From: Candidatus Yanofskybacteria bacterium RIFCSPLOWO2_01_FULL_39_28 | GTDB taxonomy: Bacteria > Patescibacteriota > Minisyncoccia > 2-02-FULL-40-12 > GWA2-44-9 | Direction of reading: 5' to 3' | Length of the DNA stretch: 64,000 nucleotides | NCBI GenBank assembly: GCA_001794635.1 | Contig: MGKE01000002.1 | Location: 13,921 to 77,920, forward strand | Shown: in pieces, positions 1-64,000 of the stretch | How the letters are laid out: each line of letters opens with the position of its first letter | Numbering within the stretch: the first letter of the stretch is position 1 | Notes under the pieces: generated by a model | What the model saw: only the letters and a program-made list of their open reading frames with translations | Databases searched by the model: none | What the model was told of the DNA's origin: nothing | Position numbers and translations under genes: made by a program

Positions 1-1
1 A

Positions 2-928
2 TATTTGTCCGTTATTTTGCCCATATTTAATGAAGAAAAATCCCTTCCAGAACTAATGAGGGATCTTTATTCTGTCTGCGATTCTTTAAACAAGAATTAC
101 GAAATAATTTTTGTTGACGACTGTTCCAGCGACAGAACCCTGGAGATTTTAAATCAATACGCCGACAAAGATCAAAGAATTAAAATTATCCGTTTTTCAA
201 GAAACTTTAGACACCAAGCGGCTATAAGCGCCGGACTGGATGCTTCAAGAGGCGAGCTTGTCGTGACAATGGACAGTGATCTTCAGCATCCGCCGCAGGT
301 AATCTCAGAATTTATTAAGCAAGCGAATAATGGTTACGATGTTGTTATCGCTGAACGTGTTGCTAATGAAAAGAGGTCATTTCTAAGGGAGTTTATAGGT
401 AGGGTTATATATAGATTTCTAAGTGTTACAACTGGGCTTGAATTTAAAAATGCCGGCGATTTTGTATTATACAAAAGGCGGGTCGTTAACGTGATTAAAA
501 GTCTGCCCGAAAGAGAAAAGTTTTTCAGGGGTTTGGCTCAATGGGTTGGTTTTAAGAAAAAATATATTCCTTATATTGTAAGAGCGAGAAAGTTTGGTCG
601 CGGCACTTCCGTCAAGGGATTAGCTAGATTTATATTAAATGGAGTTACATCATTTTCGGCTTTTCCTCTTCGGATTTCTTTTTGGGTGGGGTTATTGATT
701 TTTTTGATCAGTATTGGCTACGGCGTTTCCGTTATCATAGAGAAAATTCTTTATCCGGAGAATTTGATAGAAGGTCTAACCTCGTTAACCATTGTTGTTC
801 TGGCCCTAGGCAGTGTTCAATTGATGGTTATCGGTGTTGTGGGCGAGTATTTGTATAAGATGTTTAATGAAATAAAAGGAAGACCAGTGTATATAATCGC
901 AGAGACGAAGAACCTAGACAATCTCTAA
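2..928 (+). CDS. GT2 polyprenyl-phosphate sugar transferase (GtrB/ArnC/DPM1-like); 5' end lies outside the window
   Basis: GT-A motifs ILPIFNEE, FVDDCSSD and TMDSDLQHPP, followed by two C-terminal TM helices (FPLRISFWVGLLIFLISIGYGV; LTIVVLALGSVQLMVIGVVGEYL). The frame stays open back to base 2. Confidence 0.85.
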   Translation, partial: YLSVILPIFNEEKSLPELMRDLYSVCDSLNKNYEIIFVDDCSSDRTLEILNQYADKDQRIKIIRFSRNFRHQAAISAGLDASRGELVVTMDSDLQHPPQVISEFIKQANNGYDVVIAERVANEKRSFLREFIGRVIYRFLSVTTGLEFKNAGDFVLYKRRVVNVIKSLPEREKFFRGLAQWVGFKKKYIPYIVRARKFGRGTSVKGLARFILNGVTSFSAFPLRISFWVGLLIFLISIGYGVSVIIEKILYPENLIEGLTSLTIVVLALGSVQLMVIGVVGEYLYKMFNEIKGRPVYIIAETKNLDNL

Positions 929-999
929 TCTCTAAACCCTATTTTAGATTTTGAAATTGTTTAGAGATTAGAAATTAGGATTTAGAGATTATTTTTATT

Positions 1000-1758
1000 A
1001 TGTTAAAAATTATTGCTGACGATCTGGGTTTACATAAGTCCGTTAATGACGGCATTATTTTTTTACTCAAGGAGGGCAAAATTGATGGCGCTTCCCTTAT
1101 GCCCAATGGAGAAGCATTTGAAGACGCGGTTAGGCAATACTCGGAAGCTAAAATTCCAAGTGAAAAAATCGGGATACATTTGAATCTGGTTGAACAAAAA
1201 TCAGTTTTTTCAGGAAGGTTAATGCCTAAAAATCATAAAATTTTATTTATTAAATATATTCTAGGGCTAGTTAAAAAAGACTATATTCAAAAAGAATTTG
1301 AAGCTCAATTTAAAAAAGTTATTCAAGCAGGGATTAAACCGTTTTTTATTAATGGCAATCAGCATCTTCACCTTTTGCCGGGAATTATGGATATAACAAT
1401 TAAACTGGCTAAAGAATACGGAATTAAATATATTAGAATAGTAAATGAGCCAGTATCTTTAAGGAAGTGTAAGCTTTTCCGGCAGTTCCAACTGATGTTT
1501 TTGAATTTTTTGTCAAAACTTGCCGAAAATAAAATAAAAAAAGCCGGCTTGAAATGCAATGATTATTTTATCGGTTTTATTAATGCGGGCAATTTGAGGG
1601 AAGCCGATATAAAACAAGCTTGTGAATTGGCAAAAATACATCCCGATAAAATAGTTGAGCTAGGCAGTCATCCCGGCTACGAAGATGAGAGTTTACGAAG
1701 ACAATATAAACACTGGGGTAATTATAATTGGCAAAAAGAACTGGATTTATTGAAATGA
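1000..1758 (+). CDS. YdjC/ChbG/HpnK-family carbohydrate deacetylase
   Basis: N-terminal IIADDLGLHKSVNDGI motif and a length of about 250 aa, both typical of the YdjC family. Confidence 0.8.
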   Translation: MLKIIADDLGLHKSVNDGIIFLLKEGKIDGASLMPNGEAFEDAVRQYSEAKIPSEKIGIHLNLVEQKSVFSGRLMPKNHKILFIKYILGLVKKDYIQKEFEAQFKKVIQAGIKPFFINGNQHLHLLPGIMDITIKLAKEYGIKYIRIVNEPVSLRKCKLFRQFQLMFLNFLSKLAENKIKKAGLKCNDYFIGFINAGNLREADIKQACELAKIHPDKIVELGSHPGYEDESLRRQYKHWGNYNWQKELDLLK

Positions 1759-3533
1759 TTGTTTCTAAAAGACAAGTTGTTGGATTAGCCATACTTTTTT
1801 CCGCAACAGTTATACTAGCGGTGTTGCCGTTTTGGTATATTGTTCATACTGCCGGCGATTCTTGGCAAGGGATTCTTCCGGCCGGTTACGTTGCTGACAG
1901 CGATTTTTATATACTCCGGATGGTTAAGGGGGCCGACAATTTTCCTTTCGGAAATAATCCGTTCATTATAGAGCAGGCCAAAGATTCAAATCCGGCTTTA
2001 TCTGTCGCCGATTATATCGGATCAATTCCGTATAAAGCCGGATTGAGCATCTTGGGCTCTGTAATTTTTAATGCCATATTTTGGAATCTTGTTTTTGTCT
2101 TCTTGCTTTGGCTACTCTTGAGACAGTTGGGTATAAAAAGCAATTGGTCTTTTTATTTGATTCCGGTGATTTACTTCAATGTGTATGGATCAATGATCCG
2201 ACCGGTTGTAGCTGAAATAGTTTTGCCCTTTTTTGTGTTTTTTCTCTTGATGTTTTTGGTTTGGCTTAAAAAATTCACCAAGCTGAATAGTTTTATTTTT
2301 GCAGTCAGTATTGCTGGTACTTTATATATCTATCCTTATTCGTGGCAGGTTGCTTTTGCGGCTTTGGCGTTTTGTTTTTTGTGGATGTTAAAAAATCAGA
2401 AGTGGTCTGAAGCCAAACTTTTGATTGTAATAATTGGCGGATCTCTGGTTATAGGTTTTCCGGCAGTTTTTTCTATTTATAGCATAACAACTAATCCTTT
2501 ATTTCCTAAATTGCTGGAGTATGTCGGATCTATAAAAACTCATTTGCCTTCGGCACTATCTTTTCAATTGGGACGCTGGATAGTTATAAATTCATTTTTA
2601 TGGTTTATTGCTGTGCGTTTCGTGTCAAAATTAAAAGATGATAAAAACTTTCAGTTTCCCAGGGTTTTTATAATGTCTGTCGGATTCGGTATATTGGCGG
2701 TTTTGATGAGTCCAGTTATAACCGGAAGAGACGGGGCCATTGGCGATCACGTCGGTCGCGAATTATTTTTTTGGCTCTCAATTTCAACAACAACTTTGGC
2801 CTATTTTTTATTTAGCCGTAATGGCTTTTATCAATTAAAATTTTGGAAAAAAGCCGCAATCTTTTTACTTTTAGTTCTTAATTTTATGCCAGTTCTGAAA
2901 CATTCTAAGCGTTCAATTATTCAGCCGTTTAATGCCGATGAAGCCAGGATAGTTGCCGCTCAAGATTATGCCAAACCGATAGAGTGGCTTGATAAGTATG
3001 ACAATAGTCCCAGTGTGGTTTGGGCAGATGGTGATATTAGCAATTATATTCCGACTCATTCTAAATTTTATACATTAGGTTATATAGATGCGATTTATCA
3101 ATATTGGGTTAATAAGTCGGAAATTCAAGAACGCGTCTTATTGTCCATATATTTTCAAGAGATAACTCCAGAGGCGCTTGATAACACAACTCTTACGGGG
3201 AATCGTTATATGCGTCAATTTACTGATTTAGGGTGGAAACTGCGTGTTTGCGGGGTGTTAAATTTTTTAAGGTTTAGTAGTAAATGTTATCCAAAAACAT
3301 CCGGTTTGACTTTTGATGAGCTTGTCTCACAGAAAAATGAAGAACTTCAAAATTTACTAGAAAAAAATAATACCGAAGTCAGGCCATATATCAGCGAACT
3401 GCTTAAAAAATACAACGTTAATTACGCTATCAAAGATCTTGTGGGCGGTAACAAAAATTTTAATATTCAACAATTTAAAAATGCTGAAGAAATATATAAC
3501 GACGGCCGCTTCGTGATCTATGGGTTTAAATAG
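1755..3533 (+). CDS. Polytopic membrane protein with a soluble C-terminal domain; putative GT-C-type glycosyltransferase
   Basis: About 12 hydrophobic segments. An acidic motif, VADSDFYILRM, follows TM1 directly and resembles the first-loop motif of ArnT/PMT/STT3 enzymes. I prefer the ATG at 1755, which makes an ATGA overlap with the upstream stop, over the track start at 1728. Confidence 0.55.
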   Translation: MIVSKRQVVGLAILFSATVILAVLPFWYIVHTAGDSWQGILPAGYVADSDFYILRMVKGADNFPFGNNPFIIEQAKDSNPALSVADYIGSIPYKAGLSILGSVIFNAIFWNLVFVFLLWLLLRQLGIKSNWSFYLIPVIYFNVYGSMIRPVVAEIVLPFFVFFLLMFLVWLKKFTKLNSFIFAVSIAGTLYIYPYSWQVAFAALAFCFLWMLKNQKWSEAKLLIVIIGGSLVIGFPAVFSIYSITTNPLFPKLLEYVGSIKTHLPSALSFQLGRWIVINSFLWFIAVRFVSKLKDDKNFQFPRVFIMSVGFGILAVLMSPVITGRDGAIGDHVGRELFFWLSISTTTLAYFLFSRNGFYQLKFWKKAAIFLLLVLNFMPVLKHSKRSIIQPFNADEARIVAAQDYAKPIEWLDKYDNSPSVVWADGDISNYIPTHSKFYTLGYIDAIYQYWVNKSEIQERVLLSIYFQEITPEALDNTTLTGNRYMRQFTDLGWKLRVCGVLNFLRFSSKCYPKTSGLTFDELVSQKNEELQNLLEKNNTEVRPYISELLKKYNVNYAIKDLVGGNKNFNIQQFKNAEEIYNDGRFVIYGFK

Positions 3534-3602
3534 AGATCTTGTCAGTGCTTAATAATCATGGTATTTATCTCGTATAGACCTTTTAAAATAAGGACGTAAA
3601 TT

Positions 3603-4607
3603 GTGGAGTTTGACCGAAAACGATTGAAGATCTTGCCTCTGGTTGAAAGAGAGAACAAGATGACTTTAGCCGATGTGAAGCGATTAGAAGATTCTATATG
3701 CACAAAAGATCTCAACCCCATTACTAAAATGGACATAGAAATATTAGCCGAACGGCTTATCCAGAGACGCCATCGGGGCCGGCAGGTTATTTGGCTAATG
3801 GGTGCTCATGTCCTGCGTCGGGGCAATTCAAGGTATATAATTGATCTAATGAAACAGGGGTTTCTTACTCATATTGCCTCAAATATGGCAGTTGCTATCC
3901 ACGACTTTGAATTAAGCCATATTGGTGCCACCCTTGAAGATGTTGAATTTTATATCAAAGACGGCCGATTCGGCAACTGGGAAGAGACGGGCCAATATCT
4001 TAACGAAGCTATTTTTACAGGATACAAAGATGGCATTGGTTTGGGCAGGGCGATTGGCCGGATGATAAATTCTTCTAGTAGCCAGGAAATGCCGCATCGG
4101 GAAATCAGTATATTTAACACTGCTTATGAACTTGATATTCCGATCACGGTTCACAAGGGTATCGGCTATGATATTACTGACCAGCATCCGGCTGCTAATT
4201 TTGAAGCAATAGGCAAAACTTCAGGTCTGGATTTTCTTGAGTTTGCTTCTGCCATTTTTCAACTTGAAGATGGCGTGTTCCTCAATCTTGGCTCTTCAGT
4301 TATGGGACCGGAGGTTTATCTTAAAGCATTATCAATGGCTCGCAATGTTGCTGGCCAAGAGGGGAGAGAAATAAAACGCTTTACAACTGCTGTTTTTGAT
4401 ATGGTGTCATTGGGTAATTGGAAAGAAGAACCATCACTGGTTGACTATAAAAAACCGGGGGCCATGTCCGATAGTCGTTATTATTTTCGTCCACTAAAAA
4501 GCGTTCTGGTCAGAACCGTTAAAGACGGCGGCGAAAGTTTTTACATCCAAGGTGACTTTAGTTTAACTGTACCGCTTCTCTGTCAACATTTGAAAGGAGT
4601 GGCATAA
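3603..4607 (+). CDS. Conserved protein with possible deoxyhypusine-synthase-like fold; function unknown
   Basis: GTG start 8 nt after AAGGA. MGAHVLRRGNSRYIIDLMKQGFLTHIASN and the C-terminal GDFSLTVPLL loosely recall DHS-family motifs (SG.R..I..L..., DA.L.FPLL). The assignment is weak. Confidence 0.4.
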   Translation: MEFDRKRLKILPLVERENKMTLADVKRLEDSICTKDLNPITKMDIEILAERLIQRRHRGRQVIWLMGAHVLRRGNSRYIIDLMKQGFLTHIASNMAVAIHDFELSHIGATLEDVEFYIKDGRFGNWEETGQYLNEAIFTGYKDGIGLGRAIGRMINSSSSQEMPHREISIFNTAYELDIPITVHKGIGYDITDQHPAANFEAIGKTSGLDFLEFASAIFQLEDGVFLNLGSSVMGPEVYLKALSMARNVAGQEGREIKRFTTAVFDMVSLGNWKEEPSLVDYKKPGAMSDSRYYFRPLKSVLVRTVKDGGESFYIQGDFSLTVPLLCQHLKGVA

Positions 4608-4611
4608 AAAT

Positions 4612-4655
4612 AAATCCCTCACCAGTTTTTTTAAAAAACTGGTGAGGGATTTTTA
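4612..4655. terminator. Bidirectional intrinsic terminator between convergent genes
   Basis: Perfect 19-bp stem, AAATCCCTCACCAGTTTTT / AAAAACTGGTGAGGGATTT, with a 3-nt loop. A/T runs flank both sides. Confidence 0.8.
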
Positions 4656-4659
4656 AGTT

Positions 4660-5883
4660 CTATATGAAGTTAGCTCTTTTTGGCCGTTTCAAACTTTCTA
4701 AACTAATTATTTCTTGGTTAAATCCCTCATCATTCATACGAGATATTTTGTCCAAATATCCATTTTCTTTATCGGGGTGACAGGTTTTGCGACATTCAGT
4801 AATATCCAGATCATTTAAAACAAATTTGAGGTGTTCTCTCCGACGTTCGCCAAACCAAATTTCTTTTACTGATTGAGTATTAATGTTGCCTAAAGTAAAT
4901 CTTTCGTCGGTCCAATAAGCAGAACAGCTAATCCATTTACCGTCAGACTGAATGTATGACCAAAGGGTCGGTGTTGCTCTGCAAGTGCAATAACCACGTT
5001 CTTCGGCCTCATATTCCTCAAATCGGCTAAAACGGAAAATAACCTCAAAATCATTATGATTATATCTATTCATTAATTCTTTGCCAGTTTCCGTAATTTC
5101 ATTCATTAGATTCCTGTAACTCATGTCACCATAAAGTTTTGCCGTCTCTTGGCTATACAGATGCTGTGAGTAGGGTTTAAACGAAACATAATCCAATCCG
5201 CAGCCAATTGCATACTGAATAAGCTGTTCCATTTCCCGCCAGTTTGTCGGCACGACTGTATTGCCTCGCTGATGATCAATCGTTTCTTTGACTAGAACAG
5301 TCATGTTGGCGCCGATATCGCAGTCTTTAACTCCAAGGCGATGCTTTATTTGAACTGCCTTATCCAAATTATGCCAAATTAAATCCCAATGTTTTGGTGT
5401 TGGTGTTCTGTGGATCTTGGCGTAACTTTCTGAAGTGCCGGCATTGATACTGACCTGAATATAGCCGTTAACCAGTGGGATAATTTCTCTAGCTAGTTTT
5501 TCGGTCAGGCCGGTGCCATTGGTGAGCATGCCGATATCAATTCCAGCTTTTCTTGTTTCAGCAAATATTTTCGCGAGATCTTTATGAAGAGTTGGTTCGC
5601 CTTCGCCGGCATACTGAATGGCTTTAATACCCAACCCATCCGGGTCTTCAACTCTTAACTGCTTCATCTCTCTTAAACGGGCGATAAGCAGGTTTGTATC
5701 TAGCGACCGATTCGGATAACCAAGCATTTCTGGGGCGCAGAATGTGCATCTATGATTACACATTCCCACCGGAGAAATTTCAATATAAACCGGCTGGACA
5801 GAAAAAGGATCCTGTCGCCAGCGTCTTAACCAGGCGGGATGACTAACAATTTTTGGATTTTCAATCCAGTCTTTTCTGTTCAT
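4660..5883 (-). CDS. Radical SAM enzyme with a Cys-rich C-terminal (SPASM/twitch-like) domain
   Basis: CNHRCTFC (CX3CX2C) near the N-terminus. The C-terminal part carries extra cysteines (CTCRATP..., ISCSAYW, ECRKTCHPD). Confidence 0.8.
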   Translation of the reverse strand: MNRKDWIENPKIVSHPAWLRRWRQDPFSVQPVYIEISPVGMCNHRCTFCAPEMLGYPNRSLDTNLLIARLREMKQLRVEDPDGLGIKAIQYAGEGEPTLHKDLAKIFAETRKAGIDIGMLTNGTGLTEKLAREIIPLVNGYIQVSINAGTSESYAKIHRTPTPKHWDLIWHNLDKAVQIKHRLGVKDCDIGANMTVLVKETIDHQRGNTVVPTNWREMEQLIQYAIGCGLDYVSFKPYSQHLYSQETAKLYGDMSYRNLMNEITETGKELMNRYNHNDFEVIFRFSRFEEYEAEERGYCTCRATPTLWSYIQSDGKWISCSAYWTDERFTLGNINTQSVKEIWFGERRREHLKFVLNDLDITECRKTCHPDKENGYLDKISRMNDEGFNQEIISLESLKRPKRANFI

Positions 5884-6038
5884 TAACGACTCTCAAGGAA
5901 CTAGATTATTGGCCCAAGGTTAATATAAAAAAAACAAGTTGTCTAGGGACTGGTTTTGAAAATACTAGTCTATTGATTTTTTCGCTATTTATTTATAGAT
6001 TGACTTAGATTCTTAATAATCTGAAAGCGGAGGAAATT

Positions 6039-6437
6039 ATGGCCATTGAAATTAAAAACTCAAAAGGGCAAACTCTTTTTGTTCATTTGGGTGAGAGTTT
6101 GGTTAATGCCGATTTTAGTAATAAGGATTTAAAACACGCTGTTTTAAGTAAAATGAATTGTTCGGGAGCTAATTTTGACGGAGCTGATCTTGAATTTGCT
6201 CATTGCCGGGGAACAAATTTTACCGGGGCAAGTTTCAAAAATGCTTATATGGTTTACGGACAGTTTCATGAGGCTAATTTCACCGAAGCTGATTTTGAGG
6301 GTGTAAACATTGAGCGGGCAAAATTTATTGATGCCAATTTAACTAATGCCATAAATTGGCACAAACGGGAGCGAGACTATCAAGCTAAATTTATGGGTGC
6401 AACAATGCCAGATGGAAGAAAGGTGGAGGAAGAATAA
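6039..6437 (+). CDS. Pentapeptide-repeat protein
   Basis: Repeating A(D/N)Lxx-type pentads (ANFDGADLEFAHCRGTNFTGASFKNAYM...). GGAGGA lies upstream of the ATG. Confidence 0.85.
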   Translation: MAIEIKNSKGQTLFVHLGESLVNADFSNKDLKHAVLSKMNCSGANFDGADLEFAHCRGTNFTGASFKNAYMVYGQFHEANFTEADFEGVNIERAKFIDANLTNAINWHKRERDYQAKFMGATMPDGRKVEEE

Positions 6438-6964
6438 TGATTGTTTATGATAGGCAAACGAGCGAAAAATTGTTCGAAATTCCAGCTGATAAGTTATCTG
6501 GGTTGGACATGCGTCAGTTCAATCTTCGTTATGCGGATCTTAGCGACCAAAACTTGAGTGATTGTAACTTTGAAGGTTCTGATTTAGAAGGCGCACAGTT
6601 TACAAACTCTAACTTATGCAACGCAAATTTGACTAAGACCAATCTGGCCGAGGCCATATTTACCAGAGCTGACCTTTCTTACGCCAGGTTCGTTGGCTCC
6701 AGAATGGTTATAACCGCTTTTTCTTATGCAACCCTGAATGAAGCTGACTTATCTGAAATTATAATTGATGGCATGGTTAATTTTCGTTGGATTAAGGCCC
6801 ATAAGTCAAAGTTCAGAAATATCGTGAATTTAAACGGTGCTAATTTTTTTGAAGCAGATTTGACGGATACTGATTTTGAGGGTTCTGATTTTATGCAAGT
6901 AAGCGAGAGTGATAGGACAGGCGCAATTTTAAAAGGCACATTATTTGAACATTTGATGCAATAA
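6437..6964 (+). CDS. Pentapeptide-repeat protein (second of a coupled pair)
   Basis: Pentad repeats (ADLSDQNLSDCNFEGSDLEGAQFTNSNLCNANLTKTNLAEAIFTRADLSYARF). TAATG overlap with the upstream gene. Confidence 0.85.
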   Translation: MIVYDRQTSEKLFEIPADKLSGLDMRQFNLRYADLSDQNLSDCNFEGSDLEGAQFTNSNLCNANLTKTNLAEAIFTRADLSYARFVGSRMVITAFSYATLNEADLSEIIIDGMVNFRWIKAHKSKFRNIVNLNGANFFEADLTDTDFEGSDFMQVSESDRTGAILKGTLFEHLMQ

Positions 6965-6965
6965 A

Positions 6966-6990
6966 ATAAATCCCCGAGTAGGGGATTTTT
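6966..6990. terminator. Bidirectional intrinsic terminator
   Basis: AAATCCCC-GAGTA-GGGGATTT hairpin followed by TTT. It sits between convergent genes. Confidence 0.7.
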
Positions 6991-7000
6991 AGTTGAATTT

Positions 7001-8695
7001 TTAACCAGAATAGTCGGCTTTAACATTATCCATCGGACTGGTTCTAAAAACATCAGGGAAAAAGGTCCGAAGAGCAGTAGGTGTTTTCCAGACAATAGAG
7101 CCATCTTTGATACTGTTTAAAATCTGTCTTTCTATATAAGCGGGGTTACTGTAAAATTCACGGTAGAATTTTTTATACCATTCTGTAAAAACTTCCGGGG
7201 TTAAGTCTGGATTCGGATGACGGTATACGCCAGCCGCTTTGTGGATATTATAGTGGTCCCATCTCTCAGATACTATATAACCTTTTCTTTTCCATCGAGC
7301 ATAAGCTTGTGTATCAGGAAATGGCGTGTAAACTGTTACTTTGGCATAATCTGGCATCAGGGCTTTAGCAAACTCAATTGTTTTTTGCATAGATTGGAGT
7401 GTTTCTTTTTCAGCACCAAAAATAAAAAAGCCAACGACTTCTATGCCAACTTCTCTAAAAATATTCATTACATCCAAACTTTTTTGGATGGGCAATGACT
7501 TCCTCATTGAATCAAGTGTATCTTGGTCCCCACTCTCAAAACCGGCTCCGGTTTGATATAGGCCGGCTCTTTTAAAAAGTTCTAAGAATTTCTTGGTACA
7601 GCGATCCGCCCGGACACCATTGCCAAGGTTAATGTCAAAATGCAAACCAGCGCTAAGCATTTTTTCGGCAATGATTTCTCCTCTTCTTACGTCAGTCAGA
7701 AATTGGTCATCAGTAATTCTTAATTCTTTTATTCCATAACGCTTATAATATTTAAGTTCTTCAATGACACGATCTGGACTTAAAACTCTGTAATCGTCTT
7801 CAGCAGAACAGAAATCACAGGCGAAAGGACAACCACGGCTTGTCTCAAATTGAATAAAAGGATGGCTTTTGACTATAATTCTTGGGTTATGATAATTTAG
7901 AGAATTTTTATAAAGTTCTAAGTCTTGATGGGGCAGATCATTTAACTGTTTGCTAGTCATTAGTGGGCGAGGCAAACTCGTTTGAACAAAAGGATCCAGT
8001 GAAATTACAGCATTTTGTTGGATAAAGTAAGCTTCTTCTCCAAGGGCTAGTCGTTTTAAGATTTCATTAACAGTAATTGTCATCCAGCGTCTGTTATCAT
8101 CTCTGTAAGCAATGCCCCGTATATCTTTATAGGGTCTGCCTTGGCAAATTTCGCCAAATGTTAATTCGCCTTCACCAAGGGCTACAACATCACACATGGA
8201 GTCAACTAAACTTTCTTTATATAAAGCTGTAGCATGAACTCCGCCATGAATCACTACTACTTCTGGTCCAAGAATCTGCTTGGCAATAATACCGATTAAT
8301 TTAGCCTCATAGTATATCGGAGTTGTTACAGTACAGCAAACAAATTTAGGTTTTTCGTTCAATAAAAATCGTATAAATTCTATCCAGCAAAAAGCATTTT
8401 TATCACTCATTACACCCATGTCACAAACTACCGTTTCAAACCCAGGAATAAGCTCTTTGACATAACCGGAAAGCCATAGCGAGTATTGAATAAGATATAC
8501 TTGAGTTGCGGCATTTATTCTTGTACCGGTATAGGCTCGGAACATGCTGGGCTGGACAATAAAAGCAGCTTTTTTGTCATTAAGACGAGGGAAATTTCCG
8601 GTAAGTTTTATAGTTTTAAGGTTTAAAGCGGGTGCTGAAGGTGCGAGATTAACTTTCGTAGTCAGAGACGATAATGGTATAAAATTTTCTTCCAT
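7001..8695 (-). CDS. Cobalamin-binding-domain (class B) radical SAM enzyme
   Basis: FETSRGCPFACDFCSAED cluster motif, preceded by a Rossmann-like region of about 250 aa (PEVVVIHGGVHATA) typical of B12-binding rSAM proteins. Confidence 0.8.
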   Translation of the reverse strand: MEENFIPLSSLTTKVNLAPSAPALNLKTIKLTGNFPRLNDKKAAFIVQPSMFRAYTGTRINAATQVYLIQYSLWLSGYVKELIPGFETVVCDMGVMSDKNAFCWIEFIRFLLNEKPKFVCCTVTTPIYYEAKLIGIIAKQILGPEVVVIHGGVHATALYKESLVDSMCDVVALGEGELTFGEICQGRPYKDIRGIAYRDDNRRWMTITVNEILKRLALGEEAYFIQQNAVISLDPFVQTSLPRPLMTSKQLNDLPHQDLELYKNSLNYHNPRIIVKSHPFIQFETSRGCPFACDFCSAEDDYRVLSPDRVIEELKYYKRYGIKELRITDDQFLTDVRRGEIIAEKMLSAGLHFDINLGNGVRADRCTKKFLELFKRAGLYQTGAGFESGDQDTLDSMRKSLPIQKSLDVMNIFREVGIEVVGFFIFGAEKETLQSMQKTIEFAKALMPDYAKVTVYTPFPDTQAYARWKRKGYIVSERWDHYNIHKAAGVYRHPNPDLTPEVFTEWYKKFYREFYSNPAYIERQILNSIKDGSIVWKTPTALRTFFPDVFRTSPMDNVKADYSG

Positions 8696-8758
8696 TTCTA
8701 ACCTTTTTATTAACGAACTATAAATAATAAAGTACTAAAAAAATTACTACCAGTCAAA

Positions 8759-8784
8759 CAAAAAGCGCAGAATATTTCTGCGCT
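8759..8784 (-). terminator. Intrinsic terminator at the stop codon of 8783..9298
   Basis: AGCGCAGAA-TAT-TTCTGCGCT hairpin followed by TTTTT on the minus strand. Confidence 0.65.
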
Positions 8785-9298
8785 AAGAATTAGTCCAAAA
8801 TATCATAGTAGCAATTAAAGTTACTACAAATCCTATTGGTTCAGCAAGTTTATAACATAAATTTAACTGTGCTGGATATTTAACGGGCCAGCCAATTGGT
8901 ACTATTTTGTACCATAAGCTGGCAGGAAATGGACACATAATCCACTTAAGTGGTGGGTGAGTGGAATAGTGTCGTCCATCTTGCTTGAGACCGGGAATAA
9001 ATGCATCTGCAAGCATATGAAGTAAAACCGCCCAAAATGGCAACATTGAGTTAGATAAGTAGCTTAAGCTAATCCCAAATGGAAATGCGAATACGCTATG
9101 AAGTAGTCTGACTCTTGCAGTAATGTCGGGTGGCTGTCTTTTAAACTTTTGATCGTATATTTCAAAAACCTTATCGCTGTCAATCAGTACTCCTCCCGTT
9201 GTGGTGATTGCTATTATTTCTGGTGATACATCTAGGCCGCTAAATTTTGCCCCAGCCAATAAGGCCGATGTCATACCCAAGTGGCACATTGGACCCAT
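8783..9298 (-). CDS. Small integral membrane protein, possibly a DUF457/YdjM-like metal-dependent hydrolase
   Basis: Several TM segments with scattered His/Asp (CHLGM, DSDK, LLHMLADAF). TAATG overlap with the upstream GT gene. Confidence 0.4.
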   Translation of the reverse strand: MGPMCHLGMTSALLAGAKFSGLDVSPEIIAITTTGGVLIDSDKVFEIYDQKFKRQPPDITARVRLLHSVFAFPFGISLSYLSNSMLPFWAVLLHMLADAFIPGLKQDGRHYSTHPPLKWIMCPFPASLWYKIVPIGWPVKYPAQLNLCYKLAEPIGFVVTLIATMIFWTNS

Positions 9299-11139
9299 TA
9301 GGACCTGCCATTGGTGGGTAACGCAACCCTTGATCCTTCGATATTAATCTTCCAGAATAGAGTTGACATGGTTTCTAGTACTTCGTTAACGCTCTCCGGT
9401 CTGAATGCTTTTGAACCTTCAACCCGTTTAATTTTCCAAGGTACCTCTAGATAATCAGCGCCGGACTTTATAAGGTAAATTAGTATCTCAGCCATGTAGG
9501 CGAAATTATCGCAACTCATGGGTACAGCTCTAAGATAATCAGTCGGAATGATGCAAATTCCGTTGTAATATCTGATATTCAAGCCAAACAGTTTATTACA
9601 CAGAAGGGTAAATGTCCTGGATGTAGTTTGTCTTTCCGGTGGACGGACTTCCTGATTGGATATATAAGGAATAACAATATCAGCTTTTCCAATATTAGAT
9701 ATGACTTCAGCTACTGAATCTTCGTCAAACTCTCCATCACCAGGGATCATCATCGTATAATATTTTTTAGCTTCGCTTACTCCTTGGCGATACTTGAATC
9801 CTAGTCCGACATAGGCATCATTGTGGATGTGGCGAACATGAGTGTCACTTTGGGCTATGTTAGCCGCAATGTCAGGAGTGCTATCATGTGAATTATCGGG
9901 GCAGAGGTTGGTAATAGCCAAGATTTCGTAGTCAGGTATGTCTGCTTTATTGATTGCCCAAGTGGCACGCTCATAAGCAGAAAGAAGTTTAGTTGCTTCG
10001 TTGTAGGCGGGCATGATTACTGTCAGTGAAACTTGGTCTTTCTTTTTCTTGCTCCTTCTTTTTTTCTTTGAGACTTTATCAGAAACAGTATCTGCTATTG
10101 ACACCATTGCGATAACTTTAGTCGTTATTGAGTTTAGAACTTTAACTACTTTAAAAATATTAAATGCATCTTGAACGCCAGGGCTCCAATCAGCAAGGTG
10201 TCCATTGTCGGAAATTTTAGGTGGACAGAAATGTCTGTCCACCGATTTACCCAGATAAACAATAACTTGATGCAGAACTTGAACTGCATTGCCACTGGCG
10301 AATTGATAAATGGCGTTTAAGTCAGGAGATTCGTTGGGCACGGGGAGAGTAAAGTTTGATTGATTAATTATTTTTTGACCTGAAGCCACTCTTTCTTCCT
10401 TGATGTTTACTCTCCAAAACAGCGAAGCAAGAGAGCCGAATATTCCCAAAGCATCCGCTATGTTTCGGTATCGTTCGAGATTGGTGTTAGATTTTACCGT
10501 ATACGGTAATTCAAGGTAGGATACTCCGGATTTGGCCAAATAAATAGAAGTTTCAGCTAGGCAAGTCGTGTCGCTTGATCGCAGGGGAATTTTCGTAAGA
10601 AGTTCACGTTTGGCAGTTAAGATGCCGGTATAGCTTTTTAGGTTCAAGGCAAACAGAAGGTTGCATAAAAAGGAATAACCCCTAGAGACATAGCGTATTT
10701 CTGAAGATTCGGCGTCTGTATTGCCAGAGTAAGTAAAAATTGCATCTGCTTGGCCCAGATAAAGCATAAGACTGGCAAGAGAGCTTTCTTCTACTGAGCG
10801 GTAAGGGGGGATAACCATTACATAGTCTTTGACTGCCTTATTTATGCCTTGCCGATATTGCAAACCTAATCCGACAAAGACGGGATTATGTATGTGGGCT
10901 ACATTTGGGTCTTCAATAAGTAAGTCTTTTATAACCTGAAGTGTAGCCTCATCACTTTTTCCTTCGGGCGAGGTCTGGCTTACGATCAGGATCTCATATT
11001 CATTAATGTCGGCTATACTTACTGATTTAATAATAGACGTATAAGTTCTTTGCAGGTCTGTTGGTTGTTCAGGGTCAATCGGTAAAATAATTGATAATGA
11101 GTTAGATTTTACAGTCGTTTCTTGTTCAGTCATTTCCAC
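9298..11139 (-). CDS. Tandem-domain GT2 glycosyltransferase; the N-terminal domain is degenerate
   Basis: Two GT-A-like halves joined by a Lys/Arg-rich linker (SKKKRRSKKKKD). The C-terminal half (LTVIMPAYNE...MMIPGDGEFDED) is paralogous to 11608..12336. In the N-terminal half IPPYRSVEE replaces the acidic motif. Confidence 0.75.
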   Translation of the reverse strand: MEMTEQETTVKSNSLSIILPIDPEQPTDLQRTYTSIIKSVSIADINEYEILIVSQTSPEGKSDEATLQVIKDLLIEDPNVAHIHNPVFVGLGLQYRQGINKAVKDYVMVIPPYRSVEESSLASLMLYLGQADAIFTYSGNTDAESSEIRYVSRGYSFLCNLLFALNLKSYTGILTAKRELLTKIPLRSSDTTCLAETSIYLAKSGVSYLELPYTVKSNTNLERYRNIADALGIFGSLASLFWRVNIKEERVASGQKIINQSNFTLPVPNESPDLNAIYQFASGNAVQVLHQVIVYLGKSVDRHFCPPKISDNGHLADWSPGVQDAFNIFKVVKVLNSITTKVIAMVSIADTVSDKVSKKKRRSKKKKDQVSLTVIMPAYNEATKLLSAYERATWAINKADIPDYEILAITNLCPDNSHDSTPDIAANIAQSDTHVRHIHNDAYVGLGFKYRQGVSEAKKYYTMMIPGDGEFDEDSVAEVISNIGKADIVIPYISNQEVRPPERQTTSRTFTLLCNKLFGLNIRYYNGICIIPTDYLRAVPMSCDNFAYMAEILIYLIKSGADYLEVPWKIKRVEGSKAFRPESVNEVLETMSTLFWKINIEGSRVALPTNGRS

Positions 11140-11162
11140 CTCGTTGTCAAATAACTGATGTA

Positions 11163-11191
11163 TTTATACAAGATAATAATGCTCTAGTCAA
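11163..11191 (-). promoter_or_regulatory. Sigma70-like promoter for 9298..11139
   Basis: On the minus strand, TTGACT-N17-TATAAA lies about 25 nt upstream of GAGGTGGAA-ATG. Confidence 0.5.
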
Positions 11192-11205
11192 CCTGATTTT
11201 AAGGG

Positions 11206-11580
11206 CATGGTGTTAATCAAAATCCTCACAAGAGCTTGATTTCTGGGGCACGGCGTAAATTTCTGCTGAAATTTCGCCTTTTACTCGGTTCAGCCAACCT
11301 CCGTAAATCCCCATAAATCAACTCTTATGATGATTTTGTTTTCTGTTGTTAGTATAAATTCAGATAGTCGGCATAGCAGGTATTTTGAGGGATTTTTTAT
11401 TGGGTACAAATGAGTGAAGCCTTTGGCCTATGAGGGGATTTACGGACCGCGACGGCGGGAGTAAAAGATGAAATTTTAGCAAAAATTTACATCGTGCCCC
11501 TCATAGGCTAAGGCTGAACGATTTTATGTCGTGCCCGAAAAATACCTGCTATGCCGACTAGATGGTAATTAGCACCATAC
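11206..11580 (+). repeat. Foldback repeat element, copy 1 (candidate structured ncRNA or MITE)
   Basis: ORF-free. Positions 11209-11335 match 51494-51620 at 125 of 127 positions. Termini pair (GGTGTTAAT / ATTAGCACC), helices are nested, and the 3' half is a diverged inverted copy of the 5' half. Confidence 0.8.
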
Positions 11581-11607
11581 GTTTTTAAGAAACAATTTTT
11601 ATGGCTT

Positions 11608-12336
11608 TTATAGAGGTTTTCTTTTTATTCTTATGTCCCAAAATAATTCTAGAAATGTTAATAGGGCACTGACTATATTGTTGCCTTGAAAAGAATTGGT
11701 TTTTCTATTCGGCTGAGGTCTCAAGGGCATCGGGACTTCAACGTAAGTTTTAGCCAGACCTGATTTGGTGGCTCGGATAATAATGTCGGCGGAATAAACA
11801 AGATTATCTACTTTCATGGGGAGTTTCCGTAGGATATCGGTTTTGTGAAGATTGGTGCCATTATAATGTTTTAGATTTAAGCCGGAAATAAAATTACATA
11901 TTATATTAAATACTTTTGCTATTATTCTTCGTTTCAAGGGCCTAACTTCCGGATTGGATGTGGAGGCAACTATAATATCGGCTTGTCCCATTTTCTCAAG
12001 GACATTAATTATTGCTTGTTCTTCAGTTTCGTTGTCTCCGGGAATCATCATGTAATATTCTCCGCCAGCTTCTTTTGCGCCTTGTTTGTATTTAAAGCCT
12101 AAATTGACACAAGAATCATTGTGTATGTGCCTAATTTTAGAATTTTCTCTGGCCAATTGGGCGGCAATTGCTGGAGTGCCGTCATCTGTGCCGTCAGGTC
12201 TAAGGCAGTCTATAATTAAAATTTCATAGCTGATAACTCCGGTCTTGTTTAAGACCTTTATTATTACGTCAATGGTCGGCCGGATATTTTCCGCTTCCAT
12301 GTAAACCGGCACCATAATCGTAAGTTTAATATCCAC
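11608..12336 (-). CDS. GT2 glycosyltransferase
   Basis: LTIMVPVYMEAENI, ILIIDC...DGTDDGT and MMIPGDNETEEQ. Paralogous to the C-terminal half of 9298..11139. Confidence 0.8.
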   Translation of the reverse strand: MDIKLTIMVPVYMEAENIRPTIDVIIKVLNKTGVISYEILIIDCLRPDGTDDGTPAIAAQLARENSKIRHIHNDSCVNLGFKYKQGAKEAGGEYYMMIPGDNETEEQAIINVLEKMGQADIIVASTSNPEVRPLKRRIIAKVFNIICNFISGLNLKHYNGTNLHKTDILRKLPMKVDNLVYSADIIIRATKSGLAKTYVEVPMPLRPQPNRKTNSFQGNNIVSALLTFLELFWDIRIKRKPL

Positions 12337-12818
12337 TATTTTAATAAATCAGTTGAATGAATTGGCAGGGATTTAATAAACACCAACTTGCCGCCCAATT
12401 TTTCAATTTCCAGCTTATCTTGCCAGAGACCGCTGTTTTTATTTTTTAGTCTTTTTTTTGAATCGCTTCCACGCACATAAAAATCAGGCAATATCGCTTT
12501 CATTACTTTCTGTGGACCGGGGGCATTAGACAGAATGACATAGTCCACAGTTTGGAGTTCTGCCAGCCAGGAAGTTCTTGTTTTTTGCTTAAACACAAGC
12601 GGTCTTTTTTTAACCTCACTTTTGTTAATGAATTTATCGTTAACAACGGAAACCATCAAAACATCACCATATTTTTTGGCCTCTTTTAAATAGTGAATAT
12701 GGCCCCAATGAATGAAATCAAAAGCACCGTGAGCCAAAACTATTTTTTTATTTTGTGATTTAAATTTTTTGGCTAAACGTCCAAGTTCTTTCAGGGTTTT
12801 TACTTTAAAATTGTTCAC
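12336..12818 (-). CDS. Cytidylyltransferase-like nucleotidyltransferase (HldE domain II / TagD-like)
   Basis: HGAFDFIHWGH (HxGH motif). Paralogous to the N-terminal domain of 15321..16850. Confidence 0.8.
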   Translation of the reverse strand: MNNFKVKTLKELGRLAKKFKSQNKKIVLAHGAFDFIHWGHIHYLKEAKKYGDVLMVSVVNDKFINKSEVKKRPLVFKQKTRTSWLAELQTVDYVILSNAPGPQKVMKAILPDFYVRGSDSKKRLKNKNSGLWQDKLEIEKLGGKLVFIKSLPIHSTDLLK

Positions 12819-12858
12819 TTTTATTATTTACATTAGTAACTTTAAACAAAATACCGAG

Positions 12859-12913
12859 CATTGTCAAAAGATTTGATTTGTGACATATTTAATCAAATTG
12901 TTTTTTGACAATG
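12859..12913. promoter_or_regulatory. Long palindrome in a divergent promoter region (candidate operator)
   Basis: CATTGTCAAAAGATTTGATT - N12 - AATCAAATTGTTTTTTGACAATG. Each arm contains a TTGACA hexamer. The left-arm hexamer forms TTGACA-N17-TAAAGT for the minus-strand gene. Confidence 0.5.
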
Positions 12914-12924
12914 AGGTGAATTAA

Positions 12925-14865
12925 GTGTCGGGATTAAAGACAAAGCTCAAAATATTATTTGGCATGCGTGATGATGGAGACATGACCGAACCAATGAATT
13001 TAATGCTTTTGTCATCGTTGGCTAAAAAGAACGGTTGTTTAACTGACATTTGGGTAATGGAGAGGGACGATCTAAGGGATACAATTCAAAAAATAAAACC
13101 AGATATTATTGCCTTTTCCGGCATTACCGGTTCGCATAAATATTATGTCCAGGCCGCTCATAACATTAAAGAAATTAATCCGAAAATCAAAGTTATTGTC
13201 GGTGGGCCTCATTTTACTTTTTTCCCGGGTGAGATTTTGAGGCATGAGTGCATAGATTTTTTGTGTGTTGGCGAGGGGGACGATGCTTGGGTAGAATGGA
13301 CTTTGGCCTTTGCTAATAACGGCGATACAAACAATATTCCCAACATTGTGAGCAAGGAAAATGCGCAAAGAGTTCTGACTAACCCTCAATCTGGCAACTT
13401 AATTCTAATCGGCGGTTTAAAGAATGAGGGTTTGAAATCTGTCGGCAATAGCGTTGGCATGGTGGATTATGTTCTAAATCCGGCATTTATGCGTGGAAGA
13501 AAAACTAATCTTGATGATTTACCGTTTCTGGACAGGGGACTGGTTTACGATAATACCGAATTCAAATATCGCTATAAACGCACCATTATGGCTTCTCGCG
13601 GCTGTCCTTTCCGGTGTACTTATTGTTTTGAGCATCAGTGGAATGAAATGTATCGCGGGGTTAAAAATTCAGGAAGTATCCGCCAATTATACGGCGTTGA
13701 TCGTTTGATTTCTGAACTTGAAGAATTTGTTGGACAATACGACACAAGATTTATTAAGTTTTATGACGATGTTTTTCCTCCGTTTCCTAATCCCGCAGAA
13801 AGGGAGTGGCATCAGCAGTTTTGCGAAGAATATCCAAAAAGGATAGGTCTTCCGTTCCACGTTTTAACTCGGTGTGATCTGGTTGTTAATCTTTTGGACA
13901 ATCACAAGTTGGATATTCTTAGAGATTGGAAAAAAGCGGGAATGGCTTCAGTTACGATGTCAATAGAATCCGGTAATCCGTTTATAAGAGATCATGTCAT
14001 TATTCGTGATATGACAGGAAATGATATCAATCGGGCGTTCAAACATGCTTGGGATGTTGGTCTGACCACTTTTCCCAACACCATTCTTGGTATTCCGGCC
14101 CCCCTCTTGCCTAAAGTTGATGACGCGCGTTTTGACGACAAAATGAGAGAAGTCGGTCGTCAGTGCAAGATTTTAAAAGAAATAAATCATCGCAAGATTG
14201 ATCTTCAAGAGGTTCAGAAAATTGCTGAACAGTGGTTTACCGACAAATACGAACGTCGCAGATATATTCTGAACTTTTTAAAATCCGTCGGTTTACGAGA
14301 AGATTTCAAGTCATACGACAGAGAATCCGTTAAGTTTACGTTGGCCCAGAGACCTGGCTTTCCTGAATTTCCTATTTTAGCCCCCTATCCTAAGACCAAG
14401 GCGACCGAATGGGCCATTGCCATAGGTGCTTTTGACGGTAATTTTGAGAAACTTCACGCCAGTTACCAAGAAGTGTCTTATCTTGATTGTTATGATGACG
14501 AATACAAAAAAGTGATGCATAATTTTGAGCTGTTGGGCAGTTTTTTGTCTCTTTTTGCCGGAAGCCGTAACCGCTTTATGCAATGGCTGAACCCATATAT
14601 GCAGATGCTATGTCTTAACTATCTGGCCGAAATCACCAATTCAAAAGCAGTCAGGTTCTATGGCTGGCTTTATACAACTTCCAAGGCCTACATGCATTTA
14701 ACCAGGATATATCCGATGAGATATAGCTCATGGGAAAAGTGGCGTTTTTTCAAACAAATGACAGGACTTGACTTCTGGAAGCAGTTTAAGGAGAGAAAAA
14801 AGACTAAAACAATTTTACGTTCAGAGCGGCCGGGCCAGACTCTTGGCGGTCCGCCATCTTTGTAG
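12925..14865 (+). CDS. Cobalamin-binding-domain (class B) radical SAM enzyme
   Basis: MASRGCPFRCTYC cluster motif after a B12-type domain (PDIIAFSGITGSHKYY...KVIVGGPHFTFFP). GTG start 7 nt after GAGGTG. Confidence 0.8.
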   Translation: MSGLKTKLKILFGMRDDGDMTEPMNLMLLSSLAKKNGCLTDIWVMERDDLRDTIQKIKPDIIAFSGITGSHKYYVQAAHNIKEINPKIKVIVGGPHFTFFPGEILRHECIDFLCVGEGDDAWVEWTLAFANNGDTNNIPNIVSKENAQRVLTNPQSGNLILIGGLKNEGLKSVGNSVGMVDYVLNPAFMRGRKTNLDDLPFLDRGLVYDNTEFKYRYKRTIMASRGCPFRCTYCFEHQWNEMYRGVKNSGSIRQLYGVDRLISELEEFVGQYDTRFIKFYDDVFPPFPNPAEREWHQQFCEEYPKRIGLPFHVLTRCDLVVNLLDNHKLDILRDWKKAGMASVTMSIESGNPFIRDHVIIRDMTGNDINRAFKHAWDVGLTTFPNTILGIPAPLLPKVDDARFDDKMREVGRQCKILKEINHRKIDLQEVQKIAEQWFTDKYERRRYILNFLKSVGLREDFKSYDRESVKFTLAQRPGFPEFPILAPYPKTKATEWAIAIGAFDGNFEKLHASYQEVSYLDCYDDEYKKVMHNFELLGSFLSLFAGSRNRFMQWLNPYMQMLCLNYLAEITNSKAVRFYGWLYTTSKAYMHLTRIYPMRYSSWEKWRFFKQMTGLDFWKQFKERKKTKTILRSERPGQTLGGPPSL

Positions 14866-14886
14866 AATATGCAACGATTAAATATG

Positions 14887-14909
14887 CCCGTATATCAATA
14901 CGGGTTTTT
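14887..14909 (+). terminator. Intrinsic terminator
   Basis: CCCGTAT-ATCA-ATACGGG followed by TTTTT. Confidence 0.7.
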
Positions 14910-14912
14910 AAT

Positions 14913-15311
14913 TTGTTAGTTATTTATTATAATAATCTCATGCTTATTATAGTATCTATTCTAGCTTCGTTTAGCCTTTTTGTTTTAAATCTTGTTTTGG
15001 GGATGTATTATGGTTTTGGCACCAGGCATTATTGGTTTCCTGAAACATTACATTTTCTAGGAGGATTTTTTGTGGCCATGTTTTTCTCTAATTTTTCAAT
15101 ATCTAGGGGACAGATATTGATAGGGTTAGGCGCTGTAACACTTGTTTGGGAACTTTTTGAATTTTTAATTGCAAAAATTCCATCGTGGAATAATTATATT
15201 AAGAAAAAGTTTAGACTCAAAAGAGTTGATTTTAAATTTGTGGATACAACGTTTGATGTATTTTTAAATTTCGCTGGGGCATTGATATTTATATATTTAA
15301 TGTTTAAATAG
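14913..15311 (+). CDS. Small membrane protein of unknown function
   Basis: Four hydrophobic segments and no recognisable motif. The start codon (TTG at 14913 or ATG at 14940) is uncertain. Confidence 0.45.
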   Translation: MLVIYYNNLMLIIVSILASFSLFVLNLVLGMYYGFGTRHYWFPETLHFLGGFFVAMFFSNFSISRGQILIGLGAVTLVWELFEFLIAKIPSWNNYIKKKFRLKRVDFKFVDTTFDVFLNFAGALIFIYLMFK

Positions 15312-15320
15312 TTCCTAGCT

Positions 15321-16850
15321 ATGTCTAGTTATAGAACAAAAATTAAACCTGCTTCTGAACTGGCAAAGTTAATCAAAAGGTTCAAGGTTCAGGGCAAAAA
15401 AGTCGTTTTAAGCCATGGCTCTTTTGATGTTATTCACCACGGTCACTTTTATTATTTAAATGAAGCCAAGAAACACGGAGACATACACGTTGTTTCTGTG
15501 GTCTCTGATCTCTTTATCAAGAAAGGCCTCGCTCGGCCGATTTTTAATCAAAAAATGAGACTTGGATCTATTGCTTCGCTTAACTCTGTTGATTACGTAG
15601 TGCTTTGCGATAATACCGGGCCTTGGGATCTTATTAAACAACTTAAGCCAGATATTTATGTAAAAGGGGAAGACTCGATGGCCCAGTTGGAAAATCCTAA
15701 AAGCGGTGTTAGTAAGGATAAACGAACGATTGAATCGGTTGGCGGAACTTTTTCTCTCACCAAGGCCATTCCCATACACTCTATAGATATTTCTAACAGT
15801 TTTAATAGGGGCTTGAGTCAAGAGGCGGCTAGTTTCGTTAATTCTTTTAGAAAAAAATACAATGTAGCCGATATGATTATAGAAGTAGAGAAGCTTAAAA
15901 AAATGAAAGTTTTAGTCATAGGCGAGACTATTATTGACGAGTATCGTTATGTAGCTCCTCTGGGTAAGCCGGCTAAATCCCATGTTATCTCAGCCCAGTA
16001 TCTTCAAAAAGAAGAATTTGCCGGCGGTATTTCGGCTTGCGCTAACCATATTGCCAGTATTGTGGGTCAGGTTGATATGGTGACTTATCTGGGGAGCAAG
16101 AATTCAAAAGAAAACTTTATAAGAAAAAAGCTCAAGTCAAACGTGAGACCATACTTTTTTTATTGTCCTGATCAGCCGACCATTGTTAAGCGTCGTTTTG
16201 TGGACCACGCTTATTTTTCTAAATTTTTTGAAGAATACGAATTTAACAAGAATTATCTCCCACTGGATGTAGAAAAAAGGGTCGCTAGTTTTTTAAACAG
16301 TAAATCCAAGCATTATGACTTGGTGCTGGTAGTTGATTACGGCCACGGCTTTCTATCCAAAAAATTGATTGATATCATCATCTCTAAAGCCAAATTTTTG
16401 GCCGTTAATACTCAGACCAATAGTGGCAATGCCGGGTTTAACTATATTACGAAATACCCCAAAGCGGATTATGTTTGCGTTGATGAGACAGAAGCGCGTT
16501 TGGCTTTGCAGGATGAAACCGGAAACATAGATGCTATTTTGAAAAAACTTCATAGGAACCTTAAAACCAAATACATGATTATTACCATGGCTAGACGCGG
16601 AGCTATCGGTTATGACGGCAACGGCAGTTTAAAGGTTGTTCCGTCTTTGGCCACTCAAATTACTGATACCGTTGGATCAGGCGACGCTTTTTTATCAATA
16701 TCAGCGCCTTGCGCGGCCGCCGGCTTTCCAGCCGAATTCGTTTCTTTCCTGGGCAGTATTGCCAGCGCCATCGCCGTTGATATTATTGGCAATAAAACAT
16801 CGGTTGAAAGAGAAGAAATTTTTCGGCGGATCGGATATCTATTAGAGTAG
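15321..16850 (+). CDS. Bifunctional nucleotidyltransferase / PfkB-family sugar kinase (HldE-like, with inverted domain order)
   Basis: N-terminal HGSFDVIHHGH (HxGH nucleotidyltransferase). C-terminal PfkB kinase signature DTVGSGDAF. Confidence 0.8.
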   Translation: MSSYRTKIKPASELAKLIKRFKVQGKKVVLSHGSFDVIHHGHFYYLNEAKKHGDIHVVSVVSDLFIKKGLARPIFNQKMRLGSIASLNSVDYVVLCDNTGPWDLIKQLKPDIYVKGEDSMAQLENPKSGVSKDKRTIESVGGTFSLTKAIPIHSIDISNSFNRGLSQEAASFVNSFRKKYNVADMIIEVEKLKKMKVLVIGETIIDEYRYVAPLGKPAKSHVISAQYLQKEEFAGGISACANHIASIVGQVDMVTYLGSKNSKENFIRKKLKSNVRPYFFYCPDQPTIVKRRFVDHAYFSKFFEEYEFNKNYLPLDVEKRVASFLNSKSKHYDLVLVVDYGHGFLSKKLIDIIISKAKFLAVNTQTNSGNAGFNYITKYPKADYVCVDETEARLALQDETGNIDAILKKLHRNLKTKYMIITMARRGAIGYDGNGSLKVVPSLATQITDTVGSGDAFLSISAPCAAAGFPAEFVSFLGSIASAIAVDIIGNKTSVEREEIFRRIGYLLE

Positions 16851-16870
16851 ATAAATCATAAACCACTCTT

Positions 16871-16899
16871 TTGACAGAAGCTATTTTCTCTAGTATATT
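16871..16899 (+). promoter_or_regulatory. Sigma70-like promoter for the fused E1 gene
   Basis: TTGACA-N17-TATATT, about 40 nt upstream of GGGAG-N8-ATG. Confidence 0.55.
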
Positions 16900-16939
16900 T
16901 AGACGCAAAACTTGTACTTTGAAATCAGGGAGTTGAAGA

Positions 16940-18943
16940 ATGAACATTGGTCAGTTATCAGAACTAAGCACATTAAAGAAGCTGTATTATGAGATGCTCC
17001 GAATTCGGAGAGTTGAAGAAACAGTATCCGAACTTTATAAAGAAGGCCATATCAAAGCTCCGGTCCATCTTTCAATCGGCCAAGAGGCGGTTGCGGTTGG
17101 GGTTATGTCGGCCCTTGAAAAAAGCGACAAGATTGTCTCAACTCATCGTTGTCACGGGCATTACTTGGCTAAAGGCGGGGATATGAGCAAGATGTTCGCG
17201 GAGCTTTTAGGTAAATCTGATGGCTGCTGTTGCGGCAAAGGTGGCACAATGCATCTGTTTGATGATGAAGCTGGTCATGTTATTTCGGCGCCGCTAGTTG
17301 GAGCCAGTATTGCCTTTGCTGTCGGTCTGGGTCTGGCTTTTAAGATCAAGAATGAGAAAAAAGTTTCTGTGGCATTTTTCGGTGATGGCGCGATTGAAGA
17401 AGGAATTTTTTGGGAAAGCTTGAATTTTGCCTCTGTTCACCATTTACCAGTTTTATTTGTCTGTGAAAACAACCTTTACGCTACTCACTCCCCAATTCTA
17501 AAGCGTCAGCCGGCAGCGGAGATTGTTTCACGAGTCGGTTCTCATGGTGTCAAAACCTTTCGTGTTGCCAACGGCAATGATGTTTTGGCTGTTTCAGATA
17601 CAGCTCATCAGGCAATTAAGCTTGTTCGTAATGGTCAGCCATGTTTCATGGAAGCCGTTACTTATCGCTGGCGGGAACATTGGGGCGTAGGCGAAGATTG
17701 GCATTTAGGTTATCGGACCTTGGAAGAGGGCAAGTATTGGATAGATAACTGTCCTTTAAAGACATTAAACCGACTGCTTGTTGATAAAGCTGTTTCAAAA
17801 AATGAAATCAGCAGATTGGAAGAAAAGGTTAAACAGGAAATTGATCAAGCTGTAGATTTTGCTTTTGAAAGCAAGCCGCCGTCTGCTAACGAATTGCTTT
17901 CAGATGTCAGCGTCAGTCCTTCTTTTGTTTCTAAAGATAATATTAAATCGGATAGGAAGTTGGGTTACAAAGAAGCCGCCGCTGAAGGATTGCTTCAAGC
18001 TATGGAACTAGATGATGATGTTATTTTAATGGGCGAGGGGGTGGATAATATCACTGGAGTTTATGGCCACGTTCTGCCAGCTTATCAAAAATTCGGTTCG
18101 GTTAGGGTAATTGATACACCTCTTTCAGAAAACGGTCTTACCGGTATTGCTGTGGGAGCGGCTCTTGGAGGAATGCGCCCGATTATAATTCATCAAAGAA
18201 ATGATTTTATGCTTTTAGCCATGGATCAAATGTTCAACCAAGCTGCTAAGTTGAGATACGCTTCTGGCGGCAAGCATAAGATATCAATAACGATCCTGAG
18301 TTTTGTAGCCAGAAAACCAGGAGAAGGAGTCCAGCACTCACAAAGTCTGCATTCCATATTTGCTCATTTCCCCGGGGTTAAGGTTGGTATGCCGACTTCG
18401 CCGGCGGATGCTAAGGGTATGATTTTGATGGCTATTTTTGACGAAGACCCGGTGATTATTTTGGAACATCGTTCTTTGTTTGATAAAGTCGGACCTGTGC
18501 CGGCTGGATTTTACGTCACTCCTTATTCCGCTAATTTAGAATCAATAGGTAAAGATTTGACCATAGTTTGTTTGTCAGCGGTTATTGAACAAGTTAAAGA
18601 AGGGGTTGATATGGTAAATAATAAATATCAAATATCAGGTCAAAAAATTTGTCCGGATATCATTGATCTAAGGTGGGTTAGACCTTACGATTCCGACTTG
18701 ATTATAAATTCAGTCAGAAAAACCGGACGCTTATTGGTGGTAGATACCGGTTGGAAGCATTTTAGTGTTTCCTCTGAAATTATTGCTGCTGTTTGTGAGG
18801 ACTCTCATTCTTATTTGAAAAAACCGCCAAAACGTATTGCTATGACCGAAGCGCCGTGTCCCGCTTCTCATTTTATTGAAAAATATTATCATCCCGAAAC
18901 CGGGGGAATAGTAAAAAACATAATGGAGCTTTGTGGCGAATAA
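16940..18943 (+). CDS. Fused ThDP-dependent dehydrogenase E1 alpha-beta (acetoin/pyruvate dehydrogenase E1-like)
   Basis: The alpha part carries the ThDP motif GDGAIEEG...CENN. The beta part carries the transketolase-like pyrimidine-binding and C-terminal regions (DTPLSENGLTGIAVGAALGG...). Confidence 0.85.
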   Translation: MNIGQLSELSTLKKLYYEMLRIRRVEETVSELYKEGHIKAPVHLSIGQEAVAVGVMSALEKSDKIVSTHRCHGHYLAKGGDMSKMFAELLGKSDGCCCGKGGTMHLFDDEAGHVISAPLVGASIAFAVGLGLAFKIKNEKKVSVAFFGDGAIEEGIFWESLNFASVHHLPVLFVCENNLYATHSPILKRQPAAEIVSRVGSHGVKTFRVANGNDVLAVSDTAHQAIKLVRNGQPCFMEAVTYRWREHWGVGEDWHLGYRTLEEGKYWIDNCPLKTLNRLLVDKAVSKNEISRLEEKVKQEIDQAVDFAFESKPPSANELLSDVSVSPSFVSKDNIKSDRKLGYKEAAAEGLLQAMELDDDVILMGEGVDNITGVYGHVLPAYQKFGSVRVIDTPLSENGLTGIAVGAALGGMRPIIIHQRNDFMLLAMDQMFNQAAKLRYASGGKHKISITILSFVARKPGEGVQHSQSLHSIFAHFPGVKVGMPTSPADAKGMILMAIFDEDPVIILEHRSLFDKVGPVPAGFYVTPYSANLESIGKDLTIVCLSAVIEQVKEGVDMVNNKYQISGQKICPDIIDLRWVRPYDSDLIINSVRKTGRLLVVDTGWKHFSVSSEIIAAVCEDSHSYLKKPPKRIAMTEAPCPASHFIEKYYHPETGGIVKNIMELCGE

Positions 18944-18952
18944 TTTTTAGTT

Positions 18953-18990
18953 AAAGTCTTCAGTATTAACGCTGAAGACTTTTTGTTTTT
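18953..18990 (+). terminator. Intrinsic terminator
   Basis: AAAGTCTTCAG-TATTAACG-CTGAAGACTTT followed by TTGTTTTT. Confidence 0.75.
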
Positions 18991-19041
18991 AATGACGTTG
19001 TTTTTTTGGTTACTTTTTGCTAATCTCACGGTAATAATTAA

Positions 19042-20091
19042 ATGAGAATTCTATACGTAAGTAAAACTAGATTGGATTATTCCCTCAATTCCGTTTGGAT
19101 AAAAGGACTAAAAGAAAACGGTGTTGAAGTTTTATGTTTTAAACTGCCATCTAGCGGTGTGACCGGATATTTAAGAGCTTTGAGCTTTGTCCGCAAAGAA
19201 AAAGCTGGCTCGGATGCTCTGATTGTCGGTTATGATAGTTCTCTTCTGGCTGTTTTTTTACATCCTTTTTATTGGAAAAAAATGATCTATTGTGCAGTAC
19301 TGCCGGTGTATGAGCGGTTGGTCACCTCTCGTAAATTAGTCGGATGTTGGTCTCCCAAGAGTATTTATTATTGGCTTATTGATTTTCTGGCTTATTATTC
19401 AGCTGATTTATCAATGATAGAAAGCGATAATCAAATAGATTATATCAGCAGGCATTATTTTGTTTCAAAAAATAAATTTGTCCGATCTTGGATCGGGGCA
19501 GATGAAAATAATTTTTTTCGCGACTCCGACATACCAAAACTGCCGATTTTTACCGTTTTGTTTAGGGGAATTTTAATGCCGGAAGCGGGAGCTGAATATG
19601 TTGTCCAGGCGGCCAAAATTTTGGAAAAAGAAAAAATAAATTTTATTATGATATCTGGCGGAATGCTTTTAGCCGAAATTAAAAAACTTATAAAAAAGGT
19701 AAAGCCAAAAAATTTAGAAATTAAATCGGAACTCTTATCTTATGAAGAACTTAGAACAACAATGCAGAAATGCCACTTAAGTTTGGGCCAATTGTCTGAC
19801 CACTCTCGTTTAAAAAGGACTGTTCCGCACAAATCCTATGAGTCATTAGCGATGCGTTTGCCATATCTTACTGCGTCAAACGCTGCTATTTTTGAGTTGG
19901 TTAAAACAGGGGAGACCTGTATTTCTTGTGAACCGGCTAACGCAAAATCACTAGCTGATAAAATACTTTGGGCAAAGAATAATTACCAAGAACTTGAAAA
20001 AATAGCCGAGAACGGTTATCAATTTTATCAAAAAGAACTTAAATCTAAAATTTTAGCCCAAAAGTTATTGGACAAAATAAGCACAATTTAA
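19042..20091 (+). CDS. Putative GT-B-fold glycosyltransferase
   Basis: MRILYVS... start and a two-lobed layout, with a C-terminal lobe resembling GT1/GT4 proteins (FTVLFRGILMPEAGAEYVVQAA). No strong motif, so the assignment is tentative. Confidence 0.45.
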   Translation: MRILYVSKTRLDYSLNSVWIKGLKENGVEVLCFKLPSSGVTGYLRALSFVRKEKAGSDALIVGYDSSLLAVFLHPFYWKKMIYCAVLPVYERLVTSRKLVGCWSPKSIYYWLIDFLAYYSADLSMIESDNQIDYISRHYFVSKNKFVRSWIGADENNFFRDSDIPKLPIFTVLFRGILMPEAGAEYVVQAAKILEKEKINFIMISGGMLLAEIKKLIKKVKPKNLEIKSELLSYEELRTTMQKCHLSLGQLSDHSRLKRTVPHKSYESLAMRLPYLTASNAAIFELVKTGETCISCEPANAKSLADKILWAKNNYQELEKIAENGYQFYQKELKSKILAQKLLDKISTI

Positions 20092-20160
20092 ACTGTTGTC
20101 TTGTTAGTTCGTTTTTGCTAAGTTAATTAAAAGTTAAACCAGTTTCGGAGTTCTTTAAAA

Positions 20161-21741
20161 ATGGCAGGACAGGAATTAAAAATATTAAGACCCGATTCGG
20201 TGGCCAGATCGCCAGCGTTGCAAAAAATTGTTGCCGAACCCAGATTTATATTACTATATGCTCCCCAGCGCCATGATCCGACTTATGGCACAGTTAAGCC
20301 AGAAGTGTCTTTGGGCAATTTATATCTTGCCGCCGCTCTTCGTAATAATAATTTTGAAGTTGACGTTCTTGACTGTTGTATCGGCGGTAAAAAACATACC
20401 ATGGAAGAGGCCTTTGAAAACACGACCCCTCTTTCCAATGGAATGATAAGAGTTGGCCTTTCCCCCGAAACAATTATTAAAGAATGCCAGCATTATGATG
20501 TTATTGGCATAAGTTCTATTTTTACTCCGCAAACTTATATGGTTGAAGAAGCGGTTAGATTTCTTAGAAAATCTTATTCGGAAAAATTGATTATTATGGG
20601 CGGTATTAATGCTCGAACCCAACTAAAAAGATATTTTGATGCCGGAGCTGATCTGATTTGTCTTTCAGAGGCCGAAGATACAATAGTTGATATTGGTAAT
20701 AGTCTTAGAAGAGGAAGCCGGGACTTTTCAAATATATCCGGAATTGCGTTTAAGTATGAGGGAAAAATTCAAATTAATCCGATGGGAATGATTAATGATA
20801 ATCTGGATAAACTACCCATTCCAGCCAGAGACTTGTTGCCAAATGAGCGTATCTGGGAAATTAACCGACCTCATGGCGGCGTTACAAAACTTGGGGATTT
20901 GTACAAACCCCAGCCCTATGTCTCAATGCAGACATCGCGAGGTTGTCCTTATACGTGCAAGTTTTGCCATATTTCTTCAGAAGTAACCGGCTCATTGATG
21001 GGTAACATTGGAAAATTCCGATATCAAACCGTAGAACGGGTAGAAAGAGAAATTATTGCAATTTTGGAACTTGGTGCGAACTATATTTACATTGAAGACG
21101 ATTCTCTTTTGGCCAGAAAGAAGCGAGCGCTGGATATTTTTAAAATGCTTATAAAATATGGAATCAGATTAGGCGACGTTAATGGGGTAAATTTATCCCA
21201 TCTTCACAAAAACGACGGCACTGGCCACTTGGTAATAGATGTTGAGATGTTAGAAACAATGGCCGAAGCTGGTTTTAACCGATTGTCATTTCCCGTTGAA
21301 TCGGGGTCGCAAGAAATGATAGATGAATGGGCTTCGGAAAAAATCAGCCATACCAAATATGATATAGCCGCATTAATAAAAAAAGCTAATTCTTTGGGAA
21401 TCGAAGTTTCTAGTTGCTACTTGATTGGTTATCCGAATGAAACTTACGAACAATTGGTAGAAACCCTGAAAGCGGCCAAAATGCATCTGGATGCTGGATC
21501 TATGTATGTTAATTTTACTATGGTTACCCCTTTTCCCGGAACGGCGCTTTATGAGATTTGTATTCAGAACGATCTTCTTTTGCCGGGGATTGATATTGCT
21601 GATTTAAATTGGATGGAGCCATCAATGAAAACAAAAATTGATCCATGGTTCTTAAAATTTATTTCCAGAAAAGCCTATGAATATATCAATAGACCAGAAA
21701 GACTCCAGGTCGTCCGTTCAATGGTCCCGAAAACAGATTAA
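20161..21741 (+). CDS. Cobalamin-binding-domain (class B) radical SAM enzyme
   Basis: MQTSRGCPYTCKFC after a B12-type domain (YDVIGISSIF...LIIMGGINARTQ). Confidence 0.85.
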   Translation: MAGQELKILRPDSVARSPALQKIVAEPRFILLYAPQRHDPTYGTVKPEVSLGNLYLAAALRNNNFEVDVLDCCIGGKKHTMEEAFENTTPLSNGMIRVGLSPETIIKECQHYDVIGISSIFTPQTYMVEEAVRFLRKSYSEKLIIMGGINARTQLKRYFDAGADLICLSEAEDTIVDIGNSLRRGSRDFSNISGIAFKYEGKIQINPMGMINDNLDKLPIPARDLLPNERIWEINRPHGGVTKLGDLYKPQPYVSMQTSRGCPYTCKFCHISSEVTGSLMGNIGKFRYQTVERVEREIIAILELGANYIYIEDDSLLARKKRALDIFKMLIKYGIRLGDVNGVNLSHLHKNDGTGHLVIDVEMLETMAEAGFNRLSFPVESGSQEMIDEWASEKISHTKYDIAALIKKANSLGIEVSSCYLIGYPNETYEQLVETLKAAKMHLDAGSMYVNFTMVTPFPGTALYEICIQNDLLLPGIDIADLNWMEPSMKTKIDPWFLKFISRKAYEYINRPERLQVVRSMVPKTD

Positions 21742-21743
21742 AG

Positions 21744-22961
21744 TTAAACCTCTCTCGCAGAGAGGTTTTTATATAGTTCAATATATTGGTCAGCCATTTT
21801 TTCAATAGTAAAACTGGCTTGTATTTTATTTATAGAGTATTGTCTCATTTTTTCTATTTCTTCCGGAGACAAGTTTAATAAATATTCCAGACCGGTTTTT
21901 AGGTCGTCTGAATCTTTATATTTTGCGATATATCCGTTTACTTTGTGTTCAACCAATTCTGGAATACCACCTGTTTCAAAAGCCACAATTGGCAGTCCGC
22001 AGGCCATAGCTTCAAGAACGACCAGGGGGCAGTTATCAGCTATTGATGGGTATAGGAGAATATCGGCAGCAGAGTAGTATTTGGCTAATAAATGCTCATC
22101 GCTTATAAAACTGACCATTTGAGTGTTTTTATTAGTTTGGCTAGTATCACCGCCTAAATCAATAAAAAAGGTGTCAGAGGGGCTTTTAAGCGTTTTAATG
22201 GCCTCTTGGGCGTAGTTTCCACCTTTCCAGGGGTTAGATTGGCCTCTTTTGGCCACTATAAGGATGATTTTTTTGTCAGCTGGAAGGTTAAGTTCTTGGC
22301 GGCATTTTTGTTTGTCATGGGGTCTAAAAACAGAGTTATCTATGCCGTTATAAATTACCGACAGATCTTTATCTTTGAGGATGCTCCGGCTTACTTTTTC
22401 AGCCAGCCATTTTGAGGGGGTTACTATGTGGAATTTAGAATTTTTATAAATTTTAGCTTTTTTATTTTCCAAATACTTTTCATTATGCCAGGCAATAGGC
22501 GGATAAATATCTAAACTTGGGCAAGTAAAAAATCCATTTTCTTTTAAAGTTCCGTCAAATGAGTGGGCGCAATGAGCGGTAACCGGCCACATGTCATGGA
22601 GTGTCCAGACAATCGGCTTGAGTTTTGAAATTTCTGACAAAGCGCCGGGGTTAAAATAATTAGTATGAAGATTGTGGCAATGTATAATATCCGCTTCCTT
22701 GAATTCGGGCATTTTTAAGATGTGGTTTGATGGGAAAAAATCCAAATCATTGGCTAAATAATAAGTTAGCTTGGTTAATATTCTTCTACGCAAGTTGTTG
22801 TCAGGACGGATAAGGACAACTTCTTTGTCGTTCTTGGCGTATTTGCGAGAAACCAAAAGCGAGGTCTGGTGGCCTAATTTTTTTAATTCATTTTTTAATC
22901 GGTAAGAAACTTTACCGGCCCCACCTTTAGTATCCGCGGTATTGATTTGGAGAATGTTCAT
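21744..22961 (-). CDS. GT4-family (GT-B) glycosyltransferase
   Basis: MNILQINTADTKGGAGKV start. C-terminal EAMACGLPIVAFETGGIPELV matches the E-x7-E region of retaining GT4 enzymes. Confidence 0.85.
   Translation of the reverse strand: MNILQINTADTKGGAGKVSYRLKNELKKLGHQTSLLVSRKYAKNDKEVVLIRPDNNLRRRILTKLTYYLANDLDFFPSNHILKMPEFKEADIIHCHNLHTNYFNPGALSEISKLKPIVWTLHDMWPVTAHCAHSFDGTLKENGFFTCPSLDIYPPIAWHNEKYLENKKAKIYKNSKFHIVTPSKWLAEKVSRSILKDKDLSVIYNGIDNSVFRPHDKQKCRQELNLPADKKIILIVAKRGQSNPWKGGNYAQEAIKTLKSPSDTFFIDLGGDTSQTNKNTQMVSFISDEHLLAKYYSAADILLYPSIADNCPLVVLEAMACGLPIVAFETGGIPELVEHKVNGYIAKYKDSDDLKTGLEYLLNLSPEEIEKMRQYSINKIQASFTIEKMADQYIELYKNLSAREV
21746..21770. terminator. Bidirectional intrinsic terminator between convergent genes
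   Basis: AAACCTCTCT-CGC-AGAGAGGTTT followed by TT. It overlaps the last codons of the minus-strand GT4 gene. Confidence 0.7.
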
Positions 22962-22996
22962 GTAAACAGACTGCGTTATTGCGGCAGTATTTTATA

Positions 22997-24757
22997 TTAT
23001 AGCTTAAGAAGATAATCACCAATAATGAGTGCGTCAAGATTTGTAGACTTCGAAGTCCTTACAGCATCTTCCGGGGTTTCAATAATCGGTTCACCATTGT
23101 CGTTAAAAGAAGTGTTCAAAACAACGGGAACCCCAGTTAGTTTTTGAAATTCTTTTATAAGTGAATAAACTTTGGGGTTTTGGTTTATATTTATAGTTTG
23201 TACACGAGCGGTATTGTCTACATGGGTGACTGCTGGAATATTGTCTTTTTTTACTTTTGCTATGAGCAACATAAACGGACTTGGATAATCAAGTTCAAAA
23301 TATTCACCGGCGTTTTCTTCCAGGCAAATTGGGGCAAAAGGGCGGAATGATTCCCGGTGTTTCACTTGCGCGTTCAGCTTATCCTTCATTCCGGCCGGAA
23401 TGGGGGAGCAGAGAATGCTTCTGTTACCAAGAGCTCTGGGACCATATTCGCTTTTACCCTGGAACCAACCGATAATTTTTTCTTCAGCTAATAATTTGGC
23501 TGCAGTTTGAAAAGGGTTATCTAATTTTTCATAACGATGGCCCTTGAGAGCATTTAAAATCTCAGCATCGGAGTATTCTTTACCGGTATAGGCATTATTC
23601 ATTTGCCACTTGCGCGGGAGTTTTTTAACCTGATGGGCTACCCACAAAGCTGCGCCTAACGGCAATCCTGAGTCCCCCGATGCCGGTTGGATGAAGATAT
23701 TCTCAAAAGGAGTTTGATCCAGTATTTTTTTATTGGCAACACTGTTTAGACCGACACCGCCGGCGATGCACAGATTTTTTGATTTGGTGATATTGTGCAG
23801 ATACAGAGCGTAATCTATCATGGTCTTTTCAAGATTGTGCTGAGCCCAATAAGCAAGTTCGGTGTAAAAATTGTCAGGGAATTTAAAATTTTTAGCGGCT
23901 CGTGAATGTTCAAAGAAAATTTTTGGGATTTGAGTAAAATATTTTGTTTTTTCGTAATCTCCTGCTTTTTTAGAAAAAGAATGAGCCAGTAATTTTAAAT
24001 GTTTAATGAGGGATGATTTTCTGGAGATAGAGCTTTTTTTAAAGACATACTTTAGGCCCAATGAAGGATGGGGTTCAAAATGAGTTGGAAAAACATAACG
24101 AGAGTCACCTACTTTTTTAATAAAATGTTTCTCTGGAATTTCAGAGATAAACTTACCCTGGCCATAAGGAGCCAGACCCATTGTTTTGCCTTCCTCATGT
24201 TTACCAAAGCCGAGAAAATAGGTAACTTGTGAATAAAAATTACCGACACCGGAAAAATCCATAAGCCAGCCGGTCCATTGATTGATTGGCGCGTAATTGC
24301 GAGTGATTTGATGCAAACCATTCTCATCGCCTTGATAAAACGTCTCGGTCTCTACGCCGATTAGTTCCGTTTCTAATTTGGCTTTTTGGCCGGCGCTATC
24401 AACTATCATGACCGCCGCATCTTCAAAGGGGGAGCAAAAGAAGGCGCTGGCGGCGTGAGCGTCATGATGATTGACGAACATGACTTTATCGGCAACCTTA
24501 TCCCACCAACCCTGCCGTTTGAGCTCCTTTATCAAGGGTTCGGTGGTTATATCCATTTGTTCTATGGCAACAACATCAATCTCTCCAATTTCTTTAAGAC
24601 CAGCAGTGGAAAGGCAATAATCAACTGACTCTTTGGGAAATGCCCGTGAGTATTTTTTTCGGTCTAAGCGCTCCTGAGATATGGCGATGACTTTACTATC
24701 TATCAACAAAGCGGCGCCGGTATCGTGGCCTAAAATTTTTAAACCTAAAATATTCAT
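22997..24757 (-). CDS. NodU/CmcH-family carbamoyltransferase
   Basis: MNILGLKILGHDTGAALL...ISQERLDRKK, FVNHHDAHAASAF and a C-terminal LNTSFN motif. Confidence 0.85.
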   Translation of the reverse strand: MNILGLKILGHDTGAALLIDSKVIAISQERLDRKKYSRAFPKESVDYCLSTAGLKEIGEIDVVAIEQMDITTEPLIKELKRQGWWDKVADKVMFVNHHDAHAASAFFCSPFEDAAVMIVDSAGQKAKLETELIGVETETFYQGDENGLHQITRNYAPINQWTGWLMDFSGVGNFYSQVTYFLGFGKHEEGKTMGLAPYGQGKFISEIPEKHFIKKVGDSRYVFPTHFEPHPSLGLKYVFKKSSISRKSSLIKHLKLLAHSFSKKAGDYEKTKYFTQIPKIFFEHSRAAKNFKFPDNFYTELAYWAQHNLEKTMIDYALYLHNITKSKNLCIAGGVGLNSVANKKILDQTPFENIFIQPASGDSGLPLGAALWVAHQVKKLPRKWQMNNAYTGKEYSDAEILNALKGHRYEKLDNPFQTAAKLLAEEKIIGWFQGKSEYGPRALGNRSILCSPIPAGMKDKLNAQVKHRESFRPFAPICLEENAGEYFELDYPSPFMLLIAKVKKDNIPAVTHVDNTARVQTININQNPKVYSLIKEFQKLTGVPVVLNTSFNDNGEPIIETPEDAVRTSKSTNLDALIIGDYLLKL

Positions 24758-25482
24758 GCTATTTTAGCGTGGATAAAATAATAATTTCTAGGTATGGGTG
24801 GGAATATCCTTCTCTTTAAAAATTTATAAACTTTTATCGGATTAATAAGTTTCTTAAAAGTGGTTGAGTTAAAGCCAACTCCATTTTTTTTAGAGTTAAA
24901 AATAACCGGCGAGTTATAAGCAAAAACGTCTATGATTTTGAGGCCGTTTTGTTCTATCATACCTTTGAAATCATCTACACTTGTTGATTCTGTGTGTTCT
25001 TGTAACAATATAGAGCCCGTTGGTTTTAAAAATTTACGTATATCTCGGTAGAATTTTTTATGAATGTTAAACTGCGGATCGTATAAAGTTATATCTTTTT
25101 TATATTCTTCTTCGTTTTTGGCAAGAACATGAGGAGGGTTACCAACAACTAAATCCCATTTTTCTGTTTCGGGTATGGCATCTAAACAGTCAGAAAGATA
25201 TGCAGCAACTTTTGATTCTAAACCATTTTTACTAATTGTTTCGTTTAAAACCTTAATCGCTTCTGGATTTATATCCGCTACGGTTAATTTGTCACAAAGA
25301 TTATTAGCTAACAGAGAAAAGCCGATAAATCCAGGTCCAGAGCAGAATTCAAATACATGATCAATGTGGCCAAATTTTTCTTTAACAACCGGAATAAACT
25401 GCTGTCCGAATCTAATTCCTCCGCCATGCAAGTTCTCCTTGTATACAACTTCTATATCATTGTATTTGATATATTTTTTCAT
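24754..25482 (-). CDS. Class I SAM-dependent methyltransferase with an NPPH motif (N-methyltransferase type)
   Basis: Motif I EFCSGPGFIG and motif IV VVGNPPHV. ATGA overlaps on both sides. Confidence 0.75.
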   Translation of the reverse strand: MKKYIKYNDIEVVYKENLHGGGIRFGQQFIPVVKEKFGHIDHVFEFCSGPGFIGFSLLANNLCDKLTVADINPEAIKVLNETISKNGLESKVAAYLSDCLDAIPETEKWDLVVGNPPHVLAKNEEEYKKDITLYDPQFNIHKKFYRDIRKFLKPTGSILLQEHTESTSVDDFKGMIEQNGLKIIDVFAYNSPVIFNSKKNGVGFNSTTFKKLINPIKVYKFLKRRIFPPIPRNYYFIHAKIA

Positions 25483-26375
25483 AGCCCCTTTATATCATTA
25501 AAATTTATCATCGGAAAGACATCTAGAAAACTATCCGGAGTTGCGTTGTAAATTTTAAGATTAGGATTGGTCTTTAGCGCCTTAGCATTGAATAAACGAT
25601 AATTTCTAAATAACTGCAAAGTATTTGCCATATTTTGTTCGTAATTTGAGTTAATAAGTTTTGGTCTTAAATATTTTTTAAGAACTTCCTCGCTGGCAGT
25701 GTCTAATTTGGAAGTTTCGTCTTCGTGGCTATGAATATACCCAAGCGATTTACTGGGACCAAGAGGTTGAGCTAAAAAACTATGTTCACAGCCAAGCAGA
25801 TAAATTTCATTAAAACCCATCCAAACAGCGGTCATCAGGCACATTAAAATTGAATTTTTAGGATTAGGAACATATCGGTTCAGATTTATGTTGAATGGTA
25901 GTTTATTGGTAAATATTCCTTGAGTACCAACATAATAAATCCGATGATTTTTAAATAGGCCATATTTTTCAACAAACGGTTTAGCCCCAATATTAAGAAT
26001 CATCACGGTTTCTATGGGTATGTAGCGATCTTTTTCTTTAAAACTATCAGTCCAATATTCTGGTCCGTCCTCGGTAAAGTAGTCAGACTCGCTGATTATG
26101 TGGAATTTTGGTGATAAAGCTCTGTTTTGAGGATTTCTTTCAAATTCATTGACTACAAAAGTATATTCTTTATTTAATTTTGAAAGATCGGTATTGGCCA
26201 TAGACGGTCCAGCGCCAATAAGAAAACAGCGTTGGCCGGCATATTTGTTTTTAAGTTCTAAATTTTTTGAAAGAATCTTTTGGTTTTGCAGGCTATAAAT
26301 ACGGGGAGCTATGTAGTTCCGATAAAAATAGCTGGGAATATAATTGATTTTCTTGATCATATTGTTTAATATCAT
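25479..26375 (-). CDS. DUF115 / MptE-like protein (Maf-type putative nonulosonate transferase)
   Basis: CFLIGAGPSM and IYLLGCEHSF resemble the MAF_flag10/DUF115 signature. It is adjacent to the nonulosonate genes. Confidence 0.5.
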   Translation of the reverse strand: MILNNMIKKINYIPSYFYRNYIAPRIYSLQNQKILSKNLELKNKYAGQRCFLIGAGPSMANTDLSKLNKEYTFVVNEFERNPQNRALSPKFHIISESDYFTEDGPEYWTDSFKEKDRYIPIETVMILNIGAKPFVEKYGLFKNHRIYYVGTQGIFTNKLPFNINLNRYVPNPKNSILMCLMTAVWMGFNEIYLLGCEHSFLAQPLGPSKSLGYIHSHEDETSKLDTASEEVLKKYLRPKLINSNYEQNMANTLQLFRNYRLFNAKALKTNPNLKIYNATPDSFLDVFPMINFNDIKGL

Positions 26376-26418
26376 TATTATGTTACCACGGGGTGTTTAA
26401 AAGACAAGTTGACACTTT

Positions 26419-27510
26419 TTGACACCATTTGATACCATTAAATATATGATACCCAGAAATAACAAAAAAATAAATCCCGTTAGAAGTAGCCGTGCCGCGG
26501 TCCTCCGGACTCGTGTCTCTGGCGTGAGCGAGACTTCTAACGGGATAAAAGTTTTGGTTGTCGGTGGAGCCGGATATATTGGAGGAGCAGTGACAGAACT
26601 TTTGATTGCAAAAAAGATTCCTTTCAGTGTCTACGACGCGCTGGTTTACGAACATCAATACCTTAAGCCGGTTGATTTTATCTATGGCGACATAAGGGAT
26701 TATAAAAAACTCAAACAGGTTTTGCCAAAATACACCCACGTTATTTGGTTGGCTGCTCTTGTCGGCGATCCCGGTTGCCAAATAGATGAATGGATGACAA
26801 GAGCCGTCAATGTAGAACCGATTAAGTGGCTTGTTAAAAATTACAAAGGCCGAATATTGTTTGCTTCAACCTGTTCTGTTTATGGTAAAAGCGACAAAAT
26901 GCTTGATGAGTCGTCGCCCTTGAATCCGCTATCATTTTACGCAAAAAGCAAAATTGAGGCAGAATCATATTTAGTCAAACATCCTAATACCTTAATATAT
27001 CGCATTGGCACTGCTTTTGGTCTTTCGGACAAGCATTCAAGAGTTCGTTTAGACTTGGCAGTAAATATGTTAAGTTTTAAAGCCGTCAATGAAGGCAAAT
27101 TGACTTATTTTGGAGGAACACAGTGGAGACCTTTTATTCACGTTAAAGATATTGCTATGGCCTTTGTGAACGGCATCAATAACAAGGCAAAAGGAATTCA
27201 CAATCTTAATAGAGAAAATATTAGTATTGGGGACTTGGCTAAAAAAATAGGCAAACTGACAAAATGTAAAATACAAGCAACCGAACACCCGTTTCAAGAC
27301 GAGCGTAACTATCATGTCAGCGCAGATAAAGCTAGAAAAGCCGGACTTCTTAAGGGATTGAAATACAACCTAGAGCATGGCATACAAGACATATCGTCAT
27401 TGGCTAGTTTTTCAAGAGTATCACCGGAAGAATCTACGGTTCATTTTAATGATAAGCACTTAGCTGGCTTGATGAAGGATAATAAAAAAATATGGAAAAA
27501 GCGGATTTAA
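26419..27510 (+). CDS. NAD-dependent sugar epimerase/dehydratase with an atypical N-terminal extension containing a palindromic element
   Basis: Rossmann motif VLVVGGAGYIGG, with STCSVYG and YAKSK catalytic motifs. About 40 residues precede the Rossmann strand and include the element at 26474-26546. The true start is uncertain (TTG 26419, ATG 26446 or TTG 26554). Confidence 0.7.
   Translation: MTPFDTIKYMIPRNNKKINPVRSSRAAVLRTRVSGVSETSNGIKVLVVGGAGYIGGAVTELLIAKKIPFSVYDALVYEHQYLKPVDFIYGDIRDYKKLKQVLPKYTHVIWLAALVGDPGCQIDEWMTRAVNVEPIKWLVKNYKGRILFASTCSVYGKSDKMLDESSPLNPLSFYAKSKIEAESYLVKHPNTLIYRIGTAFGLSDKHSRVRLDLAVNMLSFKAVNEGKLTYFGGTQWRPFIHVKDIAMAFVNGINNKAKGIHNLNRENISIGDLAKKIGKLTKCKIQATEHPFQDERNYHVSADKARKAGLLKGLKYNLEHGIQDISSLASFSRVSPEESTVHFNDKHLAGLMKDNKKIWKKRI
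26474..26546 (+). repeat. GC-rich palindromic element, copy A, about 73 nt, read in frame
   Basis: 14-bp outer stem ATCCCGTTAGAAGT / ACTTCTAACGGGAT enclosing two small hairpins (GGTCC-TCC-GGACT; CTCGTGTC-TCT-GGCGTGAG). Homologous to the reverse complement of 34353-34425. Confidence 0.8.
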
Positions 27511-27974
27511 AAAAACCTCGTTCAATTGAATATCCAGTTTTTGCCGATGACCGGGGAACTTTCGCGCCGTTTATTAACGGCTTAGAAGAAATTGCGCCCT
27601 TTCAACAAGCTCAGGGCAAGCCAAAACCTCTTATAATCAAGAGAATGTATTATGTTTGTAACGACAGCAAGGGGATTGTCCGCGGATTTCATTACCACGA
27701 AAAGGAGTGGAAATTTTTTGTCATCGTTTCCGGTTCAGCTAAGTTCGTTGCTTTAGACCCTAAAAAACCTGCTGAAAAATTCCAATTTGTAAGTTCAGTG
27801 AGAAAAAATAATTTAATAATTATTCCGCCATTTTATGCCAATGGCTGGGTTTCTCTTTCTGATAATACTATTCTAGTCTGCGCTTCAACCTCTACCACCC
27901 AAGAATCCCTTAAAGACGACAAGCGTTTTGATCCCTATAAATGGGGTGATGTTTGGTCAGTAAAAGCAAGATAA
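27492..27974 (+). CDS. Cupin-fold sugar epimerase/ketoisomerase (RmlC / WxcM / FdtA-like)
   Basis: VFADDRGTFAPF and RGFHYHEKEWKFFVIVSG cupin motifs. Confidence 0.6.
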   Translation: MEKADLKKPRSIEYPVFADDRGTFAPFINGLEEIAPFQQAQGKPKPLIIKRMYYVCNDSKGIVRGFHYHEKEWKFFVIVSGSAKFVALDPKKPAEKFQFVSSVRKNNLIIIPPFYANGWVSLSDNTILVCASTSTTQESLKDDKRFDPYKWGDVWSVKAR

Positions 27975-27996
27975 AAGACCCTCTCGGGTCTTTTTA
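27972..27996. terminator. Bidirectional intrinsic terminator between convergent genes
   Basis: AAAGACCC-TCTC-GGGTCTTT followed by TT. Confidence 0.7.
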
Positions 27997-28440
27997 AATT
28001 GGTGTTAATTGGTAATAGAAATTTTCTTCATCCTCAGATATTTTCTTAAAACCATTTCGTTCAAATATTTTTACTGAAGCCAAGTTGTGTTTCCTTACCT
28101 CGGCGTGGATTGGCTTGTCCGTTCTCAATTGTTCTATTGATTGGCCAAGTAGAAGGGTACCGATGCCATTACCGTGCATTGAAGAAGAAACGGCGATTGA
28201 GTTTAAGTAATGATCACCCTCCGAATCAAAGCGGCAATAACCGATAACTTTTCCATCAATTTCAGCCACAAAACAGAAATTGTTTTGGGGTTTAGAATAT
28301 TTATTCTCAAACCAAGCGACATGCTTTGCTAGCGGAATTGCTTCTGGATTAGCCGCAACGGCTAAAGATGCCGGCTCATTCCGAATCTCCCAAATCTGTT
28401 CAGCATCACTAAATTGTGCCGGCCTGATGATTGGGTCCAT
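27994..28440 (-). CDS. GNAT-family N-acetyltransferase (PseH-like position)
   Basis: Acetyl-CoA-binding-type region, VSSSMHGNGIGTLLL, in a 148-aa protein at the end of the nonulosonate operon. Confidence 0.75.
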   Translation of the reverse strand: MDPIIRPAQFSDAEQIWEIRNEPASLAVAANPEAIPLAKHVAWFENKYSKPQNNFCFVAEIDGKVIGYCRFDSEGDHYLNSIAVSSSMHGNGIGTLLLGQSIEQLRTDKPIHAEVRKHNLASVKIFERNGFKKISEDEENFYYQLTPI

Positions 28441-28442
28441 AC

Positions 28443-28524
28443 CCTAGCCACTAGCCATTAGTGCCTAGCGACTAGTATAATACAAATTTGACCAATTACT
28501 AGTGGCTAGTCGCTAGTGGCTATA
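28443..28524. repeat. CTAG-rich nested inverted repeat
   Basis: TAGCCACTAG and CTAGCGACTAG units pair with CTAGTCGCTAG and CTAGTGGCTA downstream, with 7 CTAG tetramers in about 80 bp. It spans the gap between the GNAT and synthase genes and the last codons of the synthase. Confidence 0.6.
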
Positions 28525-29576
28525 TGTTTTAATTTAAGCGGTGTGCCTTTTTCAAGATCAACCCCGGATCTTTTACCGATAACCCGATTATAATATTTAG
28601 GTTCAAGGCCGTGTCCTGGGCGAATTGAACGAATATTCTGCGGGGTGAACTTTTGCCCTTTTCTGATATCCTCAACAACAAAAAGTGATTTTCTGAAGAC
28701 AATATTTTCAGATTCTTTTACCCCGGCTCCATAAGATGGATTTCCTAGGGCGGATTCGGTATTTCTAACAGAATTAACAAGGTTTTTAAATTCATCCGGT
28801 TCAAGAGAAAAAGCAGCATCCGGTCCACCTTCTTTTCTAGATAAAATAATATGCTTCTCAATTATAGAAGCGCCAAGGGCGACAGAACTGATCGGGACAG
28901 TAACCCCGGGACTATGGTCAGAAATACCGACAACTGTTCTGAATTTTTTTATTAAGTCGGGGATGGTTTTTAGATTCATCTCTTTATATTCAGCCGGATA
29001 TGAGCTTATACAATGTAAAATAGCGACTGATGGGCAGCCATTTTCTTTTAGTGTTTTAATGGCCAGCTTAAGTTCCGGCAAAGACGACATGCCTCGGGAA
29101 ATAATTACGGGCTTCTTTGTTTGGCCAATTTTTTTTAAGAGGGGAATATCAACAACTTCAAATGATGCTACCTTATAGATAGACATATTTATTTTTTCTA
29201 AAAAATCTACGGCAGTATTGTCAAAGGGGGTTGAGAAACAGATTAATCCTCTTGATTCGGCGTATTTTTTGAGTTTCGGCTGCCATCCCCAAGGCATATA
29301 GGCCTTTCTATATAAATCGTAAAGAGTTTGTCCTTTCCAGGCGTCATTTACTTTTATTTGGAAATATTCCTTGTTTGAGTTTATGGTTATCGTGTCTGGG
29401 GTATAGGTTTGCAATTTTATTGCATCTACGCCGGCTTTGGCCGTTGCGTCAATTATCTTATATGCTTTTTTTATATCGTGTCCATGATTAGCTGATATCT
29501 CGGCAATTATAAAAACAGGATGACCAGGTCCAATCCTTCTGATTTTACCTTTTATTTTTATAACTAAATCAACCAT
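28506..29576 (-). CDS. Nonulosonic acid synthase (PseI/NeuB/LegI family) with a C-terminal SAF domain
   Basis: FIIAEISANHGHDIKKAYKIIDATAKAGVDAIKLQTY, ISDHSPG and a C-terminal antifreeze-like domain (VVEDIRKGQKFTPQNIRSIRPG). Confidence 0.85.
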   Translation of the reverse strand: MVDLVIKIKGKIRRIGPGHPVFIIAEISANHGHDIKKAYKIIDATAKAGVDAIKLQTYTPDTITINSNKEYFQIKVNDAWKGQTLYDLYRKAYMPWGWQPKLKKYAESRGLICFSTPFDNTAVDFLEKINMSIYKVASFEVVDIPLLKKIGQTKKPVIISRGMSSLPELKLAIKTLKENGCPSVAILHCISSYPAEYKEMNLKTIPDLIKKFRTVVGISDHSPGVTVPISSVALGASIIEKHIILSRKEGGPDAAFSLEPDEFKNLVNSVRNTESALGNPSYGAGVKESENIVFRKSLFVVEDIRKGQKFTPQNIRSIRPGHGLEPKYYNRVIGKRSGVDLEKGTPLKLKHIATSD

Positions 29577-30160
29577 GTTCTAATTTTATAGTTACCCGAT
29601 TTTAATGCTCTTATACCTCTTTGCTCGTTAGCAATTATACTTTTCATTTTTAGACTTTTTAGTTCTCTATTAATTTTATTTTCTAACTTATTATTAAACT
29701 TTATAACTACTTTTTCTGCTGAAGTTAATAGGATGTTTTTACCGAGTCCTTTAAATTCTGAAAGATAATTCATCATTGTTTTTATTCGTGGCAGGTGGTA
29801 GCTATTAGATACTAGTATGACTTTGTTTGAATTTTTTGTTAAAAAGTTTTTTATCCAAACAAGTTCAGCATATGTTGACGGAGTTTTGTTTTCTTCCAGT
29901 ATTTCTTTTTGAGATAAACCAAGCTTAACAAGTTCACTTTTCATTACTTTTGCTACGGGCGGGACCCCAGGAATATCTTTATAAATTCCCTTTCCTCCGG
30001 AAACTATCAGTACCACCTTATTCTTTTCGGATAATTTTTTATAAAGATAGTAACCCGCGAGCACTCTTACATAATTAAACCGACCGGTTTTAAAGCTTCC
30101 ATTCGGATTCTTTCTTAATAATCCACCCAATATTATTATTGTGTATTTTTTGCTTAACAT
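29564..30160 (-). CDS. DUF218 (YdcF/ElyC-like) protein
   Basis: IIILGG, LIVSGGKG, EENKTPSTYAE and ILVSNSYHLPR follow the DUF218 pattern. Confidence 0.6.
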   Translation of the reverse strand: MLSKKYTIIILGGLLRKNPNGSFKTGRFNYVRVLAGYYLYKKLSEKNKVVLIVSGGKGIYKDIPGVPPVAKVMKSELVKLGLSQKEILEENKTPSTYAELVWIKNFLTKNSNKVILVSNSYHLPRIKTMMNYLSEFKGLGKNILLTSAEKVVIKFNNKLENKINRELKSLKMKSIIANEQRGIRALKSGNYKIRTWLI

Positions 30161-30162
30161 TT

Positions 30163-30921
30163 TTATAAAATTCTGACAGCAATCCCTGCTTTATCCATTC
30201 TTTCCTTAATGCTATTGGCGGTATGTCCGGAATAATGAAACATGCTGGCAAGGGAAGCGGCGTGCGCTTTTCCAATCTTGACCACATCTATGATATCTTG
30301 AACTTTTCCTGCTCCACCGCAAGCAATGACCGGAATTTTTACGGCGGACGCAACCTCTTTTACCAGTTTCAAATCATAGCCCCCCATAGTGCCGTCCTGA
30401 TCAATGGAAGTTAAAAATATTTCACCGGCTCCTAGTTGTTCAATTTCTTTGGCCCAATCAAGGGCCACCTTGCCAATATTTGTTCTACCTCTGTTTTTGA
30501 AAACGTAGTGATCTTTGCCTATTTTTTTTGCGTCTATGGAAATGACAATGCATTGACTGCCGAACTTTTTAGCCGCTTCTGTTATAAATCCGGGATTTTC
30601 AATTGCGGCTGTGTTAATACATACTTTGTCGGCTCCGATTTTGAGTAGATTGGTAATATCCTGAATGTTTTTAATGCCACCCCCGATAGTCACAGGCATA
30701 AAACACTCAAGCATAAGTTTGCGGACTGTTTCCAAATCTGATTTTCTATTTTCTTCTGTGGCGGCAAGGTCAATAAACACAAGTTCATCTACATTTCTAC
30801 TGTCGTATACTTTTGCAAACTGAACCGGATTTCCAAGAGTTCTCATCTCGCCGAATTTGATTGTTTTAACAATGTGCATGCCATTATAAAGCATGCACGG
30901 GATAACTCTAGTTTTTAGCAT
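30163..30921 (-). CDS. HisF-like cyclase subunit (WbuZ/PseA-associated imidazole glycerol phosphate synthase homologue)
   Basis: RVIPCMLY..., DELVFIDL, TIGGGI and ACGGAG motifs of the HisF (beta/alpha)8 barrel. Confidence 0.85.
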   Translation of the reverse strand: MLKTRVIPCMLYNGMHIVKTIKFGEMRTLGNPVQFAKVYDSRNVDELVFIDLAATEENRKSDLETVRKLMLECFMPVTIGGGIKNIQDITNLLKIGADKVCINTAAIENPGFITEAAKKFGSQCIVISIDAKKIGKDHYVFKNRGRTNIGKVALDWAKEIEQLGAGEIFLTSIDQDGTMGGYDLKLVKEVASAVKIPVIACGGAGKVQDIIDVVKIGKAHAASLASMFHYSGHTANSIKERMDKAGIAVRIL

Positions 30922-31534
30922 GAGTATAAGATAAAAAATTATCCAAAACTTTTAGGCCGGCCAATTGGCTTTTTTCTGGGTGAAATTGAGTGGCAAAGAT
31001 ATTATCTTTTTGGATGCTTGAAGAGAATACCTGATCATAATTGCAGGTTGAGGTGACTATTGATTTATCAGCTGGTTTTAAAAAATAACTATGAACAAAA
31101 TAAAAATTATTATCAGGAAGATCGGAAAATAATTTGTTGCTCTTCGTTTTTATATTATTCCAGCCAATGTGCGGCAGATTGGTTGATTTTAATTTAATAG
31201 TTTCACCCTTAATCCATCCGAGTCCATCATGTTTTCCAAATTCATACCCGGTATCTGCTAACAATTGCATTCCAATACAAATACCTAAAAAGGGAACTCT
31301 TTTTTTAAGCACACTTTTACTTAAAATATCAATAAGGCCAAGTTTTTTTAAATTACTAATTCCTTCTCCGAAGGCTCCAACACCCGGAAGAACAATATAT
31401 TGAGCAGAACCAATATCGTTTTTTGTGCTTGATATCTTCACTCTTGCCCCCAATTTTTCAAATGCCTTTTTAACAGATGCCACATTGCCCATTTTATAAT
31501 CAACTATCACTACCTTTTTAAGACTAGTTGTCAT
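30908..31534 (-). CDS. HisH-like glutamine amidotransferase subunit (WbuY-like)
   Basis: Class I GATase triad context: LPGVGAFG, GICIGMQLL and QFHPEKS. Confidence 0.85.
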   Translation of the reverse strand: MTTSLKKVVIVDYKMGNVASVKKAFEKLGARVKISSTKNDIGSAQYIVLPGVGAFGEGISNLKKLGLIDILSKSVLKKRVPFLGICIGMQLLADTGYEFGKHDGLGWIKGETIKLKSTNLPHIGWNNIKTKSNKLFSDLPDNNFYFVHSYFLKPADKSIVTSTCNYDQVFSSSIQKDNIFATQFHPEKSQLAGLKVLDNFLSYTHAKN

Positions 31535-32678
31535 AATTATTTTTAACTAAATTTCCGGCTATATCGCGAATTGGGTTACCTTTTTTATCAAGTCGGAATA
31601 TTTTTTTATTTGTAAACTGGTCAAAGACAACATCTATTTCTTTTTTGGTCAGACTGGAATATTCCATGAACATTTTTACGCCGTAATAAGGATATTTGCC
31701 GTCATATTTTTTTACAAGTTCAAGTCCTTCTTCGCGGTTGATTCGGCCATTTCTTATATCCAAACAAGCGTGGTCAGTTGCTCGACAAAAGCCGTATTTT
31801 AAGAATTTAAGATAATCATGAACACCCTGGTTTGCCTCATCAAGGTTTTCATAATTTGTATATGTGCCTTCAATCGGCCCGTCATTTTTAACATTAAAGC
31901 CGTATTTTTTTATCACTAATTCTGTTTGTTTTCTGGCGTCCCATTTAAAGAAATAGCCCAAGAATAAACCGGTGACACCGACCTCTTTCAAATCCTTGTC
32001 GCTCGGATATTGATAAATAGTAAGATCTTCTTTGGTAATACCGTTAACGCCAAGCATGTCGTTGGTCCTGTTTCCCAAAAGTCCGCCTAATTCTTCAAGC
32101 CAGCGGCGGTCTAGATAATTTTTTTTGGTTGATAAAACCGGGCCGCCGTATTCAAGCTGAACATTCTCGCCCCAGATTATTAAGGGTATTTTGAATTTCA
32201 CTGCTATTTGTACGGGAATTGTGAAAATACCAAGGTGATTGGGCCATTCATTGTCGCCAACCCGCTTAAATGACTCTATGACCATCTTTTTATAAACTTC
32301 GGGATCTTTCTTAAAATACATAAAATCACCGAACTGTCTTATGTTCTCTATATTTTTTTTACCCAGTTCGGTTGTATATGTAGCCTCAAAACACACCAGC
32401 AATGGATGCATTTTATATACAGTCTTCATTACGTGAGCCTGATAATGGCTGTCCTTGCCTCCCGAAACAGGTATTATACAGTCGTAATAGCCGTCTTTAG
32501 AGCGATACTTATTTAAAGTTTTTTCAAACTGTTTTTGTCTAGCTTTCCAGTCAATCCCTTTAATTTTTGCATGCTTTAATTCAGATGACCGGCAGGCATC
32601 GCAAACACCATCCTTATCAAAAAACAAGTCTGGCTTAGTGTTGGGCATTACACATTTTTTACAGTAGATTAATTTCAT
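31524..32678 (-). CDS. N-acetyl sugar amidotransferase (PP-loop ATPase, WbuX/PseA-like)
   Basis: N-terminal zinc-ribbon CKKCVMP...CDAC and PP-loop IPVSGGKDS. Sits directly upstream of the HisH/HisF homologues. Confidence 0.8.
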   Translation of the reverse strand: MKLIYCKKCVMPNTKPDLFFDKDGVCDACRSSELKHAKIKGIDWKARQKQFEKTLNKYRSKDGYYDCIIPVSGGKDSHYQAHVMKTVYKMHPLLVCFEATYTTELGKKNIENIRQFGDFMYFKKDPEVYKKMVIESFKRVGDNEWPNHLGIFTIPVQIAVKFKIPLIIWGENVQLEYGGPVLSTKKNYLDRRWLEELGGLLGNRTNDMLGVNGITKEDLTIYQYPSDKDLKEVGVTGLFLGYFFKWDARKQTELVIKKYGFNVKNDGPIEGTYTNYENLDEANQGVHDYLKFLKYGFCRATDHACLDIRNGRINREEGLELVKKYDGKYPYYGVKMFMEYSSLTKKEIDVVFDQFTNKKIFRLDKKGNPIRDIAGNLVKNNYDN

Positions 32679-34531
32679 TTTGGTAAATGTATTCTTGTTT
32701 CTTTTTTTAGCAAAGTAATTAATTTTTTGTCAGTTTTGTATTTATCGGACAGTTGTCCGTTTATTGTTGGAATATCAGGATTTTTATCAAGAACTTCGTA
32801 GATGTTTTTTATGTTCGGCTCTTTTGAACCGAGTTTGTCGAATAATGCTTTTAACATATCAAGATCTTCTTGAAAATCTAAGGTCAAGCGGTAACTTCTC
32901 ATCCATTCCTTAGGCAGTTCTACGGAGTCAACTTGGAAGATATCTTTGTTAGTTAGCATGTACCAAGTCATGTATTCGGAATGTTTAGCATCGCCAAGAT
33001 AAGCAATAACTTTTTTGAGAGTATTTGTGTTATATATCTCACTAATGAGACCGGTTACATATTCTTTTGGTCCGGTATAATCGTTGCCCTTCTCAAAATG
33101 TTTTTGAAGTAAAAATTCTGCCATCTCATAGGAAACTATCGGACAATCACCGGTAATTCGTATTATTACATCAAGGTTATATTTTTCAGCTACGCCTAAG
33201 TAGCGGAGCATGACATCCTCGGGGTCTCCGGCAAAGAAGCGGATTTTATGTTTTAAGGCATATTTTTTTAGAATCTGATCCTCTTCAATAGTTGAAGTTG
33301 CTAAAATTATCTCATCGGCTGATTTAATTTTTTTGGCGTTCAAAATACATCTTTCAATTGAGGCCAGTCCCTGAATAAGCAAGATGGCTTTATGTTTCAA
33401 TCTGGTTGATTTCATTCGGCAAGCAATGATTACCCCAACCCCGGCTTTTTTTAGACCGCCTTTTGTTATTGGCTTGCCGGGCTTTATATCATTTTTGAGT
33501 ACATATTTTTTCTTCATATATTCTTTAATTTCGGCCACGGTTAATCCTTCTTGTCCGGTTCTTCTAAATTCAAAATTTTTAAAATTAATTACGTCACCAG
33601 CCCGCATGGCGACAGCGGCAATCGGTTTTTCAATCGTTGTTTTGAGATAGTTTGCTTCTTTGTCGGGAATCAACTTGGTTCCCAATATTTTTTCGCATTC
33701 TTTGAGGTTGTATAATAGATGAGAACATTCATCTGGTTCAATTGCCGATTGAAAGTCATATTTTGTTTTATTTCGGTCCAGACAGACATGTTTCTCAATA
33801 TGTCCGGCTCCAGCCAATACTGCGTAAACAGGCACGTCAAAAGCAAGGGGGGATCTGCCATCTACGTGGTCAGCATATGATACTGTGTATTCTGGGAATT
33901 CTTTTCTTAAAATTTGTATTTTACTTATGGTCAGGTCTTCTTTATCTGTTGGATAGGCCTGGAAACCTGCCTGGAGTATAATCTCATTTTTGGTGAAATA
34001 ATTTGATCTAAAGTCGTCCAGTGTTTTTCTTATATTATCAATCTCGCATCCGGCAATATTTAATATAACTTTAATCTTTTTGTCTCCGATTGTTTCAGAA
34101 AGAGACTTCAACACTTTTAAATTGCCTAATACCGATGATTGAAGTTTTATCCCGGTAACTAGCGATATATTATCTTTGAGTACCTCAACACTATAAAGAT
34201 CAAAAACATCTATCCAAACATCAAAACCTTTTTCTTTTGTGTGAACGAATATTTTTTTCCAATTTTGTTTATCAATAAAAAATTTTACGTAAACCTTATA
34301 ATATTCGTAATCTTTTAAGGCAATCTCGTTGTATTTGAACACTTGAAACTTCACCCCGTACGAAGTCGCGCTCGCGCCTTTGGCGCGAGTCCTTCGGACC
34401 GTGGCGCGGCTACTTCGTACGGGGTTAATACCGTTATTGTCGGTACGGGGCAGGGTATTTATTAGGTCATAAATGTATTTCTTTGACCCACCGTGAGAGT
34501 TAGCTAGTTCATAAAGTAAATAAGTTCTCAT
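32675..34531 (-). CDS. Fusion of a NeuB-like synthase domain (plus SAF) with an SpsF/NeuA-type cytidylyltransferase domain; the synthase domain carries a palindromic insertion
   Basis: N-terminal YELANSHGGS...GVKFQVF and SAF-like AMRAGDVINFKNFEFRRTG. C-terminal GVIIACRMKSTRLKHKAIL (CTP_transf_3-like). Residues INPVRSSRATVRRTRAKGASATSY are encoded by the element at 34353-34425. Confidence 0.7.
   Translation of the reverse strand: MRTYLLYELANSHGGSKKYIYDLINTLPRTDNNGINPVRSSRATVRRTRAKGASATSYGVKFQVFKYNEIALKDYEYYKVYVKFFIDKQNWKKIFVHTKEKGFDVWIDVFDLYSVEVLKDNISLVTGIKLQSSVLGNLKVLKSLSETIGDKKIKVILNIAGCEIDNIRKTLDDFRSNYFTKNEIILQAGFQAYPTDKEDLTISKIQILRKEFPEYTVSYADHVDGRSPLAFDVPVYAVLAGAGHIEKHVCLDRNKTKYDFQSAIEPDECSHLLYNLKECEKILGTKLIPDKEANYLKTTIEKPIAAVAMRAGDVINFKNFEFRRTGQEGLTVAEIKEYMKKKYVLKNDIKPGKPITKGGLKKAGVGVIIACRMKSTRLKHKAILLIQGLASIERCILNAKKIKSADEIILATSTIEEDQILKKYALKHKIRFFAGDPEDVMLRYLGVAEKYNLDVIIRITGDCPIVSYEMAEFLLQKHFEKGNDYTGPKEYVTGLISEIYNTNTLKKVIAYLGDAKHSEYMTWYMLTNKDIFQVDSVELPKEWMRSYRLTLDFQEDLDMLKALFDKLGSKEPNIKNIYEVLDKNPDIPTINGQLSDKYKTDKKLITLLKKETRIHLPK
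34353..34425 (-). repeat. GC-rich palindromic element, copy B, about 73 nt, read in frame
   Basis: Outer stem ACCCCGTACGAAGT / ACTTCGTACGGGGT (minus-strand sense) enclosing GGTCC-GAA-GGACT and CTCGCGCC-AAA-GGCGCGAG. Same orientation and reading frame relative to its host gene as copy A. Confidence 0.8.
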
Positions 34532-35664
34532 GATTTAAAGAATTCCTTTATTTTGTTGCAGACGTATTTTATTTGGCCACTTTTCAATGTTACGTAAAGA
34601 GGGAGAGTGATACAGGTGTTATGGTAAGTGTCTGCGTTTTTAAGAGTTAAGCTACGGTAACCATTTTGTTGATAGTAGGGATGTGAATATACAGATGGAT
34701 AATGGAAGTTTACGCCAACACCATTTTGCTTAAGAAAATTAGCCAGAGCATTTCTTTTTGATGATTCTTTGGTTCTGATTATAAAGATATGATTTGCCGA
34801 CTGGACATTTTTGATTATGGCCGGAGTGGCGATTTCTTTTACATTGGCCAGTTCTTTCTTGTAAGTATCAAAGACACGTTGCCTTGCTTTAATAAACTTG
34901 TCCAGTTTTTTAAGCTGGCTTATACCTAAAGCCGCTTGAATATCGGTAATTCTGTAGTTATAACCTAAGTCAGTCATAACATTAAAACCATTTTTGTCTT
35001 TATTTATGCCGTGTGTTCTAAGATGAGCTAGTTTTTTATACAATTCGTAGTTGTTTGTCAGAATAGCTCCGCCTTCGCCAGTAGTGATTGATTTAACCGG
35101 ATGAAAACTGAAAATCGACATATCGCCGATACTGCCTATTTTTTTATTTTTATAAGAAGCGCCTAAGGCGTGGCAAGCATCTTCAATTACAAACAAGCCG
35201 TGTTTTTTAGCTATACTTGATATTTTGTCCATTTCGCAAGGATGTCCGGCGAAGTGAACAGGGACGATGGCTTTGGTTTTTGGTGTAATCAATTCTTCAA
35301 TTTTGTTTTCGTCAATATTGTGGTTGTCCAATCTTATATCGCAAAAAACCGGCTTTGCGCCAACAGCCACAAGCATATTGGAAGTGGCAACAAACGTGTT
35401 GGGTGTTGTTATAACTTCATCGCCATGTTTTAAGCCGATTGCCAAATATGCTAAATGAAGAGCAGCGGTTCCGTTTGAAACAGCCACGGCATATTTTGCA
35501 TTGCAATATTTTGCTAATGACTCCTCAAACTGTTTTACTGCCGGACCTTGGGTCAGCCAATCAGAACGAAGAACCTTAACAACGGCTTTAATGTCGGCAT
35601 TATCAATTGCCTGTCGTCCGTAGGGGATGAAGTCATTTTTGTTTTTAGACCCTTTTTCCATCAT
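34528..35664 (-). CDS. DegT/PseC-type PLP-dependent sugar aminotransferase
   Basis: IPYGRQAI...LRSDWLTQGP start and the Schiff-base lysine context FSFHPVKSITTGEGG. Confidence 0.85.
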   Translation of the reverse strand: MMEKGSKNKNDFIPYGRQAIDNADIKAVVKVLRSDWLTQGPAVKQFEESLAKYCNAKYAVAVSNGTAALHLAYLAIGLKHGDEVITTPNTFVATSNMLVAVGAKPVFCDIRLDNHNIDENKIEELITPKTKAIVPVHFAGHPCEMDKISSIAKKHGLFVIEDACHALGASYKNKKIGSIGDMSIFSFHPVKSITTGEGGAILTNNYELYKKLAHLRTHGINKDKNGFNVMTDLGYNYRITDIQAALGISQLKKLDKFIKARQRVFDTYKKELANVKEIATPAIIKNVQSANHIFIIRTKESSKRNALANFLKQNGVGVNFHYPSVYSHPYYQQNGYRSLTLKNADTYHNTCITLPLYVTLKSGQIKYVCNKIKEFFKS

Positions 35665-36737
35665 ATATTTTTTATATCCTTTCCAGTGAAAGAATCAAGC
35701 ACGTTTTTAAAATCTTTATAATAAGGCGAGTTTGGATCGGTTACTTCGTAGTGCATTTGTTTTTTATTGGACACGAAAGGTCTTAAGTGTCTACGGTATA
35801 GTGTTTTTAAAACAGGAAAGGCGGTTGTGGTTTTGGCTCTTAATGATTTAAATATAGCAAGATTTGTGGTCGGTTTGTTATTTGTTCCCAGAGCTTTTTG
35901 TTCATCAGCCATGGCTAGTTGCAAGTATTCCCAAAAAGCTTTTTTTACAACATCTTGTGCTTGTATATCATTTATATTATCCATCTCAGTAATTTTTTTT
36001 GAGATGTGGCTTTTGAATGTTTCGTAGTTATTATGGAACTCTTTTTCGGTCAGCCAGTCTATCATAAGATTTGCGTGATATTGCCGATCGTGGATTTGTC
36101 TTATTACTCCCAGGCAGTCCATTAATTTAACTTTTCCGGATACTGCGCAATAGCACACTTGAAACAATTCACTCCAGGTAGTTATTATGGGCAAAGGAAC
36201 GACCCATATTTTTTTCAGATGATCAATACGATTTACCGAGAAGGTAATAACGTAACATTTTTTCATAAAATCAAATAATCTTTGGGCAGCCGTTTCCGAC
36301 TCCAGCGAATGATTGGGATAATCTGCCAATCTTTTTATTTCTCCATATGGTCCGCTGGTTTTGAGACGGAAAGATACGCCGTAGCCACCGGCTGCTATAT
36401 AGTCTGGATTTTTATCTAAAAATTCAGCGCCCCTGGTTAGGGTTGAAGGTATTTCATAGTCGTCATCGCCGTTGATGACAGCATATTTTTCTTTTACTAA
36501 AGACAGTGTTTTGTCTGTAACTTCTAAACCTGGCGGGTACCAATTATAATGGACTTCCAGCCCATCTTTTATTTTATCTATAAATGAAGTTATTTTTTTG
36601 ACATTTTCAGGATTGCTGGAGTCGGATAAATAAACAGGATGCGGTGACTTCATTTTTGCATAATAACTGAGCGTCCTAATAAGGAAGTCGGGGCGATCCA
36701 TGGTGGATATTAGTATGGCTACTTTGGGGCTGGTCAT
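35661..36737 (-). CDS. GT-A-like glycosyltransferase-domain protein, paralogue 1 of 3
   Basis: VAILISTMDRPDF and NGDDDYEIP (DxD). I prefer the ATG at 36737 over the track TTG at 36764 by alignment with paralogue N-termini (MSTRVAIIIPTMNRP, MAKVAIIIPTMNRP). Confidence 0.6.
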   Translation of the reverse strand: MTSPKVAILISTMDRPDFLIRTLSYYAKMKSPHPVYLSDSSNPENVKKITSFIDKIKDGLEVHYNWYPPGLEVTDKTLSLVKEKYAVINGDDDYEIPSTLTRGAEFLDKNPDYIAAGGYGVSFRLKTSGPYGEIKRLADYPNHSLESETAAQRLFDFMKKCYVITFSVNRIDHLKKIWVVPLPIITTWSELFQVCYCAVSGKVKLMDCLGVIRQIHDRQYHANLMIDWLTEKEFHNNYETFKSHISKKITEMDNINDIQAQDVVKKAFWEYLQLAMADEQKALGTNNKPTTNLAIFKSLRAKTTTAFPVLKTLYRRHLRPFVSNKKQMHYEVTDPNSPYYKDFKNVLDSFTGKDIKNI

Positions 36738-36748
36738 GGTATTTAAGG

Positions 36749-36787
36749 TATCAATTAGTATCAAGTGGTGTCAATAGGTGTTATCAA
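36749..36787. promoter_or_regulatory. Four phased direct repeats, T(A/G)TCAA, in a divergent intergenic region
   Basis: Hexamers start at 36749, 36759, 36769 and 36782, a spacing of 10, 10 and 13 nt. They read TTGATA/TTGACA on the minus strand. Confidence 0.35.
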
Positions 36788-36836
36788 CTGATAATATGGA
36801 CATTATTATTCCTTAATTATATATTAAAAACCATCT

Positions 36837-37967
36837 ATGAGCACAAGAGTCGCCATTATAATCCCCACCATGAACCGCCCCGATTTTATATTGAGGCAGC
36901 TTAGATTTTACGAACTAATGAACAGTCCTCATCCGGTTTATTTATCTGATTCTAGTAATGAAGAAAACGCCAGTAAATTAAAAGATGGACTCAAGGAAAT
37001 TAAAAAATTTGATGTTATTTATCAATGGGTTCCTCCGGGGAGAGATAATCTCTATTTATTACTGCCTCTAGTAAAAGAAAAATACTGCATCCAGATGGGA
37101 GATGACGACATTATGATTCCAGAAACAATATCGGAGTGTGCCGACTTTCTTGAATCTCATCCTGGTTACTCAACTTGCTCAGGCAAACAAGTGAATATCC
37201 GTTTTCAGAAAGAGGATTACAATAAACCCTATGGTATTATTGAGCGTCAAACACAGCCATTGGGCAGATCGCTTGAGAACGATAATATGCTCGCAAGGAT
37301 TAAAGAATTCTGGCTTGACTTAACACTCGTTAATTCTAAGGTTTCTTTCAATAATATAGCTTTTATTTGTTTTGTGGTTAGAAGCGTTGAATTAGAAAAA
37401 TCAATTAGAAATATCACCAAGCATTTCTCTTTAACCGAACATATAATGGAGTTTTTATTAGTATCAATACTGGTGATTTCGGGAAAATTTAAAGTACTTG
37501 ATAAATTAATGTATGTAATGCAGGTAAGCGGTAATCGCTATCTTTTTGATTATGACGGCACTACCAGTAATTTTTTAGTATCGCCTGATTTTTATGAAAA
37601 ATGGAAAATTTGCGAAAAAGAATTTTCAGAATTTGTTCAAAAACAAGGAAAATCAGAAAAAGAAAGTTTAAAAATTGTGAAGTGGATCTTTGTCCTTTAT
37701 CTTACTCGTCATTTTCTTCAAGAAAGTGAAGATTGGGCCTCTTTAGGCCTGAAAATAGATCAACCTCAACCCAATCTTGCCGGGAAAACTATTCAGTCAA
37801 GACAAAGTCTGTTTAAAAAAGCAAGATCTTTTGCTTCACGCTCAAAGCTTCTTAGAAGATTGTATTATAAACATCATGTCTCAATTGACGTTACCAAACC
37901 GGAATCAAAATATTATAATGATTTCAAGCTAGTTAAAGACTTCTTAGAAAAAAACGCCAATGGCTAA
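36837..37967 (+). CDS. GT-A-like glycosyltransferase-domain protein, paralogue 2 of 3
   Basis: VAIIIPTMNRPDF and MGDDDIMIP. The C-terminal KPESKYYNDFKLVKDFLE is shared with the other paralogues. Confidence 0.6.
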   Translation: MSTRVAIIIPTMNRPDFILRQLRFYELMNSPHPVYLSDSSNEENASKLKDGLKEIKKFDVIYQWVPPGRDNLYLLLPLVKEKYCIQMGDDDIMIPETISECADFLESHPGYSTCSGKQVNIRFQKEDYNKPYGIIERQTQPLGRSLENDNMLARIKEFWLDLTLVNSKVSFNNIAFICFVVRSVELEKSIRNITKHFSLTEHIMEFLLVSILVISGKFKVLDKLMYVMQVSGNRYLFDYDGTTSNFLVSPDFYEKWKICEKEFSEFVQKQGKSEKESLKIVKWIFVLYLTRHFLQESEDWASLGLKIDQPQPNLAGKTIQSRQSLFKKARSFASRSKLLRRLYYKHHVSIDVTKPESKYYNDFKLVKDFLEKNANG

Positions 37968-39063
37968 AGTCGCTATTATAATTCCTACCATGAACCGTCC
38001 CGACTTTATGTTGAGGCAGCTTGAGTTTTATGAACTAATGAATAGCCCGCACCCGGTTTACATTTTAGACAGCAGCAATCCGGAGAATGCCGAAAAACTA
38101 AAGAACGGCGTAGAAAAATATAAAAATTTAAATGTAGTTTATAAATGGTTTCCACCCGGTAATGATTATGAATATCAACTATTGCCTCTGGTAAAAGAAA
38201 AGTATTGTATACAAATTGGAGACGATGATCTTATTTTCCCCAGTACGATTTCTGAGTGTGCAGATTTTTTAGAATCTTATCCCGATTATGCTACCTGCGC
38301 AGGTAAGCAGGTAAATGTTAGATTTAGAAAACATGATCGTATTAAACCCTACGGTATTATTGAGCATCAAACACGGCCATTAGGCAGATCGATTGAAGAT
38401 GAAAATATGCTTGTAAGGGCAAAAAACTTCTGGCTTGATCAGACTTTTCTCGGTCTTTCTGTTAGAAGGATTGAGACAGAAAGAGCGATCCGTAATATTA
38501 CGAAAAACTTTTTTATGATGGGTGATATGACAGAATTTTTGATAATGTCTGTTCTGATAACTTCCGGAAAATCTAAATCACTTGATAAATTAGGACAGGT
38601 TATGCAATTAAGCGACCTCCGATCTTTTGATCACGGCCTTGTTGAAGATTTTTTATTGTATTCGCATATCGTTGAAGAATGGAAAATTTGCCTAGATGGA
38701 TTTTCTGAAATTCTGACGGAAAAAGGATTATCAAAAAAAGAAAGCCAAGATGCTATTAAGGGTATATTCATTGTTTTTCTTTACCAACAATATACCACAG
38801 AAAGATTTTGGCTAGCCATTGGCAACAAAAAATCCTCATTTGCATGGCCTGACCAGTTAAAGCAAGATCTGTCAAATACTTTTTCAAAACAAGGGACGAA
38901 GGGATTATTTAAAAAGATTAGGCACAGGGCTTCTCATTTGCCATTTCTTAGAAGTATCTACTACAAATTTAACCCTCCTGATTATGTTGATAAACCAGAA
39001 TCAAAATACTTTGATGATTTCAAAGTAGTTAAGGACTTTCTGGAGGGAAGAGCTAATAAATAA
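37960..39063 (+). CDS. GT-A-like glycosyltransferase-domain protein, paralogue 3 of 3
   Basis: VAIIIPTMNRPDF and IGDDDLIFP. The 5' region is about 85% identical in nucleotide sequence to paralogue 2. There is an 8-nt overlap with paralogue 2. Confidence 0.6.
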   Translation: MAKVAIIIPTMNRPDFMLRQLEFYELMNSPHPVYILDSSNPENAEKLKNGVEKYKNLNVVYKWFPPGNDYEYQLLPLVKEKYCIQIGDDDLIFPSTISECADFLESYPDYATCAGKQVNVRFRKHDRIKPYGIIEHQTRPLGRSIEDENMLVRAKNFWLDQTFLGLSVRRIETERAIRNITKNFFMMGDMTEFLIMSVLITSGKSKSLDKLGQVMQLSDLRSFDHGLVEDFLLYSHIVEEWKICLDGFSEILTEKGLSKKESQDAIKGIFIVFLYQQYTTERFWLAIGNKKSSFAWPDQLKQDLSNTFSKQGTKGLFKKIRHRASHLPFLRSIYYKFNPPDYVDKPESKYFDDFKVVKDFLEGRANK

Positions 39064-39065
39064 AA

Positions 39066-39089
39066 AACACACCATTATTGAGGTGTGTT
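39066..39089. terminator. Bidirectional intrinsic terminator between convergent genes
   Basis: AACACACC-ATTATTGA-GGTGTGTT with A/T-rich flanks. Confidence 0.6.
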
Positions 39090-40046
39090 GAATATATCAT
39101 ATCGTTGACTTGTCTCGTTCCTGTGAGATAAATACCACTCTATTGTATCTTTTATCCCTTGTTCTAGGGTGATTTGCGGTTCAAAACCCAATGATCTGGC
39201 GCGGGAAATGTCTAATATTCTTTGGGGGTCACCGCCGAACTTGGATGTGCCCCACTCAATTCTGGGTTTATTAGGGACATTTTCAACAATCGTTTCAACC
39301 AATGACTTGATGGAGATTCCGATGCCGCTGCCTAAATTTACAGGTTGGCTTGGATTTTTTTCAGCTATTAAGAGCATGCCTCTGGCTATATCTTGGACAT
39401 GAATAAAATCCCTAATCGTTGAGCCGTCACCCCAGACGGTCATTGGATTTTCGGTAAGCGCTCGTTTTATTAGAGAAGGCACTACCATAGCATTTTCGGA
39501 ATCAAAATTATCGTAGGGGCCGTAAATATTAGCAGGTCTTATAATAGTCACATTCCAGTTGTGTTCTCTGCGAAGAGCATTGGCATACCATTCACCGAAG
39601 AGTTTTGTCCGACCGGCAAAATCTGCGGGCGGTGGAGGCGTGTGTTCCGTATCGTCTTCGTTTAGAACTGGAGCCGGATAGTATACCCCAACTGAACTAG
39701 TGTATAAAAATCCAGCTACTTTTGCCTCCCTTGCCGCATCAAACAAGTGCGTATTGAATAAAACCATTGGGCGCATAATAGAAGCCGGATAGTTTTTGAC
39801 AATTTCCGGAGAGCCTTTAGCGCAGAGAAGATTAAATACATAATCCATATCTTTACAGACTTTTAGGCAGTTATCATAATTAGTCAGGTCGGTTTGGTGA
39901 AAATCTGCTTTTGGATGTGAGCGAGACTCGTCATCCATTGAAGCGATTCTTAAATGTGCGCCCTTAGCATCAAGCAGTTTACATAATTGGATGCCAACCA
40001 TACCGGTTCCACCGGCTATTAAAACATTTTTGTCTTTAAAAAACAT
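39075..40046 (-). CDS. Fcl-family NAD(P)-dependent sugar epimerase/reductase
   Basis: VLIAGGTGMVG, then NIYGPYDNFDSENAMVVPSLI and TVWGDGSTIRDFIHVQD, which parallel GDP-fucose synthase motifs. Confidence 0.7.
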   Translation of the reverse strand: MFFKDKNVLIAGGTGMVGIQLCKLLDAKGAHLRIASMDDESRSHPKADFHQTDLTNYDNCLKVCKDMDYVFNLLCAKGSPEIVKNYPASIMRPMVLFNTHLFDAAREAKVAGFLYTSSVGVYYPAPVLNEDDTEHTPPPPADFAGRTKLFGEWYANALRREHNWNVTIIRPANIYGPYDNFDSENAMVVPSLIKRALTENPMTVWGDGSTIRDFIHVQDIARGMLLIAEKNPSQPVNLGSGIGISIKSLVETIVENVPNKPRIEWGTSKFGGDPQRILDISRARSLGFEPQITLEQGIKDTIEWYLSHRNETSQRYDIFNTPQ

Positions 40047-40111
40047 TTCGGACTCCTTATAAAAGTTCTGAATATAGGATACATTAAATTATTAAAAAGT
40101 CTAGCTTAAAA

Positions 40112-40136
40112 TTAAAACACCGCTTTTAGCGGTGTT
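40112..40136 (-). terminator. Intrinsic terminator after 40176..42329
   Basis: On the minus strand, AACACCGC-TAAA-GCGGTGTT is followed by TTAATTTT. Confidence 0.6.
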
Positions 40137-40175
40137 ATTGTGCTTTTAACTTTTTATTTTTAACTTTTAACTTGT

Positions 40176-42329
40176 TTAGTGGTGTCCTGCCAGATCTGGT
40201 ATTGGATTTTTGTTTCCGTACAGGTAAGCGCCTCGGCGATTGCACCACCAGACCATCTTTTCATACCACTCTTCCCATGAGTCCCATCTGGCGTTGGTGT
40301 TAGCCGAATCAGTTTTCGTAGTTCTATCAATTGTGTAGCTGTATGTTCCTTGTTTAAGCTCCAACTTTTGTTCTATGAGAGCTGCCCTATAAATTTCCCA
40401 AACATTGTAAGATAAAGATAACTCTAAGTCACTTGTCTGGAACGGTAATTTAATCAAAGATCCGTTTAGACTCATAGCGTCCAAAAGTGGTCCATTTGAA
40501 TGATCAGAACCTGTTAAATTAACCATCATTTCTTGAGCTTCTTCATATAGTTGTCTAAACTTATCTTCTCTGCAGATTTTAATAAATGCATATTCATCCG
40601 GTGGCCACAGAATGTCAAGACACTCCTTTGAATGGTAGAATTCTTCTTGCGTGCCATTTTGGATACCTCTTGAAAATTCATGGAAGAAATCCAGGATTTC
40701 AGCAAAAACCGGAAACTTATCTGAATGTTGAGAGTTTTCCATAAACGTTTCAAATATTCTGCGATAAGGAATTCCATAAACTTCATGCAAGATCATAATC
40801 GGTATCTGGAGGAGTTTGTTGAAATATATCAGTCCTACCATATAGCAAAACGATCGGGTTTTAACCCATGCTTCTCTGGGCATGGTGTTAGTTGCTATGA
40901 CAAGTTCTTGGTATTCCTCAATGCCACTGATAGATGCATTTTTCTTGCCGTGGATATTGGTTATCGGTGTTCTAACCGTTTCCATTCCGTACTCTTCTTG
41001 ATATTCGGGATCGCCCATTTCTGCGTTAGGTAATATGGAAAGATTATTAAACTGAATTCTGTCGTGCTGTCCATCTTCTATGATCTCAGAAACTCCATTC
41101 AATACGCTTTCATATGTTTCCATTGGCATACCTAAGATGTAGTCCGTCATTGTATATACACCTTTAGCTCTTAGTTCCTTCTGAATTCCTTGGTAATCTT
41201 CCGTTTTCATATTTTCTCTTCGAACAGCCTTTAGGGTATCAAAATTTTTTGACTGGATTGACATTACTGTAGCTTTGTTAAGTCCGGCTTTTTCCAGAAT
41301 TTCAAGGGCTACAAATGAGTGGGGCTTGGGATTTTTTGCATTTTGAACAGATATTCCCTCCGGAAAACCAGTAGCCAGTTTAGCGTCAGCTAATGTTTGC
41401 GCAATTTGCACGTCCTGTTTGGGAAGACCAAAATTAGCATTGGCAATAAAAATATAAGGAACTCTTTTATTTGCGAACCACCAAGCTTCTTGCATAACCC
41501 GATCAATTGGGAAGAGGCTTACTTTGTCCTCTATGGCTCCGCCCCAATCGCAGTAAGTACATTGGTAGGGACATCCCCGGTCAGTTTCCCACATAGCAAT
41601 CCATTTTTGATCAGGATACGCCGTTAGGAGTGCATCAAATGTTCCGCTTAGATATGGAGAGGGGACACCCGATAAGTCATGCATTCGTTCAAGTTTAGGA
41701 TTGTGGCGGAAGATTCCCTCATTGTCTATATAACTTATTGAAGGCAGATTAGATTTATTGGCAAGCCCGTCAATGGCTACTTGTTCTAAAATATGGCGGA
41801 ACACTCTTTCACCTTCACCATGAACAGCGATGTCTATGTAAGGATGATTCCTGTGAAATTTTTCGGTCATGCCCATTCTTTTACGTTTTAATTCATCTGG
41901 CCTGGGATCAGTTTTTTTGATTCTCTGGAATTGTTTTTTACTATCTGGAACATGAGGACCGCCGACAATCACTAATCTGTCCGGGTACCGTCTTTTAAAT
42001 TCTCTGGCTATGGCCATAGAATTTTCAAAGTTCCAGACGTATAAACTGATGGCTAGTAAATCGGCATCACTTAGCTTTTCAAGCGCTTCCTCAATTGGCA
42101 TAAAAGTATACAACGACAAAAGAAACCTGAAATAATCAGGATAGGATAAGTATGTCTGGGCATAAATCTGATTCATGCCCACTGAAAGAGGAAAATAGCA
42201 TTGTTCAGAAAAGCTATTATTTAACTGTATTAGTCCAATATTTATTTTCTTTGCCGGTGGTTTTACGGCGATTGGCAAAGGCGGACTTTCATTCGGCTGG
42301 ATAACTTTGAGCATTTTCGGCTCTGACAT
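40176..42329 (-). CDS. Cobalamin-binding-domain (class B) radical SAM enzyme with a long C-terminal extension
   Basis: WETDRGCPYQCTYCDWG after a B12-type domain (LLAISLYVWNF...LVIVGGPHVP). The C-terminal extension is about 250 aa. Confidence 0.8.
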   Translation of the reverse strand: MSEPKMLKVIQPNESPPLPIAVKPPAKKINIGLIQLNNSFSEQCYFPLSVGMNQIYAQTYLSYPDYFRFLLSLYTFMPIEEALEKLSDADLLAISLYVWNFENSMAIAREFKRRYPDRLVIVGGPHVPDSKKQFQRIKKTDPRPDELKRKRMGMTEKFHRNHPYIDIAVHGEGERVFRHILEQVAIDGLANKSNLPSISYIDNEGIFRHNPKLERMHDLSGVPSPYLSGTFDALLTAYPDQKWIAMWETDRGCPYQCTYCDWGGAIEDKVSLFPIDRVMQEAWWFANKRVPYIFIANANFGLPKQDVQIAQTLADAKLATGFPEGISVQNAKNPKPHSFVALEILEKAGLNKATVMSIQSKNFDTLKAVRRENMKTEDYQGIQKELRAKGVYTMTDYILGMPMETYESVLNGVSEIIEDGQHDRIQFNNLSILPNAEMGDPEYQEEYGMETVRTPITNIHGKKNASISGIEEYQELVIATNTMPREAWVKTRSFCYMVGLIYFNKLLQIPIMILHEVYGIPYRRIFETFMENSQHSDKFPVFAEILDFFHEFSRGIQNGTQEEFYHSKECLDILWPPDEYAFIKICREDKFRQLYEEAQEMMVNLTGSDHSNGPLLDAMSLNGSLIKLPFQTSDLELSLSYNVWEIYRAALIEQKLELKQGTYSYTIDRTTKTDSANTNARWDSWEEWYEKMVWWCNRRGAYLYGNKNPIPDLAGHH

Positions 42330-42360
42330 ATAACCTCATTTTTAACGAGCTTTGCTGATT

Positions 42361-42389
42361 TTTATAACATAATATTTATAGCATGTAAA
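42361..42389 (-). promoter_or_regulatory. Sigma70-like promoter for 40176..42329
   Basis: On the minus strand, TTTACA-N17-TATAAA, followed by the AATCAGCAAAGCTCGTTAAAAATGAGG leader. Confidence 0.45.
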
Positions 42390-42422
42390 CAAAACCCCTA
42401 AGAGGAATTAACCTCTTAGGGG
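42386..42422 (-). terminator. Intrinsic terminator at the stop codon of the PhyH gene 42408..43121
   Basis: On the minus strand, CCCCTAAGAGG-TTAATT-CCTCTTAGGGG is followed by TTTTGTTT. Confidence 0.8.
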
Positions 42423-43121
42423 CTGGGGTTTTCTGTTGGCGCTTTGCGCTTTTGAAGTATACGTTTGTCCGTGAACAATGCATAAAATTCCCATGTTAAG
42501 CCTAGATCGGGTAGGGGAATTGTTAGCGTGTGAACCATGGATTAAGTTGCCATGCTGGATATACAAGTCACCCTGATTCATTAACAGATCTACTTTTCTA
42601 TTAATAAATTCTGTTGGAATTTCGCATTTGTTGCCGAGATTTTCGTTTGGGGCATAGGTTGAATGTGGCTCATGTTCTAATATCGGAAGTTTGTGGGAAC
42701 CCGGGTAAGCATATAGACACCCGTTTTCCCGATCAGCATCTTCTAGGGCAACTATTGCCGAAACACCCATTCCGTAGGGGTATCGAGTGTAATGATTGTC
42801 TTGATGTGGATTCCAACCTTTGGTGAACGGAGAACCTGGTATTCTGAAATGAATTTGGCAGCCGAGCCAATCAATGGGCATATTATTGTGCAAGGTCTCA
42901 ACTACATCAGCGATTCTGCCATCAGTTATGAAATTCTTAATCTCTGGCGATTCGTGATCGGGACTCATCCTGACTTTATATGTCAGATCCGCCGTTTTCA
43001 AAGCCAGCTCTATAAGTTTTTTACATTCATCTGGCCCAAATAGTTTTTTAACAATTAAATAGCCATTGTCGTTGTAAGAATTAATATCTTGGCTAGTTAA
43101 AATTATTTTTTTTGGGAACAT
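42408..43121 (-). CDS. PhyH-family Fe(II)/2-oxoglutarate dioxygenase
   Basis: GYLIVKKLF start, the HxD motif in WNPHQDNHY and a distal His in GNLIHGSHAN. TAATG overlap with the upstream rSAM gene. Confidence 0.85.
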   Translation of the reverse strand: MFPKKIILTSQDINSYNDNGYLIVKKLFGPDECKKLIELALKTADLTYKVRMSPDHESPEIKNFITDGRIADVVETLHNNMPIDWLGCQIHFRIPGSPFTKGWNPHQDNHYTRYPYGMGVSAIVALEDADRENGCLYAYPGSHKLPILEHEPHSTYAPNENLGNKCEIPTEFINRKVDLLMNQGDLYIQHGNLIHGSHANNSPTRSRLNMGILCIVHGQTYTSKAQSANRKPQPLRG

Positions 43122-44989
43122 TAGATTCCCCCTATCATTTGCTGCAGGTCTTCAACAATTGTATCAAGTCCCATGACTGGAAATCTTTTTCTCCAGTAGT
43201 CATTTCCTTGCCAATGTTCTACGGCCAGATTTAATCTGTAATTTGCTTGTTCTCTGTTGCCGCGCTTATATTCCAAGAGAGCGAAATATAAGTTTCCCAA
43301 AGCATTCTCTTTATGTGTTTTATCGCACATATTAATAAATAACTTGTGCAGCATTTCTATTTTAATTGGATTTTCAAGATGCCACATTTTTTCATAATTT
43401 ATTCTGTAATCCATGGCAAACCAAATATCTATCAACTCTTTTCTTGTGGGTATTTTATCTTGATCGCCGACAAGGTGGTCAACAAACGGCAGGGCTTGTT
43501 CTTTTTCGTGTCTGGATCTCAGGGCTTGTTTACCGGTTGAATTGACGATTGGCCTTTCCGTGCCGTTAATTAAGTCTTGTTTTGAAATTTCACCGCGAAC
43601 TACGGCATGGTTTGTTATTTCTACGCCAGGAATGAGATTGAGTGGGGAAACTGTATACCAGTCAAAATCCATCTGCTTAGCCAGATTGATGGTGTCCCAT
43701 ATCATTCTTATTGATTCACCGGGGAAGTTTCTTTCCGGTTCTGGTGGAAAACCAACCATTAATAATCCTTTAGCAAAGATTTTAGGGTGTTTTTTCATTA
43801 TCTCGCCGGCTCTAAGGTAATGATGTACACCGCTTGGTTTGGGAATGTTCTTTAAAACCACAGGATTGCCCGATTCAATTCCAAAACTTAAAGCGCTGCA
43901 TCCTGATTTTTCAGCCGCATCGGCTATTTCCTCGGTCAAAGCAGAAGCAATAACTCCGTTTGAAGCATCCCAATTGAAACCCAAGTTTAACCTTGCCATT
44001 TCATTGAAGATTTCAATGATCGGACCGTTTAATAGATCATCATCCAGGGCCATGAAATAAGTAATACCCCGATCTCTTAATTGTTTTAATTCCTCTATGA
44101 CCCTATCCTTATCTCTTCTTAAAACGACTCCCGGGCCGTTAAATTTTTCCACCGAACAGAATCGGCATCTGGCTCGGCACCCCCTGTTAAAAAGCACCGT
44201 CCCTGCTCGTGTGTCTGGCTTGAATAGCCAATAAAATGTTCCGATTCTTCCCAGTTTACTGTATCTCTCAATTGGCAGGTCGTGATAATTAGGCGCAATA
44301 CTTAAAGTTTCAAACTTCGGTTCAGCCCGTTGAGTGACGGCAACATATTTACCGTCGTAAATAGTTGCTATTTGGGTAAGATTCTCTGGACTCATTTGGC
44401 CATTGGCGACATCCAAAAAATCACCGAAGCTATCGTTACCTTCATATAATCCAACAAAATCTATGTCCTGACTGTCCTCCAAAACTAGTTGTCCGGGAGA
44501 AGACTTAATATCCGTTGAAGCCATTGTAGAATGCACTCCGCCGGCTATAACAAGGATGTTTGGGTTAAGTTCTTTAATAAATTTTGCAATACGAACCATT
44601 GAACGATGATAGATTGTGAACATGCAAGTAACTCCAATGACCTCAGGATTAAACTCAATCACTTTATCTCTTAACCATTCTTCCCACAGATTAAATTTGA
44701 AATTTTGAGGTTCAGATTTAAAGTTATCCTGAATCATAAAATTAAGATCAATTAGATCGGTAACATAACCTCTCAATTCTAAGCAAGCTGATATGACTCC
44801 TAACCCATAGGGCTGGTAAACAGGATATCTGTTATCAGAAGCCACTTCGGCGTCCCAATCTTCTTCTGGAACGTTTGGCGGTTCTATGAGCAGAATTCTC
44901 TTGCAACCGTTTGGTAGTTTTTGCTTCAACTTCTCAGTTATTAGAATCTGTGATTCTGTTGATCGTTTTAGCATTAAATCTATGGACAT
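43121..44989 (-). CDS. Cobalamin-binding-domain (class B) radical SAM enzyme with a helical-repeat-like C-terminal tail
   Basis: LFNRGCRARCRFC after a B12-type domain (PEVIGVTCMFT...ILVIAGGVHSTMA). GGGGGG Shine-Dalgarno upstream. Confidence 0.85.
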   Translation of the reverse strand: MSIDLMLKRSTESQILITEKLKQKLPNGCKRILLIEPPNVPEEDWDAEVASDNRYPVYQPYGLGVISACLELRGYVTDLIDLNFMIQDNFKSEPQNFKFNLWEEWLRDKVIEFNPEVIGVTCMFTIYHRSMVRIAKFIKELNPNILVIAGGVHSTMASTDIKSSPGQLVLEDSQDIDFVGLYEGNDSFGDFLDVANGQMSPENLTQIATIYDGKYVAVTQRAEPKFETLSIAPNYHDLPIERYSKLGRIGTFYWLFKPDTRAGTVLFNRGCRARCRFCSVEKFNGPGVVLRRDKDRVIEELKQLRDRGITYFMALDDDLLNGPIIEIFNEMARLNLGFNWDASNGVIASALTEEIADAAEKSGCSALSFGIESGNPVVLKNIPKPSGVHHYLRAGEIMKKHPKIFAKGLLMVGFPPEPERNFPGESIRMIWDTINLAKQMDFDWYTVSPLNLIPGVEITNHAVVRGEISKQDLINGTERPIVNSTGKQALRSRHEKEQALPFVDHLVGDQDKIPTRKELIDIWFAMDYRINYEKMWHLENPIKIEMLHKLFINMCDKTHKENALGNLYFALLEYKRGNREQANYRLNLAVEHWQGNDYWRKRFPVMGLDTIVEDLQQMIGGI

Positions 44990-45028
44990 TAATTACCCCC
45001 CTGTTTTTAATGAACTAAGATTGAAATT

Positions 45029-45057
45029 ATAATATAATATTACGTAAAAATGTCCAA
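45029..45057 (-). promoter_or_regulatory. Sigma70-like promoter for 43121..44989
   Basis: On the minus strand, TTGGAC-N17-TATTAT, followed by the AGTTCATTAAAAACAGGGGGG leader. Confidence 0.45.
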
Positions 45058-45062
45058 TTATA

Positions 45063-45089
45063 ATAAAAAGGCCCCATTGTGTTGGGGCA
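45063..45089 (-). terminator. Intrinsic terminator after the PhyH gene 45098..45838
   Basis: On the minus strand, GCCCCA-ACACAA-TGGGGC is followed by CTTTTTATT. Confidence 0.7.
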
Positions 45090-45097
45090 GGATTGAT

Positions 45098-45838
45098 CTA
45101 AAGCTCATATCGCAAAGGTCTTACCGAAATTTCTTTTCTTTCAGCGGTTTTTCCTGGCAAGAAGTTCGGCTGTTGGCTTATTCCTTTTGCGCCGTAAGGC
45201 ATAAGGACCATTGGACGGTCGCGATCTGAACTTTTATTGGGGTACGAACCATGAGCGACATTTCCGTGAAGGATTAATAACGATCCCTTTTTCATGGGTA
45301 TATCAACCCGCTCATAATTAAGCGGCAAGTTTTTGGATAGATCATGTCCGGGGTTTTGACCCGTTGTCTGTTCGTGCCAGCTTTTAAATAATTCAGCGGG
45401 CAGGAGCGGTTCTAAATGAGAGCCTGGATATATAAACATACAACCATTTTCTTTATCTTGGTCTGCGAGAGGAATGTTCGCGGTTACATACATGCCGTGA
45501 GGCGCCCGAGCATAAGCGTTATCCTGATGAGGATTCCATGCTTGTGATGATCCGGCTTTCTTGAAAAGAAAAATACATTGGAGGCCGATGGTTTCAGCGT
45601 CTAGAAGGGCGTCCAAAATCATGATAATCTTGTAGTAACACATAAGGTGCCTGATTCGGTAGTCTTCTCTGTCCAGGTTCATTATCCCTTTATACTCGGG
45701 ATCTATTTTTGGTGCATATTCGTTAAATATTGCATATATTCTATCGCACTGTTCATTGTTTAATATCTCAGGAATTATTAAGTAGCCGTTTTTTCTGTAG
45801 GAAACAATCTGGTCTCTGGTAAGAAGAAAGTTTTCCAT
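45098..45838 (-). CDS. PhyH-family Fe(II)/2-oxoglutarate dioxygenase (paralogue)
   Basis: GYLIIPEIL, WNPHQDNAY (HxD) and GNVAHGSYPN. Confidence 0.85.
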   Translation of the reverse strand: MENFLLTRDQIVSYRKNGYLIIPEILNNEQCDRIYAIFNEYAPKIDPEYKGIMNLDREDYRIRHLMCYYKIIMILDALLDAETIGLQCIFLFKKAGSSQAWNPHQDNAYARAPHGMYVTANIPLADQDKENGCMFIYPGSHLEPLLPAELFKSWHEQTTGQNPGHDLSKNLPLNYERVDIPMKKGSLLILHGNVAHGSYPNKSSDRDRPMVLMPYGAKGISQQPNFLPGKTAERKEISVRPLRYEL

Positions 45839-45885
45839 TTTTACCTCATTTTTTATGTGCTAGTTAATAAATTGCACTATTTTTT

Positions 45886-46695
45886 TCAAATTTGCAAGTC
45901 TTTCAATTCTTTAAGCACTTCTTCAGCAATCTCAAGTGTGCTTTTATTAAAGCCAGTTGATACACTTCTAATTTTATCGGTGTTCATTCGGTGAACGTTA
46001 TGAATAAAACTGCCGAATTTTGGCTGACTGCCTAATGCTTCGGCGATTTCTCTCAGAGTGGCATTTTGTGTGGAACCGGCGTTAAATATTCCGGTGATGT
46101 TTTGGGTCAAAGCTAGTTCTATAAATTCTTTTATTTGAGACATACTAACAAGATTAAAACTAGATTCAGGGCTTAAGGTAAGGGGGCTTGGATCGTGGCA
46201 CAGGATTTTCATTATGTTAGTGGCTGGTCTTGTTGTAGGGCCGACTATTGAGACGCAACGTAGAATGAGTGGCGATTTGGAATTCTGGAGTACCACTTGT
46301 TCTGCTAATAACTTGAATAGTCCATAAAGATAATAGGTATGATGAACTGGGCAAGAGGTCTCTGGAAAATTTGGTACATCCGTTTCTTTACTTTCGCGAT
46401 ATGGGTCTGGATAAACTGCTGGCGATGAAATGTAAACGAATAAGCCGTGGGGGATTTGAGTTAATTGTTTCGTTAGCTCAATATTTGACTGGTAGTAAGG
46501 CCATAAGTCATTCGGCGGTATAACATTGCGGGTATCGGCGGCGCAGTGAACTATGGCATCGTAATAGTTTTGGCCATGACGATTTATTTCGTTTTTCAAG
46601 TTAGCCCGGTAAAAAGGCTTGCCTCGTAATCCACCCAGTAAATATTGGCCCAAACCGGATGATGTTCCGGTTACAAGGAACTTTGGTTTTGTCAT
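45886..46695 (-). CDS. NAD(P)-binding Rossmann protein (atypical extended SDR), paralogue A
   Basis: FLVTGTSSGLGQYL glycine-rich motif. About 60% identical to 47805..48596. Confidence 0.6.
   Translation of the reverse strand: MTKPKFLVTGTSSGLGQYLLGGLRGKPFYRANLKNEINRHGQNYYDAIVHCAADTRNVIPPNDLWPYYQSNIELTKQLTQIPHGLFVYISSPAVYPDPYRESKETDVPNFPETSCPVHHTYYLYGLFKLLAEQVVLQNSKSPLILRCVSIVGPTTRPATNIMKILCHDPSPLTLSPESSFNLVSMSQIKEFIELALTQNITGIFNAGSTQNATLREIAEALGSQPKFGSFIHNVHRMNTDKIRSVSTGFNKSTLEIAEEVLKELKDLQI
46082..46169. repeat. 88-bp tract identical to 48001..48088
   Basis: Base-by-base comparison found no differences across 88 bp, while the flanking paralogous sequence is clearly diverged. Confidence 0.85.
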
Positions 46696-46769
46696 CTGAA
46701 CCCTTTTTAAAGGAGCTTTGGTGTTTTTATAACATGGTTTTTTGGTTTAGGCAAATAAAAACCAGCATC

Positions 46770-47726
46770 TTATTGCGGGTTGTAATTTTGGCGATACCAG
46801 TCAATGGTTTTTAAGATTCCTTCGGTCAAACCAATGCGAGCTTTCCAATCAAGAAGTTTACGTGCTTTTTCAACATCTATGCTAATACGCGAGCCTATAG
46901 TCGGTTTTTCAAGATCGTATACGACTTTAATGTTTTTACCGAAGCAGGCGATTATGGTTTGTACCAATTCATTGACTGAATAGGTTCTTCCAAGACCAAC
47001 ATTAAATATCTCAAAGTTATTTTTTTGGAAATCAATAGCTTTTTTAATAAATTCAACCTGGTCATCAATATATAGTAAATCTCTAGTTTCGGTACCCGAT
47101 CCCCAAACAGTGATGTCGTGCTCTGCTTGCATTACTTTTACGATTGTAGCGGCAAGAACATGGCCGCGAGTTAAATCAAATTTATCATGCGGACCATAAA
47201 TATTCGTATGCCGTACGACGGTGTATTTGGTTGAACCTAAGCAGGCATAATAACAGCACTGTTCCTCTCCTGAAATCTTCATTTCCGCCGATCTGGCATA
47301 TGTCGGATGGATTCTTTTTATATCAATGCCGTCTTCGGTTAAAGGAGTGTCGCTTGAGGGATACATTATCGTACAACTCAGAAAAACAAAATGCCTTGCC
47401 TTATTGAGGTGGGCTGCCTCAATCAAATTAGAATTGATTAAGCCGTTTGCTTCAGCATTAGCTCTGGCGCTTTCTTCTTTGGAGAATACTCCTATACCGG
47501 AGATCTGGCCCGCAGCATTAATAATTATGTCCATGTCTTTTGTTGTTCGTAATGCTGTTTCCTCATTTTTTAAATCGGCTTGCACTATTCTGGAATTGGA
47601 AATCTGGGGTTTATTTTTCAAATAAGTTCCGTAAACCTCGTAATTGTTGAATGAACTAAAGTATTCAAATAAGTTGCGGCCAATAAATCCGCTTGCTCCG
47701 CAGATCATTATTCTGGTTTTTTTCAT
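46770..47726 (-). CDS. Fcl-family NAD(P)-dependent sugar epimerase/reductase
   Basis: IMICGASGFIGRNL, NIYGPHDKFDLTRGHVLAATI and TVWGSGTETRDLLYIDD. Confidence 0.7.
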   Translation of the reverse strand: MKKTRIMICGASGFIGRNLFEYFSSFNNYEVYGTYLKNKPQISNSRIVQADLKNEETALRTTKDMDIIINAAGQISGIGVFSKEESARANAEANGLINSNLIEAAHLNKARHFVFLSCTIMYPSSDTPLTEDGIDIKRIHPTYARSAEMKISGEEQCCYYACLGSTKYTVVRHTNIYGPHDKFDLTRGHVLAATIVKVMQAEHDITVWGSGTETRDLLYIDDQVEFIKKAIDFQKNNFEIFNVGLGRTYSVNELVQTIIACFGKNIKVVYDLEKPTIGSRISIDVEKARKLLDWKARIGLTEGILKTIDWYRQNYNPQ

Positions 47727-47763
47727 TTTGATGTCTTTTGTGATGTAAATGAACTTGGTAAAG

Positions 47764-47792
47764 ATGATAAACTAAAAAAAATCTTAAGTCAA
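47764..47792 (-). promoter_or_regulatory. Sigma70-like promoter for 46770..47726
   Basis: On the minus strand, TTGACT-N17-TATCAT. The leader contains AAGTTCATTTACA. Confidence 0.5.
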
Positions 47793-47818
47793 CAAAAAAG
47801 AGGCTTATACCTCTTTTG
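47793..47818 (-). terminator. Intrinsic terminator at the stop codon of 47805..48596
   Basis: On the minus strand, AAAAGAGG-TATAAG-CCTCTTTT is followed by TT. Confidence 0.6.
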
Positions 47819-48596
47819 TTGATAATCTTTCAGCTTCAATTTTTGCTATTTCAAGAGTGCTTTTGTTGAAATCTATAGAAATTTCTCTGATCTTTCTGGT
47901 ATCCATCTGGGGTACATTAAAGGTGAAATTACCGAATTTTGGTTGGCTACCCACGGCTTTGGCTATTTCTCCAAGTGTCGCGTTTTGGGTGGAACCGGCA
48001 TTAAATATTCCGGTGATGTTTTGGGTCAAAGCTAGTTCTATAAATTCTTTTATTTGAGACATACTAACAAGATTAAAACTAGATTCAGTGCTTAAGGTGA
48101 GTTGGGTTGGGTCATTTCGGAGTATTCTGGCAATGTTTGTCGGCCTGCTTGTCGGCCCGACAATTGTTACGCAGCGAAGAATCAGGGATGAGCGTGTGTT
48201 CTGGCTGACCATTTTTTCGGTTAGAAGTTTGAATAGTCCATAAAGTCCGTAGAGGGGCGGGTCGTGGGGCAGGGTAATAATATCGGATTCGGAATTTAAT
48301 CGGTACAGGTCAGGATATACAGCGGACGAAGAGATGAATACGAATAAGTGGTGAGGAATTTGGAGCAATTGTTTCGTAAGTTCTATGTGCGACTGATAAT
48401 ATGTCAATAATTCATCTGACGTGATACTGTTTCTGGCATCAGTTGCGCAATGGATAATACAATCATAGAAAGTATTTTTGTGGCGGACTATTTCCAGGGG
48501 ATCTATTCTTTGGAAAGGTACGGCTCCAAGCTCTTTGACCAAATAGCGGCCAAGGCCGGATGAAGTTCCAGAAATAAGAATTTTAGCCTTGTTCAT
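47805..48596 (-). CDS. NAD(P)-binding Rossmann protein (atypical extended SDR), paralogue B
   Basis: ILISGTSSGLGRYL. Shares the 88-bp identical tract with 45886..46695. Confidence 0.6.
   Translation of the reverse strand: MNKAKILISGTSSGLGRYLVKELGAVPFQRIDPLEIVRHKNTFYDCIIHCATDARNSITSDELLTYYQSHIELTKQLLQIPHHLFVFISSSAVYPDLYRLNSESDIITLPHDPPLYGLYGLFKLLTEKMVSQNTRSSLILRCVTIVGPTSRPTNIARILRNDPTQLTLSTESSFNLVSMSQIKEFIELALTQNITGIFNAGSTQNATLGEIAKAVGSQPKFGNFTFNVPQMDTRKIREISIDFNKSTLEIAKIEAERLSTKEV
48001..48088. repeat. 88-bp tract identical to 46082..46169
   Basis: See the partner feature at 46082..46169. The tract encodes SSFNLVSMSQIKEFIELALTQNITGIFNAG. Confidence 0.85.
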
Positions 48597-48597
48597 C

Positions 48598-49404
48598 TTA
48601 CAACCCTCTTGTTATTCCTCCGTCAATATCATAAATGTGTCCGGTTTGAAAATTTGCTTTATCAGATGCAAGATAGACAACGAGGTCGGCCACGTTTTCT
48701 AGCGTACCCATTCTGCACAGGGGCGACTTTTGGAATTCTTCATAACGCATTAAATGCTCAGCTGCTTCGTAGGTAATTTCTGATCTTTGAGCTCTATCAG
48801 CTACATTTTGTCTCCATATTCCTCCATCCAAAGTGCTTGGGCAGATTGCATTTACCAGAATATTGGCATTGCCCAATTTTGTGGCAAGTTGTTTGGTTAA
48901 GATGTTCAGCGCTGCTTTAAATGAGACATAGTGAGGATTGAAATTGCCGGGTTGATGGGAGGACAAGCTGGAAATATTTATAATCCTTCCTTGTTTTGAA
49001 GCCGTTAAGTATGGTAATGACGCTCTGATAAATCGGACGGCGCTCATAAAAGTTAGATTGTAACAACTTAGCCAGTCTTCGTCGGATAGATCGGTGAAAT
49101 CGCCAAATTTTTCTAAGTGGCCGGCGTTATTGACCAGGATATCCAGTTTGCCTATTGCGGCAACGGGACCAAGTTCAAAAAAACTGTTTATTTTATCGTT
49201 ATCTGTAACATCAACCGGACAGGCCCATGTTTGCACACGGTATTTGTCTGATATTTCCTTCATGGTTTTTATTACAGCTTTTTCGTGACGGCCGTTAATT
49301 ATGACTTCAACACCTTCTTGGGCCAGAGCCAGTGCGATAGCTTTGCCTAGTCCATGGGTTGAACCAGTGACAAGAGCTAGTCGTCCTCTAAGGTTTAAAT
49401 CCAT
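48598..49404 (-). CDS. Classical short-chain dehydrogenase/reductase (FabG-like)
   Basis: LVTGSTHGLGKAIA, NNAG and YVSFKAAL (YxxxK). Confidence 0.85.
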   Translation of the reverse strand: MDLNLRGRLALVTGSTHGLGKAIALALAQEGVEVIINGRHEKAVIKTMKEISDKYRVQTWACPVDVTDNDKINSFFELGPVAAIGKLDILVNNAGHLEKFGDFTDLSDEDWLSCYNLTFMSAVRFIRASLPYLTASKQGRIINISSLSSHQPGNFNPHYVSFKAALNILTKQLATKLGNANILVNAICPSTLDGGIWRQNVADRAQRSEITYEAAEHLMRYEEFQKSPLCRMGTLENVADLVVYLASDKANFQTGHIYDIDGGITRGL

Positions 49405-49435
49405 ACGGACTCCTTGTAAATGAACTTTGCTGATT

Positions 49436-49464
49436 ACGATAAAATAAATTATTTATCAAGTCAA
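49436..49464 (-). promoter_or_regulatory. Sigma70-like promoter for 48598..49404
   Basis: On the minus strand, TTGACT-N17-TATCGT, followed by AATCAGCAAAGTTCATTTACAAGGAG. Confidence 0.5.
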
Positions 49465-49465
49465 G

Positions 49466-49500
49466 GCAAAATAATAACCTCACAATTATTGTGAGGTTAT
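49466..49500 (-). terminator. Intrinsic terminator at the stop codon of 49497..50456
   Basis: Perfect 13-bp stem, ATAACCTCACAAT / ATTGTGAGGTTAT, followed by ATTATTTTG on the minus strand. Confidence 0.7.
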
Positions 49501-50456
49501 GTCCTGACTGTTTTTCGGCAATGTTCCAGAAGATATTCAACGCTTTCTTCAATAGTATAACGCGGTTGCCAGCCGGTTTGGGCGGTGAATTTTGATGTGT
49601 CCGGTATTTGTAAAGTTACGTCAGCTGGTCTTAATAATTCCTTGTTCAAGCGCGATGGAATTGGACAGGAAGCTTTTTGTTTCAAGATTTCAAGAAATTC
49701 CCCCACAGTCATAGTCGTTGAACCGCCGATATTATATACTTCTCCAGGTATGCATTTTTCTATGGCCACCCAATAAGCTTCCATAGCGTCACGGCTGTCT
49801 ATAAGAGTTCTGACAGAATCAAGGTTTCCATGCACAAGCTCTTTTTGAAGTCCGGCTTCAATGCGAGCTACTTGGAGAGCGAATGCGGTAGCAAAGAGAT
49901 CGCTTCGCCGCGGGTTAATATAAGTGAACATCCTTGTTGTTATGATGGGAATGCCAAAACTTCGGTAATATACATAACCCAAATGATCTTGAAAAGTTTT
50001 AGAGACAGCGTATGGGCTGGATGGCTTTATCGGACAATCTTCTTTGATCGGTACATTCTTCGGATCAACTTGGCCATATACTTCCGATGTGCTGCAAAGC
50101 TGTATTCTTGGTGTTATTCCGGCAGTTCTTACCGCTTCCAAAAAGTTTGCTGTACCCATGACATTGTTTTCTATCACAGCTAATGGAATATCAAAGGATT
50201 CTCTAACATTGGCATGAGAAGCAAGGTGGAAAATGTAATCAGGATTTATCGCGTTTAAGACTTTGAGTATTGAGCTAAAGTCCTTCAAATCACATGCATG
50301 AACATGAACTTCGTTTTTTGTTTGAGAAAGATTTCTGGACGTGTGCCATCGGCCAGCGCCGTGAATTTCGCATTCGGGGTGATTCGCGACAATGAAATCT
50401 GTAAGATAACTGGCTCCAGAACCGTGGATGCCGGTTATTAATATTTTTTTACCCAT
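49497..50456 (-). CDS. gmd: GDP-mannose 4,6-dehydratase-like enzyme
   Basis: ILITGIHGSGASYL, STSEVYG, PYAVSK and NPRRSDLFATAFALQVARIEAGLQKELVHGNLDSVRTLIDSRD parallel Gmd motifs (HESPRRG..FVTRKI..A.I..G......GNLDA.RDW). The substrate could instead be a GDP-heptose. Confidence 0.65.
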   Translation of the reverse strand: MGKKILITGIHGSGASYLTDFIVANHPECEIHGAGRWHTSRNLSQTKNEVHVHACDLKDFSSILKVLNAINPDYIFHLASHANVRESFDIPLAVIENNVMGTANFLEAVRTAGITPRIQLCSTSEVYGQVDPKNVPIKEDCPIKPSSPYAVSKTFQDHLGYVYYRSFGIPIITTRMFTYINPRRSDLFATAFALQVARIEAGLQKELVHGNLDSVRTLIDSRDAMEAYWVAIEKCIPGEVYNIGGSTTMTVGEFLEILKQKASCPIPSRLNKELLRPADVTLQIPDTSKFTAQTGWQPRYTIEESVEYLLEHCRKTVRT

Positions 50457-51412
50457 TATACATCCCCCTCTTCGGATAAAATTTGGCGGATTTTGTAATA
50501 ATGATTAATTGTTCTTTTTAATCCAGTTTCTAAGTCAGTTTTTGCTTTGAAGCCGAACTCAGTGGCATTAGTAATATCTAAAGATTGACGTAGTTGGCCG
50601 ACCGGTTTAGATGTATCCCAATTGATTGCGCCTTTGTATCCAAGGATTTGGCAGATTGTGTTGGCCAACTCTTTGATGGTCGTTTCTTTGCCAGTTCCTA
50701 TGTTAATTGGTTTTGTCTCATTGTAATTTTCAGTTGCCAGAACTACAGCTTCAGCTGCGTCTTCAACGTAAAGGAATTCGCGACTTGGCGTTCCATCGCC
50801 CCAGACATCTATGTTCTGGCTGTTGGTTTCAAGAGCGTTTACTATCTTAACGATAAGCGCTCCGGTTACATGGGACTTTGTCGGATCAAAGCTGTTTCCT
50901 GGGCCATATAAATTAGAAAGCATAAGGTGAACAGAATTAAAACCGTATTGTTTGCGGTAAGCTTCGCCTTGAACAATAAGCGCTCTTTTAGCTATGGCAT
51001 AAGGCGCATTTAATTCCTCCGGATAGCCATCCCAAAGACTTTGTTCTTTTAATGGCATTGGAGCGTTTTTGGGATATTCGCATATACTGCCAATTATTAC
51101 GAACTTTTTGACTCCGGCTTGGTAAGCAGCTTTCATAAGGTTTATTCCCATGGAAGCGTTATCGTCAAAAATTTCTGCTGAATGGGCAGGATTATGTCCT
51201 ATACCGTAACCATTAACGGCGCAATGTATAACGAAATCATGGTTTGGCATTATTTCTTGGCAAACCTCTAGGCGCCGCAGATCATTGTTTTTAGAACGGG
51301 GGATAGTGATATCTTTTTCCAAAACCCCATGTTTTATTAATCTGTTCTTCACGTGCTGGCCTAAAAATCCAGCTCCGCCGGTTAGTAAAACACGAGCACC
51401 GCTTATGCTCAT
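50456..51412 (-). CDS. GDP-L-fucose synthase / GDP-L-colitose synthase-like epimerase-reductase
   Basis: VLLTGGAGFLG, PYAIAKRAL, SNLYGPGNSFDPTKSHVTGALI and DVWGDGTPSREFLYVEDAA closely follow Fcl motifs. I chose the ATG at 51412 because the track start at 51514 runs into the foldback repeat and crosses the promoter. Confidence 0.75.
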   Translation of the reverse strand: MSISGARVLLTGGAGFLGQHVKNRLIKHGVLEKDITIPRSKNNDLRRLEVCQEIMPNHDFVIHCAVNGYGIGHNPAHSAEIFDDNASMGINLMKAAYQAGVKKFVIIGSICEYPKNAPMPLKEQSLWDGYPEELNAPYAIAKRALIVQGEAYRKQYGFNSVHLMLSNLYGPGNSFDPTKSHVTGALIVKIVNALETNSQNIDVWGDGTPSREFLYVEDAAEAVVLATENYNETKPINIGTGKETTIKELANTICQILGYKGAINWDTSKPVGQLRQSLDITNATEFGFKAKTDLETGLKRTINHYYKIRQILSEEGDV

Positions 51413-51449
51413 AACTAATCCCCTTCTATTTACAAAGAACCTTGGTGAA

Positions 51450-51477
51450 ATTATATATAAAAAACGTGATAAGTCAA
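51450..51477 (-). promoter_or_regulatory. Near-consensus sigma70 promoter for 50456..51412
   Basis: On the minus strand, TTGACT-N16-TATAAT lies about 37 nt upstream of GGGGATTAGTT-ATG. Confidence 0.6.
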
Positions 51478-51490
51478 CCGAATAATCGCG

Positions 51491-51784
51491 CGTGGTGCTA
51501 ATCAAAATCCTCACAAGAGCTTGATTTCTGGGGCACGGCGTAAATTTCTGCTGAAATTTCGCCTTTTACTCGGTTCAGCCAACCTCCGTAAATCCCCATA
51601 AATCAACTCTTATGAGGATTTAGTCTTTACCTGTGTCTATATCAATTAATCTGGTCAGTATAGTAGGTATTTTGAGGGATTTACGGACCGCGACGGCGGG
51701 AGTAAAAGACAAAATTCTAGCAAGAATTTATGTCGTGCCCGAAAAATACCTGCTATGCTGACCAGATGGTAATTAGCACTATAT
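51491..51784 (+). repeat. Foldback repeat element, copy 2 (candidate structured ncRNA or MITE)
   Basis: Positions 51494-51620 match 11209-11335 at 125 of 127 positions. Termini pair (GGTGCTAAT / ATTAGCACT). About 81 nt shorter than copy 1. Confidence 0.8.
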
Positions 51785-51798
51785 GCTACTATCAATTA

Positions 51799-51821
51799 AA
51801 AAGAGCCCAAAGGGCTCTTTT
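51799..51821. terminator. Bidirectional intrinsic terminator at the stop codon of 51820..52755
   Basis: AAAGAGCCC-AAA-GGGCTCTTT with T runs on both strands. Confidence 0.75.
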
Positions 51822-52755
51822 ATAAATTCGTATAGCTATTGTTCCTGACTATTCGATAGCCTTTAATAAGTTCTTCAATTCCTTCCTGTAGGGAAACTCG
51901 TGGTTTAAAACCCATTGCTTCAATCTTAGCATTGCTGACTATGTAATTTCGTTTATCGGGGTCTTCGCCAACCTCGGCCTCGGTAAAATAGAAGTCAGGC
52001 ACCTTCTTTTTTATTTCCTGACAGAGTTCTAGTTTGGATAAATTAGCATCGCTTAAGCCGACATTATAGGCGTTATTTTTCATAGAATCAAAATTGTTTA
52101 TACAATGCAGGAAGGCCCTTACAACGTCTCGGACATGAATATAGTTTCTCTTGAAATTAGCTTGAAACAACACAATAAAGCGATCATTAACTGCTCTATA
52201 TACAAAGTCGTTGACGAGAAGGTCTAGGCGCATTCTGGGGCTTATCCCAAATACAGTTGCCAGGCGCAAAGATATTGAATTACCACTGTTAAGAATTTCT
52301 TTTTCGGCCTCAACTTTCAAACGGCCATACAAAGATACTGGTTTTAATGGTGATTCTTCTGTGCAAAAAATACCTTCTTGGCCTATACCGTACCCGCTAT
52401 TCGTGTTAGGAAAAAGCAGGGGCTGATTTCTTGTTCTTGCGGTTAGAATAGTTTTGACCGGGTCAAGATTTATTGTTTTAGCTGCGAAGGGGTCTCTATC
52501 ACAAGCTGGAGCGCCGACTATACAGGCGAGATGAATAATAATGTCTGACTGCCTGACCAGACTTGCCAAAAGGTCTTTGTTTCTGACGTCTTCATTAATA
52601 ACTCTCAACGACTGACTATGGCAGCAGTCAAGCAATGTATTTTGTTTATACAGGAAATTGTCTAGAACAATAACTTCGTGGTTAGCCTGTAAAAGTGTCG
52701 GTACAAGAACGGATCCAATATAACCAGCTCCGCCAGTGACAAGAATTCTGGACAT
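51820..52755 (-). CDS. NAD-dependent sugar epimerase/dehydratase
   Basis: ILVTGGAGYIGSVL and YGRLK (YxxxK). TAATG overlap with the upstream dehydratase gene. Confidence 0.75.
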   Translation of the reverse strand: MSRILVTGGAGYIGSVLVPTLLQANHEVIVLDNFLYKQNTLLDCCHSQSLRVINEDVRNKDLLASLVRQSDIIIHLACIVGAPACDRDPFAAKTINLDPVKTILTARTRNQPLLFPNTNSGYGIGQEGIFCTEESPLKPVSLYGRLKVEAEKEILNSGNSISLRLATVFGISPRMRLDLLVNDFVYRAVNDRFIVLFQANFKRNYIHVRDVVRAFLHCINNFDSMKNNAYNVGLSDANLSKLELCQEIKKKVPDFYFTEAEVGEDPDKRNYIVSNAKIEAMGFKPRVSLQEGIEELIKGYRIVRNNSYTNL

Positions 52756-53945
52756 TACTTTTCTCCTTTTCTGAAATCCAGAGCTGCTTTTATGGTCGCA
52801 TTACAAATACATTCAACATCAGCTTCGTTTAGTTTCGGATAATTTGGCAGGAAAAATCCGCATTCATAAAATCTTGTTGCGTTTTTGCCGTTAAACTTCT
52901 CATATTCTTTAAACCAATATGGCTGCAGTCCCTGATTGCCGGAAGTAAAAGGCCTTGTCTCAATCCCGTTTTCTTCAAGGGCAGAAGTAATAAAGTTTCT
53001 TTCGGCCTCATTCTCGGCTAAGGCGCAGAAGTGAATACTGCAAACAGTAGAAGCTTTATCAAATGTTTGGAGTCCAAAGTAATTTTGGAGCAGTGTTTTA
53101 TAAAGAAGGTGGTTAGCAAATCTTCGTTCAATAAGCCAGTCCATTCGGTCAATCTGTCTCAAACCTATAAAAGCATGATCGTCTGACAATCTGAAGTTAT
53201 ATCCGGCATAAGGGAACACAAAACCTGTCCCGATGTCCTTTATTTTGTACATATCCAAATATCTCTTGCGTGCTTCAGGGCTAAGGCCGTTTATCCAGCC
53301 ATGGCTTCTTAACATGAAAATAATTTCATTTAGTTCTGGATCGTCAGTTGAAACCATTCCGCCTTCAACAGTAGAAAACTGATGGCCGAAGTAAGTGGAA
53401 ATACTGGCCATATCGCCAAAGGTGCCGACTTTACGGCCACAATAGGACGAACCCATTGCTGCGCAAGCATCTTCAAGAAGGAAGAAACCGTATTCTTCTT
53501 TAAGTTCCATGACTCTGTCCATATGCGACGGAACGCCTAAAACCTGAACCAGCATTACAGTTGACGGCGAATACTCACACAGCAATTCTTCAAGGTGAGT
53601 AATATCCAATCCAAAGTTATCCTTGTCAGATTCGCACATAATTGGTTCGTATCCTAGCTGCATAAAAGGAGCAACACTGGTAACCCAAGCGGCGCTTGGA
53701 ACAATGACTCTTGTGTTTTTAAGACGTTCGGATTCATAAAGCGTTGCGGCCATTAAGAGATTAGCCGATGAGCCAGAATTACAAGCTACCGAATACCTTC
53801 TTCCTAACCAGTTTGACCATTTACTCTCATATTCTTTGACTAGGGACCCCATGGTTAGTCTCGGATTGGTCATAAGCCATTTTCCACGGGCAATGTTATC
53901 TTCGGCCGTAATCGTGTCGGCTACGAGAGGGTACTTATAAGTCAT
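52755..53945 (-). CDS. colD: PLP/PMP-dependent sugar 3-dehydratase of the ColD / E1 type (DegT fold, Lys replaced by His)
   Basis: N-terminal PLVADTITAEDNIARGKWLMTNPRLTMGSLVKEYE. STYFGHQFSTVEGG aligns with FSFHPVKSITTGEGG of the aminotransferase at 34528..35664, placing His188 (codon 53382-53384) where the lysine would be. The 396-aa length and the Gmd/Fcl neighbours favour ColD over CDP-type E1. Confidence 0.7.
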   Translation of the reverse strand: MTYKYPLVADTITAEDNIARGKWLMTNPRLTMGSLVKEYESKWSNWLGRRYSVACNSGSSANLLMAATLYESERLKNTRVIVPSAAWVTSVAPFMQLGYEPIMCESDKDNFGLDITHLEELLCEYSPSTVMLVQVLGVPSHMDRVMELKEEYGFFLLEDACAAMGSSYCGRKVGTFGDMASISTYFGHQFSTVEGGMVSTDDPELNEIIFMLRSHGWINGLSPEARKRYLDMYKIKDIGTGFVFPYAGYNFRLSDDHAFIGLRQIDRMDWLIERRFANHLLYKTLLQNYFGLQTFDKASTVCSIHFCALAENEAERNFITSALEENGIETRPFTSGNQGLQPYWFKEYEKFNGKNATRFYECGFFLPNYPKLNEADVECICNATIKAALDFRKGEK

Positions 53946-54049
53946 TTCTCAATTCTCCTGGTTTTTAAAAAACTCATGTAAACAACATAATCTAAAATTA
54001 AATTTAGTCAATCTTTACTAATAATAAAAAACCATCATAATCATGATGG

Positions 54050-55099
54050 TTAAAATGGGCCCTTGAACTTATTTTCGTAAGTATGAAATTTTTCGTTTGA
54101 CAGATCAGTCTTTGAAAGACCCAACATTTTCTCTGTTTCCCTGATGATTGTTACGGCGTTGGGATAGAAAAGATTTTCTAATGGCCTCGTTGTTGGACAC
54201 GGCGTCCAGGCAAATCCAATGCGTGAAGCTGGCTTCTTTAGTTGATTAAAACATTGGTTAGAAACTCTTGCCGCCACTTCAGCGCTGAATCCGCAATTAA
54301 GCCAGTCGTAGTCGGCTATAATACAATGTCCGGTTTTGTTTACAGAATTAATTATGGTCTGATCATCCAATGGCGAGATTGTCCTTGGATCTATAATTTC
54401 CATGCTTATACCTTTTTTTGCTAGAACATTGGCCGCATCATGAGCTTCTACATTAATCCAAGAAGTGGCTACTACGGTTATGTCTTTACCCTCTCTTAAA
54501 ACTCGGCTTTGTCCGATGGGTATTGTGTAAGGTAATTCGGGAACGTGACCCTCGGTCCAATAGAGCCATCGGTGCAGAAGACAAACGACTATATTGTTAT
54601 CTCTTATTGCTGAGATCATCAGACCCTTCATATCGTAAGGGGTAGACGGCATTATTACTTTTAATCCAGGAATATGGGCAAATATGCTCTGCATACTTTT
54701 AGAGTGTTGAAATCCTTGTCCCCAGCCCCTGCCAATCATAGCGATTATTACTAAAGGTGCGGAAAGTTTACCATTGCTTCCATATCTAAGAGAGTTGCCG
54801 ATATTGACTAGCTGATTTAGCGTAAGAAGCAAAAACTCAACTCTAATGTGAATGTTGATAGGTACTAATCCGGTAGCGCTTGCCCCTATGCCAAAGCCCA
54901 ATGACGAATCTTCAGAGAGGGGGGTGCTGAAACATCTATTTGGTCCGAATTTCTCTACCAATCCTGCCGTAGTGCCGACAATTCGTTTATGATCGGCAAC
55001 ATCAAGACCGTAAACAAAAACTCTATCATCTCTGGTCATTTCTTGGGTAATTGCCTCGTTTACGGCTTTTTCGTAAGAAATAATCCTACTCTCCATCAT
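54050..55099 (-). CDS. ThDP-dependent dehydrogenase E1 beta subunit
   Basis: Transketolase-like pyrimidine-binding region (FSTPLSEDSSLGFGIGASATG) and C-terminal domain. Confidence 0.85.
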   Translation of the reverse strand: MMESRIISYEKAVNEAITQEMTRDDRVFVYGLDVADHKRIVGTTAGLVEKFGPNRCFSTPLSEDSSLGFGIGASATGLVPINIHIRVEFLLLTLNQLVNIGNSLRYGSNGKLSAPLVIIAMIGRGWGQGFQHSKSMQSIFAHIPGLKVIMPSTPYDMKGLMISAIRDNNIVVCLLHRWLYWTEGHVPELPYTIPIGQSRVLREGKDITVVATSWINVEAHDAANVLAKKGISMEIIDPRTISPLDDQTIINSVNKTGHCIIADYDWLNCGFSAEVAARVSNQCFNQLKKPASRIGFAWTPCPTTRPLENLFYPNAVTIIRETEKMLGLSKTDLSNEKFHTYENKFKGPF

Positions 55100-56042
55100 A
55101 AACTCCTTTATAAAGCTCTTCTGGTTCGGGATATGGCGCCGCTTTTGCTAAATCAACGGCTGTTTTTATTTGAGCCATTACTTCGTTTTCAACATCTTCA
55201 ACTTCTTTCTTAAAACCGGCTTCTATTAATTTCTGTTTCTGAATTTTAATAGGATCTTTTTTATACCATTCCAAAAATTCATTTTTATCGCGATAGTTGG
55301 AATTAAAATCCTCGTTAACGCCGACATGTTCCAAATATCTATAATATTTTAACGACAGGAAAACAGGACCCGATTCTAAGTATTTAATAGAAGACCTGGT
55401 GATATTGTGTATTTTTTCAACATCTGTTCCGTCATATTCTTGTATGTACTGGAACCGATATTGCCTCATGATATTTGTCAGATTTTTATATCCACGTCGT
55501 ATTGCAGTTGATGCATGGATTGCCAAACCATTATCTTCACAAACAAATATTACCGGCAGTTGCCAGAGACAGGCCATATTTACACTCTCCCAAAAAGCGC
55601 CTTCATCGGTTGCCCCATCGCCAAAAAATACAACATTAATCTTATCATCATCTAAAATTTTACTTGAGAAAGCTGCTCCCAGGGCAAGGGGAATACTTGT
55701 AGCAACTACAGCAGAGGTCATCATTACGCCCTTGTCCGGATTAGCCAGGTGCATTGAACCGGCTTTACCTCCGCCAGGGCCGGTAACTTTACCGTAAAGT
55801 TCAGCAAAAAACCCATTAACATCTTCGGTCCGGGCAAGATATATGGCATGGCTTCTATATGTACCCCAGACTTGGGCTTTGTCACCGATGGCGGTCAAAA
55901 CTCCGACAGCAATTGCTTCTTCGCCCATGGACATATGCATTGGCGTTTTCATTTCATCTTTAGGATACTCTCGGCAGATTTCTGCCTCAGCTTCCCTGAT
56001 AAGATACATTTTTTTGTAAAGGTTCAGAAGCAAATTCGGCAT
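55086..56042 (-). CDS. ThDP-dependent dehydrogenase E1 alpha subunit
   Basis: ThDP motif FGDGATDEGAFWESVNMACLWQLPVIFVCEDNGLAI. Overlaps the beta gene by 14 nt. Confidence 0.85.
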   Translation of the reverse strand: MPNLLLNLYKKMYLIREAEAEICREYPKDEMKTPMHMSMGEEAIAVGVLTAIGDKAQVWGTYRSHAIYLARTEDVNGFFAELYGKVTGPGGGKAGSMHLANPDKGVMMTSAVVATSIPLALGAAFSSKILDDDKINVVFFGDGATDEGAFWESVNMACLWQLPVIFVCEDNGLAIHASTAIRRGYKNLTNIMRQYRFQYIQEYDGTDVEKIHNITRSSIKYLESGPVFLSLKYYRYLEHVGVNEDFNSNYRDKNEFLEWYKKDPIKIQKQKLIEAGFKKEVEDVENEVMAQIKTAVDLAKAAPYPEPEELYKGVYDGE

Positions 56043-56087
56043 AATTAACCCCCTTTGCTTTTCTGATAGAATAGATAATTTTTTCGT

Positions 56088-56726
56088 TTATGTCAAAATT
56101 TTTAAGAGCTGCTGAAAATTTGTTGATATGTGATCAGGTTTTAATGAGGTAAGCAATTTTTTATTGTGGAAACCCCAAGTAACGGCTACTGTTTTAAGTC
56201 TAACTTTTTTAGCCGCTTTAATGTCTCCAACCGTATCAGTAACGAAGAAAGTTTTTTCAGGCGCAACATGATACTGGTTAAGAATCTCTTTTATCATAGC
56301 TTCTTTGGAATTGGTAGAATCAGCTAATATTAAGCCAAAACAACCTTCTATTCCGTTTTCTTTTAGAATATTCTTAATGTTTCCTTGTTTGCCGTAAGAG
56401 GCAATCGTCAGTATGTATTTTGCGCTTATTTTTTTAACAAATTCAGTAGTTTCGGGAAAAAGTTTAGCTTTTGTTTTTTTATCATAATAATATTTGTCGT
56501 AATTAGCGCTTCGGAATTCTTTGAAAATTAAATATGTTTCTTCGTTATTTATAAAATCCTTGAAGCCCTGGTGAACATTGCCAATAAAAAGTTTCCTGTA
56601 TTGATCAGGTTTAAAGGGCAGACCTATATGATTCATACTGTTTTTTATAAGCGGATAAAAAGTATCAAAAGTATCGGCCAAAACGCCATCAAAATCAAAA
56701 ATTATAAGATTTTTATTTTTCTTCAT
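56088..56726 (-). CDS. HAD-superfamily phosphatase
   Basis: LIIFDFDGVLADT (DxDxT motif I). I prefer the ATG at 56726 over the track start at 56774. Confidence 0.8.
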   Translation of the reverse strand: MKKNKNLIIFDFDGVLADTFDTFYPLIKNSMNHIGLPFKPDQYRKLFIGNVHQGFKDFINNEETYLIFKEFRSANYDKYYYDKKTKAKLFPETTEFVKKISAKYILTIASYGKQGNIKNILKENGIEGCFGLILADSTNSKEAMIKEILNQYHVAPEKTFFVTDTVGDIKAAKKVRLKTVAVTWGFHNKKLLTSLKPDHISTNFQQLLKILT

Positions 56727-57462
56727 AATGCCGACCCAAAAGAAAAACACAGACGTTGTTGAATTTACACTCAACTTCTTTGAGTTCTTCTATACTCATG
56801 GCATAAGGCGGTAGATATTTTCTAGATTCTTGTGTGCCGCCGGATACCATAGAACCGCTAGTCAATATGGCAAGTTCAAAATGATTTGTATTTATAGACC
56901 TTATATCCTTTAGGTTGTTAATCAGTTTTATGCAGGCCTTTTTGGTGCCGAGATTATTTATTTTGCCGAAATCTTTTTTGGCCAACCTAATTCTTGATTT
57001 ATCAACTGTCATTTCTTTCCTGTCCTCGTATCCTTTTTGGGCTCGGCCGTATTTATCTTCAAGCCGGAAAAGATCATGTTTCATGGGCGGAGTCTCAAAT
57101 TCTAAAACCTTTGTTCCAGCCGAAGATAAGCTTTGAGTGGAGTGGAATGTGCCGGGCGCTATTATAACTGTATCCAAAGGATGAAGTTCAATGGATTCAT
57201 TCAAAGAGGAAAACAAGGCTCGGCCTTCCAGAACAACCAAAGCGGTTTTTTTGGCTGGATGGCAATGCATTGAGGTAGATCTTTGATGACTGATAGACAG
57301 ATGCCATATTTCAGCCTCTGGATTTTTAAACATCAAATACTCGCAACCCCAAGGTTTGTTAACTATAACATTATCAAAATTTGCTTTAATTGGAGTTGGT
57401 TTATATGGTTGGAGAGAGAAGTATTTTTTATCTAACTCGGTTGGCCCAATTCTTTTTATCAT
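56713..57462 (-). CDS. Cupin-domain protein (type II phosphomannose-isomerase-like cupin) with an uncharacterised C-terminal half
   Basis: VNKPWGCEYLMF and SMHCHPAKKTALVVLEG cupin motifs. Confidence 0.55.
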   Translation of the reverse strand: MIKRIGPTELDKKYFSLQPYKPTPIKANFDNVIVNKPWGCEYLMFKNPEAEIWHLSISHQRSTSMHCHPAKKTALVVLEGRALFSSLNESIELHPLDTVIIAPGTFHSTQSLSSAGTKVLEFETPPMKHDLFRLEDKYGRAQKGYEDRKEMTVDKSRIRLAKKDFGKINNLGTKKACIKLINNLKDIRSINTNHFELAILTSGSMVSGGTQESRKYLPPYAMSIEELKEVECKFNNVCVFLLGRHYEEK

Positions 57463-57476
57463 ATTATAACTATAAA

Positions 57477-58022
57477 CTATTTAAATTTGGAAAATATCGC
57501 CTTCATTAAATCAGTCACATCTCTTGGGTGTCTGGCAGTAACAATATTGCCGTCAATAACCGCTGGTTTATCGGTATAAATAGCCCCGGCGTTATTGATA
57601 TCGTCTTTTATGCCAATATAGCCGGCAATCTTTTTACCCCTTACTATTCCAGCTGAAATCAATACCCATGGACCATGGCAGAAAGCCGCTACGATCTTTT
57701 TTTGTTTATTCATTTTGCGTATAAATTCTAATATTTCTGGAACTTGTCTCATTCTGTCCGGTGCCTCAAATCCGCCCGGTATTAATACCAAATCATAACT
57801 ATCAGGATTTAATTTTTTAGCGTCAACAAGAGTACCATAGTAGCGGACAATTAGTTCAAGAGGGAAGTTAAGCCGGCCCAAGACTGGTTTGGCGTCTTTT
57901 GTGGCAATATCAACCACAAAACCTTCCTCCTTTAAGCGGATTACGGGATAAATAACTTCTTCGTCTTCAAACCCTTCGGCGGTTATGACCACTGCTTTTA
58001 GTTGTTTGTTGTTTTTAGACAT
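57477..58022 (-). CDS. DJ-1/PfpI-family protein
   Basis: Nucleophile-elbow motif AAFCHGPWVL and the LIPGG region. I prefer the ATG at 58022 over the track start at 58064. Confidence 0.8.
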   Translation of the reverse strand: MSKNNKQLKAVVITAEGFEDEEVIYPVIRLKEEGFVVDIATKDAKPVLGRLNFPLELIVRYYGTLVDAKKLNPDSYDLVLIPGGFEAPDRMRQVPEILEFIRKMNKQKKIVAAFCHGPWVLISAGIVRGKKIAGYIGIKDDINNAGAIYTDKPAVIDGNIVTARHPRDVTDLMKAIFSKFK

Positions 58023-58080
58023 GACAAAAATATAGCAGATATTTGATAAAAGTAAAACCGCCAAATAATGGCGGTGATTA

Positions 58081-58986
58081 CTACTTACTACTTACTACTT
58101 TTTTGACGTATTCACATATTCTTTCTGATGACGGTGGGGGATTGTCCAGATGCGCTGCAAACCCAGAAGTTCTTTCTTCAAGGCCGATGACACGGGCCTT
58201 TTTATCCGTTTGATGCATTAATTCATAGGCAATGCATTTTGAATAGCCATCTTCAAAATCCATATCTACAATTAAGGCGCCGCAGCGAGACATTCTTATT
58301 GCGTTTAAGGCGTCAGGTTGTATTAGCAAGGGTTTAAGCCAGACGAGGTGGATTAAATTGCAAACAATTCCTTGTTTTTCAAGTATTCTTATTGCTTCCA
58401 GAGCGCTTAGGCGGGTTACAGAAATGGCTAAGATTGTAATATCAGCATCGGGCTTAATGATGTTTTCCATTTCATAATCTATCGCAAAACATTTTTTACA
58501 CTCGCTGACATATAACGGCCCATAATGGGTTCTGGAGTACTCCCAGGCAGATTCATACTCTTTAGGCGTTACCGGCGCGCAAACGGGGAATTTTGGCACT
58601 CTCGTTATAATGCCATGATGTGCTCCGCCAGCAACTGGTCCGGCGCCAAGTTCATGAGCTATAGATCTGATAAAAATTCTAATTTTATATCCCCACATTT
58701 CTTCTGCTTTTGCCCCAAAATTAATAAAATCGGTAGAATTATACCACATAAAACCTTGATAGCGGCAAATAAATATCGGATCTCGTCCGGCTAAAGCATA
58801 ACCGACAGCAATACCGCAACCACAAGTATCGTCCATTGAGAGTTCTACAAGATTAGGATGGCCAGGCAATTCAGGAATTGTTCCTCCGACCCAACCAACA
58901 GCCGAAAGACACTGACCCATTACCACGCCATTATTTTCGCTCAGATGTTTTCTTGTGATTTCACGAATCGTTTCAGCGGAAGTCAT
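58081..58986 (-). CDS. Divergent ThDP-enzyme E1 beta-like subunit
   Basis: Pyrimidine-binding-type region (SMDDTCGCGIAVGYALAG) and C-terminal domain. The ATG at 58986 makes an ATGA overlap with the alpha-gene stop. Confidence 0.65.
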   Translation of the reverse strand: MTSAETIREITRKHLSENNGVVMGQCLSAVGWVGGTIPELPGHPNLVELSMDDTCGCGIAVGYALAGRDPIFICRYQGFMWYNSTDFINFGAKAEEMWGYKIRIFIRSIAHELGAGPVAGGAHHGIITRVPKFPVCAPVTPKEYESAWEYSRTHYGPLYVSECKKCFAIDYEMENIIKPDADITILAISVTRLSALEAIRILEKQGIVCNLIHLVWLKPLLIQPDALNAIRMSRCGALIVDMDFEDGYSKCIAYELMHQTDKKARVIGLEERTSGFAAHLDNPPPSSERICEYVKKVVSSK

Positions 58987-59933
58987 ACACGCTCCTTTAT
59001 TGGGGACAAGACATCTTCCCATAAATTTTCAATGTAATGAGCTGTGGAATTTTCAATCATTTCAACTTCTGATTTTAAGCCGAGGAATATCAATTGAGTT
59101 TTAACCAGTTCATATCTGTTCCACTCGGGTGGACCATCGCAACCAGGACCTTCGTGCCAAAGTTCGCGGCAGTAATGAATATTTAAAAACGCCGGAAGCT
59201 TATCCTTTAATTTAGTAACGCAATCCATTATAAACCAAGGGTCGTCAGGCACATCATAAGCCGGCATGCCTTTGGCTTTGGCTTCGTCAGACATGGTCCA
59301 GCTTCGACGAACCTTAACTTCGGTTAAAATAGAAAGGTTATTATCCATGCAAACAAACAATGTCGGAGCTTTTTTACTTGCTGCTTCGCCTAGAGCCCCA
59401 AGGACATAACCTTCTTCTGCGCTGGCATCTCCCATGACGATCAAGGTCTTAAGACCTGAACCAAGGGCATATCCTACGCCGATTTTTACTTGTGTACCCA
59501 TGTGGCCGTCATGACCGAACATGCCAGTTTCGGGAGAATGAATTGATGCTGATCCGCCCATGCCGCCGGCGCAACCGATCGGAAGACCAAGGAGTTCGTC
59601 TCTTAACTTTTCCGGCGAAGCCCCGTAGCAAAGATATAAGTCGTGGCATCTGTGCTGTCCAAAACGTGGAACAAAAGAAGGCCAAGTCATGGTATCCGGG
59701 AAAGACAACGATATAGCCGAGGTGGCAGATTCTTGTCCGAGAGAAAGATAGGTAAAAATTCTGGGTATCTTCTTTCCACTGATTGCTCTTTTGACATTGA
59801 GTTCAAAGTTGCGGCAGAGGCATATTCTACGAAACAGTTCCAGCGATACTTCTTTAGAAAAAGTTTTGGCAAGATCTTTTGGTCCCTTGAATTTGGCTAA
59901 ACGCATTTCAACTCCTTTTAAAACAACTTGCAA
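58983..59933 (-). CDS. Divergent ThDP-enzyme E1 alpha-like subunit
   Basis: ThDP motif MGDASAEEGYVLGALGEAASKKAPTLFVCMDNNLSI. Confidence 0.7.
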   Translation of the reverse strand: MQVVLKGVEMRLAKFKGPKDLAKTFSKEVSLELFRRICLCRNFELNVKRAISGKKIPRIFTYLSLGQESATSAISLSFPDTMTWPSFVPRFGQHRCHDLYLCYGASPEKLRDELLGLPIGCAGGMGGSASIHSPETGMFGHDGHMGTQVKIGVGYALGSGLKTLIVMGDASAEEGYVLGALGEAASKKAPTLFVCMDNNLSILTEVKVRRSWTMSDEAKAKGMPAYDVPDDPWFIMDCVTKLKDKLPAFLNIHYCRELWHEGPGCDGPPEWNRYELVKTQLIFLGLKSEVEMIENSTAHYIENLWEDVLSPIKERV

Positions 59934-59976
59934 AAAAATACTACAAAAATCTGGTCATGTCCAGTTTAGACGTTTT

Positions 59977-60960
59977 TTATGGAGCATAGTATATTATCTG
60001 GCTGCCCTGATATTCTATGTTGACGGGGACATATAAAAATTTTTTAAGTTTTTCCCTTATTTTTTTATGACGTTCCGGAGGTGCAAAAAATAGCATAAAT
60101 CCACCTCCTCCTGCGCCGAGAAGTTTACCGCCAATAGCCCCAGCTCTTAGACCGGTCTCATACATATTGTCTATTTTATTCGTACTTACGACTGGAGCCA
60201 GAGAACGTTTTAATTTCCAACCTTCATCAAGAAGTTTACCGAAGTCATTTAAATTATTACCGTCTTTTAAAATATTAACGCCTTCAGGAACCATAGCGGC
60301 CATTGTTTGAAGTTCGCTATTTCTGTCCTTAAAATTTTTTAATTTTTTTGCTTCTATTTCTGATGCTTTCCTTGAAAAATCTGTAAAAAACAAAAGTAAA
60401 TGATTTTGAAACTCATTAAATTTTTCAGTAGAAATCGTTATCGGCGTCACAGATATTTTGGATAATCCACCGAATTCTATTTTATTAAATCCCCCAAACG
60501 AAGCAATTGTCTGATCTTGTGAACCAACATTTTCCTTGATCAGGTTTTGTTCAACATGTATTGCGTCTAAGGCAAGTTGTCGCTTGGTGGTCATCTTGCC
60601 GTTTAAAGCATAAAGGGCGTGTAATAGTCCTACGGTAAAAGAGGAGCTTGAACCAAGGCCGGACATGGCTGGCAGATCACCGTTGTGATGTATCTCTATT
60701 CCTTGTTTAATTCCGGCATATCTCATGCTTTCTCTGACTGATGGATGATCTATTTCATTGATGTGTTTAACTTTTTCCTGTTCAGAATAAATGATCCGGT
60801 GCTTATATTTAAAAAACGGCGGCAAGAACCGGCAGTTAATATAACAATATTTATTAATAGAAGCCGAAAGGACCGCTCCGCCATTTTGCTTATACCAAAC
60901 CGGATGGTCTGTTCCACCACCGAAAAAAGAAATACGATAAGGTGTTCTAGTGATTATCAT
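59977..60960 (-). CDS. GHMP-family sugar kinase (HddA-like heptose-7-phosphate kinase type)
   Basis: TRTPYRISFFGGGTDHPVWYKQNGGAVLSASINKYCYI and the GHMP motif PAMSGLGSSSSFTVG. Confidence 0.75.
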   Translation of the reverse strand: MIITRTPYRISFFGGGTDHPVWYKQNGGAVLSASINKYCYINCRFLPPFFKYKHRIIYSEQEKVKHINEIDHPSVRESMRYAGIKQGIEIHHNGDLPAMSGLGSSSSFTVGLLHALYALNGKMTTKRQLALDAIHVEQNLIKENVGSQDQTIASFGGFNKIEFGGLSKISVTPITISTEKFNEFQNHLLLFFTDFSRKASEIEAKKLKNFKDRNSELQTMAAMVPEGVNILKDGNNLNDFGKLLDEGWKLKRSLAPVVSTNKIDNMYETGLRAGAIGGKLLGAGGGGFMLFFAPPERHKKIREKLKKFLYVPVNIEYQGSQIIYYAP

Positions 60961-62909
60961 GTCTTAACTAATACTCTTAAATTATCCGAGCGAACTAACC
61001 AGCCATACCCTCTGTATAGGTCTTCTTCGGTTATTTCGCGCAAGACAATGGCCATATAGCTTAAAACTTCGCATTCTGACGACCAGCGCCTACTGGAACC
61101 ATAAGTTTTAAATTTGGCGGTGGCCGCTTTTTCAATATCTCGGGATTCTAGTAACTTGTTTAAAATAGGATCTTTAGTATAGCGAAAATTTTCGTTGACT
61201 GCCTCCGGTTCGCTATCCATAGTGATTGCTCTTCCGTTTGTTCCGGGAATTACGATCCAACCGTCTTCGACTTCAGTTATACTATTTATGTAATGGACTA
61301 CAAGGGGGGGGTCAATTTTTCTTCGGGGGGTGTATTCTGATTCTCCGAGTCCGGGGATAGTTTCCACAAAGCTTCTATTGTAATTTGTTTTATATGTGTA
61401 AATTTCTTTTATATTTAAATTTTTTAATGTCTTAAACAAGTTAGTTGCTCCCATTCTCGCCGGATATACTTCTGATAACAATATCCACAAGTTCCATAAT
61501 AAAGTAAGGATCAGAGCGCTAATCATAACTGGTAAAAGGCCATCATATTTTAAAAATACGTTAAATGAATATCCTATGAATAGAAATAAAACTGCAAAAA
61601 TTAATGCATAGGTTTTGGAAGCTTGAGGCGCTTCCGTAAGCTCTGCCCACCACAGAGGAGAGGTTGAAATAATTAATACCAACAGATCAAAGGGTATAAT
61701 ATATAATTGTTGTTGGGATATTCTCAGTATTAACAGCGCCAAAAGTGATGACAAAAATAAAATTAAGTGGATTGGAATAAACTGCCACAAAAATCGGGGA
61801 ACCCATGGCCAACCACCACCTCGAGTGTTACGGGCAACTTTGACGCCTATTTTGACAAAATAATCCAGATACGATCTAAAATGGGTTTTTCTTTGGGTAT
61901 GCATGGCATAATACAAATATTTGCGGATGTTGTATTTAACATTGGGCATGGTCAGTATAAAAAACATGATTGAAAATCCGATAAAAACCGGTAACACATA
62001 ATTTATACTCAAAGAATTTAAAGCCAACAAAACCATGGCAATCAGCCAGACAGACCCGATTGCATATGTCCGCAGTTTATTCCTTGCGTGGTCAAGGTAG
62101 TGATTTAAGCTCAAAGCCTTTTGGTTCTTGATTATATTTCTCAAAAATGGGGGACCTTCATTGTTGTACATTTTTTTTACAATTTTTTTATAAAACAAAA
62201 GGGCGGTGCTTATAGCTCCCACAACAAGGCCAATAACTATAAAATCCCAGATTATGAATTTTTGAAGGGGAAGCGACAAATAAAGATTTCCGTAGTCGTA
62301 TTTGCCGATTAGAAAGTCATGTTCAGCGTAAAAAAGAGCTACCCCAAAAGACATAAGTAATTTGCCTGAAGAACCGGATGAAAACATCATGCAACACAAT
62401 GAAATCCCCGCCAGCGCCAAATAGATAACGGAAAAATTGAAAGTTGAATTTTGAACAAAATAGATCGCTAGCAGAAAAAATATGCCGGCAATGTTTGCGT
62501 GTCCTCCATATAAAGCAATTTGCCACGGCCAAAAGGAAAATAAATAAAGCAGAGAAATAAAAAGACCGACGTTTGATCCCCAATAATTTGCGCCTATCAG
62601 ATAAATTAAAACACTGGAAATAGAAATGGAAACTCCTCCTAAAACTGTATACGGATGATCGGATTCATTGTCTCTCATTATTCTTTGAAACAGGACGATA
62701 AGAATAATACTCATATCCTTCATAGATGTTTTCATGCCGTACTTATGCATGTCTGATAACCAGCTCCACTTATAAGATTGGGCAGCGGTATGAGCCATTA
62801 TCTCATTGTCAGTATCTGGTGTGGCATAAAGTATTCCTCTTGTACTTAAAGCAAAAACGGCCCCAAAAGCTGTTGCAAAGCCAAGCGCTAAATAAAAATT
62901 AAAATCCAT
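60957..62909 (-). CDS. Large polytopic membrane protein with a soluble C-terminal domain; putative GT-C-type transferase or polymerase
   Basis: More than 12 hydrophobic segments. The acidic stretch ATPDTDNEIMAH follows TM1. The C-terminal domain of about 170 aa is hydrophilic. Confidence 0.45.
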   Translation of the reverse strand: MDFNFYLALGFATAFGAVFALSTRGILYATPDTDNEIMAHTAAQSYKWSWLSDMHKYGMKTSMKDMSIILIVLFQRIMRDNESDHPYTVLGGVSISISSVLIYLIGANYWGSNVGLFISLLYLFSFWPWQIALYGGHANIAGIFFLLAIYFVQNSTFNFSVIYLALAGISLCCMMFSSGSSGKLLMSFGVALFYAEHDFLIGKYDYGNLYLSLPLQKFIIWDFIVIGLVVGAISTALLFYKKIVKKMYNNEGPPFLRNIIKNQKALSLNHYLDHARNKLRTYAIGSVWLIAMVLLALNSLSINYVLPVFIGFSIMFFILTMPNVKYNIRKYLYYAMHTQRKTHFRSYLDYFVKIGVKVARNTRGGGWPWVPRFLWQFIPIHLILFLSSLLALLILRISQQQLYIIPFDLLVLIISTSPLWWAELTEAPQASKTYALIFAVLFLFIGYSFNVFLKYDGLLPVMISALILTLLWNLWILLSEVYPARMGATNLFKTLKNLNIKEIYTYKTNYNRSFVETIPGLGESEYTPRRKIDPPLVVHYINSITEVEDGWIVIPGTNGRAITMDSEPEAVNENFRYTKDPILNKLLESRDIEKAATAKFKTYGSSRRWSSECEVLSYMAIVLREITEEDLYRGYGWLVRSDNLRVLVKT

Positions 62910-62910
62910 T

Positions 62911-64000
62911 TTAATTTATATTGTATGATTTAGAAAAATAAGAATCCTTATTGGCCAAAAGTTCAGATGGAGTGCCGGATTCTATAATCTCTCCGTGATC
63001 AACGGCATATAGTTTATCAGCGTGTTGAACCGTTGAGAGGCGGTGGGCGATAACGACAAGAGTTGTTTTGCCCCGCAAATCTTTTATTGAATTTTGAATC
63101 ATTGCCTCCGAGTCGCTGTCTAAGGAGCTAGTTGCTTCGTCCAAAATCAAAATCTCAGGTTTTCTAATAAGAGTTCTGGCTAAGGCAATTCTCTGGCGCT
63201 GGCCGCCGGAAAGCTTGATTCCTCTTTCACCGACTTTGGTTTGGAAACCTTCCGGCAGAGTCTCAATGAAATCATAAATATTAGCCATTTTTGATGCTTC
63301 AATAACGCGTCCATGGTCAATTGATTTATCATAAAATTTGATGTTGTTTTCTATCGTGTCATTTATAAGAAATATGTCCTGAGCCACATAACCAATATTC
63401 TCTCTCCAATTTTTTAGATTTATTTTACTTGCATTTTGATTATCAATTAATATTTCACCTGAACCCGGATTGAAAAGTCTTAGCATGAGATCAACCAAGG
63501 TGGTTTTTCCTCCGCCCGATGGACCGATTATGCCGACCATTTCCGTTTTTTTAATTTCCAGGTTCAGATTGTTTAAAATATTTGTTTCCTGATTGTAAGC
63601 AAACGAAACATTTTTAAATTCTATCTTATTCTTGAAGGAAAATTTGTTAATATCGCCGTCTACCTCCTGGTTATTTGCCGCCTCTTGCCAGTAATCAAGC
63701 ATAATCTGCAGATAGGGTACAACACCGTTAACGGCATTTATCTTTCCCTGGATAGACTGGATGAAAGTGAACATTTTTTGAACCAGATAAACAATAGCGG
63801 CAAAAGCAGCAATATTAAATACCGATGAATTGTAGTTGAGCAAAAACAAAGCCGCAACAAAAGTAATGCCGACCGGTTCCATCAAAGAGCCGACGACGGT
63901 GTGATATATGGCTGATTTAACTCGGCGGCGTTCTAAATCTTTAAAGTCGTTTTTGGCAAGTTGAGTAACCTTATCTTCGGCATTAAGACTTTTTACAATC
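62911..64000 (-). CDS. ABC exporter, fused permease-ATPase (MsbA-like); N-terminal part lies outside the window
   Basis: Walker A GPSGGGKTT, signature LSGGQRQR and Walker B ILILDEATS. The minus-strand frame stays open from 63885 to the window end at 64000. Confidence 0.85.
   Translation of the reverse strand, partial: IVKSLNAEDKVTQLAKNDFKDLERRRVKSAIYHTVVGSLMEPVGITFVAALFLLNYNSSVFNIAAFAAIVYLVQKMFTFIQSIQGKINAVNGVVPYLQIMLDYWQEAANNQEVDGDINKFSFKNKIEFKNVSFAYNQETNILNNLNLEIKKTEMVGIIGPSGGGKTTLVDLMLRLFNPGSGEILIDNQNASKINLKNWRENIGYVAQDIFLINDTIENNIKFYDKSIDHGRVIEASKMANIYDFIETLPEGFQTKVGERGIKLSGGQRQRIALARTLIRKPEILILDEATSSLDSDSEAMIQNSIKDLRGKTTLVVIAHRLSTVQHADKLYAVDHGEIIESGTPSELLANKDSYFSKSYNIN

What the first reader, a model, noticed from the sequence alone, without database searches (positions are those of the whole stretch)
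40176..45838. Cobalamin-type radical SAM enzymes interleaved with PhyH dioxygenases inside a sugar-nucleotide locus
Three consecutive minus-strand units, each ending in its own terminator:
1. SDR-like 45886..46695, then PhyH 45098..45838.
2. B12-rSAM 43121..44989, translationally coupled by a TAATG overlap to PhyH 42408..43121.
3. A 717-aa B12-rSAM, 40176..42329, which has its own promoter.

Both PhyH proteins keep the HxD...H iron triad (PHQDN; HGSHAN / HGSYPN). Both rSAM proteins keep CX3CX2C (CRARCRFC, CPYQCTYC). All of them are embedded among Gmd/Fcl-type sugar-nucleotide enzymes.

Class B rSAM enzymes are established C- or P-methyltransferases and ring-forming enzymes on unactivated carbons, and PhyH enzymes are hydroxylases. 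A coupled rSAM-PhyH pair acting on a nucleotide sugar or glycan has not, to my knowledge, been characterised. The substrate is unknown. A lipid or a small molecule cannot be excluded.
Basis: partly seen in the sequence, partly recalled or inferred. Interest (0 to 1): 0.7.

Follow-up and report, generated by a model that had tools for sequence, protein, structure and literature searches.

The report
Radical-SAM and dioxygenase sugar-tailoring genes
A groundwater ultra-small bacterium (Candidatus Yanofskybacteria) carries, inside a large surface-sugar gene island, two vitamin-B12-type radical enzymes interleaved with two iron/oxygen-dependent hydroxylases; the set recurs in sugar-building gene clusters of many uncultured bacteria and archaea and probably adds methyl and hydroxyl groups to an unusual sugar that nobody has yet described.

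Summary

The window comes from a Candidatus Yanofskybacteria (CPR) genome from groundwater.

The two rSAM proteins are not equivalent:
- rSAM-A (40176-42329) is a clear relative of the cobalamin-dependent methylases TokK and CysS (PDB E 1e-87 and 5e-48). It keeps the Trp that sits under the cobalt in TokK.
- rSAM-B (43121-44989) belongs to a small orphan clade with the class-B fold. No curated family claims it.

Both PhyH proteins keep an invariant His-Asp-His-Arg set and model as the DSBH fold of this dioxygenase family.

In 80 other genomes from more than 15 phyla, including DPANN archaea and SAR11, rSAM-B homologues sit in sugar-nucleotide contexts, never in RiPP or lipid contexts. A PhyH gene lies within 10 kb in 27 loci and is adjacent in 14. 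All four PhyH homologues I looked up lie in the same cassette.

The four genes are the tailoring end of a conserved ~22-kb cassette: GHMP kinase, ThDP E1 alpha/beta, DJ-1, cupin, aminotransferase and SDRs.

Most likely function: radical C-methylation followed by hydroxylation of a nucleotide-sugar intermediate, analogous to ThnK/ThnQ in carbapenems. The product is unknown. I rate it a new variant of a known kind, of moderate to high interest.

The parts
40176..42329 (-). rSAM-A: TokK/ThnK/CysS/KedN5-type class-B radical SAM enzyme, a probable cobalamin-dependent C-methylase that may be iterative
   Evidence: Pfam Radical_SAM 4e-10 and B12-binding 29.8 bits. NCBIfam best hit is the KedN5 family, 233 bits against a 700 cut-off. 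PDB phmmer: TokK 1.4e-87, CysS 4.9e-48. CPYQCTYC at residue 253. W99 aligns with TokK Trp76.
42408..43121 (-). PhyH-1: Fe(II)/2-oxoglutarate dioxygenase whose start overlaps the rSAM-B stop (TAATG)
   Evidence: PF05721 1.3e-25. H106-x-D108, H195, Arg +10/+12. 35% identical to PhyH-2. Overlap read.
43121..44989 (-). rSAM-B: orphan-clade class-B radical SAM enzyme
   Evidence: Pfam Radical_SAM 1e-15 and B12-binding 45.1 bits. Best NCBIfam hits are Sden_1168 at 118/575 and PhpK at 103/600. AF2 pLDDT 89.6. Foldseek: TsrM 1.8e-19, MgmA, AprD4, OxsB, CysS. C271/C275/C278 are invariant in 23 homologues.
45098..45838 (-). PhyH-2: Fe(II)/2-oxoglutarate dioxygenase, the conserved partner of rSAM-B
   Evidence: PF05721 6.6e-27. 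H104, D106, H196 and R208 are invariant in 26 sequences. AF2 pLDDT 92.2. Foldseek: SnoN 1.8e-18, proline hydroxylase H11, SnoK, GriE, PHYHD1, AviO1/HygX/EvdO2. Lies immediately upstream of rSAM-B in L007-L009 as in the window.
39075..40046 (-). Fcl-like extended SDR, the conserved downstream partner of rSAM-A
   Evidence: Pfam Epimerase 9e-49. NCBIfam GDP-L-fucose synthase 145/500. The rSAM-A-SDR pair recurs in L008, L009, L011, L021, L082, L088-L091 and L093.
45886..47726 (-). Compact SDR (45886-46695) and Fcl-like SDR (46770-47726), probably in the same transcription unit as PhyH-2
   Evidence: Pfam/NCBIfam. GTSSGLG and YGLFK motifs. Promoter-like site at 47792..47764, with no terminator before 45088.
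47805..53945 (-). Further sugar-nucleotide enzymes: compact SDR paralogue, FabG-like SDR, Gmd-like, Fcl-like, SDR, DegT aminotransferase
   Evidence: Homologues co-occur with rSAM-B across phyla.
54050..60960 (-). Upstream half of the conserved cassette: PDH-like E1 beta/alpha, HAD phosphatase, metal cupin, DJ-1/PfpI, divergent ThDP E1 beta/alpha, GHMP (HddA-like) kinase
   Evidence: Pfam/NCBIfam. ThDP motif GDA..NN, DJ-1 Cys-His and cupin HxH..E motifs read. The gene set recurs around rSAM-B and PhyH homologues.
40116..40136 (-). Terminator-like hairpin after rSAM-A
   Evidence: 9-bp stem plus T-run. -12.7 kcal/mol, z -4.8.
42393..42424 (-). Terminator-like hairpin overlapping the PhyH-1 stop codon
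   Evidence: 13-bp stem plus T-run. -23.5 kcal/mol, z -6.0.
45071..45088 (-). Terminator-like hairpin after PhyH-2
   Evidence: 6-bp stem with 5 GC pairs, plus T-run. -11.1 kcal/mol, z -2.3.

Best explanation
The four genes are the late tailoring steps of a conserved pathway of about 22 kb (39075-60960, minus strand). The pathway builds an unusual activated sugar for a surface glycan of a Candidatus Yanofskybacteria cell.

Early steps (inferred from families):
- A GHMP anomeric kinase and a HAD phosphatase activate the sugar.
- ThDP-dependent E1 alpha/beta pairs add or extend a two-carbon unit.
- A cupin, extended SDRs and a DegT aminotransferase carry out keto, epimer and amino chemistry on the nucleotide-linked intermediate.

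Tailoring steps:
- rSAM-A is a TokK/ThnK/CysS-type cobalamin-dependent radical SAM methylase. rSAM-B is an orphan class-B clade.
- Each uses a [4Fe-4S]-generated 5'-deoxyadenosyl radical to abstract hydrogen from an unactivated carbon of the sugar or its side chain.
- Each then transfers methyl from methylcobalamin. rSAM-A may do this more than once.
- The two PhyH-family Fe(II)/2-oxoglutarate dioxygenases then oxidise unactivated C-H bonds. The most likely reaction is hydroxylation of the newly installed alkyl group, as ThnQ does after ThnK in thienamycin biosynthesis.
- The Fcl-like SDR next to rSAM-A finishes the keto/epimer chemistry.

Shown here: domain identities, catalytic motifs, folds, gene order, and recurrent co-occurrence with sugar-nucleotide genes across phyla.

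Inferred: cobalamin use, methyl transfer, the order of methylation and hydroxylation, the nucleotide-sugar substrate, and the product.
For: Domains and motifs.

rSAM-A:
- It aligns with TokK from the Cbl domain through the rSAM core (E 1.4e-87) and with CysS (4.9e-48).
- It keeps W99, the equivalent of TokK Trp76, which sits under the cobalt. CysS and ThnK are predicted to share this residue (PMC13331322).

rSAM-B:
- The AF2 model has pLDDT 89.6, and its best structural matches are Cbl-rSAM methylases (TsrM, MgmA, CysS) plus OxsB and AprD4.

PhyH proteins:
- His/Asp/His plus Arg are invariant, and the fold is DSBH.
- The top structural neighbours include the sugar-acting SnoN, SnoK, AviO1, HygX and EvdO2.

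Context of 80 rSAM-B loci from other species:
- Among the 49 loci with 5 kb or more on both sides, within 10 kb there is an NDP-sugar SDR in 42, a divergent E1 alpha/beta pair in 26, DegT in 25 and another B12-rSAM in 23.
- PhyH lies within 10 kb in 27 of 80 and within 300 bp in 14 of 80. It occurs on either side and in overlapping arrangements, in unrelated lineages.

Other context evidence:
- Neighbours without a window homologue are rSAMs (8 HemN-like), methyltransferases, NUDIX, GFO/IDH/MocA and glycosyltransferases.
- Reciprocal test: 4 of 4 PhyH-2 homologues on long contigs sit in the same cassette.
- rSAM-A homologues at about 50% identity always sit next to an Epimerase-family SDR and near a ThDP E1/transketolase pair.
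- A distant relative fuses two B12-rSAM domains to two GT2 and two methyltransferase domains.
- The window itself holds glycosyltransferases, PseI, an ABC exporter ATPase and a weak MptE-like (Maf-type) match, which scores below the Pfam cut-off.

Precedent: ThnK ethylation followed by ThnQ hydroxylation (PMC6097109).
Against: - There is no biochemical or glycan-structure data for any organism carrying the cassette. All of them are uncultured, or their glycans are uncharacterised.
- Neither rSAM reaches any curated family cut-off.
- The substrates I could check for the TokK clade are not nucleotide sugars: TokK and ThnK alkylate carbapenams, and the CysS structures hold a pantetheinylated substrate. 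That all characterised members use pantetheine-linked substrates is my recollection.
- AprD4 and ArsL show that a Rossmann-like N-terminal domain does not guarantee cobalamin binding (PMC12931638). AprD4 is among the structural neighbours of rSAM-B.
- PhyH is missing from two thirds of rSAM-B loci, so the steps are separable. The assumed order, methylation then hydroxylation, is an analogy.
- PhyH needs O2 whereas rSAM clusters are O2-labile.
- CPR bacteria are generally fermentative and lack cobamide synthesis (general knowledge, not tested here).
Confidence: 0.5

Rival explanations
1. rSAM-B is not a methylase. It catalyses a radical rearrangement, dehydration, epimerisation or ring chemistry on the sugar, with or without cobalamin, as AprD4 (diol dehydratase on paromamine) or OxsB (ring contraction) do. 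PhyH then oxidises the product.
For: AprD4 (6fd2) and OxsB (5ul4) are among the top structural matches, and AprD4 is a sequence hit (3e-6). No methylase family model reaches its cut-off. The review PMC12931638 notes Rossmann-bearing rSAMs that do not bind Cbl. In delta-proteobacterial and Brocadia loci, rSAM-B is wedged with 0-bp gaps between the ThDP E1 beta gene and the cupin gene, which suggests a core carbon-skeleton step and not a decoration.
Against: The best structural hits are methylases (TsrM, MgmA). The Pfam B12-binding domain passes its gathering score. The AprD4 family model NF033070 gave no hit for rSAM-B at E<=1e-3, although it did hit two other rSAMs in the window. Most characterised class-B enzymes are methylases (PMC12931638).
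Confidence: 0.25
2. The rSAM and PhyH enzymes do not touch the sugar ring. They build or tailor a non-carbohydrate substituent, such as an acyl, hydroxyalkyl or amino-acid-like group derived from pyruvate through the E1 enzymes. That group later decorates pseudaminic acid or another sugar of the glycan.
For: The TokK-clade substrates I could check are carbapenams and a pantetheinylated aromatic acid, not nucleotide sugars. The window encodes PseI, a NeuB/CMP-transferase fusion, HisH/HisF-like amidotransferase genes and a GNAT; the statement that nonulosonic acids are often N-acylated with unusual groups is general knowledge. Three E1-type ThDP enzyme sets are present.
Against: I found no carrier protein, PPTase, CoA-ligase or acyltransferase in 39-61 kb. 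The largest gap, 51.4-51.8 kb, has no plausible ORF. The invariable partners across phyla are NDP-sugar-type SDRs, not Pse/Leg genes. rSAM-A is always followed by an Epimerase-family SDR.
Confidence: 0.15
3. The block tailors a phosphonate or phosphinate decoration. rSAM-B would be a PhpK/SD_1168-like P-methyltransferase, and PhyH a PhnY*-like (methyl)phosphonate hydroxylase.
For: The best NCBIfam hits of rSAM-B are the Sden_1168 and PhpK P-methyltransferase families. Both PhyH proteins weakly hit the methylphosphonate hydroxylase model.
Against: Scores are far below the cut-offs (118/575, 103/600, 28-32/500). No PEP mutase motif occurs in any frame of the window, and no PEP_mutase hit among the roughly 60 ORFs scanned. 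I saw no phosphonate genes in the related loci.
Confidence: 0.03
4. The enzymes act on a lipid (hopanoid- or ladderane-type) or a ribosomal peptide (RiPP), and their position among sugar genes is coincidental.
For: Weak HMM similarity to HpnJ, HpnR, the ladderane rSAM and RiPP methylases, as for any class-B rSAM.
Against: Eighty loci from more than 15 phyla show sugar-nucleotide neighbours. No RiPP recognition, peptidase, cyclase or lipid-synthesis families were found.
Confidence: 0.02

Closest known systems
TokK / ThnK with ThnQ (carbapenem C6 side-chain assembly)
   Same: rSAM-A is homologous to TokK over the Cbl and rSAM domains (E 1.4e-87) and keeps the Trp under the cobalt. In thienamycin biosynthesis a Cbl-rSAM (ThnK) builds an ethyl group by two methylations, and a 2OG oxygenase (ThnQ) hydroxylates it (PMC6097109). 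That is the same enzyme pairing as here.
   Different: The substrate there is a carbapenam in a secondary-metabolite cluster. Here the context is a sugar-nucleotide and glycan island. rSAM-A has an insertion of about 23 residues (134-157) and a divergent C-terminal domain of about 190 residues. It scores 233 bits against the 700-bit cut-off of the KedN5/TokK-type NCBIfam model.
CysS / KedN5 (iterative methylation of a methoxy group to branched alkoxy groups)
   Same: CysS is the second-best PDB relative of rSAM-A (4.9e-48). The KedN5 family is the best NCBIfam match. Both share the class-B architecture.
   Different: CysS was crystallised with a pantetheinylated aromatic acid as substrate (entries 9n1b/9n1c). 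No carrier-protein machinery is present here.
GenK, GenD1/GntE, Fms7, MoeK5 (class-B rSAM C-methylases acting on sugars of aminoglycosides and moenomycin)
   Same: These are class-B rSAM C-methylases, listed as characterised or assigned in PMC12931638. That they methylate unactivated sugar carbons is from my memory. This is the closest functional analogy for a class-B rSAM on a carbohydrate.
   Different: They sit in natural-product clusters of actinomycetes and act on pseudo-oligosaccharides. No NCBIfam model for them matched.
PhpK / SD_1168 P-methyltransferases
   Same: These are the best-scoring curated models for rSAM-B and for the third window rSAM at 20161-21741.
   Different: Scores are about a fifth of the cut-off. 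There is no phosphonate pathway in the window.
SnoN / SnoK, AviO1 / EvdO2 / HygX, KanJ (PhyH-like 2OG enzymes acting on sugars)
   Same: The PhyH-2 model is structurally closest to SnoN (1.8e-18). SnoK, AviO1, HygX and EvdO2 are also matched. KanJ and EvdO2 appear as weak sequence hits. They show that PhyH-fold enzymes epimerise, cyclise, deaminate or form orthoesters on sugars; those functions are from the PDB titles and general knowledge.
   Different: Sequence identity is 16-22%. Proline and leucine hydroxylases score equally well, so the fold does not indicate the substrate.
AprD4 (radical SAM diol dehydratase of apramycin biosynthesis)
   Same: It is a structural (9e-16) and weak sequence (3e-6) neighbour of rSAM-B. 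It acts on an aminosugar and has a Rossmann-like N-terminal domain.
   Different: AprD4 does not bind cobalamin (PMC12931638). rSAM-B passes the Pfam B12-binding cut-off and did not hit the AprD4 family model.
E1 alpha/beta-type ThDP enzymes of branched-sugar pathways (AviB1/AviB2 of avilamycin, the aldgarose pathway) and the GHMP kinase/HAD phosphatase logic of GDP-heptose and GDP-octose (lincosamide) synthesis
   Same: The same enzyme families flank the rSAM/PhyH block and travel with it across phyla.
   Different: The analogy rests on my memory of those pathways. It was not tested here by sequence comparison.

Membership tests
Class B (cobalamin-dependent) radical SAM enzymes | Radical SAM core with a CX3CX2C [4Fe-4S] motif | tested here: met
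   PF04055 4e-10 for rSAM-A and 1e-15 for rSAM-B. CPYQCTYC and CRARCRFC. The three Cys are invariant in 23 rSAM-B homologues.
Class B (cobalamin-dependent) radical SAM enzymes | N-terminal Rossmann-type cobalamin-binding domain | tested here: met
   rSAM-B: PF02310 at 45.1 bits, above the 32.1 cut-off. The AF2 model aligns over its full length with TsrM, OxsB and CysS. rSAM-A: PF02310 at 29.8 bits, just under the cut-off, but the Cbl domain aligns with that of TokK (4e-14) and W99 matches TokK Trp76.
Class B (cobalamin-dependent) radical SAM enzymes | Actual binding and use of cobalamin | not testable with these tools
   Class-B enzymes bind Cbl base-off and His-off, with no universal motif (PMC13331322). 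AprD4 and ArsL are counter-examples.
TokK/ThnK/CysS/KedN5 methylcobalamin-dependent C-methylases (NCBIfam NF033712) | Score at or above the curated cut-off of the family model | tested here: not met
   rSAM-A scores 233 bits against a cut-off of 700. rSAM-B scores 26 bits.
TokK/ThnK/CysS/KedN5 methylcobalamin-dependent C-methylases (NCBIfam NF033712) | Full-length homology to a solved member, and the hydrophobic Trp under the cobalt | tested here: met
   For rSAM-A only: TokK 1.4e-87 over residues 41-530, CysS 4.9e-48. W99 aligns with Trp76.
PhpK / Sden_1168 P-methyltransferases | Family model cut-off, and a phosphonate (PEP mutase) pathway in the neighbourhood | tested here: not met
   118/575 and 103/600 bits. 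No PEP mutase motif or Pfam hit anywhere in the window.
PhyH-family Fe(II)/2-oxoglutarate dioxygenases (PF05721) | Pfam gathering score | tested here: met
   91.4 and 95.6 bits against a cut-off of 22.
PhyH-family Fe(II)/2-oxoglutarate dioxygenases (PF05721) | HxD...H iron triad and a basic residue for the 2OG C5 carboxylate | tested here: met
   H104, D106, H196 and R208 are invariant in 26 sequences, including PhyH-1. The role of R208 is inferred from its position, +12 from the distal His, as in human PhyH (general knowledge).
PhyH-family Fe(II)/2-oxoglutarate dioxygenases (PF05721) | Double-stranded beta-helix fold | tested here: met
   AF2 pLDDT 92.2. Foldseek TM 0.7-0.8 to SnoN, H11, GriE, PHYHD1 and PhyH.
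GDP-mannose 4,6-dehydratase (Gmd) / GDP-L-fucose synthase (Fcl) equivalogs | NCBIfam equivalog cut-off | tested here: not met
   Gmd-like 49497-50456: 143/415. Fcl-like 50456-51514: 258/500. 46770-47726: 141/500. 39075-40046: 145/500. They are extended SDRs of that general type only.
AprD4-family radical SAM diol dehydratases (NF033070) | Family model match | tested here: not met
   No hit at E<=1e-3 for rSAM-A or rSAM-B. Only fold-level and weak sequence similarity.

The most novel reading that the evidence does not exclude
The cassette is a widespread, undescribed route to a new class of heavily C-alkylated and hydroxylated branched or chain-extended sugars. These would sit in the surface glycans of CPR bacteria, DPANN archaea, SAR11, Nitrospira, anammox bacteria and others. 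ThDP-dependent C2 addition would be followed by cobalamin-dependent radical methylation (iterative in the TokK-like enzyme) and 2OG-dependent hydroxylation. That would be the first role for class-B radical SAM enzymes in primary cell-surface glycan biosynthesis. It would also make the cell envelope of genome-reduced symbionts dependent on scavenged cobamide and on traces of O2.
Probability: 0.35. Interest if true: 0.75.

Novelty: new variant of a known kind. Interest (0 to 1): 0.58.

Why it matters
Class-B radical SAM enzymes are known from antibiotics, cofactors, lipids and peptides. I found no report of one in cell-surface polysaccharide or glycoprotein synthesis: six literature searches returned nothing, and a 2026 review of the class never uses the words sugar or polysaccharide.

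Here five such enzymes sit in one 64-kb glycan island of an organism whose genome is expected to be about 1 Mb (typical for CPR bacteria; general knowledge, not measured here). Two of them travel with sugar-nucleotide genes through more than 15 phyla.

If the chemistry is as proposed:
- It defines a new type of sugar modification on the surfaces of the least-known microbes (CPR, DPANN, SAR11, Nitrospira, anammox bacteria).
- It links their envelopes to community-supplied vitamin B12.
- It offers new C-H alkylating and hydroxylating biocatalysts for carbohydrates.

Tried and rejected
- Phosphonate tailoring. The PhpK/SD_1168 and PhnY* HMM hits suggested it. I rejected it because the scores are far below the cut-offs and no PEP mutase motif or domain exists in the window.
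- RiPP or lipid context. Rejected by the neighbour analysis of 80 loci and the Pfam census.
- 'Truncated SDR' reading of 45886-46695 and 47805-48596. Rejected: both have a GTSSGLG nucleotide-binding motif and a YxxxK, so they are compact SDRs.
- Carrier protein in the 51.4-51.8 kb gap. None found.
- Riboswitch or other RNA elements, including cobalamin riboswitches. No Rfam hit at gathering score; no tRNA.
- PDB sequence searches for the cupin (56713-57462) and the 650-aa ORF (60957-62909) gave nothing significant.
- Literature searches for rSAM + PhyH in glycans, CPR/Patescibacteria + rSAM + polysaccharide, anammox S-layer glycan + rSAM, and B12-binding rSAM + O-antigen + heptose found no relevant paper.
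NCBIfam model scores served as a proxy.

Full report
**1. Observation**

- Pfam assigns Radical_SAM plus B12-binding to the 717-aa and 622-aa proteins, and PhyH (PF05721) to the 237-aa and 246-aa proteins.
- The cluster motifs are CPYQCTYC (rSAM-A, residue 253) and CRARCRFC (rSAM-B, residue 271). The PhyH signatures are HQD at 106/104 and HGS at 195/196.
- The stop of rSAM-B overlaps the start of PhyH-1 in TAATG at 43121.
- Hairpin-plus-T-run terminators follow PhyH-2 (45088..45071), PhyH-1 (42424..42393) and rSAM-A (40136..40116). They fold far better than shuffles, with z of -2.3, -6.0 and -4.8.
- A promoter-like site precedes rSAM-B. TTTACA-N17-TATAAA can be read before rSAM-A. Promoter-like hits as a class are not enriched over shuffles, so I treat promoters as plausible only.
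- Unit 1 probably begins at the Fcl-like gene 46770..47726.

**2. Source and setting**

- The identical rSAM-B protein is found on 23 public contigs, among them GCA_001794285.1.
- The identical rSAM-A is annotated 'hypothetical protein [Candidatus Yanofskybacteria bacterium RIFCSPHIGHO2_02_FULL...]'. The window therefore comes from a CPR/Patescibacteria genome from groundwater.
- The whole 64-kb window is a glycan island. It holds GT2 and GT4 glycosyltransferases, pseudaminic acid synthase PseI (463 bits, above the cut-off), a NeuB/CMP-transferase fusion, HisH/HisF-like genes, two DegT aminotransferases, a carbamoyltransferase, a weak MptE-like (Maf-type) match below the Pfam cut-off, an ABC exporter ATPase, about a dozen NDP-sugar-type SDRs and three sets of ThDP E1 enzymes.
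- It holds five B12-domain rSAMs and one SPASM rSAM.
- The 'Gmd/Fcl' genes are extended SDRs of that type but score well below the equivalog cut-offs. GDP specificity is therefore not shown.

**3. The two rSAM enzymes differ**

*rSAM-A*
- It matches TokK (7kdx) at 1.4e-87 and CysS (9n1b) at 4.9e-48. Its best NCBIfam model is the KedN5 family of methylcobalamin-dependent C-methylases, at 233 bits against a cut-off of 700.
- In the gap-free alignment of the Cbl domains, TokK Trp76 aligns with W99 of rSAM-A. Trp76 fills the space under the cobalt, and CysS and ThnK are predicted to share it (PMC13331322).
- rSAM-A therefore works like a TokK-type radical methylase, although it is not a member of the curated family.

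*rSAM-B*
- It has only weak sequence relatives in the PDB: MgmA 9ccb at 4e-10 and AprD4 at 3e-6.
- Its best NCBIfam scores, for the SD_1168 and PhpK P-methylases, are about one fifth of the cut-offs.
- An AlphaFold model built on 23 homologues is confident (pLDDT 89.6). It superposes over its full length on TsrM, MgmA, AprD4, OxsB and CysS. The architecture is the class-B one: Rossmann domain, TIM barrel and C-terminal helical domain.
- An exhaustive HMMER scan of 1.84 billion cluster representatives finds only 142 with E<=1e-30, against 17,014 with E<=1e-3. rSAM-B is thus a small distinct clade inside a very large superfamily.

**4. The PhyH proteins**

- They are 35% identical paralogues.
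- In an alignment of 26 family members, H104, D106, H196 and R208 are invariant.
- The model (pLDDT 92.2) is a double-stranded beta-helix. Its closest solved neighbours are SnoN, a proline hydroxylase, SnoK, GriE, PHYHD1, and AviO1, HygX and EvdO2.
- Several of these act on sugars. Amino-acid hydroxylases score as well, so the fold does not reveal the substrate.

**5. Comparative context**

*rSAM-B loci*
- A scan of one genome per GTDB species found 131 relatives of rSAM-B, and 80 loci were retrieved.
- Hosts include Yanofskybacteria, Saccharibacteria, Daviesbacteria, Elusimicrobia, Terriglobia, Nitrospira, Ca. Brocadia, Deltaproteobacteria, Planctomycetes, Omnitrophota, Rhodospirillales, Pelagibacteraceae, and Woese-, Pace- and Nanoarchaeota.
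- I called ORFs in all loci and compared them with the annotated window proteins. Among the 49 loci with at least 5 kb on both sides, the counts within 10 kb are:

| Neighbour of the rSAM-B homologue | Loci (of 49) |
|---|---|
| NDP-sugar SDR | 42 |
| Divergent E1 alpha/beta pair | 26 |
| DegT | 25 |
| Another B12-rSAM | 23 |
| GHMP kinase | 21 |
| DJ-1 | 20 |
| Cupin | 15 |

*PhyH linkage*
- A PhyH gene lies within 10 kb in 27 of 80 loci and within 300 bp in 14 of 80.
- It lies upstream, downstream, overlapping, or divergent in one case, in unrelated lineages: Elusimicrobia L024, Pelagibacteraceae L050 and L086, Alphaproteobacteria L053, and CPR L007-L009 and L026.
- On a neighbour-joining tree, the PhyH-linked loci fall in several subclades of the nearer half of the family. 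The Nitrospira, Saccharibacteria, Brocadia/delta and distant alphaproteobacterial subclades lack PhyH.

*Other neighbours*
- The 74 immediate neighbours with no window homologue were scanned against Pfam. They gave Radical_SAM (12, of which 8 with HemN_C), SAM methyltransferases, NUDIX, GFO/IDH/MocA, transketolase and GT1. Nothing typical of RiPP or lipid pathways appeared.
- A HemN-like rSAM directly adjoins rSAM-B in seven loci that match HemN_C, plus one (L048) of the same size that matches Radical_SAM only. In the sister Yanofskybacteria L008 and L009 it occupies the very slot that PhyH-1 occupies in the window.

*Reciprocal test*
- Four PhyH-2 homologues (43-47% identity) on long contigs all lie in the cassette GHMP - DJ-1 - (cupin) - E1 alpha - E1 beta - B12-rSAM - SDR - PhyH - FabG - (NUDIX) - SDR - SDR - DegT.
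- Two of the four have no rSAM-B gene within the 8-kb flanks retrieved; their single B12-rSAM is a 654-aa protein, which I take to be A-type from its length and position, since the equivalent gene in L082 matched rSAM-A at 43% identity.

*rSAM-A loci*
- rSAM-A homologues at about 50% identity are always followed by an Epimerase-family SDR and lie near a ThDP E1/transketolase pair, without PhyH.

*Fusion protein*
- A distant relative fuses two B12-rSAM domains to two GT2 and two methyltransferase domains.

*Conclusion for this section*
- The four genes belong to a conserved cassette of about 22 kb (39075-60960).
- Its invariant core is sugar-nucleotide chemistry plus ThDP E1 enzymes plus class-B rSAMs. 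PhyH is a frequent accessory.

**6. Mechanism proposed**

*Shown*
- Catalytic motifs, folds, gene order and co-occurrence.

*Inferred from family knowledge*
- A sugar is activated by the GHMP kinase, the HAD phosphatase and a nucleotidyltransferase. CTP_transf_like genes are present in the window and in L087.
- It is oxidised to keto intermediates by the SDRs.
- It is branched or extended by a C2 unit through the ThDP E1 alpha/beta enzymes. The ThDP motif is retained.
- It is aminated by DegT.
- It is then C-methylated by rSAM-A and rSAM-B through 5'-dA radical H-abstraction and methyl transfer from methylcobalamin.
- Finally it is hydroxylated by the PhyH enzymes.

The closest precedent for the last two steps is ThnK, which makes an ethyl group by two methylations, followed by the 2OG oxygenase ThnQ, which hydroxylates it (PMC6097109). 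My confidence in this overall reading is about 0.5.

**7. Rivals**

- rSAM-B may be a non-methylating enzyme, AprD4- or OxsB-like (0.25). AprD4 is a structural neighbour and lacks cobalamin. The tight E1 beta - rSAM-B - cupin arrangement in delta-proteobacterial and Brocadia loci hints at a skeleton-forming step.
- The enzymes may tailor a non-sugar substituent destined for pseudaminic acid (0.15). The TokK-clade substrates I could check are not nucleotide sugars, but no carrier-protein genes are present.
- Phosphonate tailoring (0.03) fails for lack of a PEP mutase.
- Lipid or RiPP substrates (0.02) are contradicted by the context.

**8. Comparison and novelty**

- Both enzyme superfamilies are well known, and the methylase-then-oxygenase pairing has a carbapenem precedent.
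- Three things are not described, as far as my searches reach (the 2026 review PMC12931638 lists only natural-product sugar methylases such as GenK, GenD1, Fms7 and MoeK5). They are class-B rSAMs in a primary surface-glycan pathway, the orphan rSAM-B clade, and the conserved cassette that carries them through CPR, DPANN, SAR11, Nitrospira and anammox genomes.
- I therefore classify the finding as a new variant of a known kind.

**9. Caveats**

- All related loci are from metagenome-assembled or single-cell genomes.
- My ORF calling in the loci was heuristic.
- Co-occurrence counts depend on BLAST and HMM thresholds.
- The neighbour-joining tree is crude.
- Cobalamin binding, methyl transfer, the substrate and the product are all untested.
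- The co-existence of an O2-requiring dioxygenase and an O2-labile rSAM enzyme in one translationally coupled pair is unexplained. So is the need of a CPR organism for scavenged cobamide, which I infer from general knowledge and did not test.

Noticed in passing
window 4660-5883, 7001-8695, 12925-14865, 20161-21741 (plus 40176-44989): The 64-kb window encodes five B12-domain radical SAM enzymes and one SPASM radical SAM enzyme, all inside the glycan island. None reaches any NCBIfam family cut-off. The best partial hits are HpnJ, BchE, Sden_1168 and a tungsten-cofactor maturase. This is an extraordinary density for a CPR genome.
   Followed up: partly
window 45886-46695 and 47805-48596: Two compact SDR paralogues (269 and 263 aa; GTSSGLG and YGLFK motifs) are 66% identical, with a 36-residue stretch of complete identity. 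The DNA repeat is 77% identical with 1919-bp spacing. This looks like a tandem module duplication with partial gene conversion. Pfam matches only the middle of the Epimerase model, so they look 'truncated' but are not.
   Followed up: partly
L008 12032-13429, L009 11898-13283; also L011, L014, L046, L048, L050, L070: A HemN-like radical SAM protein (~460-480 aa) directly adjoins the rSAM-B homologue in these eight loci; seven match HemN_C, L048 only Radical_SAM. In the sister Yanofskybacteria genomes it occupies the slot that PhyH-1 holds in the window. This suggests swappable tailoring modules, one O2-dependent and one anaerobic.
   Followed up: partly
proteins P0442, P0450, P0477, P0451, P0486 (distant relatives of rSAM-B): Giant fusion proteins of 1300-2300 aa carry two to five radical SAM domains with B12 domains. 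One (P0486) has two B12-rSAM domains, two GT2 domains and two SAM-methyltransferase domains. Their origin and function are unknown.
   Followed up: partly
L047, L050, L065, L066, L086 (Pelagibacteraceae); L027, L030, L033, L040, L055 (DPANN and other archaea): rSAM-B homologues with B12-binding domains occur in SAR11 genomes, including Ca. Pelagibacter sp. HIMB1412, and in Woese-, Pace- and Nanoarchaeota. All of these lineages have very small genomes. The implied cobamide requirement for their surface glycans was not examined.
   Followed up: no
window 28506-29576, 32675-34531, 30163-31534, 27994-28440, 25479-26375: A pseudaminic-acid-type module: PseI (463 bits, above the cut-off), a NeuB-like/CMP-transferase fusion (618 aa), HisH/HisF-like amidotransferase and cyclase genes, a GNAT and an MptE-like (Maf-type) protein below the Pfam cut-off. 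This suggests nonulosonic-acid glycosylation of a surface protein in a CPR bacterium.
   Followed up: no
window 15321-16850 and 16940-18943: An HldE-like bifunctional protein with the domain order reversed (nucleotidyltransferase N-terminal, PfkB kinase C-terminal), followed by a single-chain fusion of PDH-type E1 alpha and beta (667 aa).
   Followed up: no
window 6039-6437 and 6437-6964: Two adjacent small pentapeptide-repeat proteins sit in the middle of the glycan island.
   Followed up: no
window 60957-62909, 1728-3533, 35661-39063: Large ORFs of 650, 601, 367, 376 and 367 aa have no Pfam, NCBIfam or PDB match. The three at 35.6-39 kb recur next to the cassette in related contigs (L001-L003, L013, L014). 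They are possibly membrane polymerase, ligase or flippase components.
   Followed up: no
window 50456-51514 and 51415-51820: The mechanical ORF starts at a GTG (352 aa), but public gene calls give 318 aa. That leaves an intergenic region of about 400 bp upstream, with no ORF, no Rfam match and several promoter-like sites. It may be the internal regulatory region of the cassette.
   Followed up: partly
window 42393-42424: The strongest terminator hairpin of the block (13-bp stem, -23.5 kcal/mol) overlaps the stop codon of PhyH-1. Translation of the last codons and hairpin formation would therefore compete.
   Followed up: no

Follow-up and report, generated by a model that had tools for sequence, protein, structure and literature searches.

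The minus-strand genes between positions 49497 and 56042 of the window (the whole 64-kb stretch of DNA analysed) raise the question of what an E1 alpha/beta pair, resembling that of pyruvate or acetoin dehydrogenase, is doing next to genes for nucleotide-sugar deoxygenation. In the reading that we favor, and to which we assign a probability of about one half, this interval would be the central part of an operon that tailors nucleotide sugars in a bacterium of the candidate-phyla-radiation type, its product most likely being a 3-deoxy heptose with a branch at C4, destined for an envelope glycan. The functions proposed for the individual steps all derive from homology and gene context.

The enzyme that anchors this reading is a 396-residue member of the DegT/DnrJ/EryC1 family (52755..53945; PF01041 profile match at 4.4e-69). 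The first-pass annotation had reported a Lys-to-His replacement at its Schiff-base position, and this is confirmed: His188, within STYFGHQFSTVEGG and specified by a CAT codon at 53384-53382 on the minus strand, aligns with the lysine of the aminotransferase encoded at 34528-35664 (FSFHPVKSITTGEGG). When ColD chains are aligned, His188 falls in the H188 column, which reads H in wild-type 2gms, N in 3b8x and K in 2r0t; the latter two are presumably the H188N and H188K mutants. The best PDB match is ColD 2gms itself (8e-47, 163 bits), followed by the CDP-sugar E1 dehydrase (5e-35), with true aminotransferases at 111 bits or less. Each of the 11 close orthologues that were found retains the histidine, and the C-X57-C-X-C-X7-C motif of the E1 dehydrase is absent from the protein. 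Because of this ranking and the conserved histidine, we conclude from the sequence that the protein is a ColD-type PMP-dependent sugar 3-dehydratase, as originally proposed.

Next to it lies a gene for a 311-residue SDR (51820..52755, minus strand); the last base of the ColD-like gene is at the same time the first base of this one. This SDR falls inside the interval that had been studied before and was passed over at that time. It matches PDB 6vo6, which we take to be the GDP-heptose C4-dehydrogenase Cj1427 of Campylobacter jejuni, at 1.4e-115, with 55% identity across 308 ungapped residues, and is most simply described as a Cj1427-like NDP-heptose C4-dehydrogenase. It is probably the source of the 4-keto group. 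In vitro, Cj1427 and a C. jejuni C3-dehydratase together produce GDP-3-deoxy-4-keto-heptose in the presence of 2-oxoglutarate, glutamate and PLP (PMC10680097). Further upstream on the minus strand, a 327-residue GHMP kinase (59977..60960) has HddA as its top NCBIfam match, at 147 bits, far under the cutoff of 600. Its counterpart in the locus of the closest relative, L081, is 80% identical and directly precedes E1 alpha, the gene order there being GHMP kinase, E1 alpha, E1 beta, ColD, Cj1427-like gene and SDR. Besides this HddA-like kinase, the L081 locus encodes a GmhA that reaches equivalog level and a phosphatase resembling GmhB. Given the Cj1427-like gene, the HddA-like kinase and the GmhA and GmhB-like genes of L081, the scaffold is probably a heptose, and GDP-heptose is more likely than GDP-mannose to be the sugar substrate. 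The window holds neither GmhA nor a GDP-type nucleotidyltransferase, only cytidylyltransferase-like genes, and we therefore infer both nucleotide and sugar from relatives.

The E1 genes lie directly upstream of the ColD-like gene in the same minus-strand run, all ORFs being where the first-pass annotation had placed them, and overlap each other by 14 nt. E1 alpha (318 residues, 55086..56042; PF00676 at 3.7e-55) is the ThDP-binding subunit and would activate the donor if the pair is, as proposed, an enzyme for C-acetyl branching of sugars; E1 beta (349 residues, 54050..55099; PF02779 and PF02780) has 1um9_B as its best PDB match (4e-61). E1 alpha retains the GDG...N ThDP motif and a histidine aligned with that of human E1 alpha YHGHS. 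E1 beta retains the Glu of a TPL(S/A)E segment and the His of an HS(K/Q/D)S segment, which we take to be the ThDP-activating Glu and an active-site His of this subunit. With these residues in place, the sequence of the pair is compatible with a dehydrogenase role. Both subunits, however, score under the NCBIfam cutoffs for pyruvate dehydrogenase (252 bits against 394 for TIGR03182 and 269 against 321 for PRK09212), and E1 alpha is 30% identical to human PDHA1 as against 37-64% (median 51%) to 75 homologues from sugar loci.

The pair was also compared with 80 sugar loci that carry a related E1 alpha, from about 14 phyla. In 71 of the 80, the gene after E1 alpha encodes an E1 beta, and motifs of E2 or E3 were found neither among the 2751 ORFs within 10 kb in these loci nor in the 64-kb window. 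In 35 of 74 loci the gene directly before E1 alpha encodes a GMD/RMD-family SDR, and in 42 of the 74 such a gene is at most two genes away. Heptose 4,6-dehydratase SDRs with at least 40% (mostly 44-49%) identity to the solved 7us5 are present in 52 loci; nine have a Cj1427-like enzyme, accompanied in eight by a ColD-like gene. The Cj1427-like and 7us5-like genes never share a locus in this set, and this mutual exclusion suggests that they are alternative sources of one 4-keto substrate. Among the DegT-family proteins of the related loci, 17 of 19 have the dehydratase histidine, with strong enrichment near the E1 pair. HddA-like kinases occur in 39 loci. The absence of E2 and E3 from the regions searched, the usually adjacent 4-keto-forming enzyme and the enriched His-type DegT proteins thus lend support to the earlier idea that the pair acts on a 4-keto nucleotide sugar and not in a dehydrogenase complex. 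These E1 proteins form a distinct group whose features fit a C-acetyl branching enzyme for such a sugar, and the arrangement of an E1 pair with sugar-deoxygenating genes recurs across many uncultured phyla.

One could envision the following route. The Cj1427-like dehydrogenase would oxidize C4 at the expense of 2-oxoglutarate. The ColD-like enzyme would eliminate the 3-hydroxyl through a PMP ketimine, with His188 as the catalytic base; PMP would be regenerated from glutamate, and the 2-oxoglutarate released could be reused by the dehydrogenase. An E1 alpha/beta heterotetramer would decarboxylate pyruvate on ThDP. Attack of the resulting hydroxyethyl-ThDP carbanion on the ketone at C4 would produce a tertiary alcohol with a 4-C-acetyl branch, as in the alpha-KADH2 class and YerE. 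Fcl-like, GMD/RMD-like and FabG-like reductases might then set the stereochemistry and convert the branch to 1-hydroxyethyl. A candidate for reduction of the acetyl branch is the FabG-like classical SDR of 268 residues (48598..49404, minus strand; PF13561 and PF00106), a type of gene present in 29 E1 loci. Pfam matches identify further tailoring genes downstream in the same run (39075..48596, minus strand), namely four SDRs, two PhyH-type dioxygenases and two B12-binding radical SAM enzymes; those of the SDR269, SDR318 and SDR323 types are syntenic with L081, and the dioxygenases and radical SAM enzymes may decorate the sugar further.

Some features sit less comfortably with C4 branching. A C4-reductase-like enzyme would compete with it for the ketone, and a gap of ~400 bp with a promoter-like site (51477..51450) separates the Cj1427-like and Fcl-like genes. 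The window also contains two further E1-type enzymes, which makes it uncertain which E1 is matched to which intermediate. Between the kinase and E1 alpha lies a lineage-specific insertion (56088..59933, minus strand), in which Pfam and NCBIfam matches identify a HAD phosphatase, a cupin, a DJ-1/PfpI protein and another, divergent pair of E1 alpha/beta-like genes (58983-59933, 58081-59022). The insertion is seen on the window's own ENA contigs and was found neither in the 80 related loci nor in L081.

A tentative alternative, which we consider doubtful, keeps the ColD/Cj1427 module and changes the role of the E1 pair. The module would yield a 3-deoxy (or 3,6-dideoxy) heptose reduced by SDRs, and the pair would carry out another ThDP reaction of the same glycan pathway, possibly chain extension of a sugar or its cleavage, a reaction with a longer 2-oxo acid as donor, or provision of the acyl or hydroxyethyl group of an O- or N-substituent. 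The several C4-reductase-like SDRs of the window speak for this, and many related loci hold a second ThDP system (a split transketolase in some, a tandem E1 pair in others), which hints at more than a single acetyl branch. Furthermore, the window holds NeuB-type synthases, makers of 2-oxo sugar acids, and long functionalised 2-oxo acids are donors for YerE-like enzymes (PMC9306805). However, close adjacency to 4-keto-forming enzymes and His-type dehydratases is what ketone-acceptor chemistry predicts, and alpha-KADH2 enzymes have so far been reported with C2 (pyruvate-derived) donors only (PMC12247030).

The colitose-type route put forward in the first-pass annotation now appears unlikely. Gmd, ColD and a ColC-like enzyme would convert GDP-mannose to GDP-4-keto-3,6-dideoxyhexose, and branching by the E1 pair would give a yersiniose-like hexose. 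The presumed Gmd, a 319-residue SDR (49497..50456, minus strand), does belong to the GMD/RMD family and has an STSEVYG motif, but it falls short of equivalog level (143 bits against a Gmd cutoff of 415). It matches the GDP-heptose 4,6-dehydratase 7us5 best (3e-53, 35% identity), nearly tied with the Rmd reductase 2pk3 (3e-50, 34%). It may thus be a dehydratase or a reductase, and this ambiguity makes 6-deoxygenation, in the 3-deoxy heptose route as well, a candidate step only. The Fcl/ColC-like SDR (50456..51514, minus strand) likewise stands as a member of the GDP-fucose-synthase family, below the equivalog cutoff (NF047922, 258 bits against 500). Its true start is probably Met35, near 51412, and its L081 orthologue has 327 residues and 52% identity. 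The protein matches true GDP-fucose synthases (8du0, 7e-57; 1bsv, 3e-52) more closely than it does the heptose reductases of C. jejuni (about 1e-29), which favors the GDP-mannose route, as does the ranking of E. coli ColD as the nearest solved relative of the DegT protein. Yet this route leaves the Cj1427-like gene without a role, despite its overlap with the ColD-like gene and the presence of such a gene wherever the subgroup of the 319-residue SDR occurs (7 of 7 cases); in addition, ManB/ManC-type genes are absent from the 64-kb window, and relatives carry heptose-pathway genes. The GDP-colitose pathway of E. coli O55 and Yersinia pseudotuberculosis (Gmd, ColD, ColC) shares with the window a His188 ColD-type enzyme and an Fcl-like epimerase/reductase; the window lacks an equivalog-level Gmd and ManB/ManC genes and has an additional C4-dehydrogenase and E1 pair.

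Finally, it is very improbable that chance has simply placed the E1 genes of an ordinary pyruvate or acetoin dehydrogenase in a glycan island, with E2/E3 encoded elsewhere: the Pfam matches to the E1 families are strong, the fold, ThDP motif and active-site Glu and His are those of PdhA/B and AcoA/B, and homologues are publicly annotated as 'acetoin:DCPIP oxidoreductase' or 'pyruvate dehydrogenase E1', but against this stand the roughly 30% identity, the subthreshold scores, the absence of E2/E3 motifs within 10 kb in the 80 loci and from the 64-kb window, the glycan-operon setting, a synteny with sugar enzymes kept across about 14 phyla, and the clustering of three E1-type systems within the same island, unlike a housekeeping pattern.

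To our knowledge, C-acetyl branching by E1-type enzymes has been described for actinomycete antibiotics only. The two-carbon precedents invoked for the locus are real: E1 alpha/beta homologues place pyruvate-derived C2 branches on keto-sugars of avilamycin, paulomycin, aldgamycin, kosinostatin and kibdelomycin, and YerE does so in yersiniose (PMC4802897, PMC12247030, PMC9306805). The alpha-KADH2 class comprises AviB1/AviB2, Plm8/Plm9 (= Pau11/Pau12), the aldgamycin and kosinostatin enzymes, KbDH-alpha/beta and EvdU5/EvdS3. Judged by gene architecture and context, and by the descriptions of the known enzymes, the favored C4-branching reading puts our pair close to this class: two E1 genes unaccompanied by E2/E3, set amid NDP-sugar 4-keto-forming and deoxygenating enzymes, with a ketoreductase candidate nearby, an expected pyruvate donor and a C3 or C4 ketone as acceptor. 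Whereas those systems belong to actinomycete secondary-metabolite clusters and act on dTDP/UDP deoxyhexoses or pentoses, ours comes from an uncultured lineage, lies in an envelope-glycan locus, probably uses GDP-heptose and has relatives in about 14 phyla.

The yersiniose A pathway with YerE/YerF (and ErwE, MygE) offers the same logic as the favored reading: PMP-dependent 3-deoxygenation leads to a 3-deoxy-4-keto nucleotide sugar, a ThDP enzyme adds an acyl group at C4, the branch is reduced, and the product is delivered to a cell-surface glycan. YerE, however, is a single-chain flavoenzyme of the acetolactate-synthase type (DC superfamily) acting on a CDP-hexose, in contrast to the E1 alpha/beta type of the window, and 3-deoxygenation there relies on E1/E3 with an Fe-S cluster, whereas the window dehydratase is ColD-type, without the Fe-S motif.

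The enzyme set as a whole parallels the published GDP-heptose routes of C. jejuni (PMC10440746, PMC10680097), whose Cj1427, HS:5 C3-dehydratase, 7US5 4,6-dehydratase and C4-reductases are mirrored by the Cj1427-like enzyme, ColD-type C3-dehydratase, GMD-family SDR, Fcl-like protein and HddA-like kinase of the window. The C. jejuni routes have no ThDP enzyme and pair the C3-dehydratase with a 4,6-dehydratase. The combination of Cj1427 with a C3-dehydratase, an in vitro one only in the case of C. jejuni, is a conserved gene pair in the group to which the window belongs.

On the minus strand, a single long run of sugar-modifying genes begins at about 39 kb and reaches the end of the window, and the interval 49497-56042 holds six of them. 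Five had been described in the first-pass annotation and are indeed present as genes; the sixth, a 311-aa SDR resembling Cj1427 (51820-52755), had been passed over. Together with what is found in related loci, the interval is read here as a sugar-branching system of E1 type that belongs to an envelope-glycan context, is fed by Cj1427- and ColD-like enzymes, probably acts on a heptose and forms part of a widespread cassette. Within the run, the Fcl-like SDR gene (50456-51514, minus strand) scores 258 bits against NF047922, whose cutoff is 500, and has PDB matches to Fcl to 7e-57. Its start is probably Met35, near 51412, because the orthologue in L081 is 327 aa long (L-numbers denote related loci with E1 alpha homologues, L081 being the closest relative found). 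A near-consensus promoter-like site (TTGACT, 16 nt, TATAAT) lies at 51477..51450, inside a gap of about 400 bp (51412-51820), and site and gap may divide the run into two transcription units; in a promoter and terminator scan, counts were not above shuffled expectation.

The DegT-fold protein encoded at 52755-53945 on the minus strand (396 aa) is covered by PF01041, the DegT/aspartate-aminotransferase fold, over residues 15-383 (4.4e-69). Its residue 188 is a His, in STYFGHQFSTVEGG, with the codon CAT at 53384-53382. In the HMMER alignment this His falls in the column that sets wild-type ColD (2gms) apart from two other chains, 3b8x (N) and 2r0t (K), presumably the ColD mutants H188N and H188K; in a MAFFT alignment it stands opposite the Lys of 34528-35664, the genuine aminotransferase of the window. 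The initial claim that a His has taken the place of the Schiff-base Lys here is borne out by these alignments. The first-pass annotation had named grouping with true aminotransferases as an outcome that would refute it. The best solved relatives are ColD structures (8e-47, 163 bits), followed by an Fe-S CDP-sugar E1 dehydrase (5e-35, 125 bits), and since both outscore the aminotransferases (at most 111 bits) the protein does not group with the latter. In NCBIfam it comes closest to RfbH, with 189 bits where the cutoff is 423. Dehydrases of the E1 (RfbH/DdhC) subtype carry the [2Fe-2S] motif C-X57-C-X-C-X7-C, and a regular-expression search of the ColD-like protein returned no such motif. Judged by these features, the product has the characters of a ColD-type PMP-dependent sugar 3-dehydratase.

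Which sugar this enzyme might act upon can be gauged from its neighbor. On the minus strand, the ColD-like gene ends on the very base with which the Cj1427-like gene begins, and the product of the latter matches PDB 6vo6 at 55% identity over 308 ungapped residues (1.4e-115, 389 bits), which by sequence makes it a C4-dehydrogenase of the Cj1427 type. We take 6VO6 to be Cj1427, the C. jejuni GDP-heptose C4-dehydrogenase reportedly described by Huddleston et al. 2020; the PDB title of 6vo6 says only "putative sugar-nucleotide epimerase/dehydratase". Cj1427 reoxidises its bound NADH with 2-oxoglutarate and, when combined in vitro with the HS:5 C3-dehydratase, PLP and glutamate, gives GDP-D-glycero-3-deoxy-4-keto-heptose (PMC10680097). 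The 319-aa GMD/RMD-family SDR (49497-50456, minus strand) had been called Gmd, a GDP-mannose 4,6-dehydratase, and this call is not supported: the protein scores 143 bits against the Gmd equivalog TIGR01472, cutoff 415, and stands almost equally close to 7us5, a GDP-heptose 4,6-dehydratase (35% identity), and to 2pk3, an Rmd reductase (34%). The S/T-S-E motif does not discriminate dehydratase from reductase in this protein, as it is common to Gmd, heptose dehydratase and Rmd. When locus representatives were used as queries for heptose supply genes, neither GmhA nor a ManC/HddC-type transferase was found in the window, where heptose supply is represented only by an HddA-like GHMP kinase (59977-60960; 147 bits for HddA against a cutoff of 600) and a generic HAD. 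The L081 locus, whose E1 alpha is 72% identical to the window's, encodes a GmhA (216 bits, above the cutoff of 209) plus a GmhB-like phosphatase; its genes follow one another without a break as ABC, 650-aa membrane protein, GHMP kinase, E1 alpha, E1 beta, ColD-like, Cj1427-like, GMD/RMD-like SDR. On these resemblances, the sugar of the pathway is probably a heptose.

The main E1 pair is made up of separate genes, both on the minus strand, for E1 alpha (55086-56042, PF00676) and E1 beta (54050-55099, PF02779 and PF02780). The ThDP motif is intact and no loss of conserved catalytic residues was seen in either subunit, the conserved Glu and His all being kept. One genome per species was scanned for relatives, and E1 alpha homologues at 37-64% identity defined 80 loci, nearly all of them in metagenome-assembled genomes or single-cell assemblies. 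A housekeeping PDH, to which those retained residues might be ascribed, is judged very unlikely on context: E1 alpha reaches 252 bits against a PDH family cutoff of 394, E1 beta falls under the curated PDH cutoffs (269 vs 321 and 252 vs 454 bits), and neither the E2 catalytic motif DHRxxDG nor the E3 redox-disulfide motif occurs in the window or in the 2751 ORFs lying within 10 kb in the 80 loci.

The 80 loci are spread over some 14 phyla, among them Patescibacteria, Omnitrophota, Planctomycetota, Chloroflexota, Desulfobacterota, Proteobacteria, Acidobacteriota, Elusimicrobia, Marinimicrobia and a Nanoarchaeota-labelled bin; the window's own protein is also present on metagenome contigs, one of them in ENA assembly ANAN16-1. 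The ORFs of all 80 loci were called and clustered into families. Those recurring with the E1 pair are the GMD/RMD-family SDR (60 loci), Fcl-like SDRs (54), the HddA-like kinase (39), an RmlC-like epimerase (38), a FabG-like SDR (29), a methyltransferase-like protein (28), split transketolase N (26) and C (21), an aldo-keto reductase (16), a nucleotidyltransferase (15) and a GmhA-like SIS protein (14). The locus in the Nanoarchaeota-labelled bin (L042, JAUYPG010000004.1) holds the cassette in complete form, with E1 alpha and E1 beta besides ColD-like, GMD/RMD-like and Cj1427-like genes, which reflects either interdomain transfer or a binning error.

A further pattern concerns the enzymes that could feed the E1 pair. 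Of 74 loci, 35 have the GMD/RMD-family gene next to E1 alpha on its upstream side, and in 42 the two are no more than two genes apart. Among the 61 members of this family, 52 are 7us5-like (at least 40%, mostly 44-49%, identical to 7us5), and none of their loci has a Cj1427-like gene. Seven others are of the window type (59-66% identical to the window protein), and a Cj1427-like gene is found alongside in all seven; the type is seen at 49497-50456 and in L003, L007, L042, L049, L050 and L051. ColD-like and Cj1427-like genes occur together, adjoining the E1 pair, in eight of nine loci. The E1 pair is accordingly found next to one of two C4-ketone-forming heptose-nucleotide enzymes and never both, which is the pattern expected if a C4 ketone is the E1 substrate. 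Because the window-type SDR occurs only with a Cj1427-like gene and the 7us5-like proteins never do, the former probably serves some role other than formation of the 4-keto sugar. His is also found at the Schiff-base position in 17 of the 19 DegT-family proteins of the 80 loci. A second, more distant subfamily (21-31% identity to the window protein), seen in L002, L004, L007, L008, L013, L017, L028 and L051, is His-type as well; it is met in loci that carry the typical dehydratase. The presence of His-type DegT proteins near E1 pairs recalls the logic of YerE, in which 3-deoxygenation beside a ketone is followed by carbon addition to that ketone.

One can envision a pathway along the following lines, although we infer every step of it and put the probability of the full mechanism at about 0.5. 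The Cj1427-like enzyme would oxidise an NDP-heptose at C4, consuming 2-oxoglutarate. The ColD-like enzyme would then 3-deoxygenate the product at the expense of glutamate, releasing ammonia and 2-oxoglutarate, so that release by one enzyme and uptake by the other would join the two steps in a cofactor loop. E1 alpha/beta would C-acetylate C4 with pyruvate and ThDP, and the Fcl-like, GMD/RMD-like and FabG-like enzymes would carry out a reduction or epimerisation. PhyH dioxygenases and B12 radical SAM enzymes encoded downstream would then possibly hydroxylate and C-methylate the sugar. The weak points of this scheme are the role of the 319-aa SDR, which leaves "3,6-dideoxy" not established, the identity of the nucleotide in the window, the ThDP motif and Glu/His kept in E1, and the two further E1-type systems of the window. 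As for the first-pass annotation, its observation stands and its interpretation is partly supported: the ColD-type step and, as a proposal, sugar branching by E1 are kept, while the GDP-colitose route through Gmd gives way to a probable heptose.

The two further E1-type ThDP systems lie at 16940-18943 (plus strand), a fused alpha-beta protein of 667 aa adjoining a reversed-order HldE-like gene (15321-16850), and at 58081-59933 (minus strand), a very divergent alpha/beta-like pair that shares 25% and 22% identity with the main one. In L007, L053, L067, L068, L070, L072 and L079, pairs of the fused type directly precede the main-type pair in a tandem arrangement. At least 20 loci have split transketolase genes after the E1 pair, for an N subunit of about 274 aa and a C subunit of about 319 aa, directly after E1 beta in L013, L015, L021, L024, L035, L039, L043 and others, which places two ThDP systems in one sugar cassette; some loci have two or three E1-type ThDP enzymes, or an E1 pair plus the split transketolase. 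Split transketolases have been noted only in Streptomyces so far, and are proposed to add a hydroxyacetyl branch (PMC12247030).

Other genes of the island are also unusual. Five B12-binding radical SAM enzymes (7001-8695, 12925-14865, 20161-21741, 40176-42329, 43121-44989), a SPASM radical SAM enzyme (4660-5883) and two PhyH-type dioxygenases (42408-43121, 45098-45838) point to heavy C-methylation and hydroxylation of sugars. Three paralogues of 367-376 aa share the N-terminal sequence I(I/L)IPTMNRPDF (35661-36764, minus; 36837-37967 and 37960-39063, plus), the first being the one that was scanned and having no Pfam match. That the island has another unusual sugar pathway, a second one, is indicated by a minus-strand nonulosonic-acid-type set (28506-35664) with NeuB, a NeuB and CMP-transferase fusion (618 aa) and a DegT aminotransferase of the Lys type; by sequence appearance, it also includes a HisH/HisF-like pair and an amidotransferase-like protein. 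A 249-aa cupin (56713-57462, minus strand), between DJ-1/PfpI and HAD genes, was considered as a type II phosphomannose-isomerase-like protein and rejected: it has no NCBIfam or PDB match, and its Pfam Cupin_2 match is sub-threshold. None of the 80 related loci contains this protein.

It is tempting, if distinctly speculative, to go further and see in these loci a new pathway for C-branched, higher-carbon, heptose-derived envelope sugars, spread horizontally over about 14 phyla including CPR and the Nanoarchaeota-labelled bin. E1-type ThDP enzymes would act on GDP-4-keto-heptoses, the Cj1427/ColD couple would be a natural 2-oxoglutarate-recycling route to GDP-3-deoxy-4-keto-heptose, and the products would be new to glycans. 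If the E1 group does branch GDP-heptoses, this enzyme class would reach the primary envelope glycans of many uncultured lineages, and new, nine-carbon branched sugars would be predicted. The reaction of Cj1427 with the C3-dehydratase, which to date has been observed in vitro only, would be given a place in nature, and a large set of carboligases would be on offer for tertiary alcohol synthesis. Where the metabolism of a genome is read from its annotation alone, routine labels of pyruvate or acetoin dehydrogenase on these genes would also be corrected.

The precedents that had been invoked for E1-type branching, such as avilamycin, are real (PMC12247030, PMC4802897). Heterodimeric E1-type enzymes, termed alpha-KADH2, take an acetyl group from pyruvate and place it on the C3 or C4 ketone of a deoxysugar. 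Cases include aldgamycin, kosinostatin, kibdelomycin (in vitro), avilamycin and paulomycin, with later reduction, transamination or other alteration of the branch (PMC12247030, PMC4802897, PMC4753412, PMC10338323). Only for actinomycete antibiotics are E1-type enzymes known to C-acetylate a sugar in this way; branched sugars of lipopolysaccharide and the cell surface are ascribed to YerE-like enzymes, and the E1-type to secondary metabolites (PMC12247030). No link of E1 or thiamine enzymes with GDP-heptose or envelope glycans was found in the literature covered. By architecture and context the main pair can be likened to alpha-KADH2, with its separate alpha and beta genes, no E2/E3 motifs nearby and neighbors that encode NDP-keto-sugar enzymes. 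It differs from alpha-KADH2 in its envelope-glycan setting and in its sugar, which is probably a heptose.

Follow-up and report, generated by a model that had tools for sequence, protein, structure and literature searches.

The genomes of candidate phyla radiation (CPR) bacteria are very small and densely packed, and repetitive DNA is thought to be scarce in them. Within a 64,000-nt stretch of a groundwater Candidatus Yanofskybacteria genome (contig MGKE01000002.1; hereafter the window), we found two copies of one non-coding repeat in identical orientation, each lying close to the promoter of the next gene, and one of them wedged between that promoter and a terminator. What is this repeat, and why does it lie where it does? 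A reading made from the letters of the window had offered four roles, namely an independently transcribed antisense RNA, a transcriptional insulator, an upstream regulatory platform for the adjacent promoters, and a mobile foldback element that favors promoter-proximal sites. [quoted passage not shown] Elements of this kind are ordinary and known; the family itself and its Y-shaped core appear to be undescribed.

That the window holds two same-orientation copies of a single repeat was confirmed by alignment: the first 138 nt of copies 1 and 2 show 96% identity, and approximately 80 nt that are missing from copy 2 lie within the 3′ domain of copy 1. We set the boundaries of the copies from homology with copies bearing target-site duplications. 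For copy 2, the repeat first read at 51491–51784 is real, and its ends were refined to 51489–51785 (Table 1). Terminal inverted repeats of 11–14 bp surround two convergent hairpin modules, the 3′ ends of which face each other. The terminal helix of copy 2 measures 11 bp, and its left terminal repeat resembles the ends of copy 1 and those of L037, a relative of the window element (CGCGAGGCGTTA / CGCGTAGCGCTA); the inverted repeats of copy 1, GGCATGGTGTTA and CGTATGGTGCTA, match at 9 of 12 positions. No ORF was found inside the element copies, whether in the two window copies (297 and 378 bp) or in family members of 172–320 bp. Both window copies fold much better than shuffled sequence, with z-scores of −10 to −14. 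Folded as RNA, copy 2 lies far beyond shuffled sequence on each strand (plus, −130.2 kcal/mol, z −13.7; minus, −117.5 kcal/mol, z −9.7), and its two strands folded as DNA give z-scores of −11.8 and −12.6.

Table 1. Coordinates of the repeat copies, their modules and flanking signals in the window, with the perfect target duplications of four family members
Feature	Position	Strand	Basis or remark
Copy 2, complete element, 297 bp	51489..51785	.	Homology to copy 1 and L037 ends
Copy 2, left terminal inverted repeat, CGCGTGGTGCTAAT	51489..51502	+	Pairs with 51772–51785
Copy 2, right terminal inverted repeat, CATATAGTGCTAAT read on the minus strand	51772..51785	-	Fold
Copy 2, module D1 (5′ domain), ~25-bp imperfect stem around core	51505..51621	+	Fold
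Copy 2, D1 core	51531..51596	+	Pattern match and covariance-model match
Copy 2, module D2 (3′ domain), ~25-bp stem around core	51651..51765	-	Fold
Copy 2, D2 core, inverted relative to D1	51676..51740	-	Pattern match
Promoter of fcl-like / GDP-fucose synthetase gene, TTGACT-N16-TATAAT, outside the element by 11 nt	51450..51477	-	11/12 consensus positions
Terminator-like hairpin of upstream epimerase gene, outside the element	51799..51821	-	−15.8 kcal/mol, z −4.0
Copy 1, element, 378 bp	11204..11581	.	Inverted repeats match at 9/12 positions
Copy 1, left target-site duplication, ATTTTAAG	11196..11203	.	8 bp
Copy 1, right target-site duplication, TTTTTAAG	11582..11589	.	7/8 match to left
Copy 1, domain 1 core, identical to copy 2 D1 core	11246..11311	+	Pattern and covariance model
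Copy 1, domain 2, intact inner core	11435..11499	-	Covariance model, 101.2 bits
Copy 1, domain 2, 5′ remnant of outer core, GGGCACGACATAAA	11523..11536	-	Comparison with copy 2
Copy 1, domain 2, 3′ remnant of outer core, AAATCCC	11389..11395	-	Comparison with copy 2
Promoter of 611-aa glycosyltransferase gene, TTGACT-N17-TATAAA, 12 nt outside copy 1	11163..11191	-	Conserved in relatives
L044, target duplication AGGTTTTT			Perfect 8 bp
L045, target duplication TTTCTGTT			Perfect 8 bp
L034, target duplication TATTCAGT			Perfect 8 bp
L014, target duplication AATTTGTC			Perfect 8 bp

The signals that had been described around the copies are present. Upstream of copy 2, the hairpin overlaps the stop codon of an epimerase gene (51820–52755, minus strand); a terminator scan did not list it, and a hairpin is conserved at the same place in relatives. 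On the other side, the TTGACT-N16-TATAAT promoter precedes a gene that starts at 51412 and is annotated in the source as GDP-fucose synthetase. The promoter beside copy 1 also stood up to inspection; it escaped a consensus scan because its second hexamer ends in A. With the refined ends, the gap between element and −35 box shrinks to 11–12 nt from the 14–17 nt first given.

Comparison of orthologous loci showed that the element is absent from both window sites in relatives with the same gene order. At the copy 1 site, L073 has the same two glycosyltransferase genes, the larger 67% identical to that of the window, with only 52 nt between them and no element, and the TTGACT-N17-TATAAA promoter is kept in four element-less relatives (L071–L074). 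The copy 2 site is empty in three syntenic loci (L075, L077, and L078), whose GDP-fucose synthetases are 72–74% and upstream epimerases 66–73% identical to those of the window. There, the epimerase stop codon is followed by the terminator hairpin, an AT-rich spacer of 13–40 nt, a TTGACT promoter (TTGACT-N16/17-TATAAT or TAAAAT), and the GDP-fucose synthetase gene; in the window, the 297-bp copy 2 occupies exactly that terminator-to-promoter spacer. Since the relatives keep the terminator and the TTGACT promoters without the element, these signals are ancestral and the element is a later insertion. We rejected a possible element remnant in L071, where similarity in a global alignment starts only at the −35 box. 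The notion that the −35 box is part of the element was likewise discarded: the box falls beyond the copy 1 target duplication, and relatives have the promoters but not the element.

This history bears directly on whether the repeat is a regulatory platform or insulator that functionally belongs to the adjacent TTGACT promoters, a reading we regard as very improbable. The sequence TCAACC, 9–10 nt beyond the element end, is common to copies 1 and 2 and to L046; L044 has a TTGACA hexamer 2 nt downstream; and insertion swaps the AT-rich stretch upstream of a −35 box for element sequence, all of which would suit such a role. However, the −35 hexamer falls outside the copy 1 target duplication, relatives without the element have the same promoters at the same spacing, so that a platform is not needed, and most family members are not beside a promoter at all, lying closer to the upstream stop codon. 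The proposed promoter-proximal preference holds only in part: copies 1 and 2, L046, and L044 do end 2–12 nt from a −35-like hexamer, but across the family the cores lie at medians of 49 nt past the preceding stop codon and 171 nt before the following start codon, and thus nearer to the former. Some preference for −35-adjacent sites is possible. Every intergenic region of the window longer than approximately 160 nt is an element site, which makes the terminator-to-promoter spacer nearly the only neutral target, and AT-rich targets together with the scarcity of neutral spacers probably suffice to account for the shared position of the two copies. As that position is explained by ancestral promoters and terminator followed by later insertion, no regulatory explanation is needed. 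An apparent 670-nt gap at 56042–56713 is not intergenic; it holds an ORF that a filter had dropped.

The hallmarks of transposition are clearest in the wider family. Four independent members carry perfect 8-bp target-site duplications directly outside GTAYNWGCYCAC-type inverted repeats of 12–16 bp (Table 1), and in L044, L034, and L014 the inverted repeats match at 10 of 12 positions. We observed the combination of perfect duplication and inverted repeat five times (four independent insertions, since one locus entered the sample twice), where displaced controls led us to expect 0.2. The duplicated target sites are AT-rich. Because searches that allow one mismatch yield ~2.75 chance matches, the duplications of copy 1 and of L037 (TTAAATTG / CTAAATTG) are weaker cases. 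The GTTTTT that had been noticed after copy 1 is real and belongs to its right-hand duplication, TTTTTAAG. Copy 2 has no target-site duplication, its flanks reading AATAATCG and CTACTATC. The heptamer GCTTCGC flanks one stem class but was rejected as a target duplication, since nearly all copies of that class have it as a conserved internal loop.

Prokaryotic MITEs are defined as elements of 50–800 bp with inverted repeats of 10–15 bp, target duplications of 2–10 bp, and no transposase (PMC11602168). The 297- and 378-bp copies are of this size and contain no transposase gene, their terminal inverted repeats are of the expected length (~10–15 bp), and the family occupies multiple unrelated sites with both filled and empty orthologous sites. 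Target duplications are found in the family as the four perfect 8-bp cases and at copy 1 with 7 of 8 positions matching, and are missing at copy 2. Of the roles first put forward for the repeat, that of a mobile foldback element is thus the one supported, by the inverted repeats and 8-bp duplications of the family and by the empty state of both window sites in syntenic relatives.

We infer that a transposase encoded elsewhere, the type of which is likewise conjectural, moves the element in trans and makes 8-bp staggered cuts in AT-rich targets. As the comparison with relatives shows, copy 2 inserted in the short AT-rich spacer that separates the epimerase terminator from the TTGACT-N16-TATAAT promoter already serving the GDP-fucose synthetase gene, and copy 1 inserted 12 nt upstream of the glycosyltransferase promoter, which likewise predates it. 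In compact genomes, a terminator-to-promoter spacer may be one of the few places that tolerate insertion, and any effect on neighboring promoters would be incidental. Within the 64-kb window, we found no transposase or recombinase among the 57 ORFs listed, 56 of which were scanned against Pfam; the unscanned ORF is the GDP-fucose synthetase gene, for which Pfam matches are already on record. Neither the window nor the surroundings of any copy yielded an autonomous partner with matching ends, and a BLAST search of phage and plasmid collections with the element returned no match.

The conserved part of the element lies in its interior. In each hairpin module, a long, variable, fast-evolving stem carries at its tip a conserved 66-nt unit that folds as a Y-shaped three-way junction and that we term the core. 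It reads, in order, GGGCACG, hairpin 1 (11 bp, with one bulged T and a TGCT loop), C-TTTTACTC, hairpin 2 (4 bp), and TCCGTAAATCCC. This pattern matches the window four times, with no match expected by chance, and a covariance model built on 39 distinct core copies finds the same four cores only. In copy 2, the model scores the D1 core at 96.8 bits (51519–51608) and the D2 core at 94.8 bits (51664–51752); in copy 1, the inner core of domain 2 sits nested within a disrupted outer core. The stems recur as well. The D1 stem class, gatttctg[core]cataaatc, is found again in L026 and L052, and L046, L037, and L017 have stems related to that of D2 in which the changes are compensatory. The core is common to subfamilies with different terminal repeats, the forms of which include GTAYNWGCYCAC and RYRTGGTGCTAAT. 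A tRNA origin of the core was rejected, as ARAGORN finds no tRNA in the window. The variable stems, considered as guide sequences, have no other match anywhere in the window.

Several observations point to the folded form of the core as what is conserved. The paired cores of one element are mutually inverted, yet they carry different, individually compensated hairpins (GGCG/CGCC versus GACA/TGTC in hairpin 1; GGTT/AACC versus CCGC/GCGG in hairpin 2), so each core folds on itself and not on its partner. Across two core alignments, 91%–92% of cells are paired and 25–27 of the 35 pairs change on both sides, a level that none of 500 shuffles reached; when partner columns are slid by one position, pairing drops to approximately 50%. 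Pairs altered on one side only are nearly missing from the core, G:U accounts for 5 of ~970 cells (~0.5%) in the three core helices, and covariation is almost purely of the Watson-Crick type. The enclosing stems differ completely among subfamilies while complementarity is kept in each. We infer that base pairing of the core is under selection.

Does the core act as RNA? Mismatches in the helices of copy 2 had been taken as evidence for a plus-strand transcript. The non-Watson-Crick positions are as described, the terminal helix and the D2 stem each having two G.T positions on the plus strand (those of D2 being C.A on the minus strand), and so is the counter-example, a single C.A position in the D1 stem. 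They lend no support to a plus-strand antisense RNA, because the mismatches follow the orientation of each core and not that of the element. On the strand reading GGGCACG...CCGTAAATCCC, isolated stem mismatches across the family comprise 27 A.C and 6 G.T (p = 3e-4), or 18 and 6 after collapse to 25 stem families (p = 0.02). This A.C excess implies that the opposite strand, reading GGGATTTACGG...CGTGCCC, pairs better, module by module. In copy 2 the favored strand is therefore plus for the 3′ domain and minus for the 5′ domain, which explains the C.A counter-example. Of the single cores, 17 point the same way as their flanking genes and 2 do not (p = 7e-4, a count that is not fully independent, with many of these loci from one genome), so the better-pairing strand is the template strand of the neighboring genes and not the read-through mRNA.

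We accordingly judge it unlikely that the repeat is primarily a structured RNA, either an antisense small RNA or a 3′-UTR or intergenic element that stabilizes, terminates, or processes neighboring mRNAs, its copies having spread since the RNA was useful. The strong covariation in all variable helices and the high conservation of junction nucleotides would be expected of such an RNA. The co-orientation of single cores, at a median of 49 nt past a stop codon, describes a 3′-UTR-like site, and a GGA/GA internal loop on the favored strand could form tandem G.A pairs. The known MITEs ERIC and Correia, moreover, act at the RNA level (PMC2229807). Set against these points, the near absence of G:U would be unusual for RNA, and the mismatches favor the strand antisense to read-through mRNA. 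The two modules of the window element favor opposite strands, so no single transcript has both in the favored sense; copy 2 is preceded by a terminator and followed by the next promoter; and relatives do without the element. Nor did the element match an Rfam family. The whole window gave no match to Rfam 15 at gathering thresholds, and with E raised up to 10, the element and L001 returned only chance matches to microRNA-type hairpins. Given the scarcity of G:U and the strand asymmetry, our best guess is that the core acts as DNA, folded as a single strand or extruded and bound by the mobilizing enzyme or a host protein, with an RNA role as the alternative.

The family is widespread in groundwater CPR bacteria. 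The core pattern occurs at 16 loci in reference genomes, all of them CPR (Patescibacteria) assemblies and at least 12 within one Yanofskybacteria genome, and at 42 loci in metagenomes; since a single genome or related populations supply many of these loci, the counts are not fully independent. Viral contigs gave no match to the pattern. In the 58 CPR loci, the covariance model makes 74 matches, 73 at 68 bits or more and the last at 34.5 bits. The cores are intergenic, with almost none overlapping an ORF of at least 100 aa and 3 matches partly overlapping a predicted ORF. No ORF or protein recurs beside them; their neighbors are ordinary housekeeping genes and include those for a LexA-like repressor, PheS, a methyltransferase, and permeases. 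Two short contigs deposited as "Saccharibacteria" may be labeled unreliably; their genes are only 49%–61% identical to Yanofskybacteria genes. Contigs of the same population were also seen to break within the element, and one contig carries a chimeric join. Literature searches by sequence string and by topic returned nothing relevant to the element. TIGR-Tas guide arrays, known from CPR bacteria, are tandem, lie beside a Tas gene, and combine box C/D motifs with dual spacers. We rejected this identity for the family here, in which copies are scattered and there is neither a recurrent associated protein nor a conserved box C/D motif.

By analogy with known bacterial MITEs, the element works as Correia/NEMIS and ERIC elements do, which are intergenic, palindromic, modular, and in some cases active as RNA (PMC2229807). 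The target duplicated by Correia elements is TA, against 8 bp in our family, and the covarying Y-shaped core, the nesting of modules, and the CPR host further set the family apart. With these Neisseria MITEs it shares a non-coding body bounded by inverted repeats, many intergenic sites, and size variants produced by internal blocks, a likeness of description with no evident sequence relationship. The Correia repeat-enclosed elements, or NEMIS, measure 100–160 bp, vary in size by an internal block, have known empty sites, carry putative promoters, and form hairpins when transcribed (PMC2229807). ERIC (or IRU) is an imperfect palindrome of ~127 bp, intergenic and conserved across genera, for which orientation relative to transcription matters and no structural motif beyond inverted repeats is reported (PMC2229807). 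Our element is likewise an imperfect intergenic palindrome, but its conserved part is the internal three-way junction, and the family has clear 8-bp target duplications.

The arrangement of the cores adds features that transposition of an ordinary MITE leaves unexplained. Besides the orientation bias of single cores, doublets are convergent in nine of nine cases, the 3′ ends of their cores pointing toward one another. Domain 2 of copy 1 contains an intact stem-plus-core inside hairpin 1 of the disrupted outer core, and in L001 and L014 modules are nested three to four layers deep, with a single pair of inverted repeats and a single duplication around the entire stack of L014. Cut-and-paste insertion predicts neither the 17:2 co-orientation nor the 9/9 convergence, so selection or a strand-specific process must also act. 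Simple cut-and-paste indeed predicts none of co-orientation, convergent doublets, nesting, and a core common to subfamilies with different ends, and a DDE-type transposase, the usual cut-and-paste enzyme, should not need such a shared core.

Some of these features recall elements mobilized as folded single-stranded DNA. The IS608 transposase recognizes a bulged T in its end hairpins, and hairpin 1 of our core has a conserved bulged T. To our knowledge, however, REPIN and IS200/IS605 derivatives have neither target-site duplications nor terminal inverted repeats, whereas the family here has 8-bp duplications together with inverted repeats, and we rejected this assignment on that ground. That the repeat is REP/REPIN-like or IS200/IS605-derived, moved by a tyrosine (HUH-type) transposase that recognizes the Y-shaped hairpin, thus strikes us as improbable, even though Watson-Crick-only covariation and strand-asymmetric mismatches are what a hairpin read on one DNA strand would produce, and modules nested in hairpin 1 suggest hairpin targeting. 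The doublets of inverted hairpin units do resemble REPINs (PMC3116915), which also share high copy number, compensatory change in their hairpins, and the lack of a transposase of their own (PMC3116915, PMC3337134). REPIN units, in contrast, are short simple palindromes that pair with each other, whereas the units here fold on themselves, and the core is a 66-nt three-way junction rather than a simple palindrome of 20–40 nt with a GTAG-type head. No transposase of this type lies beside any copy or in the 64-kb window, nor does the window contain a RAYT (Y1 transposase) gene.

In shape only, the core resembles recombination sites that work as folded single-stranded DNA, and the terminal repeats of parvoviruses. 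Integron attC sites, the attP of CTX phage, and the T-shaped terminal repeats of parvoviruses conserve structure more than sequence and have a favored strand and extrahelical bases or a Y- or T-shaped hairpin. The family here has no integrase, cassette array, or replication gene, and occurs as scattered single copies with duplications.

Returning to the MITE itself, we entertain as a tentative possibility that the stem-plus-Y-core unit is an entity of its own. On one view, it would be a selfish, structure-specific module able to invade the loops of hairpins, hairpin 1 of its own relatives among them, and carried along by MITEs that differ in their ends. Alternatively, it could be a functional motif spread by transposons and kept by selection across CPR bacteria, such as a protein-binding DNA or RNA junction or an unrecognized ribozyme. 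Four findings would be accounted for at once under either form: covariation limited to Watson-Crick pairs, the asymmetry between strands, doublets that always converge, and nested modules. Should the core prove to serve as a structure for recognition, or to be active as RNA, it would offer a first handle on mobile DNA in these uncultured lineages. More immediately, a multi-copy transposable-element family in CPR bacteria breaks metagenome assemblies at element sites, and a MITE family of this kind inflates intergenic regions and could be mistaken for regulatory RNA. Members of the family also decay: L046 and L037 are copies from which D1 has been deleted.

The window is mostly occupied by a single glycan-biosynthesis island, which encodes sugar-nucleotide epimerases and dehydratases, two NeuB-type nonulosonic-acid synthases, DegT-type aminotransferases and several glycosyltransferases, together with six B12-binding radical SAM enzymes, two PhyH dioxygenases and pentapeptide-repeat proteins. 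Neither a tRNA nor a mobile-element gene was found in the 64 kb. Gaps between genes are very short throughout, and every gap longer than approximately 160 nt is a site of the MITE-like element. Two divergent tandem duplications were detected in the window, the first within two paralogous short epimerase-like genes (70–77% identity) and the second within two neighboring ORFs of 367–376 aa (71% identity) that lack a Pfam match.

Coordinates of the element sites, duplications and motif occurrences
Feature	Position	Strand	Remark
Element site	window 11140-11607		copy 1
Element site	window 51413-51819		copy 2
Tandem duplication 1	window 45886-48596	minus	45926-46329 vs 47845-48245
Tandem duplication 2	window		36848-37147 vs 37968-38267
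Family member	L034:4343-4514		172 bp
Variant copy 2 junction	L059:600-925		contig k141_2125830, ERZ4903055
~110-nt motif	L048:946-1055	+	
~110-nt motif	L006 near 2502	-	
~110-nt motif	L005 near 2565	-	
~110-nt motif	L046 near 103	-	
~110-nt motif	L009, L013, L020		5' piece only

The family member at L034, a related CPR locus, is inserted just 10 nt before the start codon predicted for the gene that follows, which places it within the 5' untranslated or ribosome-binding region rather than upstream of a promoter. In one assembly from the same population (L059), the conserved Y-shaped core of the 5' domain of copy 2 leads, via a different stem, into a nucleoside-diphosphate kinase gene rather than into the 3' domain and the epimerase gene. 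This join represents either a chimeric assembly or recombination between cores at separate loci. A further six contigs just terminate within the element.

Besides the Y-shaped core, the related CPR loci carry a second conserved non-coding motif of approximately 110 nt, which has no match in Rfam. It opens with CTGAAGCATTTGAGAC, followed by a hairpin that is variable and covarying; CGATAATAGSTGAGG and another hairpin come next, and CCGGAGRCGTGCTGARG closes the motif, whose two ends could pair via tandem G.A. At three Yanofskybacteria loci, reverse-oriented core modules (stem plus core) take the place of the first hairpin, and three elements are situated 20–60 nt upstream of the motif.
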